From positions 2,572,438 to 2,636,437 of the forward strand of contig OY762226.1 in NCBI GenBank assembly GCA_963665465.1: a DNA stretch of 64,000 bases, given 5' to 3'. The notes below the pieces were generated by a model. That model saw nothing but the letters and a program-made list of their open reading frames with translations. It made no database searches and was not told the DNA's origin. The DNA comes from Vicinamibacterales bacterium. Its GTDB lineage: Bacteria > Acidobacteriota > Vicinamibacteria > Vicinamibacterales > UBA8438. The stretch's first letter is position 1. Every line of letters begins with the position of its first letter. The position numbers and the translations under genes are program-made. Below, one piece after another: positions 1 to 64,000 of this stretch.

Positions 1-966
1 TGGCAGCAGGACTACCCGGCGCGGTTCGTCCAGAACACGATCGCCCCGGCAGAGCTGCGGGGACCCTTCGCGACCCCGGCCATCGACGCCGGGCGCGTGT
101 TCACGCTCGACGGGGGCGGGGTTCTCTCGAGCTGGGACGCGGCGTCGGGAGCCCTGGTCTGGCGGCACGACTACTCGCCGTCGGTGCGCGTGACGGATCT
201 GTTCTGCGGCACCGCCGCCTCGCCGCTCGTGGCCGGCGGCGTGCTGTTCGTGCAGATCGGGAGCGATCCCGCGGGCGGCCGCGTGCGCGCGCTCGACCCG
301 GCGACGGGCGACGAGATCTGGTCCTGGAGCGGCGTAGGCCCCGGCTATGCATCGCCGATCGTGATCGAGGTCGAGGGGCAGCGTCAGCTCGTGACGCTGA
401 CCGAATCGTCGATCGTCGGGCTCGACGCCGCGGGCGGCGCGCTCCTGTGGAGCGTGCCGTTCACCGACGAATGGCACGAGAACATCGTGACGCCGGTCTG
501 GACCGGCGCGCACCTGGTGGTCTCCGGTCCGCGCCAGGGGACGCACGCGTTCACGATCCGTCGCCGCGACGACGGCTGGCACGCAGCACCCGCGTGGAGC
601 AACACCGGCGTGACCATGTACATGAGCTCGCCGGTGCTGGCCGCCGGCACGTTGTACGGCCATTCATCGAAGCGCAGCGGCCAGTTCGTGGCCCTCGACG
701 CCGCCAGCGGCGCCGTGCGCTGGGCGAGCGAGGGGCGCGAGGGCGACCACGCCTCCGTCCTGCTCGCGGGCGACGATCTGCTGCTGCTGACCAGCGACGC
801 CGAGCTGCTGGTGGCGGCGCGCGACCCGACGGCCTTCGCCGTCGCGCACGACTATCAAGTGGCGGACGCCGCCACCTGGGCGATGCCCGTCCCGCTGCCC
901 GACGGCCTCCTGGTGCGCGACGCGACGAGCCTCGCCAAGCTCGTCCCCGCGGAGAGCCATCAGTAG
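1..966 (+). CDS. PQQ-binding-like beta-propeller repeat protein (BamB/PQQ_2-like), 5'-truncated by the window edge
   Basis: Frame is open from base 1 (WQQDYP...GPFATPAIDAGRVF). Repeated 'ALDxxTGxxxW' blade motifs and GYASP/YMSSP motifs. Confidence 0.8.
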   Translation, partial: WQQDYPARFVQNTIAPAELRGPFATPAIDAGRVFTLDGGGVLSSWDAASGALVWRHDYSPSVRVTDLFCGTAASPLVAGGVLFVQIGSDPAGGRVRALDPATGDEIWSWSGVGPGYASPIVIEVEGQRQLVTLTESSIVGLDAAGGALLWSVPFTDEWHENIVTPVWTGAHLVVSGPRQGTHAFTIRRRDDGWHAAPAWSNTGVTMYMSSPVLAAGTLYGHSSKRSGQFVALDAASGAVRWASEGREGDHASVLLAGDDLLLLTSDAELLVAARDPTAFAVAHDYQVADAATWAMPVPLPDGLLVRDATSLAKLVPAESHQ

Positions 967-1112
967 CGCCGCCCCTCCTCGATCATTCGGCGCACCGTCA
1001 GATGTGCAAGCACGCTTCGCCGACGGTTCGGCACTGGGGTCGACTGGACAAGGCCGCCCACGGGCAGACGACACCATTGGACTCCTTCTCTTGAGCAGAT
1101 CACGACGGTGCA

Positions 1113-1202
1113 TGGCGGAGGGACTGGGATTCGAACCCAGGAGCGGGTTTCCCCGCTAACGGTTTTCAAGACCGCCGCCTTCGACCGCTCGGCCATCCCT
1201 CC
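1113..1202 (-). tRNA. tRNA-Ser(TGA), 90 nt, long variable arm, encoded CCA
   Basis: Reverse complement GGAGGGATGGCCGAGCGGTCGAAGGCGGCGGTCTTGAAAACCGTTAGCGGGGAAACCCGCTCCTGGGTTCGAATCCCAGTCCCTCCGCCA: 7-bp acceptor stem, anticodon loop CT-TGA-AA, GCGGG-GAAA-CCCGC variable arm, TTCGAAT T-loop. Confidence 0.97.
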
Positions 1203-1204
1203 GT

Positions 1205-2509
1205 TCACTGCCCGGCGCGCGGCGCGGCTGGCTCGATGGTCTCCTGGCCCTGCATGTACGGCCGCAGCACGTCGGGGACGACGACCGAGCCGTCGCGCTG
1301 CTGGTAGTTCTCCAGAACAGCCACCAGGGCCCGGCCGACGGCGACGCCCGAGCCGTTCAGCGTGTGCACGTGCTCCGGCTTGCCCCGGCCGTCCCGGCGG
1401 AAGCGGATGCCGCCGCGCCGCGCCTGGAACGCTTCCGTGTTGCTGCACGACGAGATCTCCCGGTAGGCCCCGTAGCTGGGCAGCCACACCTCGAGGTCGT
1501 AGGTCTTGGACGCCGCGAATCCCATGTCTCCGGTGCACAGCAGCATCGTCCGGTACGGCAGCCCGAGACGCTTGAGCACCTCCTCGGCGTGCCGGGTCAG
1601 CGCCTCGTGCACGTCCCAGGAGGTCTCGGGCGTCGCGTAGGCCACCAACTCGACCTTGTCGAATTGGTGCTGCCGAATCAGGCCCCGCACGTCCTTGCCG
1701 TACGAGCCGGCTTCGCTCCGGAAGCAGGGCGTGTAGGCCACGTACCGCACCGGCAGCGTCCGCCCGTCGAGAATCTCGTCGCGGTGCAGGTTGCAGAGCG
1801 GCACCTCGGCGGTGGGGATCAGGTACAGATCCCAGTGCCCGGCAATCTTGAAGAGGTCGGCCTCGAACTTCGGCAGGTTCCCGGTAGCGGTCAGGGCCTC
1901 GCTGCTGGCCAGGAACGGCGGCTCGACCTCGACGTAGCCGTGCTCCGACGTGTGGAGGTCGAGCATGAAGTTGATCAGGGCGCGCGCCAGCCGCGCGCCG
2001 GCGCCGGTGAGCACGGCAAACCGCGCCCCCGCCAGCTTCGCGGCGCGCTCGAAGTCGAGGATTCCCAGCGCCGGGCCGATTTCCCAGTGCGGCTTCGGCT
2101 CGAAGTCGAAGCCGGGGACCTCGCCGTGCTTGCGGACCTCTGCGTTGTCGGCCTCCGAGCCTCCGACCGGGACGCTTTCGTGCGGCAGGTTGGGCAGCTT
2201 CAACGCCCAGGCCCCGCGCTCGGCCTCGACCGACTCCAGTCTCGCCTCCTGCTCCTTGATGGCCGCGGCGTGCTCCTGGCCGGCCTGCACCAGCGTCTCC
2301 ACCGGCTCGCCCGCCCGTCTGGCCTTCGCGATGCGCTCGCCGACGTCCTTGCGGGCGTGGCGCGCCGTCTCGAGCACCGGGAGGATCGCGCGGCGCTCGG
2401 CGTCGAGCGCCACGAGGCGGTCGAGGTCTCCGCCGAGCCCGTCGCCCCGCGTGCTCAGGCGGGTGCGGACGTCGTCGAGCCGGGTGCGAAGCAAGGCTGG
2501 ATCGAGCAT
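1205..2509 (-). CDS. serS: Serine--tRNA ligase
   Basis: [43 protein letters not shown] motifs. Confidence 0.98.
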
Positions 2510-2572
2510 GTCGTCTGGGTCCCCAACGTGCGCGCTTCATTCTAATGTAGCCGTGCTGTACGATCGCCTGCC

Positions 2573-3439
2573 ATGGCGTCGCCGGTCCGCACGGTCGTCT
2601 TTCCCGCCGCCGGCCTCGGCACGCGCATCCTGCCGGCCACCAAGGCGTTTCCCAAGGAGCTGCTGCCGCTCGTCGACCGCCCCATCATTCAGTACGGCGT
2701 CGAGGAGGCGGTGGCGGCGGGCATTCGCCGCGTCGTGCTGGTGACGAGCCCGGGCAACACGATGACCGGCGCGCACTTCGCACCGAACCCGGCGCTCGAG
2801 GCGGTGCTGGAGGAGCGCGGGAAGACGGAGAGCCTGGCCGTCGTGCGCGCCGTCTCGGCGCTGGCCGAGGTCGCCACGGTCCACCAGGCGCAGCCGCTGG
2901 GCCTCGGTCACGCCGTGCTCACGGCCCGGGCGCAGGTCGGCGGCGAGCCGTTCGCGGTGGTCCTCCCGGATGACGTCATCGACGCCGACCCGCCGGCGCT
3001 GCGCCGCATGACCGACCTGTTCGCGGAGGTCGGCGGGCCCGTCCTGCTCGTCGAGCGGGTGCCGCGCGAGGCCGTGCAGCGCTACGGGATCATCGACGCG
3101 AAACCACTCGGGGAAGGCGTCTTCGAGGTTCGTGATCTGGTCGAGAAGCCGGACCCGGCGACGGCGCCGTCGGATCTGGCCATCGTGGGCCGCTACGTGC
3201 TGACCCCCGACCTGTTCGACGAGCTGGAACGGACCGGCGCGGACGCCGGCGGCGAGATTCAGCTCACCGACGGCCTGCGGCGCCTCCTGGAGCGCCGGCC
3301 GCTCCACGCCTGCGAGCTGGTCGGCACGCGCCACGACGCGGGCAACCGGCTCGGTTTTCTCGAGGCTTCCGTCTACTTTGCGCTCAAGCGCCCGGACCTC
3401 GCGGGCCCGTTGAGAGCCTTCCTCGCCGAGCTGGGCTGA
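2573..3439 (+). CDS. galU: UTP--glucose-1-phosphate uridylyltransferase
   Basis: PAAGLGTRILPATKAFPKELLP, LGLGHAV, LVEKP, GEIQLTD motifs. Confidence 0.95.
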   Translation: MASPVRTVVFPAAGLGTRILPATKAFPKELLPLVDRPIIQYGVEEAVAAGIRRVVLVTSPGNTMTGAHFAPNPALEAVLEERGKTESLAVVRAVSALAEVATVHQAQPLGLGHAVLTARAQVGGEPFAVVLPDDVIDADPPALRRMTDLFAEVGGPVLLVERVPREAVQRYGIIDAKPLGEGVFEVRDLVEKPDPATAPSDLAIVGRYVLTPDLFDELERTGADAGGEIQLTDGLRRLLERRPLHACELVGTRHDAGNRLGFLEASVYFALKRPDLAGPLRAFLAELG

Positions 3440-3475
3440 CGGCGCGCAAGCGACTCCCGAGGCGGCCGCGCCGTC

Positions 3476-3820
3476 CTACGGCGTCGACCCCCGCCCGGCC
3501 GGCGGTGCGGGCTGGCTCGTCTTGGACTCGGCCGAGCTGGCCGTCTTCGAGCCGCCTGCCTCCCTGGACGTGTCCTTCGAATCGGTCTTGCGGTCCGCGG
3601 AAGACTTGTCCGCTTCCGAGGCCGGCTGGGCGCCGGACGACTTGCGCGCGTAGTCGGTGACGTACCAGCCGGTTCCCTTGAACTGGATGGCCGGCGACGA
3701 GACGAGCTTGCGGACGCGCCCCGCGCACGTCGGGCACTCGCGGAGCGGCTCGTCGGAGAACTTCCGGATCAGCTCGAACCGGTGCCCGCAGTCGTCACAC
3801 TCGTATTCGTAGAGCGGCAT
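3476..3820 (-). CDS. FmdB-family zinc-ribbon protein
   Basis: MPLYEYECxxCG...CPxC...FKGTGWYVTDY followed by a low-complexity tail. Confidence 0.9.
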   Translation of the reverse strand: MPLYEYECDDCGHRFELIRKFSDEPLRECPTCAGRVRKLVSSPAIQFKGTGWYVTDYARKSSGAQPASEADKSSADRKTDSKDTSREAGGSKTASSAESKTSQPAPPAGRGSTP

Positions 3821-3829
3821 GGTCGGCTG

Positions 3830-3868
3830 GCTTCAAGCAGACGGGGCTGATTGCGGCGCAGACTCCTG
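3830..3868 (-). repeat. Internally deleted copy of the modular intergenic repeat (start of hairpin A fused to end of module B)
   Basis: Minus strand reads CAGGAGTCTGCGCCGCAATCAGCCCCGTCTGCTTGAAGC, matching both ends of the composite at 32800-33020. Confidence 0.7.
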
Positions 3869-3919
3869 ACCTGACCAGGCATCGTAGCCCTGGCCGCTTT
3901 GCCCGTCAATCCCGGCGTC

Positions 3920-5584
3920 TCACTCCAGCAGGGTGCCCGTCGCGCCCAGCATCAACTGCCGGTGCATCCAGAAGGGAACGCCGCCATGACCCAGGAACCG
4001 GTCATGGAACGACTGCAGCGACCCGCCTTTGCCGGCCGCCTCGCAGTCCGTCCGGAGCTTGAGGAGCATCTGCTTGCCCAGCGAGTACAACACGTAGCCG
4101 GGATCGTACGTGCCGCGCTCGGCCTCGCGCCGCGCGCTGCCCTCTTCCAGAAAGGCCTCGTCGCGGAAGAACCGCACTCCCTGCTCCACCGAGAGGTCCT
4201 CGGTGTGGAGCCGAATGCCCACGACGGTCCGGGCCAGTCGCACCAGCGCCTCGGCGAGCTGCCCCAGCTCGACGTCCGCGTTGCCCTGCTCGAACCCCTC
4301 CTCGAACATCATCTGCTCGCAGTAGTGCGCCCAACCTTCGGTCACCGACATCGGCGTGAAGAAGGTCGACTTGCGGAGCGGCGCCGAGACGCGGCGCAGA
4401 TGCTCGAAGTGGAGGAAGTGGCCCGGAAAGGCCTCGTGGATGGAGATCGACCACAGGGCCGCATAGCTGAAGTCGCGCAGGTGCTCCTCCTGCCGCTCGG
4501 CCGGCCAGCGCGGGTCGACGTTGGTGACGTAGTAGTACGCCGGCAGCGGCCTCTCCTCGAACGGGCCGGCCGGGACGATGCTGGCGAACGTCCCTCGATA
4601 GTACGCGGGCGTCGGCGCCACGACGAGCGGCCCGTGTTCCGGAACCGTCACTATCCCTCTCCGCCTGATGAAGTCGAGCAGGGCGGCGAGATGGTCCTTG
4701 ACGGTGCCCAGCAGGCCGTCGGCGCTGGGATGCCGCGCCTTGACATCCCGCCAGCGTTCGCCCGGCCCGCCGCGAGGTCCGCCCGCCACCTCCCTGAATC
4801 GCTCCTGGGTCGCTCCCAGCTCCCGCAGCGCGATCTGCAGCAGCCGGTCCACCGGCACGTCGATGCCCTCCTCGAGACGGAGCTTCTGCGAGAAGCGGTC
4901 CGCGCCCAGCCGAAACGAAGCCCGGCTGCGCGGTGCGACCGTATCCCGCAGGTGGGCGCCGTAGTCGCGGACCGCGTCGACCGCCACGGTCGATGCGTCC
5001 GCGAGATCGCCGAGCAGGTGCATGTCCTCCAGGTCCCGGAACGCCCTCGGGAGGTCGCGCTCGACGAACGTCAGGACGCCGTCGAACGACTCGAGGCCGA
5101 CGCGCACGAAGAGGCCCGGCGGATCCGTCACGTTCTGCCGTGCCGACTCCAGCAGCCGCGGCACCTGCCGCAGCTTGGAGACCACCCGCCGGGCGCGCTC
5201 CGTGACCGGCGCATAGTCGAACAGCGCCTGGCCCGCCAGGCTCTCGGCGATCGTCTCGGCGTAGTGCAGGGGGCTGCGCTGCCAGACGCGGATGTCCTCG
5301 AGCGCGAACAGGCGCGCCCGGATGCTGTCCGCCAGCATGCGCCGCTCGAGCTTCTCTTCCGAGGTCAGCGTGGAGGCCTTGATGCCATCGAGGCGCCGTG
5401 CCCAGCCGCCGAGCTCGCGGGCCTGGGTGTCGACCGCGCTCCGGCCGAAATCCTCGAGCAGATCGTCGTGCAGATGGACGCCGTCGGCAGCGGCAGCCGT
5501 CGGATAGATCTCGTGCAGGTACGACAGGTACTCGTCAACGAAACGGGATAGCGGCTCGGCGGAATGCGCAGGCGATCGATCCAT
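3920..5584 (-). CDS. DUF885 family protein
   Basis: HEAFPGH and EGWAHYCE motifs plus YSLGK near the C-terminus. ATG at 5584 chosen as start. Confidence 0.85.
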   Translation of the reverse strand: MDRSPAHSAEPLSRFVDEYLSYLHEIYPTAAAADGVHLHDDLLEDFGRSAVDTQARELGGWARRLDGIKASTLTSEEKLERRMLADSIRARLFALEDIRVWQRSPLHYAETIAESLAGQALFDYAPVTERARRVVSKLRQVPRLLESARQNVTDPPGLFVRVGLESFDGVLTFVERDLPRAFRDLEDMHLLGDLADASTVAVDAVRDYGAHLRDTVAPRSRASFRLGADRFSQKLRLEEGIDVPVDRLLQIALRELGATQERFREVAGGPRGGPGERWRDVKARHPSADGLLGTVKDHLAALLDFIRRRGIVTVPEHGPLVVAPTPAYYRGTFASIVPAGPFEERPLPAYYYVTNVDPRWPAERQEEHLRDFSYAALWSISIHEAFPGHFLHFEHLRRVSAPLRKSTFFTPMSVTEGWAHYCEQMMFEEGFEQGNADVELGQLAEALVRLARTVVGIRLHTEDLSVEQGVRFFRDEAFLEEGSARREAERGTYDPGYVLYSLGKQMLLKLRTDCEAAGKGGSLQSFHDRFLGHGGVPFWMHRQLMLGATGTLLE

Positions 5585-5658
5585 GGTCTGTCCTGATGAA
5601 TGGTACAATAACGGCGCCTCCTTGCTCTCGGCCGCGGCCCGTGGCACGATTCCCGCGA

Positions 5659-6543
5659 GTGCCGGATTCTTCGCCGCTGCCGGCCGGCGCGCTCTACCTG
5701 GTGTCCACCCCGATCGGCAACCTCGAGGACATCACGCTCCGCGCTCTCCGGATTCTCGCCGACGTCGCGCTCATCGCAGCCGAGGACACCCGGCGTACGG
5801 CCAAGCTGCTCAGCCACTACGGCATTCATACCACGACCACCAGCTTCCACGAGCACAACGAGGTCCGCAAGGGCCCGCACCTCCTCCGCCGCCTGGCCGG
5901 GGGCGACTCGGTGGCGCTCGTCGCCGACGCCGGCACGCCGCTGCTGTCGGATCCGGGCGCCCGGCTCGTGCGCGACGCGCTCGCCGCCGGCGTCAGGGTT
6001 CACGCGGTTCCCGGGCCCAGTGCTGCGCTCACCGGCCTGGTCATGTCCGGCCTGGGTGGCGGCGCTTTCACCGTGGTCGGCTTTCCGCCGCCGCGGTCGG
6101 GCGATAGAAGACGGTGGCTGGAGGCCCTCGCGGCCGAGCCGCGGCCGCTGGTCGTCTTCGAGGCGCCGCACCGGATTCAGGCGGCGCTGGCCGACATGGC
6201 GACTGTCCTCGGCGAGCGCGAGGTCGCGGTGTGCCGGGAGATGACGAAGGCACACGAAGAATTGGTCACTGGACCGATTTCAGTGGTGGTGAAGCGTCTG
6301 CCTCCGCCCCGCGGCGAGTACACGATCGTCATCGGGCCGCCGCCGCCCCCCGTTGCGGTCGGCGACACCGTACCCGCGGTCGGCGGAGACGCGCTCTGGC
6401 GCGAATTCTGTCATTTGACAGACACCCTGGGCTGCGGGCGGCGCCTCGCGGTTCGAATCCTCGCGGATCGACATGCCCTGGCCAGTCGCTCGGTCTATGC
6501 GCTCATCGAGGCCCGCAAACAGAATAGGTCGACAGACCGATAA
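5659..6543 (+). CDS. rsmI: 16S rRNA C1402 2'-O-methyltransferase
   Basis: LYLVSTPIGNLEDITLRAL, AEDTR, DAGTPLLSDPG, REMTKAHEE. GTG start at 5659 inferred. Confidence 0.95.
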   Translation: MPDSSPLPAGALYLVSTPIGNLEDITLRALRILADVALIAAEDTRRTAKLLSHYGIHTTTTSFHEHNEVRKGPHLLRRLAGGDSVALVADAGTPLLSDPGARLVRDALAAGVRVHAVPGPSAALTGLVMSGLGGGAFTVVGFPPPRSGDRRRWLEALAAEPRPLVVFEAPHRIQAALADMATVLGEREVAVCREMTKAHEELVTGPISVVVKRLPPPRGEYTIVIGPPPPPVAVGDTVPAVGGDALWREFCHLTDTLGCGRRLAVRILADRHALASRSVYALIEARKQNRSTDR

Positions 6544-6561
6544 CGGCGGCAGCTCGCTGCC

Positions 6562-6590
6562 TTGACCGCTAATCCGCATTCTGCTACCTT
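6562..6590 (+). promoter_or_regulatory. Putative sigma70 promoter for TPR-glmU-glmS-pcrA
   Basis: TTGACC-17 bp-TACCTT with an extended -10 TG, 20 bp before the ATG at 6611. Confidence 0.55.
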
Positions 6591-6610
6591 ATGCTGCGCT
6601 TTTACAGCCC

Positions 6611-7249
6611 ATGGGGCAAAAGCAGCCAACCCGCGCCAATCTCGCAAATTCACCCAAGGGTACCGCGACTGCTGCCCGCAGGCGCCGATCGAAGCCGCGG
6701 GCGACGCCGGCCGCGGCCGAGCCGGAAGGGCCCCGGCAAGCCCTCGATCGCTACGCGCAGGCCGTCGCGGCGGTGCAGCGCCGCGAGTTCGACGCGGCGG
6801 CGGCGCTCTTTGGCCAGGTGATGAGCGACTTTCCCGACGCACGCGAGCTTCACGAGCGAAGCGGCCGCTACCTGCTGGTCTGCGAGCGGGAGTCGCAGAA
6901 GGCGCCCAAGCCGAAGACCCTGGACGAACGGGTCTATGCCGCCACGCTGGCGCTCAACGCGGGCCTGCACGACGAGGCGCTGCGGCTTCTCGCGGCGGCG
7001 CAGCGGCAGAGCCCGGACAGCGACAGCGTGCAGTACATGCTGGCTCTCGCCCGCGCTGGCCGCGGCGACCTCGAGGCGGCAGGCACCCACCTGCTGCGCG
7101 CCATCGAGCTGAATCCGGACAACCGCTACCTCGCGCGCCAGGAGCCGAGCCTCGAACCGTTGCGGGAGGACGAGGCCATACAGGAAGCGCTCAGGACGTC
7201 GCCCGCCGACCGCTCCCCTCGCGGAGCCGGAAGCCACTCATCCCGGTGA
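6611..7249 (+). CDS. Tetratricopeptide repeat protein
   Basis: Helical TPR-like segments (YMLALARAGRGDLEAA...RAIELNP). Stop overlaps the glmU start (GTGA). Confidence 0.75.
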   Translation: MGQKQPTRANLANSPKGTATAARRRRSKPRATPAAAEPEGPRQALDRYAQAVAAVQRREFDAAAALFGQVMSDFPDARELHERSGRYLLVCERESQKAPKPKTLDERVYAATLALNAGLHDEALRLLAAAQRQSPDSDSVQYMLALARAGRGDLEAAGTHLLRAIELNPDNRYLARQEPSLEPLREDEAIQEALRTSPADRSPRGAGSHSSR

Positions 7250-8652
7250 GCCCCGAGTCTGCTCACGCCGATCCGGATACGGCGCCAACCTGTCACGTCC
7301 TCGTGCTGGCGGCGGGCAAGGGCCGGCGGATGGCGTCCAGCCGGCCGAAGGTGCTGCACAGGATGGCGGGACGGCCGCTGATCGAGCACGTCCTGCGGGC
7401 GGCGGCGACGCTGTCGCCGGCCACCACGACGGTCGTGGTGGGACATCAGGCCGACGTCATCCGGCAGGCGGTCGGGCCCGGGCCCGGGTTCGTGCGACAG
7501 GACGCGCAGCTGGGAACCGCGCACGCGCTGCTGCAGGCCGAGCCGGCGTTCGCGGGCGCGGAGGGCAGTCTGGTGGTTCTGTCCGGCGACGTGCCCCGCA
7601 TCCGGCCGGTCACGCTGCGGCGGCTGGTCGACGCGCACGGCCGGGCGCGCGCCGCGGCTACCGTGCTGACCGCCCGCCTCGCGCGCCCCTACGGCTACGG
7701 GCGTCTCGTGCGGCAGCGCGGCCTGCTGGTGAGCGTCGTCGAAGAGGCCGACGCCACCCCGGCCCAGCGCGCCATTCGGGAGGTCAACAGCGGGATCTAC
7801 GCCTTCGACCTCGCGCCGCTGTTCGAGACGCTCCGCCGGATCCCGCCGGCGGGCCCGCGGCAGGAGCGGTACCTGCCGGCCCTGCTCGCGCTCTATCGCC
7901 GCCGGGGTCTGACCGTGGAGACGCTGGAAACCGAGGCTCCGGACGAGATTCGAGGCATCAACAGCCAGACGGAACTGGCGGAAGTGAGCGCGCTCATGAG
8001 ACAAAGCAAGAACGAGGAGCTGATGGCTGCGGGCGTGACGCTCGACGATCCCGCCACCACCTACATCGACGCCGATGTCGTGGTCGGGCGGGACACGGTG
8101 ATCCACCCCGGGGTCATGCTGGAGGGCCTGACGACGATCGGCGACCGGTGCGAGCTCCATGCCGGCGTGCGCATCGTGAACTCCGTGGTCGGCGACGACG
8201 TCACGGTCAACAACCACTGCGTGATTACGAACGCGCGGGTCGAGTCGGGCGCCCGCATCGGTCCCTTCGCCCACCTGCGCCCCGGCACGATCGTGCGCGA
8301 GACGGCGCGGGTCGGCAACTTCGTCGAGATCAAGAAGAGCACGCTGGGCGCCGGGTCGAAGGTGAACCACCTCTCGTACCTGGGCGACGCGGCGGTCGGC
8401 GCGCAGGTCAACGTGGGCGCCGGGACCATCACCTGCAACTACGACGGGCAGGCCAAGCACGAGACCGCGATCGAGGACGGCGCCTTCATCGGCAGCGGCA
8501 CGCAGCTCGTCGCACCGGTCACGGTCGGGCGGGCCGCCTACGTGGCGGCCGGCTCGTGCGTCACCGAGGACGTGCCCCCGGGCGCGCTGGCCATCGCGCG
8601 CGGCCGTCAGGAGAACAAGACGGGCTGGACGGATCGCAAGAAGCGCTTCTAG
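7246..8652 (+). CDS. glmU: Bifunctional UDP-GlcNAc pyrophosphorylase / GlcN-1-P acetyltransferase
   Basis: LAAGKGRRM..PKVLH, QLGTAHA, GYGR, hexapeptide repeats, GPFAHLRP, NYDG. GTG start at 7246. Confidence 0.96.
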   Translation: MSPESAHADPDTAPTCHVLVLAAGKGRRMASSRPKVLHRMAGRPLIEHVLRAAATLSPATTTVVVGHQADVIRQAVGPGPGFVRQDAQLGTAHALLQAEPAFAGAEGSLVVLSGDVPRIRPVTLRRLVDAHGRARAAATVLTARLARPYGYGRLVRQRGLLVSVVEEADATPAQRAIREVNSGIYAFDLAPLFETLRRIPPAGPRQERYLPALLALYRRRGLTVETLETEAPDEIRGINSQTELAEVSALMRQSKNEELMAAGVTLDDPATTYIDADVVVGRDTVIHPGVMLEGLTTIGDRCELHAGVRIVNSVVGDDVTVNNHCVITNARVESGARIGPFAHLRPGTIVRETARVGNFVEIKKSTLGAGSKVNHLSYLGDAAVGAQVNVGAGTITCNYDGQAKHETAIEDGAFIGSGTQLVAPVTVGRAAYVAAGSCVTEDVPPGALAIARGRQENKTGWTDRKKRF

Positions 8653-8691
8653 CAGCGCCAGGCGGTATGCTGATCCCGAGAGGGCGCCCGC

Positions 8692-10536
8692 ATGTGCGGC
8701 ATCATCGGCTACATCGGCGATCGTGAGGTGGTCCCGGTCCTGCTCGAGGGGCTCCGCCAGCTCGAGTACCGGGGCTACGACTCGGCGGGCATCGCGCTGG
8801 TGCGGGACGGGCGCATCGCGGTCCGCCGCAGCGTCGGCAAGGTGGCGCGGCTCGCGGAGGCCATCCGGGCGCAGCCCGTCAGCGGCGACTACGGCGTGGG
8901 GCACACCCGCTGGGCAACCCACGGCCGCCCGACGGAAGAGAACGCGCACCCGCACCGCGACTGCACGGGCCGGATCGTCGTCGTGCACAACGGCATCATC
9001 GAGAACCACCTCGACCTGAAGCGGCAGCTGCTGGCGGCAGGGCATCGCTTCGAGACCGAGACCGACACCGAGGTCGTCGCGCATCTCGTCGAGCAGGAGC
9101 AGCGGGGCGACGGCCTCGAGAACGCCGTTCGCCGCGCGCTGCAACAACTGCGCGGGCTGTTCGTGCTGGTCCTGGCGGCCGCAGACGATCCGGACAAGAT
9201 CGTCGCGGTGCGCAACGGCCCGCCGATCGTCATCGGGATGGGTCGCGGCGAGTACTTCCTGGCCTCGGACATCCCGGCCGTGGGCGGCCACACGCCGGAC
9301 GTCGTCTTCCTCGGCGACGGCGAGATGGCGGTCATCACGCGAGCGCGGGTGGCGTTCACCGACTTCTCGGGACAGGCAGTCTCGAAGGCCACGGAACGGA
9401 TCCAGTGGGATCCGGTCACGGCGCAGAAGGCGGGCTACAAGCACTTCATGCTCAAGGAGATCTTCGAGCAGCCGTGGGCGATCCGGGAGACGATTGCCGG
9501 GCGGCTGGCGGAAGACCGGGGCACGGTGATCCTCGGAGAGCTCGACATCTCCGAGGATCGGCTGCGGGCCGTCGAGCAGGTCGCCCTGCTGGCCTGCGGC
9601 ACCTCCTGGCATGCCGCGCTGGTCGGGAAGTTCCTCATCGAGCAGCTGGCGCGCTTGCGCGTCGACGTCGACTACGGGTCGGAGTATCGCTACCGCGATC
9701 CGCTTGTCGGCGACCGCACGCTGGCCGCGGTGATCACGCAGTCGGGCGAGACCGCCGACACGTTGGCCGCCCTGCGCGAAGCGCAGGCGCGGGGCGCCGT
9801 GAGCATCGCGATCAGCAACGTCGTGGGCAGCATGGCGGCCCGCCTGGCCGATCACGCCGTCTACGCTCACGCCGGCCCGGAGGTCGGCGTCGCCTCGACG
9901 AAGGCCTTCACCTCGCAGCTCGTGACCCTCGCCCTACTGGCGCTGCACCTGGCGCGCGCCCGCGGCACCCTCGGCGCCGCCGACGCGCGGGCGCACGTCG
10001 AGGCGTTGACGCAGTTGCCGGGACTGATCCAGAGCGCGCTCGGCTGCGACGCCGACGTCGCGGCCATCGCGAAGCGGTTCTACCGGCGGACCAATTTTCT
10101 GTACCTGGGACGGGGCATCAACTACCCGATCGCCCTGGAAGGCGCTCTCAAGCTCAAGGAGATCTCCTACATCCACGCCGAAGGCTATCCCGCCGGCGAG
10201 ATGAAGCACGGACCGATCGCGCTGATCGACGAGAAGATGCCGATCGTGGCGCTCGCCCCCAGCGGGTCCGTCTTCGGGAAGATGATGGGCAACCTGCAGG
10301 AAGCCAAGGCTCGCGGCGCCGTGCTGATCGTGGTCACCGATGCCGAGCCGGAGGCCTTTGCCGACGTGCTCGACCCGCAGCACGACTGCATCGTGCCGAT
10401 TCCACCTGCCCCGCCGTTCCTCGTCCCGATCGTGGCCGTCGTCCCCCTGCAGCTGCTCGCGTACCACATCGGCGTCCTGCGCGGATGCGACGTCGATCAG
10501 CCGCGCAACCTCGCCAAGAGCGTCACGGTCGAGTAG
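8692..10536 (+). CDS. glmS: Glutamine--fructose-6-phosphate transaminase
   Basis: MCGI N-terminus, GHTRWATHG, SGETADT, PRNLAKSVTVE C-terminus. Confidence 0.98.
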   Translation: MCGIIGYIGDREVVPVLLEGLRQLEYRGYDSAGIALVRDGRIAVRRSVGKVARLAEAIRAQPVSGDYGVGHTRWATHGRPTEENAHPHRDCTGRIVVVHNGIIENHLDLKRQLLAAGHRFETETDTEVVAHLVEQEQRGDGLENAVRRALQQLRGLFVLVLAAADDPDKIVAVRNGPPIVIGMGRGEYFLASDIPAVGGHTPDVVFLGDGEMAVITRARVAFTDFSGQAVSKATERIQWDPVTAQKAGYKHFMLKEIFEQPWAIRETIAGRLAEDRGTVILGELDISEDRLRAVEQVALLACGTSWHAALVGKFLIEQLARLRVDVDYGSEYRYRDPLVGDRTLAAVITQSGETADTLAALREAQARGAVSIAISNVVGSMAARLADHAVYAHAGPEVGVASTKAFTSQLVTLALLALHLARARGTLGAADARAHVEALTQLPGLIQSALGCDADVAAIAKRFYRRTNFLYLGRGINYPIALEGALKLKEISYIHAEGYPAGEMKHGPIALIDEKMPIVALAPSGSVFGKMMGNLQEAKARGAVLIVVTDAEPEAFADVLDPQHDCIVPIPPAPPFLVPIVAVVPLQLLAYHIGVLRGCDVDQPRNLAKSVTVE

Positions 10537-10539
10537 ACG

Positions 10540-12750
10540 GTGGGCTTTCTTCAGGACCTCAACCCGGAGCAGCAGCAGGCGGTGCTGCACCGCGACGGCC
10601 CGCTCCTGATTCTGGCCGGTGCCGGGTCCGGCAAGACGCGCGTCATCGCACATCGCGCCGCCGGCCTGATCGGCGACGGCCACGCCGCACCGCACCAGCT
10701 CCTGGCTGTCACGTTCACGAACAAGGCCGCCGAGGAGATGCGCGAGCGAGTCGAGCGGCTCCTCGGCGCCGCGCAGCCGCGGCTGTGGCTGTCGACGTTT
10801 CACGCGTGCTGCGCCCGGCTGCTGCGGCGGGAAGCGCCGCTCGCGGGCCTGTCGCGCGACTTCGTCATCTACGACAGCGCCGATCAGCTCGCCGTGGTGC
10901 GCCGGGCGATGCAGGAGCTCCGGATAGACGAGCGCGTCACCCCGCCCCGCGCGGTGCGGGCCCGGATCAGCCACGCGAAGAACCGGATGCTCGATGTCGA
11001 CCAGCTGCTCGAGAGCGGGGCCGGCTTCCGCGACGAGCAGCTCGCCCGGGCGTTCGAGCGCTACGACCGGCTGCTGGCGGCGGCGAACGCCCTCGACTTC
11101 GACGACCTGCTGCTCAAGGCAGTCGCCCTGTTCGATGCGTCGGACGCGGCCCGCGAGCGTTACGTCGACCAGTTCCGCTACATCATGGTGGACGAGTACC
11201 AGGACACGAACCGGCCCCAGTACCGGCTGCTTCAACAGCTCGCGTCCCACCGCAACCTGTGCGTCGTCGGCGACCCCGATCAGTCGATCTACAAGTGGCG
11301 CGGCGCCGACGTGCGCAACATCCTCGACTTTGAGCAGGACTTCCCGGACGCGACCGTCGTGCGGCTCGAGCGCAACTACCGCTCGACGCAGGTGATCCTC
11401 GATGCCGCCTCCGGACTGATCAGCCGCAACAGCGAGCGCCGGGAGAAGCGCCTCTGGACCGAGCGCGCCGCCGGCGACCCGATCGTCTGCCACCGCGCCC
11501 GGGACGAGCTGGAGGAAGCCGACTTCGTGATCGGCCGACTGCGACAGGCGCTGGCCGGCGGCGCCGGCTCGGCGGCGGTCCTGTACCGCACGAACCACCA
11601 GTCGCGGGCGATCGAGGACGCGCTCAACCGGGCGGGGCTCGCCTACCGGGTGGTCGGCGGCGTTCGCTTCTACGAGCGCAAGGAAGTCAAGGATGCGCTG
11701 GCGTACCTCAAGCTGCTGCTCGAGCCGGCCGACGACGTGAGCCTGCGGCGCGTCATCAACGTGCCGCCGCGCGGGATCGGCAAGAAGGTGATGGAGGCAC
11801 TGGAGGATGCCGGCGCGGCTCAACCCGGATCGTCGCTGTGGGAGCGCCTCGTGCGGGCCGTCGACGAGCGGACGGTGCCGCCCCGGGCGGTGGCCGCGCT
11901 CGAGAAGTTCCGCGCGTTGCGCACGTCGCTGGCGGCGACCGCCAGGACGGAGCCGGCGTCGGTCACGCTGGAGCGGACGCTGGACCAGAGCGGCTACGTG
12001 CGGGCGCTGCGCGAAGCGGCCACGGAGGAGGCCGAGAGCCGCCTCGACAACCTCATGGAGCTGGTGGCGGCGGCCCGCGACTACGAGCTGCGCGGACCCG
12101 AGGCCGGCCTGGCCGGTTTCGTGGATCAGGTGTCGTTGCGCTCCGAGGCCGACGAGGAGGAAGGGGCGGCCGACGCAGCGGTCTGGCTGATGACGCTGCA
12201 CGCGGCGAAGGGTCTCGAGTTTCCCCTGGTGGTCATCACGGGCATGGAGGAAGGACTGTTTCCGCACGCGCGCGCGACGGACGACGCCAGCGAGCTGGAA
12301 GAGGAGCGGCGCCTGTGCTACGTGGGGATTACCCGCGCCCAGTCGCAGCTCGTCCTCACCAGCGCCGCCCGGCGTCGGACGTTCGGCGAGTACCGCGACA
12401 CGGATCCCTCCCGCTTCCTGCACGAGATTCCGGACGAGCTCGTGGAGACGGTCGTCTCGCCCCGGATGCCCGGCCGCCAGGCGCCCGGGCACGGGCGCTA
12501 CCGGGCGGGCCGGCGCCGCGCGCCCCAGCCACCCGTGGAATCGCCGGCGACGACCTTCTTCGACGACGCCGACGAGGACCAGTCGGCCGGGTACGTCCGC
12601 CCCGGGATGCGCGTGCGCCACCCCGCGTTCGGCATCGGCACGGTCGCCAGCATCGAGCCCCTCGCCGGCGACGTCAAGCTCACGGTCCGGTTCGAGGCCG
12701 CGGGATACAAGAAGCTGCTGGGGCGCTACGCCAAGCTCGAACCGGTCTGA
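10540..12750 (+). CDS. pcrA: UvrD/PcrA superfamily I DNA helicase
   Basis: AGAGSGKT, TFTNKAA, VDEYQD, GDPDQSIY, NYRS, KGLEF, YVGITRA, and a C-terminal Tudor-like VRHPAFGIG segment. Confidence 0.93.
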   Translation: MGFLQDLNPEQQQAVLHRDGPLLILAGAGSGKTRVIAHRAAGLIGDGHAAPHQLLAVTFTNKAAEEMRERVERLLGAAQPRLWLSTFHACCARLLRREAPLAGLSRDFVIYDSADQLAVVRRAMQELRIDERVTPPRAVRARISHAKNRMLDVDQLLESGAGFRDEQLARAFERYDRLLAAANALDFDDLLLKAVALFDASDAARERYVDQFRYIMVDEYQDTNRPQYRLLQQLASHRNLCVVGDPDQSIYKWRGADVRNILDFEQDFPDATVVRLERNYRSTQVILDAASGLISRNSERREKRLWTERAAGDPIVCHRARDELEEADFVIGRLRQALAGGAGSAAVLYRTNHQSRAIEDALNRAGLAYRVVGGVRFYERKEVKDALAYLKLLLEPADDVSLRRVINVPPRGIGKKVMEALEDAGAAQPGSSLWERLVRAVDERTVPPRAVAALEKFRALRTSLAATARTEPASVTLERTLDQSGYVRALREAATEEAESRLDNLMELVAAARDYELRGPEAGLAGFVDQVSLRSEADEEEGAADAAVWLMTLHAAKGLEFPLVVITGMEEGLFPHARATDDASELEEERRLCYVGITRAQSQLVLTSAARRRTFGEYRDTDPSRFLHEIPDELVETVVSPRMPGRQAPGHGRYRAGRRRAPQPPVESPATTFFDDADEDQSAGYVRPGMRVRHPAFGIGTVASIEPLAGDVKLTVRFEAAGYKKLLGRYAKLEPV

Positions 12751-12925
12751 GGGTTTCCGCGTTCACAGCCACAGCCTCAGCAGCCCCCAGGGGGGGAGCT
12801 GCATCGTGGCTTCGAGGCGAGTCCGGAAGGCGCGCTCGCCTACGGCACACGGGGCGCGGCCTGCGCGGCCGACAGGCTGGAGGAGCGGGGGCGGCGGGGC
12901 GCCGCACCGCCTTCCAGCTGGCTTC

Positions 12926-13645
12926 CTACTGGATGCTGGTGATGACCCAGCGTCCCTCGATCAGCCCGTCGGGTGCGTCGAGCGCGACCATCTGGAGCGT
13001 AATCACCATCGTCCGGTCTTCGGAGCTCTCGCCCTGCTCGACCGTCGCGCTGATGGTGACCTCCTTGGTCACGAGCTCGCCTTCCAGCCCGCGCACGGCA
13101 ATGGGGTTGTTCGGGTCGTACGCACTGACCTCGGCGGTCGCGCTCTCCGCCCCGAGCGCGTTCTCGGCCTCCGACACGGCGCGCGAGTGCTCCTGGGACT
13201 CGTCACGGAACCGCGTCCACTCCTCCTGAATGTCCTGGTCGCTACGACCAACGTCCTCGCCCTCGCGCTCGGCCTCGATGACCCGCGCTATCGCGTCGAA
13301 GTTCTCGTCCTGGTACATCTTCATCTCGGATTCGAACTCCTGCTGGGTGCGCCTGGCCTCATCGAGGGCCGCCGACAGCTCGCCCATCCGCAACGGGCGG
13401 CGCTGCTCCTCGGCAACGTTCTCGATGTCGAAGCTGCCGACGGTGCCGTCCTCCTCCGGCGTGAAGGCCACCATGGAGATGCCGCCGAGCGTGGCCCGGT
13501 CGTTGAAGCGCAAAGCCCTGAAGAAGCTGTTGATCAGCGCCTGCTCCTCGCCGCCGCCGCCGCAGCCGGCCAGCGCGCCGCCAAGTGCCAGTACCAGGGT
13601 CACGAGCAAGCTGGTCATCTTTCTCGACATCCTCAAGCCTGCCAT
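12926..13645 (-). CDS. Hypothetical lipoprotein
   Basis: Signal peptide with lipobox LAGC. GGAGG Shine-Dalgarno before the ATG at 13645. Acidic coiled-coil body. Confidence 0.7.
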   Translation of the reverse strand: MAGLRMSRKMTSLLVTLVLALGGALAGCGGGGEEQALINSFFRALRFNDRATLGGISMVAFTPEEDGTVGSFDIENVAEEQRRPLRMGELSAALDEARRTQQEFESEMKMYQDENFDAIARVIEAEREGEDVGRSDQDIQEEWTRFRDESQEHSRAVSEAENALGAESATAEVSAYDPNNPIAVRGLEGELVTKEVTISATVEQGESSEDRTMVITLQMVALDAPDGLIEGRWVITSIQ

Positions 13646-13697
13646 CGGTCTGCCTCCCATGAACTGTAGCGCTCGGCCGGACAGCCGGATCCAGCGC

Positions 13698-16181
13698 TCA
13701 AGCGCCGGTGTCCGGGTCCTCGCCACCGTCTGCGTTCTTCTCTACGAGCCTAGCGATCGAGACAACCCGGTCGTCGTCATCGATCCCGATGAGTCGGACT
13801 CCCTGGGTCGCCCGGCCGATGGACCGGATGTCCCCGGTCGACATCCGCAGAATCTTGCCCTGCTGGGTGACCAACATGAGCTCGTCGTCCTGCTCCACCC
13901 AGGCCACGCCGACGACCCGACCGTTCCTGGGACTGGCGTGGATGTTTATGATACCGACTCCCCCACGCGATTGCACGCGGTATTCGCCCAGCTCGGTGCG
14001 CTTGCCGTACCCGCGCTCGGTCACGGTCAGGAGCGTGCCGTCGGGCCGCAGGGCGGTCATCGCCACGACCTCGTCTCCGTCGCGCAGCGCCACGCCGCGC
14101 ACGCCGCGCGCCGTGCGCCCCATCGAGCGCACGTCGGTTTCCCTGAAGCGGATCGCCTTGCCGGCGCTGGTGCCGATGAAGATCTCGCCGGCGCCGTCCG
14201 TCAGCTCGGCGCCCACCACGGCATCGTCCTCGTCCACGCCCATGGCGATGATGCCGCCGACCCGGGGGCGGCGAAACGCCCGCAGGTCCATCCGCTTGAC
14301 GATGCCGCGGCGCGTGCCCATCACCACGAAGCGCTCGCCGTCCGCCTCGGGCCAGGTCTTGACGGTCTCGAGCGCGGCGATGCGCTCGCCGGGCTCCATT
14401 TGCACGAGGTTGGCGATGGCCTTGCCGCGGCCCGCGGGTCCCACGTCGGGAATCGCGTGGACCTTGAGCCAGTACATGCGGCCTCGATCCGAGAAGATGA
14501 GCACGTACGCATGTGTCGACGCGATGAAGACGTGGGTCAGGAAGTCTTCTTCGCGCGTCCGCATGCCGAGGCGGCCCTTCCCGCCGCGGCGCTGGTTGCG
14601 GTACTGCGTGACGGCCGTCCGTTTCACGTAGCCGGTGTTGCTGACCGTGATGGTCACGTCCTCGTCGGCAATGAGGTCCTCGATGCTGAACTCGCCTTCG
14701 GCGTCGATGATCTCGGTACGCCGCTCGTCGCCGTACCGGTCCTGGACGTCCCGCAGCTCCGAGACCACGATCTCCATGAGCCGCGCCTCGCTCTCGAGGA
14801 TCGCCTTCAGCTCGGCAATCTTCTTCACCAGCTCGGCCAGCTCGTCGATGATCTTCTGCCGCTCCAGCCCCGTCAGGCGCTGCAGCTGCATGTCGAGGAT
14901 CGCTTGCGCCTGCACCTGCGTCAGGGTGAAGCGCGCCATCAACTCGACGCGCGCCTCGGCCGGCGCCTTCGCGGCCCGGATCAACCGGATGATGGCGTCG
15001 AGATTGTCGAGGGCAATCTTCAGCCCCTCGAGGATGTGCGCCCGCGCCTCGGCCTTGCGGAGCTCGAATTCCGTCCGCCGCCTCACCACGCCGCGGCGGA
15101 ACTCGACGAACTGCTCGATCAGCGCCACGAGGGGCAGGATGCGCGGCCGGCCGCCGACGATCGCGAGCATGATGATCCCGAACGAGGTCTGCAGCGGGGT
15201 GTGCTTGAACAGGTTGTTCAGCACGACCTCCGGCACCTCGCCGCGGCGCAGCTCGATCACGATGCGCATGCCGTCGCGATCGGACTCGTCGCGCAGGTCG
15301 GTGATGCCCTCGACGACCTTGCCGCGCGCCAGGTCGGCAATCTTCTCGAGCAGCCTCGTCTTGTTCAACTGATAGGGGATCTCCGTGACGACGATCGCGT
15401 TCTTCTCCCCCTTGCCCGCGGTCTCGATGGACGTACGGGCGCGCAGCATGATCGAGCCGCGCCCCTCGAGGTACGCCTGGGCAATGCCCGCGCGCCCGAC
15501 GATGAAGCCGCCGGTCGGGAAATCGGGCCCCGGAATGAAGCTCGCCAGCGTGCGCCGCTTGACGTCGGCCGGCTCGGCGGCGTTCTCCGCCAACCACACG
15601 ATGCCGTCGATGACCTCGCGCAGGTTGTGGGGCGGCACGTTCGTGGCCATGCCCACGGCGATTCCCGCCGATCCGTTGACCAGCAGGTTGGGATAGGGAG
15701 CCGGCAGCACGGCGGGCTCCTCGGTCGTCTCGTCGTAGTTCGGGACGAAGTCGACCGTCTCCTTGTCGAGGTCGGCCATCAGGTCGTCGGCCAGCGCTTC
15801 CAGCCGCGCCTCGGTGTACCGCATCGCCGCTGGCGGATCGCCGTCGACCGACCCGAAGTTCCCCTGGCCGTCGACCAGCGGGTAGCGCATGTTGAAGCTC
15901 TGCGCCAGGCGCACGAGCGTGTCGTAGATCGAGGCGTCACCGTGCGGATGGAAGTTGCCCATCACCTCGCCGACGATCTTGGCGCACTTGCGGTACGGCC
16001 GGTTCGCGGCCAGCCCCATCGAGCGCATCCCGTAGATGACGCGCCGATGAGCCGGCTTGAGCCCGTCGCGCACGTCGGGCAGCGCGCGCCCGATGATCAC
16101 GCTCATGGCGTAATCCATGTACGAGCGACGCATCTCGTCTTCGATGCTTACGGGCACACTGGAATGGGTCGGCTCGGACAT
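13698..16181 (-). CDS. gyrA: DNA gyrase subunit A
   Basis: YAMSVI, HPHGD, AAMRYTE (catalytic Tyr), GyrA-box QRRGGKG. Confidence 0.98.
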
Positions 16182-16214
16182 GGGATCCAATCGGCGCGGG
16201 GCCCCGGACGACTC

Positions 16215-18794
<2,580 letters not shown>

Positions 18795-18840
18795 CTAAGT
18801 CACGGCGTCCGGTCTTGGGGGCATCGGCAAGGAAGCGGAT

Positions 18841-19962
18841 TCAAACCCGCATCGGCATGATGACGTACGTGTAGTCGCACCCGTTGCCGCCGACAGGTCG
18901 CATCACCGCCTGGCTCATCTCGTCCTTGAACTCGAGCTGCACGCTGTCGGTGTCGGCGACGCTCAGGAACTCGAGGATGTACTGCGCGTTGAAGCAGATG
19001 TTGAGCGGAGCGCCCTCGTAGTCGACCGCCAGCGACTCGGTCGCCTCGCCGATCTCCGGGCTGCTCGACGTGATGTCGATCTGCTGCTCGGCAATCTGGA
19101 ACTTGACCGCCCGCGAGCGCTCGCTCGACAGCAGCGCGACACGCTTGATCGCACTCGTCAGCCGGTCGCGCTCGAACTCCACGCGCTTGTCGTTCTGCTT
19201 CGGGATCACGCGTTCGTACGCCGGAAACTGCGCATCGATGATGCGCGAGATGAGCTGGCGGCCGTCCACGTCGAAGAACAGGTGGTTCTCGCCGCGCACG
19301 TAGCGCACGTCGCCCTCCCCGTCCACCAGCAGGCGCGCCAGCTCCCACAGGGTCTTCTTCGGGAGGATCGCCTGCACCTCCTCCGCCTCCGCGGCGCCGT
19401 TCGCCGCCTCGCGCGCCGTCGACACGAACGCGAGCCGATGCCCATCCGTGGCCACGAGATTCATCGCGGACGGCCCCAGAACGAACAGCGCGCCGTTCAG
19501 GAAGTACCGCGTGTCCTCGCCCGTGATGGCGAACTGGGTTCGCATCACCATCTCGCGCAACGCCGTGCGCGCCAGCGCGAAGGCCGGCGCGTCGGCGGGC
19601 TCGGGCAGGGTCGGAAAATCCTCCCGCGGCAGCGTCTGCATGCGGGAATCGAACTTCTCGGCGGCTACCCTGACCGCCCCCTTCGGGCCTTCCTTTATCA
19701 GGACGTCCACCTCCGGCAGGGCCCGCACGATCTCGTACAGCTTCTTCGCCGGGACGGTGAGCGCGCCGTCGCGGGCGACCGCGGCCGCGCAGCGGCCGCG
19801 CAAGCCGACCTCCAGGTCCGTGGCGAGCAGCCGCACGCCGTCGCTGCCGTCGGCCTCGATGAGCACGTTGGCGAGGATCGGAATGGTGTTCTTGCGCTCG
19901 ACGATTCCCTGGAACAGCTGCAGTTCGCGCAGCAGATCGGATTTGCGGACGGTGATTTCCAT
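18841..19962 (-). CDS. dnaN: DNA polymerase III beta sliding clamp
   Basis: TIPILANV, ATDLE, VATDGHRL, VIMPMR. Lies directly downstream of dnaA. Confidence 0.97.
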   Translation of the reverse strand: MEITVRKSDLLRELQLFQGIVERKNTIPILANVLIEADGSDGVRLLATDLEVGLRGRCAAAVARDGALTVPAKKLYEIVRALPEVDVLIKEGPKGAVRVAAEKFDSRMQTLPREDFPTLPEPADAPAFALARTALREMVMRTQFAITGEDTRYFLNGALFVLGPSAMNLVATDGHRLAFVSTAREAANGAAEAEEVQAILPKKTLWELARLLVDGEGDVRYVRGENHLFFDVDGRQLISRIIDAQFPAYERVIPKQNDKRVEFERDRLTSAIKRVALLSSERSRAVKFQIAEQQIDITSSSPEIGEATESLAVDYEGAPLNICFNAQYILEFLSVADTDSVQLEFKDEMSQAVMRPVGGNGCDYTYVIMPMRV

Positions 19963-20223
19963 GCGGCTAATGACCTCGGCCGAGGGCGTCGTACTGTCGA
20001 ATCAGGATAGAAAAGACGATCAAATTATACAGGAAGAGAAAGGCGATACGAAACTGTGGGCGGATTTGTAACCTGTTCTGCCTGAGACATTTAACGAGCG
20101 CGCAGGCTGTGCGTGAAGCGGGCGCCCGAGGGCGTCGTCTGTGGACGCCCCGCGCGTCCGCAGTCCGGGTGCGGTCCGGCGCGGGCGGCGCTGTGGATGT
20201 CGGGCGTGTCGGGCCGCCCTGCA
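19963..20223. other. Probable oriC unwinding region (dnaA-dnaN intergenic)
   Basis: A-rich, lower-GC tract (about 20000-20053) with NAN-like triplets (CAG GAA GAG AAA), followed by co-oriented degenerate DnaA boxes TGTGGGCGG (20055), TGTGCGTGA (20108), TGTGGACGC (20140) and TGTGGATGT (20192). Confidence 0.6.
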
Positions 20224-21546
20224 CTACCTGAACGACTCGAGGAAGCTGTTGATGAGGGTGTGGAAATCACGGTCGTGCTTGCAGCGGTCGTCGATCTTGC
20301 GGATCGAGTGGATGACCGTGGAGTGATGCTTGCCGCCAAAGCTCTTGCCGATCTGGGGCAGCGAGGCGCCGGTGAGCGATTTGGCAAGGTACATCGCGAC
20401 CTGGCGTGGGAGCGCGACTGCCTTCGCGTTGTTCCGTGACTTCAGATCGGCAACCTTGAGCTGGTAGTGGTTCGCGACGAATTTCTGCACCATGTCGATC
20501 GTGACGGCGTCGTCGCCCCGATCGATGAGGTCGCGGAGCACCTCCTTCGCGAGCGACAGGGAGATGCCCAGGCCCGTGAGCGAGGCGTATGCGATCAGCC
20601 GGATGAGCGATCCCTCGAGCTCCCGGACGTTCGACTTGATGCGGTCCCCGATGTACAGCGCCACGTCGTCGGGCAGCGGCACGGCTTCCGCGCCGGCCTT
20701 CTTCTTGAGGATCGCGACCTTGGTCTCGAGGTCGGGCGGCTGGATGTCGGCGATCAGGCCCCATTCGAAACGGGAGCGCAGGCGCTCCTCGAGCGCAGGA
20801 ATCTCGTTCGGCGGGCGGTCGCTGCTGATGACGATCTGCTTCTGCGCGTCGTGCAGCGAGTTGAACGTGTGGAAGAACTCGGTCTGCGTGCCCTCCTTGC
20901 CGGCCAGAAACTGCACGTCGTCGACGAGCAGCACGTCCATGCTCCGGTACCGCTCCCGGAAGTCCAGGATCCGGTCGTACCGCACGGCGTTGATCATCTC
21001 GTTCATGAAGCGCTCGGACGAGATGTAGCTCAGCTTGAGGTGCGGCGACTGGTGGAGGAGGTACTGGCCTATCGCGTGCATCAGGTGGGTCTTGCCGAGG
21101 CCCACGCCGCCGTAGATGAACAGGGGGTTGTACGAGCGGGAGGGTGCCTCGGCGACAGCCAGCGAGGCGGCGTGAGCGAACTGGTTCGACGAACCGACGA
21201 CGAACGTGTCGAACGTGTACCGCGGGCTCAGCACGCCGGGCGGCGGCGGCGGCGGCACCCTGTTGTTGCGGTCGGACTCGGCTCCGGCCGGGGGCGCGTC
21301 GGCTTCGTCGGCGGTCACGAAGAGGAGGTGGACGCCGTCCGGACGCACCTCGCGGGCCGCCTCGTCGATGACGCTCGTGTAGTGCTTCGCCAGCCAGTCG
21401 CGGAACTGGCTGTTGGGGACGCGGATCGTCAGACGCTCGCCGGCGGCGTCCACGAGAGACGTCGGCTTGAACCACGTGTAGTAGCTGTGGCGGTTTATCT
21501 TGGCCTCGACACGCGCGAGAATGTCGTTCCAGACGTTGTCCGCCAT
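20224..21546 (-). CDS. dnaA: Chromosomal replication initiator
   Basis: YNPLFIYGGVGLGKTHL, DDVQF, RLRSRFEWG, HSTVIHS. ATG at 21546. Confidence 0.98.
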   Translation of the reverse strand: MADNVWNDILARVEAKINRHSYYTWFKPTSLVDAAGERLTIRVPNSQFRDWLAKHYTSVIDEAAREVRPDGVHLLFVTADEADAPPAGAESDRNNRVPPPPPPGVLSPRYTFDTFVVGSSNQFAHAASLAVAEAPSRSYNPLFIYGGVGLGKTHLMHAIGQYLLHQSPHLKLSYISSERFMNEMINAVRYDRILDFRERYRSMDVLLVDDVQFLAGKEGTQTEFFHTFNSLHDAQKQIVISSDRPPNEIPALEERLRSRFEWGLIADIQPPDLETKVAILKKKAGAEAVPLPDDVALYIGDRIKSNVRELEGSLIRLIAYASLTGLGISLSLAKEVLRDLIDRGDDAVTIDMVQKFVANHYQLKVADLKSRNNAKAVALPRQVAMYLAKSLTGASLPQIGKSFGGKHHSTVIHSIRKIDDRCKHDRDFHTLINSFLESFR

Positions 21547-21667
21547 GGTGATACCGTGTTGGCGTTCAGCAGACGAGCATGTCGGGACCGGCCGACGACG
21601 GGGCGCTTCGAGCGCCTTTGACACGGCACGAGACGGTCAAAACCGGACTCCCAGGAGAGGGCCTTGG

Positions 21668-21699
21668 ATTTCCACAAACTTTTCCACAGGTGTGGAAAA
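21668..21699. promoter_or_regulatory. Cluster of three DnaA boxes upstream of dnaA
   Basis: ATTTCCACA (21668), TTTTCCACA (21680) and inverted TGTGGAAAA (21691). Confidence 0.85.
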
Positions 21700-21768
21700 C
21701 TGCTGAAAAAGGCGGCTCTCCGGGGGGCGGGAGTGAATGTAGCACACCGGTTGACGGGTCGCCAACCG

Positions 21769-21798
21769 TTGACACCGCCCGGCGAGATCCACTAGGAT
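21769..21798 (+). promoter_or_regulatory. Putative sigma70 promoter of the rpmH operon
   Basis: TTGACA-18 bp-TAGGAT. Confidence 0.6.
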
Positions 21799-21863
21799 TC
21801 CCATCCCTTGCGCCTACAGCACGCACGGGCCGTTCGCGCGGAATCGCGCAGGAACCAAGGCAA

Positions 21864-22001
21864 ATGAAGCGCACGTATCAGCCGAACCGCCGGCGGCGGA
21901 AGCGCACGCACGGCTTCCGCAAGCGGATGAGCACCAAGAGCGGGCGCCTCATCCTGAAGAGTCGGCGGGCCAAGGGACGCCGGCGGCTGGCGGTCTCTTG
22001 A
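21864..22001 (+). CDS. rpmH: 50S ribosomal protein L34
   Basis: [22 protein letters not shown]...RRAKGRRRL. Confidence 0.97.
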
Positions 22002-22342
22002 ACCTGACGCTGACCCGCCGGGAGCGCCTCCGCACGCGGCCGGAGTTCCTCGCAGTGCAGCGGCGGGGGGCCCGGAGCCGCGGGCGTTACCTGACGCTGC
22101 TCGGCCTGCCGAACGGCCTGGACGTCACGCGGCTCGGCGTCGTGGCGTCGCGGCGGCTGGGCAAGGCGTTCCGCCGCAACCGTTCCAAGCGTCTGATCAG
22201 GGAGCTCTTCCGTCTCAACAAGCGCCGCTCCGGATTCGATCTCGTCGTGCTGCCGCGTCCGGAGCTCTGCGATGCGGCGTTCGGAGCGCTGCAAGCGGAC
22301 TACCGCAGCGTGCTGCGCCGGTTCGAGCGATTTCATGGCTGA
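21998..22342 (+). CDS. rnpA: Ribonuclease P protein component
   Basis: RLGVVASRR and [11 protein letters not shown] (RNR motif). TTG start overlaps the rpmH stop. Confidence 0.93.
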
Positions 22343-22598
22343 GCGTGGCATGGGAAGATGGGTCGCGGGCGTGCCCGCAGCGGGGCTGCTGGCGGCAATC
22401 GCGGCCTATCGGCTGCTGCTCTCCCCTCTGTTTACCGGGTGTTGCCGCTTCGTTCCCTCGTGTTCGGCCTACGCGCGGGAGGCCATCGTTACGCACGGCG
22501 CGCTGCGGGGCAGCCTGCTCGCGGCGTGGCGTCTCGTCCGCTGTCAGCCGCTGTGCCGAGGCGGGCTCGACCAGGTGCCCGGCCCCAGGCTGCGCTGA
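22335..22598 (+). CDS. yidD: Membrane protein insertion efficiency factor
   Basis: CRFVPSCSAY...HG...RLVRCQP; synteny with rnpA and yidC. Confidence 0.92.
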   Translation: MAERGMGRWVAGVPAAGLLAAIAAYRLLLSPLFTGCCRFVPSCSAYAREAIVTHGALRGSLLAAWRLVRCQPLCRGGLDQVPGPRLR

Positions 22599-22622
22599 TC
22601 ACCTCGTCGAGCACGACGCGTC

Positions 22623-24431
22623 ATGGAGAGAAGGGTTCTCCTCGCCGTCTTCCTGTCCTTCCTGGTGCTGTACGTCTACCAGGCGCTGGTCGAGCCGCCG
22701 CCCGCCGAGCGCGCCGGTGCCCGGCCGCCCGCCTCGCCGGCGGCGACGACGGCGCCGTCCGAGGCGCCTCCCCCGCCGCCGGTCCCCGGGGATGCGCTCG
22801 GCGCCCCCGGCGCGGCCGTGCCGCCCGCCGACGACACCGATCGCGTCCCCGCGGAACCGGTAGTCGCGGACACGGAGGCACGCGAGATTGTCGTCGAGAG
22901 CGACTGGTTCAGGGCGGTCTTCGGCAACCGCGGTGCGGAGCTGCTGAGCTGGCAGTTGGCGGAGTACCTCGACGACGGCCAGCCCGTGGACCTCGTGCCT
23001 CGGGATTTGCCGCCCGGCGAGCCCTCGCCGTTCGCGCTGGCCTTCGAGGACGAACGGTTGACCCGCCTGGCCGCTGACGCCCTCTACCGGTCCAGCGCCC
23101 GCCGGCTGCGGGTCGCCGATCGAACGGAGACGCTGACGTTCGACTACGAGGACGCCAACGGGCTGCGGATCCGCAAGACTTTCCGGTTCGACCCGTCGTC
23201 GAGCCCGTACGTGATGACGCTGGCGGTGGAGGCGGCGCACGGGCAGGAGACGCTCAACCCCGCGTTGCGCTGGGGTCCGGCGCTCGGCGGCGGCGAGCAC
23301 ACGACGTCGGGATTCGCCTTCCGGCAGGGCCCGCGCGGGGTGGTGTACGGGCGCCTGCAGGAAGGCGGCGCGTACTCGGAGCTCGATATCACGCGTCCGG
23401 CGGCGTCCGACGTGGCGGCGCAACCCACGTACCTGGGCCAGTTGGCGTTCGCGGGCGTCGACAACCACTATTTCCTGGCCGCGGCGCTGCCCGGGGTGCA
23501 GGAGGCGACCGTCCGCTACCGGGCCGTACCGCTTCCCCCGCGGACGGTGGACGGCGAGCCGCGGGAGCTCATGGCGTTCGACCTGCGGCTGGCCGGCGGT
23601 CTGGGCGGCGTGCCCTTCTACCTCGGGCCGAAGGACTTCGACATCCTGGAAGTCGCGGACGCGGCACTGCCGCGCGCCATCGAGTTCGGCTTCCTGTCGT
23701 GGCTGGTCGTTCCCCTGCACCGGTCCCTGAGCTGGGTGCACGCCGGTGTCGGCAACTGGGGGTTCTCGATCATCATCCTGACCATCCTGATCAACATCGT
23801 CATCTTCCCGCTGCGGCACAAGAGCGTCGTGTCGATGCGCAAGATGCAGGAGCTGCAGCCGGAGATGAAGGCGATTCAGGAGCGCTACAAGCACCTGAAG
23901 ACGACGGATCCCGACAAGCAGAAGATGAATCAGGAGGTCATGGCGCTCTACCGTGACCGCGGCGTGAATCCGGCCAGCGGCTGCCTGCCGATGCTGGCCA
24001 CGATGCCGATCCTGTTCGCGTTCTTCCGGCTGCTCACGATGGCGATCGAGATTCGCGGCGCGCCGTTCGTGCTCTGGATCACGGATCTGTCGCTGCACGA
24101 TCCGTTGTACATCACACCGCTCGTGATGGGCGCGTCGATGGTCCTGCAGCAGCGCCTGTCACCAGCGCAGGTCGACGCGATGCAGCAGCGGATGATGATG
24201 CTGATGCCCGTCGTGTTCACGTTCATGTTCCTGTGGGCGCCGAGCGGACTGGTGCTCTACTGGCTCACGAGCAACGTGCTGGGGATCGGGCAGCAGGTGA
24301 TCACGAACCGCCTGATCGGACCGCCGAAGGTGCGTACCGTGCGGCCGCCGGCCGAGCGGCGGGTCCGGAATCCGCGCCGCGACAAGAGCGGGAAGAAGGC
24401 GAGCGGGTCGGGCCAGGAGTCGGCGCAGTAG
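22623..24431 (+). CDS. yidC: Membrane protein insertase
   Basis: GNWGFSII, MQELQP, NPASGCLP, LYWLTSN. Confidence 0.97.
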   Translation: MERRVLLAVFLSFLVLYVYQALVEPPPAERAGARPPASPAATTAPSEAPPPPPVPGDALGAPGAAVPPADDTDRVPAEPVVADTEAREIVVESDWFRAVFGNRGAELLSWQLAEYLDDGQPVDLVPRDLPPGEPSPFALAFEDERLTRLAADALYRSSARRLRVADRTETLTFDYEDANGLRIRKTFRFDPSSSPYVMTLAVEAAHGQETLNPALRWGPALGGGEHTTSGFAFRQGPRGVVYGRLQEGGAYSELDITRPAASDVAAQPTYLGQLAFAGVDNHYFLAAALPGVQEATVRYRAVPLPPRTVDGEPRELMAFDLRLAGGLGGVPFYLGPKDFDILEVADAALPRAIEFGFLSWLVVPLHRSLSWVHAGVGNWGFSIIILTILINIVIFPLRHKSVVSMRKMQELQPEMKAIQERYKHLKTTDPDKQKMNQEVMALYRDRGVNPASGCLPMLATMPILFAFFRLLTMAIEIRGAPFVLWITDLSLHDPLYITPLVMGASMVLQQRLSPAQVDAMQQRMMMLMPVVFTFMFLWAPSGLVLYWLTSNVLGIGQQVITNRLIGPPKVRTVRPPAERRVRNPRRDKSGKKASGSGQESAQ

Positions 24432-24450
24432 ACCGGCGGGCACGCCGGCG

Positions 24451-24480
24451 GGGTTGGTTGGGCGGCAACGGAGCCGCGGG
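24451..24480 (+). repeat. Partial module C of the intergenic repeat
   Basis: GGGTTGGTTGGGCGGCAACGGAGCCGC, matching the copies at 32839, 37461, 52804 and (minus strand) 28921-28958. Confidence 0.75.
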
Positions 24481-24497
24481 CTCCCGGAGCGAGGGCC

Positions 24498-24950
24498 GTG
24501 GAGAACGATCTGAGCGCGCAGCTGGTCGGGTTCGTGCAGTCGATCACGGCGGCCATGGGACTCGAAACGACGGTGACGGTCGAGCCGATTGCCGACGGCA
24601 CGCGGGTCGCGATCGCGGGCGGCGGATGCGAGGTGTTCCTGCGCCGGCGGGCGGCCGCGCTCGACGCGTTGCAGCATCTCGTCAACGCCGCGTTTCGCCG
24701 GCACCATCCGGACCGGCACATCGTCGTCGACTGCCTCGACTACCGCAAGGGGAAGGACGCGGAGTTGCGGGAGACTGCGAGGCTGCTGGTCGTCCGGGCG
24801 CGCGAGACGGGCGAACCGCAGGAGATCGGCCCGCTCAATCCGTACGCCCGCCGCATCGTCCACCTGACCGTCGCCGAGGAGCCGAACGCGTCGTCGGAGA
24901 GCGTCGGCGACGCGTTCATGAAGACGGTCGTGATCACCACGGGCTCCTGA
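24498..24950 (+). CDS. jag: Jag/EloR (KhpB)-like KH + R3H RNA-binding protein, lacking the N-terminal Jag domain
   Basis: LDALQHL, DYR, and R3H motif PYARRIVH; lies between yidC and mnmE. Confidence 0.85.
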   Translation: MENDLSAQLVGFVQSITAAMGLETTVTVEPIADGTRVAIAGGGCEVFLRRRAAALDALQHLVNAAFRRHHPDRHIVVDCLDYRKGKDAELRETARLLVVRARETGEPQEIGPLNPYARRIVHLTVAEEPNASSESVGDAFMKTVVITTGS

Positions 24951-25001
24951 GTCCGCGACGGCAAGGTTCCTGCCGCGGGCTCCTCGACCCTGACGGGAGG
25001 C

Positions 25002-26357
25002 ATGTACTCCCCCGACGACACGATTGTCGCGATCGCGACGCCGCCCGGGCGCGGGGCCATCGGGGTGGTGCGTGTCAGCGGTCCGGGTGCGGCGGAGGCC
25101 GCCAGGGCCATCCTCCGCGAGCCCGTGGAGCTGGCGCCGCGGCGTGCGACGCTGGCCGCGGTGCGGGGCACGGCGGGCCGCCTGGACCGCGTCCTCGCCA
25201 CGCACTTTCCCGCGCCCGCGTCCTACACTGGCGAGGACGTCGTCGAGATCAGCGGTCACGGGAGCCCCCTGCTGCTGCGGCTGATCGTGGAAGCGGTCGT
25301 CGAGGCCGGCGCGCGCCTGGCCGAGCCTGGCGAGTTCACCCTGCGGGCGTTCGTCAATGGCCGGATGGATCTGGTGCAGGCCGAGGCGGTCGCCGATCTC
25401 GTCAACGCGGTGACGCCGCTGCAGGCGCGCGTCGCGTGCGACCAGCTCGAGGGCACGGTCACCGGTGCGATCGGCGAGATCGATGCAGACCTGTTCGACC
25501 TCGTGGCGCGCCTGGAGGCCTCGATCGACTTCCCCGACGAAGGCTACCACTTTGCCGCTGCGGACGCGGTAGCCGGGGAAACGCAGGCGCTGCGGCGGCG
25601 GGCGGAGGCGCTGCTCGCCGATGCGCGCCGCGGCCGGCTGGTTCGCGACGGATGCCAGGTCGTCATTCTCGGCAGGCCGAATGTGGGCAAGTCGACCCTG
25701 TTCAACCGGCTGCTCGGCGCCGCCCGCGCCATCGTGACGGATGTGCCCGGGACTACGCGGGACCTGCTCACGGAGACCGTGGAGCTCGAGGGCGTGCCGG
25801 TCACGCTCGTCGACACGGCCGGAATTCGCAGAACGGCCGACGCTGTCGAGTCGGAGGGGGTCGCGCGCTCGCGCGCGGCCCTCGGCGTGGCCGCCGCGGT
25901 CCTGCTGGTGCTCGATCGGTCGCGCCCCCTCGAGCCGGAGGACCGCGAGCTGCTCCGCGAGACGCGCTCGACGCGCCGCGTCGTCGTCGTCAACAAGACG
26001 GACCTGCCGGCATGCTGGGAGGTCGGCGAGCTGCGGGCCGAGGGCCCCGCGGTGCCCGTGTCCTTGCGCACGGAGGCGGCCCTCGGGGAGTTGCGGGCGG
26101 CTGTCGCGGAGCTGCTGTGGGCGGGCGAGCGGCACCGTGACACGCCGCTGCTCTCCAACCTGCGCCACATCGGCCTGGTCGAGCGTGCGGCCGCCGCGCT
26201 GGGCCGCGCGGAAGCGGCTGCAGCTGCCGCGGAGCCCGAGGAGCTGGTGCTCGCCGACCTGCAGGACGCGCGCGTCGCGCTCGAGGAGGTAACGGGGAAG
26301 CGCACGTCGGACGATCTCCTGCAGCGCATCTTCGAGCAGTTCTGCATAGGGAAATAG
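25002..26357 (+). CDS. mnmE: tRNA modification GTPase
   Basis: [32 protein letters not shown]. Confidence 0.98.
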
Positions 26358-26370
26358 GGGCGGTCTGCAG

Positions 26371-28239
26371 ATGGAGAGGTTCGACGTCATCGTCATCGGG
26401 GCCGGTCACGCCGGCTGCGAGGCAGCCTACGCGGCGGCTCGCATGGGCTGCCGCGTGGGCCTGTGCTCGCTCTCCCGGGAGACCGTGGCGCACATGCCGT
26501 GCAACCCGGCGGTCGGCGGGACCGCAAAGGGGCACCTCGTACGCGAGATCGACGCGCTCGGCGGGCTGATGGGCATGGCCATCGACGCGACCGGCATTCA
26601 GTTCAAGCTGCTCAACCGCAGCCGCGGGCCCGCAGTCTGGTCGCCCCGCGCGCAGGCCGACAAGCAGCGCTACGGGAGCTGGGTACGCGACGAGCTCGAC
26701 CGCCAGCCCGGCATCGAGTGGGTCACCGGCCGGGCCGGCCGGGTCCTGACCGAGGACGGCGACGCGACCGGCATCGCGCTCGAGGACGGCGAACGGCTGG
26801 CCGGCAAGGCGGTGGTGGTCACGACCGGCACGTTTCTCAACGGGCTGATTCACGTCGGACCCGAGGCGCGCTCGGCGGGCCGGGCCGGCGAGCCGGCGTC
26901 GCACGAGCTGGCGGAGTCGCTCAAGGCGCTCGGGTTCCGCTGGGGCCGCCTCAAGACCGGCACGCCGCCGCGGCTCGACCGGCGCAGCATCGACTTCGGG
27001 CGGTTCGAGCCGGCGCCGGGGGATCGGCGGCCGGTGCCGTTCTCGTTCATGACCGAGGCGATCGAGCGACCGCAGATCCTGTGCCATCTCCTGCACACGA
27101 CCGCGCGCGTGCGCGACATCGTGCGGGATAATATCGGTCAATCCCCCTTATACAACGGCCAGATCACGGGCATCGGACCCCGCTACTGCCCGTCGCTCGA
27201 GGACAAGATCATGCGCTTCCCGGATCGGGAGCGACACCAGATCTTTCTCGAGCCGGAAGGGGTCGACGTCAACGAGACGTACGTGAACGGCTACTCGATG
27301 AGCCTGCCGCGCGATATCCAGGAGGATCTCGTGCGCGCATTGCCGGGCCTCGAGGACGCGGTCATGCTGCGGCCCGGGTATGCGGTCGAGTACGATTTCG
27401 TGCAGCCGACCGAGTTGCAGCCGACGCTCGAGACGAAGCGGATCGGCGGTCTGTACCTGGCCGGTCAGATCAACGGCACCTCGGGGTACGAGGAGGCGGC
27501 TGCCCAGGGGCTGCTGGCGGGCATCAATGCCGCCCTGCGCGCCCGCGGCGATCAGCCGCTCGTGCTCGGCAGGGAGGACGCATACATCGGGGTGCTCGCC
27601 GACGACCTGACGACGAAGGGGTGCCTGGAGCCCTATCGAATGTTCACGTCGCGCGCGGAGCACCGCCTGCTGCTGCGCATCGACAACGCCGATCTCCGGT
27701 TGACCGCGCGCGGCCGCCGGGTCGGCCTGGTGGATGACGCGCGGTGGGCCCGCTACGAGGGACGGCGCAGCCGCTACGAGCGCAACGTGCGGCGCGTACG
27801 CCGGACGACGATAGCGCTGAACGGCGCCGATCGCCGGCCGGCGGCGCGGCTGCTGCGCCGGCCGGAGGTGCGCCTGGCCGACCTCGCCGCCGACGGCGCC
27901 GTCGAGCTCGACATCGCGCCGGGACAGCGGCATCTCGATCTGCCGAGCGTGGAGACCGAGTTCAAGTACGCCGGCTACCTGGCCCGCCAGCAGGCCGCCG
28001 TCGAGCGCAGCCGCCGCCGGGAGAGCCAACCCATCCCCGCGAGTTTCCGCTACGACGGCGTGCCCGGCCTGTCCCGGGAGATCGTCGAGCGGCTCTCGGA
28101 GGTCCGGCCGCGCACGCTGGGGCAGGCGCTGCGGGTGCCGGGGGTTACGCCGGCTGCGGTGACGATCATTGCCGCCCACGCGGCGCGGGGCGCGCCGGGC
28201 ACCTCCGCACACCGCGCACGAGCCGCGGCCGAGCCATGA
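26371..28239 (+). CDS. mnmG: tRNA uridine 5-carboxymethylaminomethyl modification enzyme (GidA)
   Basis: [40 protein letters not shown]. Confidence 0.98.
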
Positions 28240-28264
28240 CGCGACAACCGATGGGAGCGGACCG

Positions 28265-28915
28265 CTGAACCGGCGTGAGCTGGCCGATCGGCTCCGCCGC
28301 CGCGCCGCGCGCGCGGAGATGGACGTGTCCGGGCAACTGCTCGAGCACCTGTTGTCCTACGTCGAGCTGCTGCACCGCTGGAACGCGCGCTTGAACCTGA
28401 CGCGCCTGGACACCGGCGACGAGGGGCTCGACAGGCTGGTCGTCGAACCCCTGGCGGCGGCGCGCCATGTGGGGAGCCCGGCGCCGCGGGTCATCGATGT
28501 GGGTTCCGGCGGGGGATCGCCGGCCATCCCGTTGCGGCTGGCGTTGCCGGGCGGCTCGCTGCTGATGGTCGAGGCGAAGGCGCGCAAGGCAGCCTTCCTG
28601 CGCGAGGCGGTCAGGCACCTCGGCCTGACGCACACCGCCGTAGAAGCCGCGCGATTCGAGCAACTGGCCGGACGGCCGCCGTTGCGGGGCGCGTTCGACC
28701 TCGTGACGCTGCGCGCCGTGCGGGTGGACGCGGCCGTGCTGGGCGGCTTGCAGACCTTCCTGAGGAGCGGCGGGGAGCTCTTTCTCTTCACGGGTGCGCG
28801 TGGCGAAGAGCCGCCGGCCGCGGAGGCGCCGCTGACACGGCAGGCGTGCTACCCGCTCGTCGAGAGCCTGCGCAGCCGGCTCGTGGTGCTGCGCAAGGCG
28901 ACTGCCCGGGACTGA
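28265..28915 (+). CDS. rsmG: 16S rRNA G527 N7-methyltransferase (GidB)
   Basis: WNARLNLT, DVGSGGGSP, RKAAFL, TLRAV. Start uncertain: CTG at 28265 with an upstream GGAG, or ATG at 28319. Confidence 0.9.
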   Translation: MNRRELADRLRRRAARAEMDVSGQLLEHLLSYVELLHRWNARLNLTRLDTGDEGLDRLVVEPLAAARHVGSPAPRVIDVGSGGGSPAIPLRLALPGGSLLMVEAKARKAAFLREAVRHLGLTHTAVEAARFEQLAGRPPLRGAFDLVTLRAVRVDAAVLGGLQTFLRSGGELFLFTGARGEEPPAAEAPLTRQACYPLVESLRSRLVVLRKATARD

Positions 28916-28996
28916 CCTGAAATCGTCGCCTGCGGCTCCGATTGCCGCCCAACCAACCGGCCTGGCAGTCCGCACCGCTCTACGGCGCAGCCTGCT
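28916..28996 (-). repeat. Intergenic repeat, hairpin A + module C
   Basis: Reverse complement reads GCAGGCTGCGCCGTAGAGCGGTGCGGACTG...GGTTGGTTGGGCGGCAATCGGAGCCGCAGGCGACGATTT. Confidence 0.85.
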
Positions 28997-29016
28997 GCGC
29001 GGCCGTCGCGCCGGCC

Positions 29017-29604
29017 TCAGCCCGCGGCCGTGCCGTCCGCCGCGATCTGGGGGAAGTCGCGGCGTGAGTACAAGGCGACATAGCCGGGCACCTCTGCGCG
29101 GATGGCCTCGGCGCCCCCCTCGTCGCGGTCAACGAGCGCGATGACGCCGGCGACGATGCACCCGGCCTTGCGTGCCTCGGCGACCGCCTTGAGCGCGGAC
29201 CCGCCGCTGGTGACGACATCCTCCACGATGACGACGCGGGTGCCCGGCGAAGGCGGGTTCTCGATGAGCCGCATGGTACCGTGGGTCTTCGGCTGCTTTC
29301 TGACGTAGAACCCGTCGAGCGCGCGTCCCCGTGCCGCGGCTCGCAGCATCGTCGCGCCGATGATCGGGTCCGCGCCATGCGTGAGACCGCCGACGGCTCG
29401 AACCTGCGCGGGCAGGGCGTCCGCCGGCAGCGCGTCGAGGGCCTTCACGAAGGCGTCCCCCACCAGGGGCGCGCCGGCGGCGCTCAGGGTCACGGGCTTG
29501 CAGTCGAAGTAGTACGTGGAGGCCTTGCCGGAGCTCAGCGTCAGCCGGCGCCCGGTATGGAGCGCCCGTTCGGCAAGCAGTGTCCAGAGTGGATCGTCGG
29601 GCAT
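29017..29604 (-). CDS. pyrE: Orotate phosphoribosyltransferase
   Basis: LSSGKASTYYFDCK, VRKQPKTHG, PRPP loop IVEDVVTSGGS, LVDR. ATG at 29604. Confidence 0.93.
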   Translation of the reverse strand: MPDDPLWTLLAERALHTGRRLTLSSGKASTYYFDCKPVTLSAAGAPLVGDAFVKALDALPADALPAQVRAVGGLTHGADPIIGATMLRAAARGRALDGFYVRKQPKTHGTMRLIENPPSPGTRVVIVEDVVTSGGSALKAVAEARKAGCIVAGVIALVDRDEGGAEAIRAEVPGYVALYSRRDFPQIAADGTAAG

Positions 29605-29753
29605 GGAGCAACCTCTGCGGACCGGAAGCGCGGTGCGAGACGGTATGGTAACACCCACGGGGCGGCAGGCCGGCCGGGCGACGGCGGGAAGCCGGCCCCG
29701 CGGCCGATCCCGCACGAACGAGACGGCGCGAAGGACGTCGAGGCGGCGAGAGA

Positions 29754-29769
29754 TGTTCCACGTGGAACA
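29754..29769. promoter_or_regulatory. parS site 1
   Basis: Perfect palindrome TGTTCCACGTGGAACA, matching the chromosomal parS consensus. Confidence 0.95.
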
Positions 29770-29787
29770 AGGTGGCACGCCGCCCCG

Positions 29788-29937
29788 AGTCGGTTGTGAA
29801 ACGCCGCGTGGCGTCGAGGCCGGTCAGCCCGGCTGATGCGACGTGACGAGGGCGCATTCTGGCCAGGGTCGGGCGCGAAACGACGCTGTCGGACCGGATG
29901 CAGCGCCGAACGCGGCGGCGGCCGCTTGCCGCGGAGT
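29788..29937 (+). mobile_element. Decayed copy of the MITE at 41859-42036
   Basis: Shares GTGAAAC.CCGCGT, CCCGGCTGA, CGTGACGAGGG.GCAT..TGGCCA, GGATGCA.CGCCG and TTGCC.CGG in the same order; termini eroded. Confidence 0.65.
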
Positions 29938-30043
29938 CCCGGGCGGGGTGAGCCGGCGCCGCTCCCGCGCGAAGCCCGCTGGCTGTCGCATGGCGCCGGA
30001 GTGCGCGGTGGGGACGACGAGGGGGGCGTCCCCGCACGGCCGG

Positions 30044-30059
30044 TGTTCCACGTGGAACA
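30044..30059. promoter_or_regulatory. parS site 2, inside a 30-bp perfect palindrome (30037-30066)
   Basis: CGGCCGG-TGTTCCACGTGGAACA-CCGGCCG. Confidence 0.95.
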
Positions 30060-30255
30060 CCGGCCGGACGCGGCTCCCGCGCGGCGCCGGCCCGGCTGCA
30101 GGGAGTGGCCGGCCCCTTGCGTGAGCGCCGATCCGGAGACAGGTCCGACCGCGCAGGGCCGTGTCGCGCGCCCCGCGCGGGAAGTTTGACCGCGGAGGGC
30201 CAATAATCGTACGTTGGGAGGGGTCTTCCCGCAGCCAACGAATGACGCGCCGACC

Positions 30256-31113
30256 ATGTGGTTTCGCCTGAAAAAGCTTGCGTCCCCGCCCCTGCGCGAA
30301 ACGCCGCTCAAGGCTGTCGTCGCCATCGCGAACCAGAAGGGCGGCGTCGGGAAGACGACGACCGCCATCAACCTGGCCGCGTCGCTCGCTGTCGCCGGGC
30401 GCAAGGTGCTGGTCGTCGACATGGATCCGCAGGCAAACCTGACCAGCGGCGTCGGCCTGAAGGATAAGCGGGGCGCGGGCGGGACCATCTACGACGCGCT
30501 GACCGGCGACGGCCGCGCGGATGTGCAGGACTTCGTGGTCGCGACGGGGGTCCGGAATCTGTCGCTCATCCCCGCAGATCGCCACTTGACGGGTGCTGAG
30601 ATCGAGCTCGTGAACCTGGCCGACCGGGAGTCGCGGCTGCGCCCGATCGTCGCGCAGGCGCGCGATCGCTTCGACCACGTCTTCATCGACACGCCGCCGT
30701 CCCTCGGCTTGTTGACGCTCAACGCACTCGTGGCGGCGGACGAGGTGCTGATTCCGCTGACCTGCGAGTATTTTGCGCTCGAAGGCGTTGCCGAGCTGAC
30801 TGCCACCGTGCAGCGGGTTCGCGCCGACCTGAATCCGGAACTCGCCATCGGAGGCGTCCTGTTGACGATGACCGACACGCGCACGAATCTCGGGCGGCAG
30901 GTCGCGGCGGAGGTGAGAGCGTTCTTCAAGGAGAAGGTATTTGTCACGGTCATTCCCAGGAATATACGTTTGGGCGAAGCACCTAGTCATGGCTTGCCAG
31001 TGGTGATGTACGACAGGCGGGCGCGGGGCGCCACGGCGTACGCGGCGCTAGCGGACGAGGTGCTGGCTGCGGGACGGAGCGCCGCGGCGGCAGGGAGCGG
31101 AGATCGTGGCTGA
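30256..31113 (+). CDS. parA: Chromosome partitioning ATPase (Soj)
   Basis: NQKGGVGKTTT, DMDPQAN, IDTPPSLG, IPRNIRLGEAPS. Start uncertain. Confidence 0.96.
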   Translation: MWFRLKKLASPPLRETPLKAVVAIANQKGGVGKTTTAINLAASLAVAGRKVLVVDMDPQANLTSGVGLKDKRGAGGTIYDALTGDGRADVQDFVVATGVRNLSLIPADRHLTGAEIELVNLADRESRLRPIVAQARDRFDHVFIDTPPSLGLLTLNALVAADEVLIPLTCEYFALEGVAELTATVQRVRADLNPELAIGGVLLTMTDTRTNLGRQVAAEVRAFFKEKVFVTVIPRNIRLGEAPSHGLPVVMYDRRARGATAYAALADEVLAAGRSAAAAGSGDRG

Positions 31114-31963
31114 CAGGCGTCGCGCGCTGGGCCGGGGGCTGAGCGCGCTCATTCCCGACGTGCCGCAGCCGGCGCCGCGCGTCGACACGCCGCTGGAGCT
31201 CGATCTCGACCTGATCGAGCCCAACCGCCACCAGCCGCGCCGCATCATGGACGACGGGAAGCTGGAGGAGCTGGCCCAGTCGATCAGGGGCAGCGGCATC
31301 ATTCAGCCCATCGTCGTCCGCCGGCGGGGCGAGGGCGCGTACGAGATCGTCGCCGGCGAGCGGCGCTGGCGTGCGGCGCAGCGCGCGGGCCTGCTGAAGG
31401 TGCCGGTCGTCGTCCGCGACGTCCCGGACGACAAGCGCCTCGAGCTGGCGCTGATCGAGAACGTTCAGCGGGAGGATCTCAATCCGATCGAGGAGGCGCG
31501 GGCCTACAGGCGCCTGGCCGACGAGCTCGGGCTGACGCAGGAGGAGATCGCGCGCGCGGTTGGCAAGGAGCGCGCGACGGTGGCCAACTACCAGCGCCTG
31601 TTGTCGCTGCCCGCGGAGGTTCAGGCGGATGTCGCGGCGGGCGCGCTCAGCATGGGCCACGCGCGCGCGCTCGTCGCCCTGCCGGCGGCGGGCGAGCAGC
31701 GGCGGACGGCGCGGGACGTGCGCGCCCGCGGGCTGTCGGTCCGCGACACCGAGCTGCTGGTGAAGCGGCGTCTGGCGCCGCCCGCGCCGCCGCCCCCCGG
31801 TCCCGACCCGCATACGAAGGCCGCGGCCGAGCGGCTCCGCGTCGCGCTCGGGACCGGCGTGGAGATCGTGCGCCGGCGGCGGGGCGGAAGGATCGAGATC
31901 CACTTCCGATCCGAGGAAGAGCTGCAGCGGTTGTTCGAGCAGCTCACGGCCCCGGCAGGTTGA
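31106..31963 (+). CDS. parB: Chromosome partitioning protein (Spo0J)
   Basis: LGRGLSALI, QPR, GERRWRA, ALIENVQREDLNPIEEA, HTH. Confidence 0.97.
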   Translation: MADRRRALGRGLSALIPDVPQPAPRVDTPLELDLDLIEPNRHQPRRIMDDGKLEELAQSIRGSGIIQPIVVRRRGEGAYEIVAGERRWRAAQRAGLLKVPVVVRDVPDDKRLELALIENVQREDLNPIEEARAYRRLADELGLTQEEIARAVGKERATVANYQRLLSLPAEVQADVAAGALSMGHARALVALPAAGEQRRTARDVRARGLSVRDTELLVKRRLAPPAPPPPGPDPHTKAAAERLRVALGTGVEIVRRRRGGRIEIHFRSEEELQRLFEQLTAPAG

Positions 31964-31972
31964 CGCGGCGGC

Positions 31973-32001
31973 TTGCTCCGGCTGCCCGTGGATGGTATAA
32001 A
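31973..32001 (+). promoter_or_regulatory. Putative sigma70 promoter of atpHAGDC
   Basis: TTGCTC-17 bp-TATAAA with an extended -10 TG. Confidence 0.55.
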
Positions 32002-32248
32002 CAACTGTTTGGCCCGCCGCGGATCGCCCCTTACATGACAGGTCTGCGCGCGAAAGTCCGCGCCCGTCGGGCGCCTGCAAGGTCGGACGGTGCGTGCGGA
32101 CCGGGCGGCAGCAGCCCGGGGTGAGGCCCGCGCCGCACCGAGGCGCGGTCGCGACAATGCCGTCGCACGGCCGGCACAACGTGTAACGAGGGAATGCATG
32201 CAGCGGGGTCGCTGGCCATGGGATCCGAGTATGCGAGTCAGTTGAACG

Positions 32249-32803
32249 ATGGCGAATCGCACTGCCGCCGCGCGGTACGTACGTGCCCTGCTTGAAGTCT
32301 GCGAGGGGGAAGCCGAGCTCGAGCGCGTCGAGCGGGAGGTGTCGGCGTTCGCGGCGCTGTTCGACGAGCACCCCACGCTGCGCAAGAGCCTGCTCAATCC
32401 GGCGGTGCCGGCCGCCCCGAAGCGGGCCGTGGTCGCGGCGCTCCTCGACCGCGGCGGCGATCTGGCGCCGGTCGCCCGGCGGCTCCTCACCCTCCTGGCG
32501 GAGCGCGACCGGCTGTCGCTGCTCCCGGAGATTCTCGACGTGTACCGCGATCGCCTGATGGAGCGGCGGGGCATGGTCCGGGCCCGGGTCACCACGGCCG
32601 CACCGCTGCCGGACGGCGGGGCGCACGAGATGACCCGGCGGCTCGAGGCGGCGACCGGCAAGCGGGTCACTGTCGAGACCGCGGTCGATCCGGCGGTCAT
32701 CGGCGGCGTGGTCACCCAGATCGGCAGCACGGTCTGGGATGGCAGCATCGCGCGGCATCTGGCCCGGCTGCGGGAGCGCTTCCTGGGCGACGCAGCCGGC
32801 TAG
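32249..32803 (+). CDS. atpH: F1 ATP synthase subunit delta
   Basis: AARY, NPAV, VDPAVIGG, DGSI. Confidence 0.93.
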   Translation: MANRTAAARYVRALLEVCEGEAELERVEREVSAFAALFDEHPTLRKSLLNPAVPAAPKRAVVAALLDRGGDLAPVARRLLTLLAERDRLSLLPEILDVYRDRLMERRGMVRARVTTAAPLPDGGAHEMTRRLEAATGKRVTVETAVDPAVIGGVVTQIGSTVWDGSIARHLARLRERFLGDAAG

Positions 32804-33020
32804 GAGTCTGCGCCGTAGAACGGTGCAGACTCCCCGGAGGGTTGGTTGGGCGGCAGTCGGAGCCGCAGGCGACGATTTCCGGGCTGGGAGCGATGCAGCG
32901 ATGGCGGGGTGCAGACTCCGAAAGGCGCGCACGGCGCGCCTCGGCGGGAGCGGCGCGGGGCAGCGGGGTCCCCGCCAGCGGACGCCGGGGGTTCGGGGCG
33001 CAGCCCCGTCTGATTGAAGC
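32800..33020 (+). repeat. Composite intergenic repeat (hairpin A + module C + module B) inside the atp operon
   Basis: CTAGGAGTCTGCGCCGTAGAACGGTGCAGACTCC, then GGGTTGGTTGGGCGGCAGTCGGAGCCGCAGGCGACGATTT, then AAGGCGCGCAC...GGGGTCCCCGC...GGGGCGCAGCCCCGTCTGATTGAAGC (32922-33020). The last part is the reverse complement of the tandem-array unit. Confidence 0.9.
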
Positions 33021-33035
33021 TAACGGAGTCGAAGC

Positions 33036-34565
<1,530 letters not shown>

Positions 34566-34568
34566 GCG

Positions 34569-35438
34569 ATGCCGTCGCTCATCGACATGCGGCGCCGGAT
34601 CCGCGCCGTCAAATCGACACAGCAGATCACGAAGGCGATGAAGACCGTCGCCGCGTCGAAGCTGCGCCGCGCGCAGGAGCGGATCACGGGCGCGCGTCCG
34701 TTCGCCCAGCTGATGCTGGGCGTGCTGAACAGTCTGGCGGCGCGCGTCGACCCGACGCTGCACCCGCTGCTCGCAGCGGCCGAGGATCGGCCGCCCGCGC
34801 CGACGCTCCTCATCGTGGTTACGGCCGACAAGGGGCTCTGCGGCAGCTTCAACTCCAACCTGCTGCGCCGTGCGGGCACGTACGTCGCCGACGCCGATCG
34901 CGAGGTCGCGCTCGGCCTCATCGGCCGCAAGGGCCGCGACTTCTTCGTGCGGCGCGGGTTCGACGTCCGCTACGAAGAAGTCAACGTGTTCACGAACCTG
35001 CGCTACGCGCACGCCCAGGCCATGGCGCGGGCGGCGATCGAGGAGTTCACCACCGGCGCGGCTCGCGACGTGTACCTGATCTACAACGAGTTCAAGAGCG
35101 TGCTGCAGCAGCGTGTCGTCGTCGAGCGGCTGCTTCCGATTCCGCGCTTCGAGGAAGACCCGGCCGCGGCGGCCACGGTGCTGGCCGGCCATCTGTTCGA
35201 GCCGACGGCGGCGGAGATCTTCGACGAGCTGTTGCCCCGGCACGTGGAGACCCAGCTGTTCCGCGCGCTGCTCGAGTCGGCCGCCGCGGAGCATGCGGCC
35301 CGGATGACGGCAATGGACGCGGCCACCCGGAATGCCGGGGAGATGATCGATCAGTTGACGCTCTACATGAACAAGATGCGGCAAGCCACGATTACGCGCG
35401 AGCTGATCGAGGTCGTGTCGGGCGCGGAAGCCTTGTAA
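34569..35438 (+). CDS. atpG: F1 ATP synthase subunit gamma
   Basis: TQQITKAMK, DKGLCG, EHAARMTAM, RQATITREL. Confidence 0.98.
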   Translation: MPSLIDMRRRIRAVKSTQQITKAMKTVAASKLRRAQERITGARPFAQLMLGVLNSLAARVDPTLHPLLAAAEDRPPAPTLLIVVTADKGLCGSFNSNLLRRAGTYVADADREVALGLIGRKGRDFFVRRGFDVRYEEVNVFTNLRYAHAQAMARAAIEEFTTGAARDVYLIYNEFKSVLQQRVVVERLLPIPRFEEDPAAAATVLAGHLFEPTAAEIFDELLPRHVETQLFRALLESAAAEHAARMTAMDAATRNAGEMIDQLTLYMNKMRQATITRELIEVVSGAEAL

Positions 35439-36923
<1,485 letters not shown>

Positions 36924-36945
36924 GCGCGGCCGGAGAACCATCGCC

Positions 36946-37380
36946 ATGGAGCTGCCGTCAACGCTCAGTTTCGAGCTGGTCACGCCCGATCGGTCGATCG
37001 TGCACGAGTCGGTGGACGAGGTGCAGATTCCCGGCTCGCAGGGGTATCTCGGCGTGCTGCCGGGTCACACGCCGCTGTTGACCACGCTGCAGGTGGGTGA
37101 GCTCTGGTTCCGGCGCGGCGCCGAGCGATCCCTGGTGTCCGTGGCGTTCGGATTCGCCGAGATCCTTCCCGACCGCGTCACGGTGCTGGCCCAGATCGCC
37201 GAGCGTGCGGAGCACATCGACGTCGAGCGCGCGGAGGCGGCCCGTCGGCGCGCGCGCGAACGCTTGGGCGGAAGCGCCACCAACGTGGACTTCGAACGGG
37301 CCCGCGTGGCCCTGCTCAAGTCGCTCGTCCGGCTGCAGGTGGCGTCGAAGGTACGCATCCGCCCCCCGGCCGGAATGTAG
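36946..37380 (+). CDS. atpC: F1 ATP synthase subunit epsilon
   Basis: LVTPD, GYLGVLPGHTP, IDVERAE. Confidence 0.96.
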   Translation: MELPSTLSFELVTPDRSIVHESVDEVQIPGSQGYLGVLPGHTPLLTTLQVGELWFRRGAERSLVSVAFGFAEILPDRVTVLAQIAERAEHIDVERAEAARRRARERLGGSATNVDFERARVALLKSLVRLQVASKVRIRPPAGM

Positions 37381-37425
37381 ACCGCCCCCCGCGGCGGGCC
37401 GCCTCCCGGCCCGGGCGCGAGCTGC

Positions 37426-37509
37426 GAGTCTGCGGCGTGGAGCCGTGCAGGCTCCCGGGAGGGTTGGTTGGGCGGCAATCCGAGCCGCCGGCGACGATTT
37501 GCGGGCTAG
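37426..37509 (+). repeat. Intergenic repeat, hairpin A + module C, ending in CTAG
   Basis: GAGTCTGCGGCGTGGAGCCGTGCAGGCTCC...GGGTTGGTTGGGCGGCAATCCGAGCCGCCGGCGACGATTTGCGGGCTAG. Confidence 0.85.
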
Positions 37510-37519
37510 TGTGAGATCC

Positions 37520-38287
37520 ATGCATGCGTCGTGGGCGGCTCGCACGGACCCCGGCCTGCGCCGCTCACGGAACGAGGACTGTTACTGCGCGCGGCCGGAG
37601 CTGGGCCTGTTCGTGGTTGCGGACGGCATGGGCGGACATGCGGGCGGCGAGATCGCGGCCCGCATTGCCGTCGATGCGATTGCCGGCGCCGTGGAGTCGA
37701 CAAGGTCGCTCGGCCCGGGCGACCCGTGGCCGCTGGCTTTCGATGCCTCGCTGAGCCGCGGCGGCAACAGCCTGCGGGCCGCCTTCGACCAGGCCAACCG
37801 CTGCGTCGCGGACCGCGCGGCAACCGCCCTGGCGCTGCGCGGGATGGCGACCACGGCAGTGGCGGTGCTGCTGGAGGAGCGCGCGGGCGTAGTCGCCCAC
37901 ATCGGCGACAGCAGGGCGTATCTGTCGCGGCAGGGGGAGCTCATCCGTCTCACGTGCGACCACTCCTGGGTGGAGGAGAGGGTGCGGGCGGGCCTGCTGT
38001 CGGAGGCCGCCGCGCGCACTCACCCGTGGCGCAACATCGTCACGCGCGCCATCTCCGGCGAGGAGGCCGTCGAAGCCGACGTGAGCGAGCTGACGCTCCG
38101 ACCGGGCGACCGGCTGCTGCTGTGCTCGGACGGTCTGTCGTCCGTGCTCCCGGACCCGGAAATCGGCGACGTCGTGGCGCGCGACGCCGACCGCGGGCGC
38201 GTGTGCGACGAGCTCGTGCGCCGGGTCAACGCCGGCGGCGGGCCGGACAACGTGACGACCCTCGTGCTCGATATCGACGCTCGCTGA
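37520..38287 (+). CDS. PP2C-family Ser/Thr protein phosphatase (Stp1/PrpC-like)
   Basis: RSRNED, VADGMGGH, HIGDSRAY, DHS, LLCSDGL, GGPDNVT. Confidence 0.93.
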   Translation: MHASWAARTDPGLRRSRNEDCYCARPELGLFVVADGMGGHAGGEIAARIAVDAIAGAVESTRSLGPGDPWPLAFDASLSRGGNSLRAAFDQANRCVADRAATALALRGMATTAVAVLLEERAGVVAHIGDSRAYLSRQGELIRLTCDHSWVEERVRAGLLSEAAARTHPWRNIVTRAISGEEAVEADVSELTLRPGDRLLLCSDGLSSVLPDPEIGDVVARDADRGRVCDELVRRVNAGGGPDNVTTLVLDIDAR

Positions 38288-38394
38288 CCGGGGCCGCGCC
38301 CGCGGCGTACGGCTGCCCGCGGGCGACGGGCGCGCCGCCGCCGACGTGCGAGCGGCGTGCTAATATCGGCGCTCTCGTAACAAGTTACCTGCCC

Positions 38395-41300
38395 GTGCCG
38401 CTTGCCGCCACGTCACTCACGCTGAGCGCGATCCTCAAGACCACGGCCGCCCGCGCCGGTCTCGGGAGCGCGTCGCCGGTCGTCACCGGCCTGTCGCCTG
38501 CCGCCCAGGCGTTCGCTGCCGCCGCCACGGCGGCAACGGCGCCGGTCGTGCTCGTCGTGCCGTCGGACGCCGGCGTGGAGCAGATGACGGCGGACGCGCG
38601 GTTCTTCGGCGGCGCCCTGCTCGGGATCCCCGAGAGCGAGATGGCCCGCACCATCCTGCCGTTCCCGTCACCGGAGGTCGATCCCTACCGCGCCATCGCC
38701 CCGCATCTGGATGTGGCGTCCGCGCGGGCCCGGGCGTTGGCGGCCCTGGCGCAGGGGACGGCGCGGCTGGTCGTCGCCTCCGCCCCCGCGTTGCTGCCGC
38801 GCGTCAGCCCTCCGCAGCGCCTGCTGGCCGCGACGCAGGAACTGGTGGCCGGGGGCTTCGCGTCGCCGACGCTGCTCGGCGAGCTGCTCGCCGACGCCGG
38901 ATTCAGCCCCGAGGACCCGGTCGACCAGCACGGCGAGTTCTGCCTGCGCGGCGGGGTGGTCGACTTCTTTCCGGCGGGCGACGCCTGGCCGGTGCGCGTG
39001 GAGTTCGTCGGGGACATGATCGAATCGCTCAGGCGCTACGATCCCGGCACGCAACGCTCCGTAGCCAGCCTGGACCGGGCCGCGATCGTTCCGCTGCGCG
39101 ACACGTTCGATGCCCTCGACGGAGACGCCGCGGCAGCGGACTGTCCCGAGCCCGACCGCGGCGCCAGCGTCTTCGACTACCTGGCGGGACGCTCCGCGCG
39201 GCTCCTCGTGCAGGAGTCCGAGGAGTGCGCGCGCCGGGTGGCGGACCAGTTCGATCAGCTGGCCGGGAGCTACCGGTCGGCGGCGGAGAGCGGCCGCGGC
39301 GGGCCGGTGCCGGAGGCGCTGTTCGTCGGGGCGGATGAGGTGCAGGAGGCCCTCGGCGGGGCGACCCGGCTGGAAGCGCTCGGCCTGGAAGAAGGGGAGG
39401 CGGAGCAGCACGTCGCCTGCCAGCCGGCCCTCGCGTACCGCGGCCGGCTCAGCGACTGGGTCGCGGAGCTCCGGACCGGCCGCGACCAGGGCGAGACGCA
39501 GCTCTTCGTGGCGGCCACCGCCGGTCGCGCGGAGCGCATCGCCGAGCTGCTCGGCGAGCACGACCTGCGCGCGGTCCCGGTCGCGGCCGCGGAAGCGACG
39601 GACGGCGCGTCGCTGCTGGTCGCCACCGGACAGCTGTCGCGGGGGTTCCGGCTGCCCGCCGCAGGGCTGCGCATCCACGCCGAGGCGGACCTGTTCGACG
39701 AGCAGCCCCGCGAGCGCAGGCGGTCCGTCGCCCGCTCCTTCCTGTCCGACCTGCGCGATCTGAAGGTGGGCGACCATGTCGTGCACGTGGACCACGGCAT
39801 CGGCTCGTTCGTCGAGCTGCGCCAGATGGCCGTCGGCGGCGCCGCGCACGAGCTCATGGAGCTGCGCTATGCCGGCGGGGACAAGCTCTTCGTCCCGGTC
39901 GAGCAGCTCGACCTCATCCAGAAGTACACGGGCAGCCAGCGGCCGGCCCTCGACCGCCTCGGCGGCACCACCTGGGAACGCGCCAAGACCCGCGTGCGAC
40001 GCGCCATGCGCGACATGGCGCAGGAGCTGCTCCGGCTCTACGCCGCCCGCAAGGCGGCGGACGGCCACCGCTTCAGCCCCGACGGCCACTGGCAGGAGGA
40101 GTTCGACGCGGCGTTCCAGTACGAGCTCACGCCCGACCAGCAGACGGCGGTCGCCGACATCAAGCGCGACATGGAGGCGCCGTCCCCGATGGACCGCCTG
40201 CTGTGCGGCGACGTCGGCTACGGCAAGACGGAGGTGGCCTTGCGGGCCGCCTTCAAGGCGGTGATCGACGGCAAGCAGGTGGCGCTGCTCGCGCCGACGA
40301 CGGTGCTGGCCTTCCAGCATCTCAAGACCCTGGTCGAGCGCTTCGCGGCGTTTCCGGTGCGGATCGAGATGGTCAGCCGCTTCCGCAGCCGCGCCGAGCA
40401 GAAGGCGCTGCTGGCCGACCTGGCGGCCGGCAAGGTGGACGTCATGGTCGGGACGCACCGCCTGCTCTCGAAGGACGTGCAGTTTCACGACCTGGGCCTG
40501 CTCGTCGTCGACGAGGAACAGCGCTTCGGGGTTGCCCACAAGGAGCGCATCAAGACCCTGCGGCGGAAGGTCGACGTGCTCACGATGACGGCGACGCCCA
40601 TCCCGCGCACGTTGAACATGTCGCTGATGGGCATACGCGACATGTCCGTCATCGAGACGCCGCCCAAGGATCGCCTGGCGATTCAGACCAACGTCGTCAA
40701 GTTCGACACGGCGACGATCGCCCGCGCGATTCGCTCCGAGCTGGAGCGCGCGGGGCAGGTGTACTTCGTTCACAACCGGATAGAGTCGATATATTCCGTG
40801 GCCGACATGGTCCGGCGGGTCGTGCCGGAGGCCAGGCTGGCGGTCGCCCACGGGCAGTCCAGCGAAGCCGTGCTCGAGCGCGTCATGCTGGACTTCGTCG
40901 CGCGCGAGTACGACGTGCTGCTGTCGACGACGATCATCGAGAACGGACTCGACATCCCCAACGTCAACACGATCATCGTCAACCACGCCGAGCGCTACGG
41001 CCTGTCGCAGCTCTATCAGCTGCGCGGCCGGGTGGGGCGGTCCGGCCGCCGGGCGTACGCCTACCTGCTCGTCCCCCCCGGCGACGAGCTGTCGCCGGTC
41101 GCGCGGCGGCGGCTGGCTGCCATCAAGGAGTTCAGCGATCTCGGCAGCGGATTTCGCGTGGCCGCGCTGGATCTCGAGATCCGTGGCGCCGGCAACCTGC
41201 TCGGCGCGCAGCAGAGCGGTCACATCGAGGCGATCGGGTTCGACATGTACGTGACGCTGCTGGAGCAGACCGTGCGCGAGCTGAAGGGCGAGCCGGTCGA

Positions 41301-41862
41301 GGACGATCAACGGGCCGCCGTCAACCTCGGCATCGATCTGCGGATCGACGAGCAGTACGTCACGGACACGAACCAGCGATTGGCGCTGTATCGGCGCATG
41401 GCGGGCGCCCGCGACGAGGACACGCTGGCGAACGTGCTCGAGGAGGTCGCGGATCGCTACGGACCGGTGCCGCCGTCCGTGCTGCGGCTGGCGGAGTACG
41501 GCCGGATCCGCATACTCGCCGACCAGCTCGGCATCGCGTCCGCCGACCGGGAGCGCCGCCACCTCGTCGTGCGTTTCGGCGACACGTCGCGCGTCGCGCC
41601 GGAACGGCTGGTGGCCTTCGTGCAGGCGCAGCCGGCCGTGAACCTGACGCCGCCGGCGGTGCTCCGCGTCGACCTCGACGCGCTGAACCGGGTGGCAGGC
41701 GCGCCGCCGCGGCAACATATCGACGCCGCGCCGGCATCGTGGTGGACGGCGCCGGGCGGCGCGGCGCGGCGCGGTGCGGAGCGCGTCGAGCAGGGCGGCG
41801 ACCTGCTGCAGCAGGTGGGGGCGCTGCTGGCCGAGTTGAGAGGCCCGGCGCCGAGCGGCTAG
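38395..41862 (+). CDS. mfd: Transcription-repair coupling factor
   Basis: [58 protein letters not shown]. Start approximate. Confidence 0.97.
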
Positions 41863-42036
41863 CAGTCCGTGGTGAAACCCCGCGTCGCACCGAGAGCGGC
41901 GAGGCGCCCGGCTGACAAGGCGTGACGAGGGAGCATATTGGCCATATTCGACCCCGCTGAACAATGGTCTAGCGCCGTCCCTTGCGGGATGCATCGCCGC
42001 TCGAATGCAGCGGGGCCTTTTGCCACGGGCTGCTAG
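41859..42036. mobile_element. Non-autonomous MITE (~170 bp) flanked by CTAG
   Basis: CTAG at both ends. Terminal inverted repeats CAGTCCGTGGTGAAA and (reverse complement) CAGCCCGTGGCAAAA match at 12/15. No ORF. Confidence 0.8.
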
Positions 42037-42073
42037 AATGCGAGAGAGGAACGTGCAGGCAGGGATGGAGATC

Positions 42074-43168
42074 ATGATGCGACGAACGGTCGTCCACGCG
42101 CTCCGCGCGCTGCCGGCTCTGATGATTGCGAGCGCGGTCGCCGCGCCGGCGGGCGCACAATCGCCCGTTGCCGTGCCCAGTCGCCCCGACGCCCGCATCA
42201 TCGAGCGGATCCTCGTCAAGGTGAACGGCGAGATCATCACGCAGTCCGATCTGGAGGATCGACAGATCGCGGCGATTCGCGCGCGCGGCGTTCAGCCGTC
42301 CACCAACGCGGAGCTGTTCCAGCTTCTCGAGGAGGTCACCCCCGGGGTGATTGGGAACCTCGTGGAGGAGCTGCTGCTCATCGAGCGCGGCAAGGAGCTC
42401 GGATACCAGCTCTCCGACGACCAGTTCCGGGATTTCCTCGACAACCTGAAGGAAGAGAACGGCATCGAGACGGACGAGGAGTTCATCGAGCTGCTCGATC
42501 GGCAGGAGGGGATGTCGCTCGACGACTTCCGGCGGCTCACGGAACGGCAGATGCTGGCGAGTCAGGTGCAGAGCATCGAGATTCTGAACCGCGTGGCGAT
42601 TACGGACGTCGAGGCCCGCGAGTACTACGAAGCGCACATCGACGAGTTCACCGAGCCGGCGAGCGTCACGCTCCGGGAGATCATCATCGGCATGCCGCGG
42701 ACCGGGGGACTGCTGGCGGACCAGCGAGCGCGCACCAGGGCCAATGGCGTCATGGAGCGTCTGAGCGAGGGCGAGGACTTCGCGACCGTCGCCAGCGAGG
42801 TGTCGGACGCGCCCTCCGCGCAGAACGGCGGCCTGATCGGGCCGTTTCAGCTCAACGAGATTGCCGAGACGATCCAGGAGCTGATCGCGACGCTGGAAGT
42901 CGGCGGCGTGAGCGACCTGAGACGGACGCCGCAGGGCTACCAGATCCTGCTGCTCGAGGATCTGACGGACGATACCGCGCGACCCTTCGAGGACGTCCGC
43001 AACCAGATATCCGAGAGCGTCTTCAACGACCGCCGGCAGGACGAGTACGCCAAGTACCTCGACGAGTTGCGGGACGAGGCGATCATCGAGTGGAAGAGCG
43101 CCGAGCTGAACGAGGCCTACGATCGGTTCCGGTCCCGGGTGCGCGAGGCCTCGCCAGCGCCGCAGTAG
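42074..43168 (+). CDS. SurA/PrsA-like peptidyl-prolyl isomerase
   Basis: Signal peptide, VNGEIITQSD (SurA-N), parvulin motif EDFATVASEVSD...NGGLIG. Confidence 0.85.
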   Translation: MMRRTVVHALRALPALMIASAVAAPAGAQSPVAVPSRPDARIIERILVKVNGEIITQSDLEDRQIAAIRARGVQPSTNAELFQLLEEVTPGVIGNLVEELLLIERGKELGYQLSDDQFRDFLDNLKEENGIETDEEFIELLDRQEGMSLDDFRRLTERQMLASQVQSIEILNRVAITDVEAREYYEAHIDEFTEPASVTLREIIIGMPRTGGLLADQRARTRANGVMERLSEGEDFATVASEVSDAPSAQNGGLIGPFQLNEIAETIQELIATLEVGGVSDLRRTPQGYQILLLEDLTDDTARPFEDVRNQISESVFNDRRQDEYAKYLDELRDEAIIEWKSAELNEAYDRFRSRVREASPAPQ

Positions 43169-43190
43169 CCGGCCGGCCGCCGCCAACGTC

Positions 43191-44267
43191 ATGAAGATCG
43201 GCAAGGTTCAGCTCGATCCGGCGTTCGCCCTGGCGCCGATGGCGGGGATGACCGACACCGCCTTCCGCCGCCTGGTGAAGCGCCGCGGCGGGTGCGGCCT
43301 GGTCGTCACCGAGATGGTCAGCTCCGAGGGACTCGTGCGCGGCATCGACCGGACGCTCGAGTACGCGGAGTACACCGAGGAAGAGCGGCCGGTCTCGATC
43401 CAGATCTTCGGCGGCAACCCGGCGACCATGACGGCGGCGGCCCGCATCGTGGAGGGGCTGGGGGCGGACATCGTCGACGTGAACATGGGTTGCCCGGTGC
43501 CGAAGATCGCGAAGCACAACGCGGGCTGCAGCCTGATGCGCGAGCCGTCCCACGCCGCCGCCATCATCCGGTCGATGAGCCGCGCTGTCCGCATTCCCGT
43601 CACCGTCAAGATGCGCGCGGGCTGGGACGAGCGCGACATCAATGCGCCCGCGCTGGCGCGGATGATGGAGGACGCCGGTGCGGCGGCCGTCGCGGTGCAC
43701 GGCCGGACGGCCGCGCAGTCCTACAGCGGCTCGTCCGACTGGCGGCTGATCGACACGGTGGCGGCGGGCGTGGGGATCCCGGTCTTCGGCAGCGGCGACT
43801 GCGTCACGGCGCGGCAGGTGGTCGACCGCACGGCGCAGACCCAGGTGGCCGGCGTGCTCGTCGGCCGGGGCGCCTTGCGCAACCCGTGGATCTTCCAGCA
43901 GTCGGCGGCGCTGGCGGCCGGCCGCCCTCTCGCCGAGGCCACGGACACCGAGCGCGGCCGGTTTCTGCTGGAGTACATCGACATGCTGCTGCGGGAAGGA
44001 CTGGACGAGCAGCGGGGGTTCCGTCACCGCGCGGCGGGCGCCGCCGCCGCGCGCCCGCGACATGCCCGTGGTCGCGAGCGATGGGTCGTCAACAAGCTGC
44101 GGGCCCTCGGCTCGTGGTACACGAAGGGGCTCCACGGCGGCTCGAATCTGCGCACCGCGATCAACCGCGCCGAGTCTATCGGCGAGCTGCGCGACGTCAT
44201 CGAGGCGTTCTTTCTCGCGCCGGCTGGCGCCAGGCTTCAATCGAGCGGGCCGCACGACGCCAGATAG
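43191..44267 (+). CDS. dusB: tRNA-dihydrouridine synthase
   Basis: LAPMAG, DVNMGCP, VTVKMR, VHGRT, VGRG..NPW. Confidence 0.9.
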   Translation: MKIGKVQLDPAFALAPMAGMTDTAFRRLVKRRGGCGLVVTEMVSSEGLVRGIDRTLEYAEYTEEERPVSIQIFGGNPATMTAAARIVEGLGADIVDVNMGCPVPKIAKHNAGCSLMREPSHAAAIIRSMSRAVRIPVTVKMRAGWDERDINAPALARMMEDAGAAAVAVHGRTAAQSYSGSSDWRLIDTVAAGVGIPVFGSGDCVTARQVVDRTAQTQVAGVLVGRGALRNPWIFQQSAALAAGRPLAEATDTERGRFLLEYIDMLLREGLDEQRGFRHRAAGAAAARPRHARGRERWVVNKLRALGSWYTKGLHGGSNLRTAINRAESIGELRDVIEAFFLAPAGARLQSSGPHDAR

Positions 44268-45415
44268 GCCATCGCCGCGTTCACCCCGCCGGTGCGATGC
44301 GGGACGCCGCTCAGTCCCAGCCCCATCTCGACGCCGGCCAGTGCGCCTGCCAGGCTCAGGTCGTTGAGGTCTCCCAGGTGGCCAATCCGGAACACGCGGC
44401 CGGCCAGGCGTCCCAGGCCGACGCCGAGCGCCATGTCGAAGCGGTCGAGGATCACCTTCAGCAGGTCGCCGGCGTCGTGCCCGTCCGGCATCAGGACCGC
44501 CGTCAGCGAGGAGCTGTACTCGGCAGGGTCGAGGCAGAGCAGCTCGAGCCCCCAGGCCCGCGCGGCGCGCCGCGCGGCCTCGGCGTGGCGATCGTGCCGG
44601 GCGAAGACGTTGTCGAGCCCTTCGGCCTGCAGCATGGCGAGCGCCTCGCGCAGGCCGAAGAGGAGGTTGGTCGCGGGGGTGTACGGGAAGAACCCCTTCG
44701 CGTTGGCGTCGCGTATCGGTCCCCAGTCCCAGTAGCTGCGCGGCAGCCGCGCGCCGGCGTGCGCCGCCAGCGCCTTGTCGCTGGCGGCGTTGAAGCTCAG
44801 GCCGGGCGGCAGCATGAGCCCTTTCTGCGACGCCCCCACGGTGACGTCGACCCCCCACTCGTCGTGGCGGTAGTCGATCGAGGCGAGCGACGAGATCGTG
44901 TCGACCATCAGGAGCGCCGGATGGCGCGCGGCATCGAGCGCGCGGCGCACCGCCGCGATGTCGCTCGTCACACCGGTGGACGTCTCGTTGTGCACCACGC
45001 AGACTGCCTTCACCGCGTGGTTGCGATCGGCCGCCAGCCGGGCCTCGACTTCCGCGGCGTCGACCCCGTGCCGCCAGTCGCCGGGCAGGAACAGCGGATC
45101 GAGCCCGAGCCGCGTCGCGATGCCCTTCCAGAGGGCGGCGAAGTGGCCGGTCTCGACCATCAGCACGCGATCGCCGGGCGCCAGCGTGTTGACGAGCGCG
45201 GCCTCCCAGGCCCCGCTTCCCGACGCGGGAAACAGCAGCACCGGCTGACGCGTGCGGACGACGGCGGCCAGGCCGCTCAGCACGTCGCGCGTCAGCTCGC
45301 GGAACGCCGGCCCGCGATGGTCGATGGTCGGGGCGGCCATCGCTCGCAGGACGCGATCCGGGACATTGGTGGGCCCCGGAATCTGCAGGAAATGCCGGCC
45401 GCTCGCGTGGGGCAT
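44237..45415 (-). CDS. Class V PLP aminotransferase (serine/alanine--glyoxylate transaminase-like)
   Basis: GRHFLQIPGP, HNETSTGV, DTISS, SQKGLMLPPG, FPYTP, FRIGHLG. Confidence 0.9.
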   Translation of the reverse strand: MPHASGRHFLQIPGPTNVPDRVLRAMAAPTIDHRGPAFRELTRDVLSGLAAVVRTRQPVLLFPASGSGAWEAALVNTLAPGDRVLMVETGHFAALWKGIATRLGLDPLFLPGDWRHGVDAAEVEARLAADRNHAVKAVCVVHNETSTGVTSDIAAVRRALDAARHPALLMVDTISSLASIDYRHDEWGVDVTVGASQKGLMLPPGLSFNAASDKALAAHAGARLPRSYWDWGPIRDANAKGFFPYTPATNLLFGLREALAMLQAEGLDNVFARHDRHAEAARRAARAWGLELLCLDPAEYSSSLTAVLMPDGHDAGDLLKVILDRFDMALGVGLGRLAGRVFRIGHLGDLNDLSLAGALAGVEMGLGLSGVPHRTGGVNAAMAYLASCGPLD

Positions 45416-45429
45416 GGCCTAATCTAACA

Positions 45430-46010
45430 TCAGACGGGGCTGCGCCCCGAACCCCCGGCGTTCGCTTGCGGGGACCCCATGCCCCGCGCCGCTCCTGCCG
45501 AGGCGCGCTGTGCGGGCTTCATTCAGACGGGGCTTTGCCCCGAACCCCCGGCGTCCGCTCGCGGGGACCCCATGCCCCGCGCCGCTCCCGCCGAGGCGCG
45601 CTGTGCGGGCTTCATTCAGACGGGGCTTTGCCCCGGACCCCCGGCGTCCGCTTGCGGGGACCCCATTGCCCCGCGCCGCTCCCGCCGAGGCGCGCTGTGC
45701 GGGCTTCATTCAGACGGGGCTTTGCCTCGAACCCCCGGCGTCCGCTTGCGGGGACCCCATGCCCCGCGCCGCTCCCGCCGAGGCGCGCTGTGCGGGCTTC
45801 ATTCAGACGGGGCTTTGCCCCGAACCCCCGGCGTTCGCTTGCGGGGACCCCATCGCCCCGCGCCGCTCCCGCCGAGGCGCGCTGTACGCGCCTTGCGCCG
45901 GCTGCGCCAGCGCTGCCATCAGACGGGGCTTTGCCTCGAACCCCCGGCGTCCGCTTGCGGGGACCCCATTGCCCCGCGCCGCTCCCGCCGAGGCGCGCTG
46001 TGCGCGCCTT
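45430..46010 (-). repeat. Tandem array of six near-identical ~93-bp units (module B)
   Basis: Units start at CAGACGGGG at 45431, 45524, 45617, 45711, 45804 and 45920 (periods 93, 93, 94, 93, 116). Each unit has the palindromes GGGGC-NNN-GCCCC and GCGGGGACCCC. Confidence 0.95.
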
Positions 46011-46045
46011 GCGGAATCTGCACCGATTCTATGGCGCAGACTCCT
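46011..46045 (-). repeat. Hairpin A capping the tandem array
   Basis: Reverse complement AGGAGTCTGCGCCATAGAATCGGTGCAGATTCCGC. Same A-to-B junction as at 32909-32931. Confidence 0.85.
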
Positions 46046-46077
46046 TGGCGTACCCGGCCAGGTTGGCGGGCGCCGAC

Positions 46078-46767
46078 TCACTCGCACACGACGCCGTCGT
46101 TGTCGCCGTCGCGCATATGACGGTAGGCGGGATGGTTGCGGGGCACCGGCGCTATCCCGTGCCGGCGGGCCTCGGCGCAGGAGATCCGGCCGTTCCGGTT
46201 GTCGTCCCAGCGGGCGAGCGCGGCCCGCGCGTTGGCCGGCGGCGCGGCCGCCGGCGCCTGCGGTGCGGCGGAGCCCCACAGGCCGCGGCCGGCTCGCCGG
46301 GCATCGCGTTCGAGCCCCCGGAAGCGATCGAGGTGCCTGAACGGGAAGCGGGTGTAGGCATGACCGTAGCCGCGCCTGATGATCTCGGCGTTGACGAACG
46401 TGCCGTCCGGCAGGTGAACGTACGCCAGGGTCCGCCCGTAGCGGTCGGTCCGCTGCTGGTCGTACTCCAGGCGCACCCGCTTGCCGTCGACCAGGCGTCT
46501 GGTGAAGGCGCTGGCTTCCTTCCCGAAGAACTCGACCGGTCTGCCCGGGTGGACCGTCTCCGGCGTATCGACGCCGATCAGGCGCACCCGGCCGATGCCG
46601 CGCACGATGATCGTGTCGCCGTCGACGACGCGCTCGACCACCTGGGCGGCCGACTCGGCGGGCGCGGCTGCGAGCAGCGTCGCGGCCGCGAGGACGAGCC
46701 GGACGACCGGCGCGAGCCTGCCGGAGCGGGCAATAATCGCGACGCCGGGACGCGGGACATGTGTCAA
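46078..46767 (-). CDS. Secreted thermonuclease (SNase family) with a C-terminal Excalibur Ca-binding domain
   Basis: VDGDTI, VRLIGVDTPE, DRYGRTLAY, RGLW; C-terminal DGDNDGVVCE; signal peptide ending AESAA. Start uncertain. Confidence 0.9.
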   Translation of the reverse strand: MTHVPRPGVAIIARSGRLAPVVRLVLAAATLLAAAPAESAAQVVERVVDGDTIIVRGIGRVRLIGVDTPETVHPGRPVEFFGKEASAFTRRLVDGKRVRLEYDQQRTDRYGRTLAYVHLPDGTFVNAEIIRRGYGHAYTRFPFRHLDRFRGLERDARRAGRGLWGSAAPQAPAAAPPANARAALARWDDNRNGRISCAEARRHGIAPVPRNHPAYRHMRDGDNDGVVCE

Positions 46768-47039
46768 CGATGGCCACCCCGCCGGCCTCGGGACCCGACA
46801 TGGCCAGGAATTGCCATCGGGTCACCGCCGGCAGGTGGCAATTATCGCGTACTCGACCGGGCCGGCGCACGGTCCGGGAGCAGCCCGGGAGCGGCACGTC
46901 CCGGCCGCGGTCGTGGGAGAGGCGGGCCTGCCGGCGCGGCCGGGTCCGTGTGGCGCGGGCGCCCGCGCCGCCGGTGGCGGCCTGGCCCTGGCGGGGCGTG
47001 GCGTCCGGGCGGGCGCCGCAGCGTTCTATACTGCGCGAG

Positions 47040-49940
47040 GTGGCCGACCTGCGCAGTGACCTCGAGACCCGCCTCGAGGGCGAGGTCCGCTTCGACGCGG
47101 TCTCGCGCGCTCTCTACTCGACCGACGCCAGCGTCTACCGGATCGAGCCGCTGGGCGTGGCCATCATTCGCTCCCGCGAGGATGTGCTCGCGGCGATCGC
47201 CTGCGCCCGCCGGCACGGCTGCTCGATCACCGCGCGCGGCGGCGGGACGTCGCAGGCGGGTCAGGCCATCGGTGCGGGCCTGCAGCTCGACACGTCGAAG
47301 TACTTCAACCGCCTGCTCGAGGTGAACGTCGAGGAACGCTGGGCGCGGGTCGAGCCCGGCATCGTGCTCGACGAGCTCAACGCCCGGCTGGCGCCGCACC
47401 GCCTGCGCTTCGCGCCCGACATTTCGACCGCCAGCCGCGCGACCGTCGGCGGGATGATCTCGAACAACTCGGCCGGCGCCCGGTCGGTGCTCTACGGCAA
47501 GACGATCGACCACGTCCTCGACGTGCAGGTCGCCCTCGGGGACGGCTCGGTGGCCCACCTGCGCCCACTCTCCGCGGACGCGCTCGAGCGGGCCTGCGCG
47601 GCGCCGACGCGGGAGGGTGCGTGCTACCGCACCGTCCGCCGGTTGGCGGCGGAGCAGGCCGGCGAGATCGAGCGGCGGTACCCGAAGATCGTGCGCCGGG
47701 TCGGAGGCTACAACCTCGATGCGTTCGTCGGCGCGGCCGCGCCGGCCGCGCCGTTCAATCTGGCGAAGCTGATCGTCGGCTCCGAGGGCACGCTCGGGCT
47801 GATCGTCGAGGCGCGCCTCAACCTGGTGCCGCTGCCGGCCGCCAAGGCCGTGCTGACCATCGAGTACGGCGACCTGCTCGACGCGCTCGGGGAGACGCCG
47901 GCCATCCTGGCGCACGGCCCCTCGGCCGTGGAGGTGATGGATCGGTCCATCCTGGACCATGCCAGGGGGCATCCCGCGCTCGACGAGATGCGGCGGGCGG
48001 TGCTGCGTACCGAGTGCGGCGCGTTGCTCTGCGTCGAGCTCTACGACGAGTCGACCGAGGCGCTCCGGACGCGGCTCGGCCGGTTGGAGGACATGCTCCG
48101 GGCGCGGGGCGTGGCGGCGCACATGACCCGCGCCACGTCGCCGGCCGATCAGGCGCGCATCTGGAAGCTGCGCGAGTCGTCGCTCGGCCTCTCGATGGCC
48201 ATGAAGGGCGACGCCAAGAGCATCTCCTTCGTCGAGGACACGGCCGTTGCCCCGGACAAGCTGCGCGACTTCATCGCGCGGTTCCTCGGCGTCATCCGGC
48301 GCCACGGGACGACCGCCGGCATCTACGCCCACGCCTCGGTCGGCTGCCTGCACGTGCGGCCGGTCGTCAACATGAAGACGGCGCAGGGCGTGCGCCAGTT
48401 CGAGTCGATCGCGAACGAGATCGCCGATCTGGTGCTCGAGTTCGGGGGCGCGCTCTCCGGCGAGCATGGCGACGGGCTGGTGCGCGGACCGTTCATGGAG
48501 CGGATGTTCGGCCCGGCGCTGTACGAGGCGTTCCGCACCATCAAGCGGACGTTCGATCCGGACGGGCTGTTCAACCCGGGCAAGATCGTCGACTCGCCGC
48601 CGCTCACCGCCAACCTGCGCTACGGCGCCGGCTACCGGACCCCGGATCCGCCCGCCGCCTTCGACCACGCCGACTACGGCGGCCTGGGGCGCGCGGTGGA
48701 GATGTGCAGCGGCGTCGGCGCCTGCCGCAAGACGCTCAGCGGGACGATGTGCCCGTCCTACATGGCGACGCGCGACGAGGCGCACTCGACGCGCGGCCGC
48801 GCCAACGCGCTGCGGATGGCAATGGCCGGCGGGCTCGCCCCGGCCGGACCCCGCGGCGCCGGGCTCGGCGGACGCGGCGTGTACGACGTGCTGGACCTGT
48901 GCCTCGAGTGCCGGGCGTGCAAGACGGAGTGTCCGACGGGCGTCGACATGGCGCGGCTCAAGAGCGAGTTCCTCGCCGACTACTGGCGCCGGCACGGCAT
49001 CCCGGTGCGCGCGCGCGTGCTCGGACACATCCACGATCTGGCGGCGCGGACCGCGCGCTGGGCGCCGCTGGTCAACCCGTGGCTGGAGAGCGGCTGGGTC
49101 CGCGCGCTCGGCGAGCGGCTGCTCGGCATCGACCGCCGCCGCTCGCTGCCGCGCTGGGCGGCGCGCCCGCTCGCGGACCGCTGGCGCGACCGGGGGCCGG
49201 CGCGGGCCGGCCCGCCGGATGCCGTCCTCTTCAACGACACCTTCACCAGCTACTTCGATCCGGAGGTCGGCCTGGCCGCGGCCGACGTGCTGGAGGCCGC
49301 GGGGCTGGCGGTCGGTCTGGGACCGGACGTCTGCTGCGGACGACCGCTGATCTCCCAGGGGCTGCTGTCCGCGGCGCGCGAGCGGGCGGCGGACGTGGTG
49401 CGGCGCCTCCACGCGACGGCCGCGGCCGGCACCCCCATCGTGCTTCTCGAGCCGAGCTGCCTGTCCGCCCTGGTGGACGACGTCCCGGCCCTGCTGCGCG
49501 GGGAGGCGCAGGCGCAGGCGCGCGACGTGGCCGGCGCGTGCATCCTCTTCGAGGACTACCTGCGCCGCCGCCTCGACGAGCGGCCCGCCGCGCTGGCGCT
49601 ACGCGCCGGGCCCGCGGAGATCCTGTTGCACGGCCACTGCCACCAGAAGTCGCTGGGTCTGGTGTCGGCGGCCAGGGCGCTCCTCGAGCGGATCCCGGGC
49701 GCGCGGGTCACCGATCTGGACGCCGGCTGTTGCGGCATGGCGGGGTCGTTCGGCTACGCGCGGGAGCACCTGGAAATCTCGCGGCAGATCGGCGAGCGTC
49801 GGCTGCTGCCCGCCGCGCGCGGCCTCGGTCCCGGCGGCATCCTGGTCGCGGCCGGCACGTCGTGCCGCCACCAGGTGCGGGACTTCGCCGGCGTCGAGGC
49901 GCTGCATCCGGCGGTCCTGCTGCGGTCGCTGCTGACGTGA
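47040..49940 (+). CDS. FAD-binding and Fe-S oxidoreductase (GlcD/GlcF fusion, YdiJ/D-lactate dehydrogenase-like)
   Basis: YSTDAS, RGGGTS, GSEGTL, GCLHVRP, GEHGDG, CxxCxxCxxxCP, CCG domains. GTG start at 47040. Confidence 0.9.
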   Translation: MADLRSDLETRLEGEVRFDAVSRALYSTDASVYRIEPLGVAIIRSREDVLAAIACARRHGCSITARGGGTSQAGQAIGAGLQLDTSKYFNRLLEVNVEERWARVEPGIVLDELNARLAPHRLRFAPDISTASRATVGGMISNNSAGARSVLYGKTIDHVLDVQVALGDGSVAHLRPLSADALERACAAPTREGACYRTVRRLAAEQAGEIERRYPKIVRRVGGYNLDAFVGAAAPAAPFNLAKLIVGSEGTLGLIVEARLNLVPLPAAKAVLTIEYGDLLDALGETPAILAHGPSAVEVMDRSILDHARGHPALDEMRRAVLRTECGALLCVELYDESTEALRTRLGRLEDMLRARGVAAHMTRATSPADQARIWKLRESSLGLSMAMKGDAKSISFVEDTAVAPDKLRDFIARFLGVIRRHGTTAGIYAHASVGCLHVRPVVNMKTAQGVRQFESIANEIADLVLEFGGALSGEHGDGLVRGPFMERMFGPALYEAFRTIKRTFDPDGLFNPGKIVDSPPLTANLRYGAGYRTPDPPAAFDHADYGGLGRAVEMCSGVGACRKTLSGTMCPSYMATRDEAHSTRGRANALRMAMAGGLAPAGPRGAGLGGRGVYDVLDLCLECRACKTECPTGVDMARLKSEFLADYWRRHGIPVRARVLGHIHDLAARTARWAPLVNPWLESGWVRALGERLLGIDRRRSLPRWAARPLADRWRDRGPARAGPPDAVLFNDTFTSYFDPEVGLAAADVLEAAGLAVGLGPDVCCGRPLISQGLLSAARERAADVVRRLHATAAAGTPIVLLEPSCLSALVDDVPALLRGEAQAQARDVAGACILFEDYLRRRLDERPAALALRAGPAEILLHGHCHQKSLGLVSAARALLERIPGARVTDLDAGCCGMAGSFGYAREHLEISRQIGERRLLPAARGLGPGGILVAAGTSCRHQVRDFAGVEALHPAVLLRSLLT

Positions 49941-49969
49941 GCTCCGGCGAACATGAGGAGGAGGTGGTC

Positions 49970-50527
49970 ATGGTATCGGTCGCATCGCTCTGGTTGCCGG
50001 TGCTGCTCTCGGCAGCGCTGGTGTTCGTCGTCAGCTCGATCATTCACATGCTGCTGACCTGGCACCGGGCCGATTCGGGGCCGCTGCCCGATGAGGCCGG
50101 CGTCGCCGCCGCGCTGCGGCCGTTCGAGATCCCGCCCGGCGACTACGTCATGCCGCACGCGGCGGACTCGCAGGAGATGGGCTCGCCCGAGTTCCTGGAG
50201 CGGGCGAAGAACGGGCCGGTAGCGTTCATGACCGTGCTGCCCGCCCAACCGCTGGCGATCGGCCGGAGCCTGGCCATGTGGTTCGGCTACTCGCTTCTGG
50301 TCGGCGCGGTCGCGGGCTACGTCGCCAGCCTGACGCTGGGGCCGGGCGCGGACTACCGCATCGTCTTCCGGGTCGTCGGCGCGGTGGCGTTCGCCGGCTA
50401 CTCGCTCGCGATCCTGCAGAACAGCATCTGGTGGCACCGCAACTGGGGCTACACGCTGAAGACGGTGCTCGACGGGTTGATCTACGGCCTGCTGACGGCC
50501 GGCGTCTTCGGTTGGCTCTGGCCGTGA
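49970..50527 (+). CDS. Hypothetical membrane protein (185 aa)
   Basis: GGAGG SD; hydrophobic segments (LWLPVLLSAALVFVVSSIIHM ... GVFGWLWP). It is the 3' part of ORF 47621-50527. Confidence 0.75.
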   Translation: MVSVASLWLPVLLSAALVFVVSSIIHMLLTWHRADSGPLPDEAGVAAALRPFEIPPGDYVMPHAADSQEMGSPEFLERAKNGPVAFMTVLPAQPLAIGRSLAMWFGYSLLVGAVAGYVASLTLGPGADYRIVFRVVGAVAFAGYSLAILQNSIWWHRNWGYTLKTVLDGLIYGLLTAGVFGWLWP

Positions 50528-50551
50528 ACCCGTCGGGAGCGGGAACGGTGG

Positions 50552-52702
50552 TCAACGCAGGCCGCGGCGCGCCAGCAACGGCCCGATGTCCGGCTCGCGT
50601 CCGCGGAACTCGCGGAAGAGCGCCAGCGCGTCGCGGCTGCCGCCCTTCGACAGGAGCGTCCGGCGGAAGTGATCGCCGTTCGCGCGCGTCAGGCCGCCGT
50701 TCTCCTTGAACCACTCGACGGAGTCGGCATCGAGCACCTCGCTCCAGATGTACGAGTAGTAGCCCGCCTCGTACCCGCTGCTCCAGATGTGCGAGAAGTA
50801 CGTGCTGCGGTAACGCGGCGGGACGGCATCGAGCGCCACGCCGGCGGCGGCCAGGGCGGCCTCCTCGAATGCCGCGACCCCCTCGGCATCCGGAACCTGG
50901 TCCGCCGCCAGCTGGTGCCACGCCTGGTCCAGCAGGGACGCGGCCAGGTACTCGGTCGTGGCGAAGCCCTGGTTGAACTGCTCGGCCGCCAGCACCCGCT
51001 CGAGCAGCTCGGGCGGCATCGGCTCCCCGGTCTCGTGATGCACCGCGTAGTTCCGGAACACTTCCGGCCAGGTCGCCCACATCTCGTTGACCTGCGAGGG
51101 GAACTCGACGAAGTCGCGCGGCACGGCGGTGCCCGAGAAGTACGGATACCGCACGCCGGAGAACATCGCGTGCAGGGCGTGTCCGAACTCGTGGAACAGC
51201 GTCTCGACCTCGTCGAAGGTCAACAGGGTCGGCTCGCCGGCCGGGGGCTTCGGGATGTTCAGGTAGTTGGCCACCACCGGCCGCGTCCCGAGCAGCGCCG
51301 ATTGGGAGACGAACGAGCTCATCCAGGCGCCGCCGCGCTTCGAGGGGCGCGCGTAGTAGTCGCCCAGGAAGAGGGCGAGCGGCTCGCCGTCGGCGTCGAG
51401 CACGTCGAACACGCTCACGTCCGGGTGATGCAGCGGCAGGTCCGTGCGTTGCCGAAACGTCAGCCCGTAGAGCCGGCCCGCGGCGTAGAACACGCCGTTC
51501 CGCAGCACGTTGTCGAGGGCGAAGTATGGCCGCAGCTGCGCGGCGTCGAAGGCATACCGCTCGGCGCGCACCTTCTCCGCGTAGTACGCCCAGTCCCACG
51601 GCGCCAGGTCGTGCGCGCCGCCGCCCGCGCCGATCATCGCCTGCAGGTCGCGCGCCTCCCGCCGGGCGTTGGCCACGGCCGCCGGCGCCAGGCTGGCCAG
51701 CCGCTCGTTGACGGCGGCCACCGTCTGCGCCGTCTGCCGCTCCAGGCTGTATGCGGCATGCGTGGGGTAGCCGAGCAGCGCGGCCCGCTCCGCGCGCAGC
51801 GCGGCCATGCGGGTGATGATGGTGCGGTTGTCGAACTCTCCGCCCCGGCTGCCGCGGGCCAGTGACGTCTCGAAGATCCGTTGGCGCAGCGCCCGATTGT
51901 CGAGCGACGCGAGAGCCGGCTGACCGCTGGTGTTGCGCAAGGCGATCAGGAACTGCCCGTCGAGGTCCCGGGCCGCTGCGGACTCGGCAGCTGCCGTGAT
52001 CTCGTTGTCGGACAATCCGGCCAGCGCGGTCCGCGAGTCGACGGCGACGGCCGAGTCGTTGACCTCGCTGAGCACGTTGCGGCTGAAGGTTGCCTCCAGG
52101 CTCGCCAGCTCGGCGTTGATGTCCCGCAGGCGCTGCTTCTCGTCGTCGGACAGGCGCGCGCCGGCGCGCACGAAGTCGGTGTAGTACTCCTCGACCAGCC
52201 GCAGCGACTCGCCGTCCAACCCCAGCGCCGCGCGCTGGTCGTACACGGCCTGCACCCTCGCGAACAGCCTGGCGTTCAGCAGGATGCGGTCGCTGTGGGC
52301 CGCCAGCTTCGGGGCCATTTCGCTGCGGATCGCATCCAGCTCCTCGTTCGTATCGGCGGCGACGAGGTTGAAGAAGACGCTCTGCACGCGCTCGAGCACC
52401 CGGCCCGACCGCTCGAGGGCCACCAGCGTGTTCTCGAACGTCGGCGCCTCCGCCGCGTCGGCGATCGCGTCGACTTCCGCCGCGTGCTCGGCCATCGCCC
52501 GTTCGAAGCCGGGCCGGAAGGCGTCGTCCTCGATGCGATCGAACGGCGGATAGTTGAACGGCAGGGGACTGGGGGACAGAAAGGGGGTCACATCCGCAAC
52601 GGTCGTGGCATCGTTCATGGGCGTATCCGGCTCCGGCGGCGCGCACGCGCCGGCCAGCACCGCGAGTGCCGCCGCTGCCGTGCGTGGGAAAGTCAGCCTC
52701 AT
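50552..52702 (-). CDS. dcp: M3 metallopeptidase (peptidyl-dipeptidase Dcp), lipoprotein
   Basis: HEFGH, KRGGAWM, PRDFVEFPSQVNE, YYSYIWSEV; lipobox AGAC. ATG at 52702. Confidence 0.9.
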   Translation of the reverse strand: MRLTFPRTAAAALAVLAGACAPPEPDTPMNDATTVADVTPFLSPSPLPFNYPPFDRIEDDAFRPGFERAMAEHAAEVDAIADAAEAPTFENTLVALERSGRVLERVQSVFFNLVAADTNEELDAIRSEMAPKLAAHSDRILLNARLFARVQAVYDQRAALGLDGESLRLVEEYYTDFVRAGARLSDDEKQRLRDINAELASLEATFSRNVLSEVNDSAVAVDSRTALAGLSDNEITAAAESAAARDLDGQFLIALRNTSGQPALASLDNRALRQRIFETSLARGSRGGEFDNRTIITRMAALRAERAALLGYPTHAAYSLERQTAQTVAAVNERLASLAPAAVANARREARDLQAMIGAGGGAHDLAPWDWAYYAEKVRAERYAFDAAQLRPYFALDNVLRNGVFYAAGRLYGLTFRQRTDLPLHHPDVSVFDVLDADGEPLALFLGDYYARPSKRGGAWMSSFVSQSALLGTRPVVANYLNIPKPPAGEPTLLTFDEVETLFHEFGHALHAMFSGVRYPYFSGTAVPRDFVEFPSQVNEMWATWPEVFRNYAVHHETGEPMPPELLERVLAAEQFNQGFATTEYLAASLLDQAWHQLAADQVPDAEGVAAFEEAALAAAGVALDAVPPRYRSTYFSHIWSSGYEAGYYSYIWSEVLDADSVEWFKENGGLTRANGDHFRRTLLSKGGSRDALALFREFRGREPDIGPLLARRGLR

Positions 52703-52718
52703 GCGCGTAATGCTATCG

Positions 52719-52852
52719 CAAGGCGCGCACGGCGCGGGGCGCAGCCCGCCCGGTTGAAGCCGTCTAGGAGGCTGCGCCGTAGAACGGCGTAGACTCCTAG
52801 CGAGGGTTGGTTGGGCGGCAACCGGAGCCGGAGGCGACGATTGCCGGGCTAG
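52719..52852 (+). repeat. Composite repeat: deleted module B + CTAG-hairpin A-CTAG + module C-CTAG
   Basis: AAGGCGCGCACGGCGCGGGGCGCAGCCCG...TTGAAGCC; CTAGGAGGCTGCGCCGTAGAACGGCGTAGACTCCTAG; CGAGGGTTGGTTGGG...GCCGGGCTAG. Confidence 0.9.
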
Positions 52853-54297
52853 AATCCGACCGTCGTCTGCAGGTAGAAGAAGTGCGCGGAGTGCAGCTTG
52901 AAGTCCGACGCCCGGAGGTAGCCACCGCCCATGAAGTACCCGTACCCCGCCTCGAGGCCGACCCGCCAGGCGCGGGCACGGAGAGTGACGTCGATCTCGC
53001 TGCCCACGTCGGCCGCGGCGTGCGGGTCGCCGCCGGCGTGCACGACGCCGGCGGCGGCGTTGTACCACGCATCCGTGCCGGGTGCGACCAGTGCGAAGTG
53101 CTGATAGGCGACGCGCACGGAGGCGCCGCCGGGCAGCGCCGCGTCCACGGAGGCCTCGACGTTGCGGAGGTTCTGCAGGGCGAACAGATCCATCGTCCCG
53201 TAGTAGACATGGTTGAGCGGGTACAGGTTGTCGAACGTTCCGTGCACGCCGTCGTGCGGATCCTCGTCGCCGCTGCCGAAGTTGTAGGCTGCCCCGAGCT
53301 TCGGCCGCCCCGGCAGGCGGGTCGTGAACGATCCGCCGAGGTGCACCATCGCCGCCCGATGGTCGAGGCCTGAGTAGCTTCCGGCCTGCGCGGCCAGCTC
53401 GCCGTCGAAGGCCCATGGCCCGTAGCGGGCGTCGATGCGCGTCCCGAAGGTGTGAACCGCATCGGCCAGACGCCCCTCGCGCCGCCGGAGCCAGTAGCCT
53501 TCGACGGCGCCGTCGGGCAGGATCGCGCCGTCGGTGTAGTACACGCCGTGGAGCTGGCTGTTGAACAGACGGCTGCGGGTGGGCCTGTGGTCGTTGAGGC
53601 CGCGCGGCGTGACGGGCACGAGGCGCGTGGCGAACGCGTCGAGCCGACGCCCGGCGCCGATGCCGATCCGGAGTCGGGCGCCGTCGAACACGCGCGCCGT
53701 GTTGACCCATTCGAGCGGCGAGACCAGGCGCTGGGATCCGTACTGCAGCTTCTGGCGCCCGATGCGCACTGCCATCGGGACCCGCGACGACGCGGGCGGC
53801 TCGATGTCGACGTAGGCCTGGTGGAAGTCGAGCCGGTCCGCGAAGACGTTCGGCGTGCGAGTCTCGCTGATGGCTTCCTCACCGTGGATGCGCGCGTCCT
53901 GGAACTCGACGACGCCGGTGACCCGACGGCTCGGCCGCCAGGTCAGGCCGAGGCGGAGCCGGGAGAGGAGGAAGCCCTCGTCGTTGCCCGCCCGCGCGTC
54001 GTCGAACCTGAAGTTGCGGCGGCTCTCGCCGCGCAGCCGCAGTTGTGAGCCGATCGTCAGGCCCGGCAGGATCTCGCGCCAGTCCGGGTTGGCCTCCCGC
54101 GGCGCCTGACGGCTTCCTCCCGACGCGTCCGCACGGGGCGCCGGCGGTGGGCTCGTCCGGGCCGCGCCGGCGTTCCCGGCGGCGTCGGACTGGGCCTGGC
54201 CCTCGAGGGGGCAGGCGAGCAGGAGGCCGAGCCAGAGCACCAGCGAACGCGTGCGGTGATCGGGCCGGGGCGCTGGCGGAGACTCGTGCGGCGGCAT
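52849..54297 (-). CDS. Alginate-export (AlgE-like) outer-membrane beta-barrel protein
   Basis: Signal peptide, SRLRL, QDAR, HQAY, RIGRQ, FDG, GD..P.DG..GTFDNLYP, C-terminal Phe. Confidence 0.8.
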   Translation of the reverse strand: MPPHESPPAPRPDHRTRSLVLWLGLLLACPLEGQAQSDAAGNAGAARTSPPPAPRADASGGSRQAPREANPDWREILPGLTIGSQLRLRGESRRNFRFDDARAGNDEGFLLSRLRLGLTWRPSRRVTGVVEFQDARIHGEEAISETRTPNVFADRLDFHQAYVDIEPPASSRVPMAVRIGRQKLQYGSQRLVSPLEWVNTARVFDGARLRIGIGAGRRLDAFATRLVPVTPRGLNDHRPTRSRLFNSQLHGVYYTDGAILPDGAVEGYWLRRREGRLADAVHTFGTRIDARYGPWAFDGELAAQAGSYSGLDHRAAMVHLGGSFTTRLPGRPKLGAAYNFGSGDEDPHDGVHGTFDNLYPLNHVYYGTMDLFALQNLRNVEASVDAALPGGASVRVAYQHFALVAPGTDAWYNAAAGVVHAGGDPHAAADVGSEIDVTLRARAWRVGLEAGYGYFMGGGYLRASDFKLHSAHFFYLQTTVGF

Positions 54298-54312
54298 GCC
54301 CGGCCTTCCCTA

Positions 54313-54328
54313 TCAAGCCGCGTGCCAA
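54313..54328 (-). promoter_or_regulatory. Putative sigma54 promoter of the porin gene
   Basis: Minus strand TTGGCACGCGGCTTGA: canonical -24 box, with GA instead of GC at -12. Confidence 0.55.
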
Positions 54329-54461
54329 GTCCACCCGCCGCCCGGCCGCGGTCCGACCAACCGCCCGATTGCGCCGTCGCGGCCCCCGGATCGCCGTCGA
54401 TCGGGCGCGTCGAGCGGTCGCAGCGGGTCCTTCCGGTGTCCGCCGCTTTCGTCGACGGGCC

Positions 54462-54728
54462 GCACAAATCCGACACTTTTGTGCTGTGCAACACGAGCGG
54501 CCAACGCAGGGCCGCCTCGCTGACCAGGGTACAGGCACCCGCCGAATGCATCAGAATCCACAAATCTGTGGCGTTTCGTGTTCCATTCGACATTCTTGTT
54601 TCGGCCGCAGTCGATCCGGACGCGGCCCGAGTGCTCCCTGATTGGCCTGCCGCGATCCAGAGCAGTCCGGATCCTGCACGAACGGCGTGACATTCTCGTT
54701 AATTCCGCACAGCCGTGTCGGTTTGCGC
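54462..54728. promoter_or_regulatory. Pair of mirror-image putative activator (UAS) sites
   Basis: GCACAAATCCGACACTTTTGTGC (54462-54484, +) and GCGCAAACCGACACGGCTGTGC (54707-54728, -). Confidence 0.45.
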
Positions 54729-54848
54729 ACAGGCATCTACATTTCCGTGTGTCGGAGCCGCTCCTGATCGCGCCTCGCCGCGGCGGGCCGACGTCCGGCA
54801 ACCCGGTTCTGCGGCGCGATCGGACCCTTCCGCTGCCGCCGCCCCATG

Positions 54849-54865
54849 CTGGCCCGCCTCTTGCT
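54849..54865 (+). promoter_or_regulatory. Putative sigma54 promoter of the nitrate operon
   Basis: CTGGCCCGCCTCTTGCT: GG-N10-GC spacing is exact, 31 bp before the ATG at 54897. Confidence 0.7.
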
Positions 54866-54896
54866 ACAGGAGGCCGCGACGGAGGTACACCGCAGC

Positions 54897-56324
54897 ATGG
54901 ACGTTACCGGCAAGGCAACCCGAATTCGACTCTTCAGCATCAACACACCGCAGATGCGGGCGTTCCACATGACGTGGTTCGCGTTCTTTCTCTGCTTCTT
55001 CGCGTGGTTCGGCATCGCGCCGCTCATGACGATCGTCCGCGACGAGATGTCGCTGACCCAGTCGCAGATAGGCTGGCTCGTCATCGGATCGGTCGCCATC
55101 ACCGTCGTCGCACGCCTGCTGATCGGCTGGCTGTGCGATCGCATCGGGCCGCGGTTGGCCTACACCTGGCTGCTGATTCTCGGCTCGCTGCCGGTGATGG
55201 GCATCGGCCTGGCGCAGAGCTTCGAGACGTTCCTGATCTTCCGACTGCTGATCGGCGTCATCGGCGCGGCGTTCGTGATCACGCAGTACCACACCTCGAT
55301 CATGTTCGCCCCGAACGTCGTCGGCACCGCGAACGCCACGACGGCGGGATGGGGCAACCTGGGGGGCGGCGTGACCCAGCTCGTCATGCCGATCGTCCTC
55401 GGCATCCTCACGGTCGGCGCCTACATCCCGTTCACCGATATCCGGCTGTTGCCCGGGCTCGGCCTGAGCGACGCCGCCGGCTGGCGGCTGGCGATGGTGC
55501 TGGCCGGGGCGCTGTGCGCGCTGGTGGGCGTGGCGTACTACCTGCTGACGCAGGACGCGCCGGAAGGCAACTACCGGGCGCTGCGCGCGGCCGGCAAGCT
55601 GCCGCCCAGGCACAGCGTCAAGGGATCGTTCGCCATGGCGGCGAAGGACCCGCGGGTGTGGGTCCTCTTCGTCATCTACGGCGCCTGCTTCGGCATCGAG
55701 CTGACGATCAACAACGTCCTCGCCCTGTACTTCATCGACTACTTCGACTTCTTCGCGTCCATGAGCGTGGCGCAGGCCGTGCAGTGGGCCGGCGCGGCGG
55801 CGATGCTGTTCGGCCTCATGAACGTCTTCGCGCGCACGCTCGGAGGCGCGTTCGGCGACCTGTTCGGCCGGCGTTGGGGGCTGTCCGGGCGCGTGCGTTG
55901 GCTGTTCATCGTGCTGTTCGCCGAGGGGCTCGCCCTGATGCTCTTCTCGCAGATGGCCGCGCTGGCGGTGGCGATCCCCGCCCTCATCGTCTTCAGCCTG
56001 TTCGTGCAGATGTCGGAAGGGGCGACCTATTCGGTCGTGCCGTTCATCAACAAGCGGGCGCTGGGGTCGGTGGCGGGCATCGTCGGCGCGGGCGGCAACG
56101 CCGGCGCGGTGGCGGCCGGCTTCCTCTTCGGGGGCGCCATCCCGTGGCCGACGGCGTTCCTGATCATCGGGGCGCTGGTCACGGCCTCCGCGTTCCTGGC
56201 GTTCGCGGTGCGCTTCGACACGGCGACCGAGACCGAGGCGCAGACAGCGCTCGACGCCGCCCTGGCCGACCGGCGCGCCGGATTGGCGGGCGCCCCCGCC
56301 GCACCCCTCGAAGCCGCGAGCTAG
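54897..56324 (+). CDS. narK: MFS nitrate/nitrite transporter (NarK/NRT2 family)
   Basis: MRAFHMTWFAFF, GPR, nitrate signature GTANATTAGWGNLGGG, FARTLGG, GIVGAGGN. Confidence 0.92.
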   Translation: MDVTGKATRIRLFSINTPQMRAFHMTWFAFFLCFFAWFGIAPLMTIVRDEMSLTQSQIGWLVIGSVAITVVARLLIGWLCDRIGPRLAYTWLLILGSLPVMGIGLAQSFETFLIFRLLIGVIGAAFVITQYHTSIMFAPNVVGTANATTAGWGNLGGGVTQLVMPIVLGILTVGAYIPFTDIRLLPGLGLSDAAGWRLAMVLAGALCALVGVAYYLLTQDAPEGNYRALRAAGKLPPRHSVKGSFAMAAKDPRVWVLFVIYGACFGIELTINNVLALYFIDYFDFFASMSVAQAVQWAGAAAMLFGLMNVFARTLGGAFGDLFGRRWGLSGRVRWLFIVLFAEGLALMLFSQMAALAVAIPALIVFSLFVQMSEGATYSVVPFINKRALGSVAGIVGAGGNAGAVAAGFLFGGAIPWPTAFLIIGALVTASAFLAFAVRFDTATETEAQTALDAALADRRAGLAGAPAAPLEAAS

Positions 56325-56333
56325 GAGTCTGCC

Positions 56334-58442
56334 ATGGTCAATCCCGCCGAGGTCTGGAAGGCGCGGAAGCACAGCTTCGAGGTCTGGCCCGACGTGCTGC
56401 GTCACGCCGCGGCGCGGACGCCGATGGCCGAGATCGAAACGCCCGACCTGGAGCGCATGAAGTGGTACGGCTTCTTCTACCGCAAGCGCGATGCGCCCGG
56501 CCGCTACATGAACCGGATCCGCGTCACCGCCGGCGAGCTCACGTCCGACCAGGCCCGCGAGATCGCGGCGCTGGCGTACGAGTACGGCCACGGCATCGTC
56601 GATGTCACGACGCGTGCCAACGTGCAGGTGCAGGGACTGGAGGTCGCGCACCTGCCGCGGGTCGCCGAGCGGCTGGCTGCGGTCGGCCTGACCTCGAAGC
56701 AGACCGGCCACGACAACGTGCGGAACGTGTTCGCGCATCCGTTCAGCGGGGTTCTGCCGGACGAGCTGATCGACACGCGCCAACTGTGCCGGGACGTCAC
56801 CGCGCTGTTCGTCGACAGCCGCGAGTACTCGGATCTGCCGCGCAAGTTCAACATCTGCCTCAACGGTGCGGCCGAGCATTCGGTGCACTTCTGGACGCAG
56901 GACCTCAGCTTCCTGGCCCGCCGCGTTGGCCGGGAGGTGCTGTTCCAGGTGCTGGTCGCCGGCACGCAGGGTCAGAACCCGCACCTCGCGTGGCACTTGC
57001 CTGTACTGGTCGACCCGGATCAGGTCACGGCCGTCGCGGCCGCGGTGCTCGACCTGTTCCGCGCCCAGGGGTCGCGCGAGCGTCGCCATCAGGCGCGCCT
57101 GCGCTACCTGGTCGAGCGGATCGGCATCGAGGGCGTGCTGGCGTTCGTCCGCGAACGCGTCGCGCTGCGCCCGTGGCCGGATCTTCCGGCCCCGTCGCCC
57201 GCGAGCCGCTACGACGATCTGATCGGCTGGTTTCCGCAGCGAGCGGCCAATCGCTGGACGATGGGGTTGTGCGTGCCGCTCGGTCGGCTGACCTGGCGGC
57301 AGCTCGAAGCCGTGGCGGTGCTTGCCGGGCGCTGGGGCGACGGGCAGCTCCGGACGACGCACGAGCAGGGCCTGGCCGTCATCAACATCCCGACCGGCTT
57401 CAAGGACGCCGCGGCCACCGCCGCCGCCGCGGTCGGCTTGAGCATGCACGCCGACACGCTGGCGCGCAACACGGTGGCCTGCACCGGAACCCAGTTCTGC
57501 AACATCGCGGTGACCGAGACCAAGGGCGCCATGTTCCGGCTGATCGACACGCTCCGCCGGCGGGCGCTCGCGCTGCACGGCATCCGCATTCACATGAGCG
57601 GCTGCCCGTCGAGCTGCGCGCAGCACTTCACGGCCGACATCGGGCTCAAGGGGGTGCGCGTCCGGAGGCTGCTCGGCACGCGCGAGGGTTTCGACGTCTT
57701 TCTGGGCGGCGGGGTGGCGGGCGACGTCCACCTCGGGCTGCGCTACCGGCTGGGCGTCGACGTGGAGCAGCTCCCGCTCCTCATCGAGGAGGTGGTGACG
57801 GAGTACTACCTGAAGCATCAGCCGGGTCAGACGTTCAGCGCCTACTGGCGCGCGCGGCTGCGCGAGCTGGAGGCGGCGAAGGTGGGCGAGGGAGACTACC
57901 GGCCCTCCACCTGGGTGTGCGAGCGCTGCGAGCACCGCCACCGTGGCGAGGATCCGCCCGTGTTCTGTCCCGGCTGCGCCGGCGTGCGCCGGCTGTTCGC
58001 ACGGCTCGGGGAGGACGAACAACCGCGAACCCACCCCGGCGGGACGGGGGCAAGCGCCGCCGCCGGGCCGGCGCCGGCTGCGGCGCCGGCTCCGGCCCGG
58101 GACGACGGGTTCGTGTTCGCCGCGCGCGCGGACGCCCTGCGCGAAGGCGCCGGACTGGAGGTCGAGATCGGCGGGCGGAGCTGCGCGCTGTTCCGCGTGG
58201 ACGGCCAGGTGCACGCCCTCGAGGGCCACTGCCCGCACGCGGGCGGGCCGCTGGCGGAGGGCAGTCTCAGCGCGGGCGTGGTGACCTGCCCGTGGCACGG
58301 ATGGACATTCGATGCCTGCACCGGATGCAGCCTCGAGCCGCCGGGCAACGACGTGGCGCGCTACGAGACGCGCGTCGAGGCCGGCGCCGTCTTCGTGCGG
58401 CCGCCGCACGCGCCGGCGCGGCCGCTGACAAGGGCCGGGTGA
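56334..58442 (+). CDS. nirA: Siroheme nitrite reductase (NirA-type) fused to rubredoxin-like and Rieske domains
   Basis: TTRANVQ, DNVRN, LPRKFN, ACTGTQFC and SGCPSSC (siroheme-[4Fe-4S] ligands); CERC-x12-CPGC; HCPHAGGPL...CPWH. Confidence 0.85.
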   Translation: MVNPAEVWKARKHSFEVWPDVLRHAAARTPMAEIETPDLERMKWYGFFYRKRDAPGRYMNRIRVTAGELTSDQAREIAALAYEYGHGIVDVTTRANVQVQGLEVAHLPRVAERLAAVGLTSKQTGHDNVRNVFAHPFSGVLPDELIDTRQLCRDVTALFVDSREYSDLPRKFNICLNGAAEHSVHFWTQDLSFLARRVGREVLFQVLVAGTQGQNPHLAWHLPVLVDPDQVTAVAAAVLDLFRAQGSRERRHQARLRYLVERIGIEGVLAFVRERVALRPWPDLPAPSPASRYDDLIGWFPQRAANRWTMGLCVPLGRLTWRQLEAVAVLAGRWGDGQLRTTHEQGLAVINIPTGFKDAAATAAAAVGLSMHADTLARNTVACTGTQFCNIAVTETKGAMFRLIDTLRRRALALHGIRIHMSGCPSSCAQHFTADIGLKGVRVRRLLGTREGFDVFLGGGVAGDVHLGLRYRLGVDVEQLPLLIEEVVTEYYLKHQPGQTFSAYWRARLRELEAAKVGEGDYRPSTWVCERCEHRHRGEDPPVFCPGCAGVRRLFARLGEDEQPRTHPGGTGASAAAGPAPAAAPAPARDDGFVFAARADALREGAGLEVEIGGRSCALFRVDGQVHALEGHCPHAGGPLAEGSLSAGVVTCPWHGWTFDACTGCSLEPPGNDVARYETRVEAGAVFVRPPHAPARPLTRAG

Positions 58443-58446
58443 CGCG

Positions 58447-60150
58447 ATGACGCTTGTCGACCACTACCTCCGCGAGCAGCAGACGACGGCGGCCGACCGC
58501 TTCGCGCAGGCGCACGACGCCGCGCGGGCCGGCGGGCGTCCGGCGCTGGCCGGACGCTATTCGGCGCTCATGCCGGCGACGCCCCCGGCTGCCGGCCAGC
58601 AGTACGCCTTCGACGTCGATCTGGACGCCTGCTCGGGGTGCAAGTCGTGCGTCGCGGCCTGTCATGCGCTCAACGGCCTCGAGCAGGAGGAGTCCTGGCG
58701 GGACGTGGGCCTGCTGCACGGCGGCAGCCGGAGCCTCCCGGTCATCCAGCACGTGACGACCGCCTGTCACCACTGCCTCGACCCGGCCTGCATGCACGCC
58801 TGCCCGGTGGAGGCCTACGAGAAGGATCCGGCCACGGGCATCGTCAAGCACCTCGACGACCAGTGCTTCGGGTGCCAGTACTGCACGCTGGCCTGTCCCT
58901 ACGAGGCGCCCAAGTACAGCCGCGCCAAGGGCATCGTCCGCAAGTGCGACATGTGCAGCGACCGGCTCGCGGAGGGCGAGGCCCCCGCCTGCGTGCAGTC
59001 GTGTCCCAACGGGGCCATCGCGATTCGCGTGGTCGATGTCGAGCAGGTCGTCGAGGACTCGGAGACCCATCTGTTCGTCCCGGGCGCGCCGGAGCCGGCC
59101 CTGACGCTGCCGACGACCGCGTATCGGACCGCGCGCGTCCTGCCGCGCAACATGGTGCCGGCCGACTATCACACCGTGCGCCCCGGACAGGCGCACTGGC
59201 CGCTGATCCTGATGCTCTTGCTCACGCAGCTCTCGGTCGGCGCGTTCCTGGTCGAGCGGCTGCTGGAGCTGGTCGTTCCCGGTGCGCTGACCGCCAGCAT
59301 CCGTCCGGTCCACAGCGCGAGCGCGCTGGTCTTCGGCCTGCTCGCGCTCGCCGTCAGCGTGCTGCACCTGGGGCGGCCGCGCTACGCCTACCGGGCCGTC
59401 CTCGGGTTGCGCCACTCCTGGCTCAGCCGCGAGATCCTGGCGTTCGGGGTGTTCGCGGGCCTGGCAATGGTCTACGCCGGTTGGTCGTGGGCGGTGTCGA
59501 CAGGCTGGCTGGAACGGGTGGGCGGCTGGGAGGCGGCCGCCGGCACGGCAGCTGTCGGGGCCGGACCCGGCTGGTGGCTGGGATGGGGCGTTGCGCTGTC
59601 GGGCACTGCCGGCATCCTGTGTTCCGTCATGGTCTACGAGTACACGAAGCGCGATTTCTGGAACGGCCCGGCCACGGCGTGCCGCTTCCTCCTGACGACC
59701 GCCGTGCTGGGGCTCGCCGCGGCCTGGCTGCCGCTGCTGATCGTCGCCGGCGGCAGCGACGCGGGCCTGGCGACCGTCGCGGTCGATCGCTACGGCACCG
59801 TCCTCTGCCGGGGACTCGTCGTCGCGGCGACCGCGAAGCTGGTGTTCGAGGCGGCCCTGTTCCGGCACCTCGCCGCGCGCTCCACCACCTCGCTGAAGCG
59901 CACGGCCTGGCTGCTGACCGGCGCACTCTCCAACGTCACGCTGGCGCGCTTCGCGGCCGGGCTCCTGGGCGGCCTCGTCATGCCCGCCCTGCTGCTGAGC
60001 CACGTGTCGACGAGTCCCGAGCACGGCCAGGATCTCGTCTTCGTCGTGCTGGTCGGGATGTTGTTCAGCGCCTGTCTCGCCGGCGAGCTGCTGGAACGCT
60101 ACCTGTTCTTCGCGGCGGTCGCCTCGCCGCGAATGCCCGGGACGCCGTAA
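58447..60150 (+). CDS. Fusion of a DmsB-like 4x[4Fe-4S] domain and a DmsC/YnfH-like membrane anchor
   Basis: [41 protein letters not shown]...CVQSCP; then multiple TM helices with HLGRP and SWLSRE. Confidence 0.85.
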
Positions 60151-62339
60151 TGCTGCGCCAGCGCGACGGGCATCTGACCCGCGATCTGCTCCGTACGCCC
60201 GGCGGGTTCGGCCTCGGGCAGGTGCCGGCCAGGGCCAAACCGGACGCCACCACGGACGTGGTGTGCGGCTACTGCTCGACCGGCTGCAGCCTGACCGTGC
60301 ATCTCAGGGACGGCGACGCGGTGGGCCTCACCCCGGCCGTCGACTACCCGGTGAACCGCGGCGTCGCCTGCCCGAAGGGATGGGAGGCGCTGGCCGTGCT
60401 CGAGGCCGGAGACCGGGCGACGGTGCCGCTCCTGCGCGACGCCGCCGGCGTCCAGCGCGCCGCGAGTTGGGATGCCGCCCTGCGGGCGATGGCCGAGCGC
60501 TTCCGGGGCATCCAGGCGCGTCACGGACCGGAAGCGGTGGCGTTCCTCAGCACGGGGCAGATGGCGACCGAGGAGATGGCGCTGCTCGGGGCGCTGGCCA
60601 AGTTCGGGATGGGGATGGTGCATGGCGACGGCAACACGCGCCAGTGCATGGCCACCTCGGTCGTGGCGTACAAGCAGGCGTTCGGCTTCGATGCGCCGCC
60701 GTACACCTACCGCGACTTCGAGGAATCGGACGTCATCGTCTTCGTCGGCGCCAATCCGTGCCTCGCGCATCCCATCCTGTGGGAGCGCGTGCTCCGCAAT
60801 CCGCACGATCCCGCCGTCGTCGTCATCGATCCGCGCGTCACCGAAACGGCGATGCAGGCGACCGAGCACCTGGCGCCGTATCCCAAGTCGGACCAGGCGC
60901 TGTTCTACGGCATCGCCCGGATCCTGATCGAGCGGGGCTGGATCGACAGGGACTACATCGCCGCGCACACCCGCGACTTCGATGACTATGCCGCCGCAGT
61001 CGAGCCGTTCACCCTCGAGCGCGTTTCCGCCGCCACCGGCCTGGAGCCGCGGGCCATCGAGCGCCTGGCCGGGACGATTCACCGCGGCCGCCGCGTGTCG
61101 TTCTGGTGGACGATGGGCGTCAACCAGAGCTACCAGGGGGTGCGCACCGCGCAGAGCATCATCAGCCTCGCGCTGATGACCGGCAACATGGGGCGGCCCG
61201 GCACCGGCGCGAACTCCATCACCGGCCAGTGCAACGCGATGGGGTCGCGCCTGTTCAGCAACACCACCAACCTGCTGGGGGGGCACGACTTCGCCAATCC
61301 GGTCCATCGGGACAAGGTGGCGGGCGTGCTGGGCATCGAGGCGAAGGTCATCCCGACGCAGGCCAGCTGGGCCTACAACGAGATCATCGAAGGCATTCTG
61401 CGGGAACGGATCAAGGGTCTCTGGATCGTCTGCACCAACACGGCGCATTCCTGGATCAACCAGAGCCAGGCGCGCGACATCCTGGGGCGCCTCGACTACC
61501 TCGTCGTGCAGGACATGTACGCCACCACGGACACGGCGCGCATGGCCGACCTCGTCCTGCCGGCCGCCGGCTGGGGGGAAAAGGACGGGACCTTCATCAA
61601 CTCGGAGAGACGCATAGGCCGGATCAGGAAGGTGGCGCGGGCGCCGGGCCAGGCGCTCGCCGACTTCGCCATCTTCAAGCTCGTGGCCGAGTACTGGGGG
61701 TGCGGCGGGATGTTCCAGGCGTGGGAATCGCCGGCCGCCGTGTTCCAGATCCTGAAGCGGCTCTCGGCGGGCCAGCCCTGCGACATCACCGGCATCGCCG
61801 ACTACGAGATGCTGGACGAGAGCGGCGGCATCCAGTGGCCCTTCCCGGCCGGGCAGTCAGCCGCGCCCGGGCGCGCGGAGCGGCGCCTCTTCGAGGACGG
61901 CCGCTACTACCACCCGGACGGGCGCGCCCGGTTCCTCCACGAGGAGCCGCGCCCGCTGCCGGAGCCGCCGAACGAGCGGTTCCCGCTGCTGCTCCTGACC
62001 GGCCGCGGCAGCGCCGCGCAGTGGCACACGCAGACCCGCACCGCCAAGTCGGCGGTGCTGCGGAAGCTGTACCCGGCGGAGATCTACGTGGAGGTCAACC
62101 CGGTCGACGCGAAGGCGCGCGGCGTGACCTCGAACGGCACCGTGCGCGTCGAGTCCCGCCGCGGCCGCATCGTCGCCCGGGCGTTCATCACCCGCTCGGT
62201 CCAGCCGGGCCAGGTCTTCATCCCCATGCACTACGAGGCAACCAACCGGCTCACCGACGCGGTCTTCGACCCCTACTCGAAGCAGCCGTCCTACAAGGCG
62301 TGCGCCGTGGAGCTGCGGCGCATCGCGGCCTTGGGCTGA
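60150..62339 (+). CDS. nasA: Molybdopterin nitrate reductase catalytic subunit (NasA/NarB-like)
   Basis: CGYCSTGC...CPKG [4Fe-4S] motif, RQCM Mo ligand, [36 protein letters not shown] overlaps the upstream TAA; no Tat signal; no C-terminal BFD domain. Confidence 0.88.
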
Positions 62340-62544
62340 GCGGCTCGCCCTCTTCAGGGGACGGGGATGATCGCGGCGATCGCCAAGGCGGATCCGCTTC
62401 GCCAGGTTGCCGTAGCGAGTCGCTGTTCTGCGACCGGATCGGCGTCGGCACCATCCGGCCCAGCATAATGGATGGGCGGATGACAGAACCGGTCGGGGCT
62501 GGTGCGTCGGCTCCCGCGCACCGCATGGACGGCTGGGAGACCGT

Positions 62545-63354
62545 TCACCGCCGCGGCTGGCAGCGCGGGCAGAAATGCGTGCCGCGCTGGGCGATGACGA
62601 TGCGCCGGACGCGCGTGCCGCACGTCGGGCATGGCTCGCCGGCGCGGCCGTAGATCCGGATCTGGCGCTGGAAGGCGCCCGGCGCTCCCTGGCCGTCGCG
62701 GTAGTTGCTGATGCTGCTGCCGCCGGCCGCGATGGCGTCCTGCAGCACGGCCCGGATGGCCGCGTGCAGTTCTCCCGCCTTGCGCGGGCCGACGCCCGCG
62801 GCGCTCCGCTCCGGGTGCAGCCGGGCGCGGAACAGCGCTTCGTCCGCGTAGATGTTGCCGAGGCCGCGCAGGAACGCCTGGTCGAGCAGGAGCGCCTTCA
62901 GCCTCGCCTTGCGGGGCGCCAGCCGGTCGGCGAAGGCGTCGCGGCCGATCTCCAGCGGGTCGGGGCCCAGCGCGGCCAGACGCGGGGGCAACCCCTCGGA
63001 CCACTGCCAGCGGCCGAACTTGCGGATGTCCTGGAAGACTACCGAGGCTCCGTCGTCGAGCGTCATCCTGGCCCGCGTGTGCTCCCCGGGCTGGCCGTTC
63101 AACAGGAGGTTCCCCGTCATCCGCAGGTGAATGACCAGCAGCGAGCAGCGCTCGTCCCGGCGCAGCCCGAGCAGCAGGTACTTGCCGTGCCGGTCGAGCC
63201 GCTCGATGCGCTGGCCGGCCAGGCGCTCCTCGGTGACGCGCGCGTCGCCGACGCATGTCCGGGGCCAGAGGAACGAGACGGCCCGGATGGTGCGTCCCTC
63301 GAGGGCCGGGGCCAGCGTGCGGCGGACCGTCTCCACCTCGGGCAGCTCGGGCAT
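62545..63354 (-). CDS. mutM: Formamidopyrimidine-DNA glycosylase
   Basis: MPELPEVE, HLRMTG, GLGNIYADE, C-terminal CxxC...CPRCQ zinc finger. Confidence 0.97.
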   Translation of the reverse strand: MPELPEVETVRRTLAPALEGRTIRAVSFLWPRTCVGDARVTEERLAGQRIERLDRHGKYLLLGLRRDERCSLLVIHLRMTGNLLLNGQPGEHTRARMTLDDGASVVFQDIRKFGRWQWSEGLPPRLAALGPDPLEIGRDAFADRLAPRKARLKALLLDQAFLRGLGNIYADEALFRARLHPERSAAGVGPRKAGELHAAIRAVLQDAIAAGGSSISNYRDGQGAPGAFQRQIRIYGRAGEPCPTCGTRVRRIVIAQRGTHFCPRCQPRR

Positions 63355-63359
63355 GGCGC

Positions 63360-64000
63360 TCAGGGGCGTTCCGCCTGGACGAGCGCGGGGAGGACGGCGC
63401 CGATCTCCCCGAGCACGACGACGTCCGCGATGCCGTCCAGGGGAGTCGGATCGCGGTTGACGATGATCAGGCGCGCGCCCGCGCGCCGCGCCAGGCGCGG
63501 AATCGAGGCCGCCGGCTCGACGACCAGCGAGGAGCCGACCGCGAGGAGCAGGTCGCAGGACTCGGCTGCCGTCTGCGCGCGCAGCAGCACGTCGTGCGGC
63601 AGGGCCTGCCCGAACGAGATCGTGGCCGGCTTGAGCAGCCCGCCGCACGGCCGGCAGCGCGGCGCCAGCTCGCCGGCCGCCACCCGCCGGCACGCCTCGT
63701 CGGACGTGATGCGGTCGCCGCAGCTCAGGCAGACGGCCTCGGTCGTGGTGCCGTGCAGCTCCAGGACCCTGTCGCCGGGGAGCCCCGACCGCTGGTGCAG
63801 GCGCTCGATGTTCTGCGTGACGAGCGCCGTCAGCCGGCCCTGGTCGTGGAGCCTCACGAAGGCGTGGTGGCCGGCGTTCGGCCTCGCCGCACGCATGGCC
63901 GGCCAGGCGGCCACCTTCTGCCGCCAGTACTCGATGCGCCCCGCCTCGCTGGACAGGAACTCCTGGAAGTCGACCGTCCGGTTCTGCGCCCACACGCCGT
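63360..64000 (-). CDS. cobB: Sir2-family NAD-dependent deacylase, 5'-truncated by the window edge
   Basis: PNAGH, TQNI, ELHG, CxxC...CxxC, KP..SFG, GSSLVV.PAA. Confidence 0.9.
   Translation of the reverse strand, partial: GVWAQNRTVDFQEFLSSEAGRIEYWRQKVAAWPAMRAARPNAGHHAFVRLHDQGRLTALVTQNIERLHQRSGLPGDRVLELHGTTTEAVCLSCGDRITSDEACRRVAAGELAPRCRPCGGLLKPATISFGQALPHDVLLRAQTAAESCDLLLAVGSSLVVEPAASIPRLARRAGARLIIVNRDPTPLDGIADVVVLGEIGAVLPALVQAERP

Follow-up and report, generated by a model that had tools for sequence, protein, structure and literature searches.

Background

Nitrate reductases of the NarB and NasA/NasC types are soluble, and their donor is ferredoxin or flavodoxin or an NADH diaphorase, often acting through a BFD domain or NasG. 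NarGHI is bound to the membrane, and its NarI subunit oxidises quinol at the outer side, giving rise to a redox loop. SoeABC, found in Allochromatium vinosum and Aquifex aeolicus, is the closest described system in topology. In the passages of PMC8076601 that deal with it, SoeABC is the only complex iron-sulfur molybdoenzyme so far described with A and B subunits believed to lie in the cytoplasm, the DmsC-like anchor being inverted and the quinone site lying on the cytoplasmic side. The same passages state that SoeC carries His65, Ser82, Ser85 and Glu87 and that mutation of DmsC His65 abolishes quinol oxidation (PMC8076601). According to part of a broad survey, the Nas/Nap/Aio/Fdh clade is unassociated with four-cluster or anchor subunits (PMC7331816).

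Here we describe an operon in a window of 64,000 nucleotides (the whole stretch of DNA analysed; contig OY762226.1 of assembly GCA_963665465.1) from a Vicinamibacterales bacterium, in which a NasA-type nitrate reductase is encoded next to a DmsB::DmsC-type fusion protein. Like SoeABC, this module has an anchor of inverted topology (predicted here) with the same His/Ser/Ser/Glu site residues, four putative [4Fe-4S] clusters in its B part and a haem-free C part. It differs in that its catalytic subunit belongs to the Nas/Nap/Fdh clade and not to that of SoeA, its B and C parts are fused where SoeABC has three polypeptides, and its electrons would go the opposite way, from quinol to substrate, whereas SoeABC oxidises sulfite. 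The periplasm-facing DmsABC and PsrABC share with the module a Mo-bisPGD subunit with FS0, a 16-Cys ferredoxin and an eight-helix, haem-less quinol anchor, but their B and C modules are not fused and their catalytic subunits come from a different clade; DmsABC also has a Tat signal and an N-terminus-out anchor, whereas the module has no Tat signal and a reversed charge bias. NarB and NasA/NasC resemble it in their catalytic domains, Cys-Met motif, cytoplasmic location and operon context, next to genes for nitrate transport and sirohaem-dependent nitrite reduction; unlike them, the module has neither BFD nor diaphorase and always an adjacent membrane partner. As in NarGHI, the proposed complex would be membrane-bound and quinol-fed, with a cytoplasmic active site, and would work with NarK. 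However, NarG is of another Mo-enzyme clade, and NarI is a di-haem protein in contrast to the haem-less DmsC-type anchor here. The NarG-type subunit, the di-haem anchor and the BFD or diaphorase features were all missing from the module, in agreement with an initial annotation of this DNA that had called the architecture distinct from Nar and classical Nas.

Results

Operon layout and genomic context

Four co-directional open reading frames, narK, nirA, the fusion gene and nasA, were read on the + strand of the window. The gaps were 9 bp between narK and nirA and 4 bp between nirA and the fusion gene, and the TAA stop of the fusion gene shared bases with the ATG of nasA (TAATG), confirming the tight coupling reported in the initial annotation. 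narK (54846..56324, + strand; 492-aa ORF) encodes a NarK-family MFS nitrate/nitrite transporter (Pfam MFS_1; NCBIfam NarK family), and its true start may lie at about residue 18, because the alignments of relatives begin at residues 15-18. No NAD(P)H-binding domain was found in the four operon genes with Pfam and NCBIfam, and no NirB scored over the curated cut-off anywhere in the host genome (98.4% complete), bearing out the earlier statement that the cluster lacks an NADH diaphorase. NarG (TIGR01580) likewise had no match over cut-off in this 98.4% complete genome. Two futalosine-pathway MqnA/D-family genes scored over cut-off in the host genome; MenA was not found there, and the UbiA match stayed below its cut-off.

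Domains and predicted quinol site of the fusion protein

The DmsB::DmsC-type fusion (58447..60150, + strand; 567 aa) matched Pfam Fer4_11 (residues 103-193) and DmsC (residues 247-343; 43.3 bits, cut-off 22.3), and its score against the DmsB model TIGR02951 was 131.7 bits, below the cut-off of 214.1. Its ferredoxin domain (58597..59037, + strand; residues 51-197) holds 16 Cys in four groups (62/65/68/72, 107/110/115/119, 140/143/146/150 and 167/170/182/186), which by sequence is enough for four [4Fe-4S] clusters; all 16 were conserved in 116/117 fusion relatives. A membrane domain of the DmsC/SoeC type (NrfD-like) with eight predicted helices follows at 59197..60114 (+ strand; residues 251-556). 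The AF2 model of the fusion, built with 117 sequences, had a pLDDT of 92.5 and a pTM of 0.92. In fold, the ferredoxin half matched FdnH, ArrB and PsrB, and the membrane half matched PsrC and ActC.

A quinol-site loop was predicted at 59365..59433 (+ strand), running from His307 to Glu329 and including Ser324 and Ser327. In alignment, His65, Ser82, Ser85, Glu87 and Arg271 of E. coli DmsC corresponded to His307, Ser324, Ser327, Glu329 and Arg551 of the fusion. His307, Ser324 and Glu329 were kept in 117/117 diverse fusions and Arg551 in 116/117, and the loop residues were invariant in further alignments of fusion relatives.

Predicted orientation in the membrane

Topology was assessed by simple hydropathy and a positive-inside (K+R) count. 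The even loops together with the C-terminus carried more K+R than the odd loops in all 117 fusions (117/117; median 15 vs 3). E. coli DmsC showed the opposite bias (4 vs 8), as did the DmsC of the host genome's own canonical DmsABC-like set, which has a Tat signal. A Tat-like motif was present in 0/117 fusions, and inspection of the NasA sequence revealed no twin-arginine signal. Because neither partner carries a Tat signal, the fusion-NasA complex should face the cytoplasm, with its anchor inverted relative to DmsC. The initial annotation had treated DmsB and DmsC as partners of periplasmic Mo enzymes, a generalisation that omits SoeABC, the cytoplasm-facing precedent described in part of PMC8076601.

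NasA, the catalytic subunit

The 729-aa product of nasA (60150..62339, + strand) is a Mo-bisPGD nitrate reductase of the NarB/NasA type and shows the Pfam domains Molybdop_Fe4S4, Molybdopterin and Molydop_binding. Pfam found no BFD domain in it, so that the earlier description of the catalytic subunit as devoid of both Tat signal and BFD tail was upheld by sequence and Pfam. Its best NCBIfam matches were the Fdh-alpha, NasA and NasC models; against the equivalogs for haloarchaeal NasA (NF041323) and NasC (NF047855) it scored 463 and 403 bits, far below the respective cut-offs of 1000 and 1100. The FS0 [4Fe-4S] motif (60264..60371, + strand) comprises Cys39, Cys42, Cys46 and Cys74, which were invariant across 16 sequences. 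Cys166 (60645..60647, + strand) is the predicted Mo ligand by alignment; its motif RQCMAT aligned with RLCMAS of D. desulfuricans NapA, and the aligned formate dehydrogenases have Cys/Sec-His. This NapA-like Cys-Met ligand motif, together with the narK/nirA context, marks NasA as a nitrate reductase and not a formate dehydrogenase. Residues 1-36, before the FS0 Cys motif, form an N-terminal extension with invariant residues (60150..60257, + strand), which was present on fusion-linked NasAs and missing in 2/2 NasAs without a fusion.

Pairing of the fusion with NasA and model of the complex

The related loci numbered 80 and came from three phyla (37 labelled Acidobacteriota, 1 Longimicrobiales and 42 Planctomycetota). 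A nasA gene lay directly downstream of the fusion gene in 78/80, that is, in 78/78 informative loci, as in the remaining two the available DNA ended 11 and 262 bases past the fusion. Among 151 sampled Planctomycetota genomes, 11 carried the fusion and nasA was directly downstream in 11/11, the pairing persisting down to 34-37% identity for the fusion and 40-41% for NasA. The pair was also adjacent in two distant Acidobacteriota genomes, G087 and G099. Conservation of the fusion beside nasA, on which the initial annotation had staked its proposal, was therefore found wherever the loci were informative, and the pairing is far beyond chance. Two related NasA genes had no fusion; one carried a fused NADH/BFD module and the other stood in a plain nirA-nasA pair. 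In G110, which belongs to the window's family, the operon was split and partly degraded, and the intact nasA adjoined only fusion remnants.

The complex model, which left out the membrane domain of the fusion, scored 0.89 for NasA with the fusion, and the best of 3 controls scored 0.00. The same mark was reached by 58/80 solved complexes and by 2/110 mismatched pairs. The model runs shared at least 80% of contacts, with a partner pLDDT of at least 81. Residues 70-79 of NasA, at FS0, contacted residues 60-77 of the fusion, the region of its first cluster, and NasA residues 1-35 lay in the interface, so the N-terminal extension is predicted to rest on the ferredoxin domain. The interface that the initial annotation had proposed to model was thus obtained; the model may owe its pass to resemblance to known structures, since alpha-beta complexes of Mo enzymes, such as FdnGH, PsrAB and ArrAB, have been solved.

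These results bear on the reading that the two proteins form no complex, the fusion serving another enzyme or acting alone and its adjacency to nasA reflecting shared regulation only. Adjacent genes frequently encode proteins that do not interact, and any neighbours inherited together should give a mirror-tree correlation like that of the fusion and NasA (r = 0.96 over 70 pairs). However, this reading is made highly improbable by the same-strand adjacency, which holds through all informative loci and fusion-bearing sampled genomes down to about 35-40% identity, by a model that passes against controls at 0.00, and by an N-terminal extension confined to fusion-linked NasAs and placed within the modelled interface.

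NirA and the nitrite reductases of related loci

The product of nirA (56334..58442, + strand) is a 702-aa sirohaem/[4Fe-4S] nitrite reductase bearing extensions at its C-terminus. It matched Pfam NIR_SIR and NIR_SIR_ferr, and scored 362 and 351 bits against the NCBIfam ferredoxin-nitrite reductase models, both below cut-off. The extensions hold a rubredoxin-like CxxC...CxxC motif (57912..57980, + strand; residues 527-549), for which the RUBY_RBDX match was weak and below cut-off, and a NirD/NasG-like Rieske [2Fe-2S] domain (58113..58397, + strand; residues 594-688) with CxH and CxxH ligand motifs (CPH and CPWH). The initial annotation had stated that the cluster has no free ferredoxin; none is free, but it overlooked this ferredoxin-like domain fused to NirA.

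It had also overlooked the NAD(P)H modules of relatives. The nitrite reductase had its own NAD(P)H module in 58/80 related loci (NirB-NirD in 40 and NirA-Rieske-FNR in 18), and within the close clade none of the nitrite reductases lacked a Rieske domain. Part of PMC5424462 describes how the Rieske protein NasG of Paracoccus relays electrons from NasB to NasC. The relatives' NAD(P)H modules and the NasG-like Rieske domain therefore keep alive a rival route in which NAD(P)H feeds NasA: it would give its electrons to the flavin and Rieske centres of the nitrite reductase, as in Paracoccus NasB-NasG-NasC, and they would reach the fusion-bound NasA by way of the four clusters, while the membrane domain would only anchor the complex near NarK or act as an overflow connection with the quinone pool. 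We regard this route as unlikely, given several observations. The NirA-Rieske protein of the window has no flavin module, nor does its operon; the genome has no NirB over cut-off, and the FNR domain of relatives, used as query, found just a 23% match elsewhere in it. The quinol-site residues kept across the 117 fusions would not be needed by a mere anchor. Two distant pairs, G087 (NirA with a CysJ-like flavoprotein) and G246 (NirB), retain the fusion although Pfam detected no Rieske domain in their nitrite reductases. Finally, no fusion accompanies the NasA that is itself joined to an NADH module. Across the NasA tree there were at least 12 switches in nitrite reductase type, and the fusion-nasA pair was constant throughout.

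Discussion

Our preferred reading is that this nitrate-assimilation operon probably encodes a nitrate reductase in the form of a cytoplasm-facing, membrane-anchored, quinol-fed complex. NarK would bring nitrate in. The membrane-embedded fusion would expose its N-terminal four-[4Fe-4S] domain to the cytoplasm, where NasA would dock onto it. Quinol, probably menaquinol, would be oxidised at a DmsC/SoeC-type site made up of His307, Ser324, Ser327 and Glu329 on the cytoplasmic side of the anchor, and the electrons would move through the four clusters to FS0 of NasA and on to Mo-bisPGD, where nitrate would be reduced to nitrite. NirA would then take nitrite to ammonium. We infer that the fusion and NasA bind each other in the cell and that the physiological role of the module is assimilation. 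The initial annotation had proposed quinol-driven reduction of nitrate in the cytoplasm; the predicted orientation and the intact quinol site agree with it, and quinol is the presumed electron donor of NasA.

By established bioenergetics, the step from quinol to nitrate should be electroneutral, since the quinol site and the active site would share one face of the membrane. Any energy gain would arise upstream, for example at NADH:quinone oxidoreductase. The same machine could have another job, acting as a quinol:nitrate oxidoreductase whose chief use, at low oxygen, would be to dispose of electrons or to balance redox state in a dissimilatory, Nap-like way with assimilation secondary. Its chemistry matches that of respiratory-type CISM enzymes, and a genome survey of Acidobacteria notes earlier suggestions that nasA takes part in dissimilatory nitrate reduction in strains without Nar or Nap (PMC5900883). 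On the other hand, a sirohaem assimilatory nitrite reductase always accompanied the module in related loci, narK usually did, and a proton gradient would not be expected from quinol and active sites on the same side, making such a role improbable as the main one.

Literature searches turned up no description of nitrate assimilation powered by a quinone-linked membrane iron-sulfur partner, and its powering from the quinone pool does not seem to have been described, SoeABC being closest in topology. A further and rather doubtful proposal concerns operons with a NirA-Rieske protein lacking a flavin module: the same membrane iron-sulfur chain might supply NasA as well as the NirA Rieske domain, so that menaquinol would provide all eight electrons needed to turn nitrate into ammonium. 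If the chain does feed both enzymes, nitrate assimilation would be a branch of the respiratory chain in these bacteria, and energy would be recovered at NADH:quinone oxidoreductase for each electron pair, in contrast to burning NAD(P)H or ferredoxin directly.

Operon organization and gene identity

The genes narK (54846-56324), nirA (56334-58442), the DmsB::DmsC-type fusion of 567 aa (58447-60150) and nasA (60150-62339) lie on the + strand. Their tight coupling, proposed in the initial annotation, was borne out by gaps of 9 bp between narK and nirA and 4 bp between nirA and the fusion gene, and by the TAATG shared by the fusion TAA stop and the nasA ATG. NarK was assigned to the MFS transporters of the NarK family and NirA to the sirohaem nitrite reductases (Pfam, NCBIfam); the fusion joined a Fer4_11 four-cluster ferredoxin domain to a DmsC domain, and NasA contained three Mo-bisPGD oxidoreductase domains with no BFD tail. 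Because an Fpg-type DNA glycosylase was encoded on the opposite strand 3' of nasA, and an alginate-export-family outer-membrane porin (52849-54297, minus strand, about 550 bp from narK) and an M3 peptidase were divergent on the 5' side, the unit consists of four genes. A link between the porin and the operon, as a channel for nitrate or other anions, is conceivable. Codons 1-17 of the narK reading frame (54846-54896) were unmatched and the alignments of relatives started at residues 15-18; translation probably begins at the ATG near 54897. No promoter-like sites were found in a scan of 54200-62600, and the 2 terminator-like sites in this interval (2.1 expected) were uninformative.

The genome is a single contig of 5.85 Mb with 98.4% completeness, and its closest relatives carry the label Vicinamibacterales. 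In one RNA-library run of a sponge metatranscriptome, contigs 90-95% alike were found on pieces of all four genes; this was rejected as evidence of expression because DNA is possible in such libraries and the contigs come from relatives. A large + strand reading frame at 46761-49940 had no tie to the nitrate module; it joined FAD-linked oxidase domains to a CCG domain and a 4Fe-4S dicluster, much as in a fused enzyme of the glycolate or D-lactate dehydrogenase type.

The top NCBIfam match of NasA was Fdh-alpha. The predicted Mo ligand was located in RQCMAT, which aligned with RLCMAS of D. desulfuricans NapA, while the three formate dehydrogenases that scored above NapA had Cys/Sec-His at this position. 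Assignment as a formate dehydrogenase was rejected by the Cys-Met ligand motif and the gene context; given this motif and the narK and nirA genes alongside, a nitrate reductase is the sound reading of NasA. Ahead of the cysteines of its N-terminal [4Fe-4S] motif FS0 (Cys39, Cys42, Cys46 and Cys74), NasA carried a conserved extension about 36 residues long (residues 1-36, 60150-60257). It was present in every fusion-linked NasA examined, including the distant ones, and absent in 2 of 2 related NasAs without a fusion. By analogy with NarG, it might also be what is left of a signal peptide, or a peptide to which a chaperone binds.

Conservation of the fusion-NasA pair

A pattern scan with one genome per species recovered at least 580 confirmed relatives, and 889 clusters of a representative library were related to the fusion at E up to 1e-30. 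Among the carriers were Vicinamibacterales from soil and Planctomycetota from marine and freshwater habitats; the best 80 of the at least 580 loci were labelled Acidobacteriota (37), Longimicrobiales (1) and Planctomycetota (42). The pairing of fusion and NasA claimed in the initial annotation held among these best 80 loci, with a NasA homologue immediately 3' of the fusion on the same strand in 78; 11 and 262 bases of DNA followed the fusion in the remaining two. The gap within the pair ranged from about -6 to 370 bp (median 36) in this set. The pairing held likewise in 151 evenly sampled Planctomycetota genomes, where a fusion was detected in 11 (E up to 1e-60) and all 11 had NasA directly downstream, at identities down to 34-37% for the fusion and 40-41% for NasA. 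A mirror-tree correlation of 0.96 (r, 70 pairs) between fusion and NasA was rejected as evidence of binding since it is expected for co-inherited neighbours.

NasA homologues at E up to 1e-120 were detected in 13 of the 151 Planctomycetota genomes. Of the two homologues without a fusion partner, one carried a BFD domain and an NADH-type pyridine-nucleotide oxidoreductase in the same polypeptide, and the other was placed after a plain 502-aa NirA, a layout like that of cyanobacterial nirA-narB clusters. At locus L123 of genome G165 (3093-6674, minus strand), a 1193-aa protein combined a NasA-type nitrate reductase with an NADH-type pyridine-nucleotide oxidoreductase, Rubredoxin_C and BFD, and is by its predicted domains a self-contained NADH nitrate reductase; the adjoining gene encoded an NrtA-like binding protein.

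Among 151 sampled Acidobacteriota genomes (including the unpublished G049, on which no claim rests), a close fusion-NasA pair was found only in the window's own genome and in G110, of the same family, and a distant pair in G087 and G099 (NasA 41%, fusion 34-39% identical). G110 was a partial exception, with two complementary, partly degraded operon copies 92 kb apart (loci L115 and L116; G110:C1:4026000-4037500 and 4120000-4134000). In one copy, narK and nirA were accompanied by a fusion whose frame changes near residue 161 and by residues 1-144 of nasA; in the other, short narK and fusion fragments were followed by an intact nasA. A duplication followed by rearrangement could explain this split, as could an error in assembly.

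Structure and orientation of the fusion protein

The N-terminal half of the fusion contained 16 Cys in four groups, all of which were retained in 116 of 117 relatives (39-86% identical), and eight helices were predicted in the C-terminal half. The model built from 117 sequences reached a pLDDT of 92.5 and a pTM of 0.92, and an earlier fold from 11 sequences (pLDDT 57.5) was discarded in its favour. PDB fold matches of the two halves were FdnH, ArrB and PsrB, and PsrC and ActC, respectively. Residues His65, Ser82, Glu87 and Arg271 of E. coli DmsC (reference from NC_000913) aligned with His307, Ser324, Glu329 and Arg551 of the fusion; the first three were kept in 117/117 relatives and Arg551 in 116/117. 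A review of NrfD-like subunits (PMC8076601) describes that quinol oxidation is blocked when DmsC His65 is replaced, and that the set His65, Ser82, Ser85 and Glu87 also occurs in SoeC.

Topology of the membrane domain was derived from a simple hydropathy method combined with K/R counts in the loops. Lysine plus arginine was higher in loops 2, 4, 6 and the C-terminus than in loops 1, 3, 5 and 7 in all 117 relatives, with medians of 15 versus 3 and a smallest difference of 7. The ferredoxin domain shared the membrane side of the former set. The bias was opposite in E. coli DmsC (4 vs 8), and likewise in the DmsC that belongs to a conventional DmsABC-like set encoded in the same genome. Under the positive-inside rule, the K+R-rich side is read as cytoplasmic. 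By this rule, the bias seen in 117/117 relatives would place the fusion's quinol site on the cytoplasmic side, together with its ferredoxin domain. No twin-arginine motif was found in NasA or in any of 117 fusions. A topology of this kind resembles that of SoeABC, a sulfite:quinone oxidoreductase whose A and B subunits are proposed to face the cytoplasm; the module differs in that its catalytic subunit is of the Nas type and its B and C modules are fused. The same inverted arrangement is proposed for SoeC in that review (PMC8076601).

The conventional set lies outside the window (G000:C1:3635761-3639657, minus strand) and has separate dmsB-like and dmsC-like genes, and its catalytic Mo enzyme bears the twin-arginine signal SRRSFLK. 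A second fusion-like match in the genome was rejected as a second copy because it was this split dmsB and dmsC adjoining the Tat-signal Mo enzyme.

Predicted NasA-fusion complex

NasA (16-row alignment) and fusion residues 1-250 (117-row alignment) were modelled together, and the interface anticipated between them was obtained. Scores were 0.86, 0.89 and 0.89 in three runs, whereas none of 3 controls exceeded 0.00, a pass that indicates likeness rather than proof because similar alpha-beta complexes are already solved; of 80 solved complexes 58 attained the mark, as did 2 of 110 mismatched pairs. Contacts agreed by at least 80% across runs, with a partner pLDDT of at least 81. The predicted interface set NasA residues 70-79, around FS0 Cys74, against fusion residues 60-77 at the first cluster, and also took in NasA residues 1-35.

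Nitrite reductase partners and the electron donor

Residues 527-688 of NirA (57912-58397) comprised a rubredoxin-like motif followed by a Rieske [2Fe-2S] domain with CxH and CxxH motifs. The operon had been described as lacking a free ferredoxin; none was free, but the fused one, the Rieske domain on NirA, had been missed. Across the best 80 of the at least 580 loci, the nitrite reductase was a NirB-NirD fusion in 40; NirA-Rieske occurred in the window form in 15 and with an additional FNR-like NAD(P)H domain in 18, the enzyme was partial in 2, and none was seen in 5 (less than 900 bases upstream). The FNR-bearing form carried its FAD/NAD(P)H domain in the same protein of about 950 aa (for example L022 4032-6890), and presence of this domain varied between close relatives such as L018 and L026. 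Distant pairs had two further forms, NirA with a CysJ-like flavoprotein and NirB without a detected Rieske domain. The nitrite reductase type switched at least 12 times on the NasA tree (quick search, midpoint root, loci without near-full matches omitted), while the fusion-NasA pair was constant. In our reading, the fusion is the dedicated partner of NasA, and each nitrite reductase comes with an electron supply of its own.

Two MqnA/D-family genes scored above cut-off in the window's genome, in which MenA was not found and no UbiA reached cut-off, suggesting that the quinone is likely menaquinone made by the futalosine route. By midpoint potentials, menaquinol can readily reduce nitrate. We infer that quinol is the electron donor of NasA, and a cytoplasm-facing, quinol-fed NasA complex is the explanation we hold to be fairly probable. 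Within the reach of sequence, comparative genomics and modelling, the evidence supports the membrane-anchored, probably quinol-fed nitrate reductase put forward in the initial annotation.

The main alternative is that the fusion acts as a tether and as a wire for electrons that come from NAD(P)H. The varied nitrite reductases with NAD(P)H modules beside the pair favour this, as does the precedent of Paracoccus, where NasC, the nitrate reductase, receives its electrons from NADH-dependent NasB by way of the Rieske protein NasG (PMC5424462). In the window's own four-gene operon, no NAD(P)H domain was detected with Pfam or NCBIfam; within its genome, neither NirB nor NarG scored above cut-off and the FNR domain of the relatives had only a 23% match elsewhere. 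We consider such a wire unlikely. That the same complex works mainly as an electron sink appears quite improbable, and the small remaining share falls to there being no complex, or something else.

Significance

In the textbook view, assimilatory nitrate reductases are soluble enzymes whose electron donor is ferredoxin, flavodoxin or NADH. Full-text literature searches, in which subscription journals are mostly uncovered, turned up no Nas enzyme described as having a DmsB/DmsC-type partner; an earlier description elsewhere is possible. According to a family-wide phylogeny, the Nas/Nap/Aio/Fdh clade is unassociated with four-cluster or anchor subunits (PMC7331816). A later survey of 47,011 family members takes Nas as cytoplasmic and, in the passages available, leaves such partners unmentioned (PMC10100899), and a comparison of Acidobacteria genomes gives nasA genes without partners (PMC5900883). 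The fusion is currently annotated as 'DMSO reductase anchor subunit' or 'formate dehydrogenase iron-sulfur subunit', labels that conceal a nitrogen-cycle gene.

The module, which is not rare, would add the membrane quinone pool as a third supply line for assimilatory nitrate reduction. If it is quinol-fed, it would join SoeABC as a second case of a DmsC-type anchor that is inverted, and would contradict the published view that the Nas/Nap/Fdh clade never joined four-cluster and anchor subunits (PMC7331816). The energy cost of growth on nitrate would then be altered for the groups that carry it.
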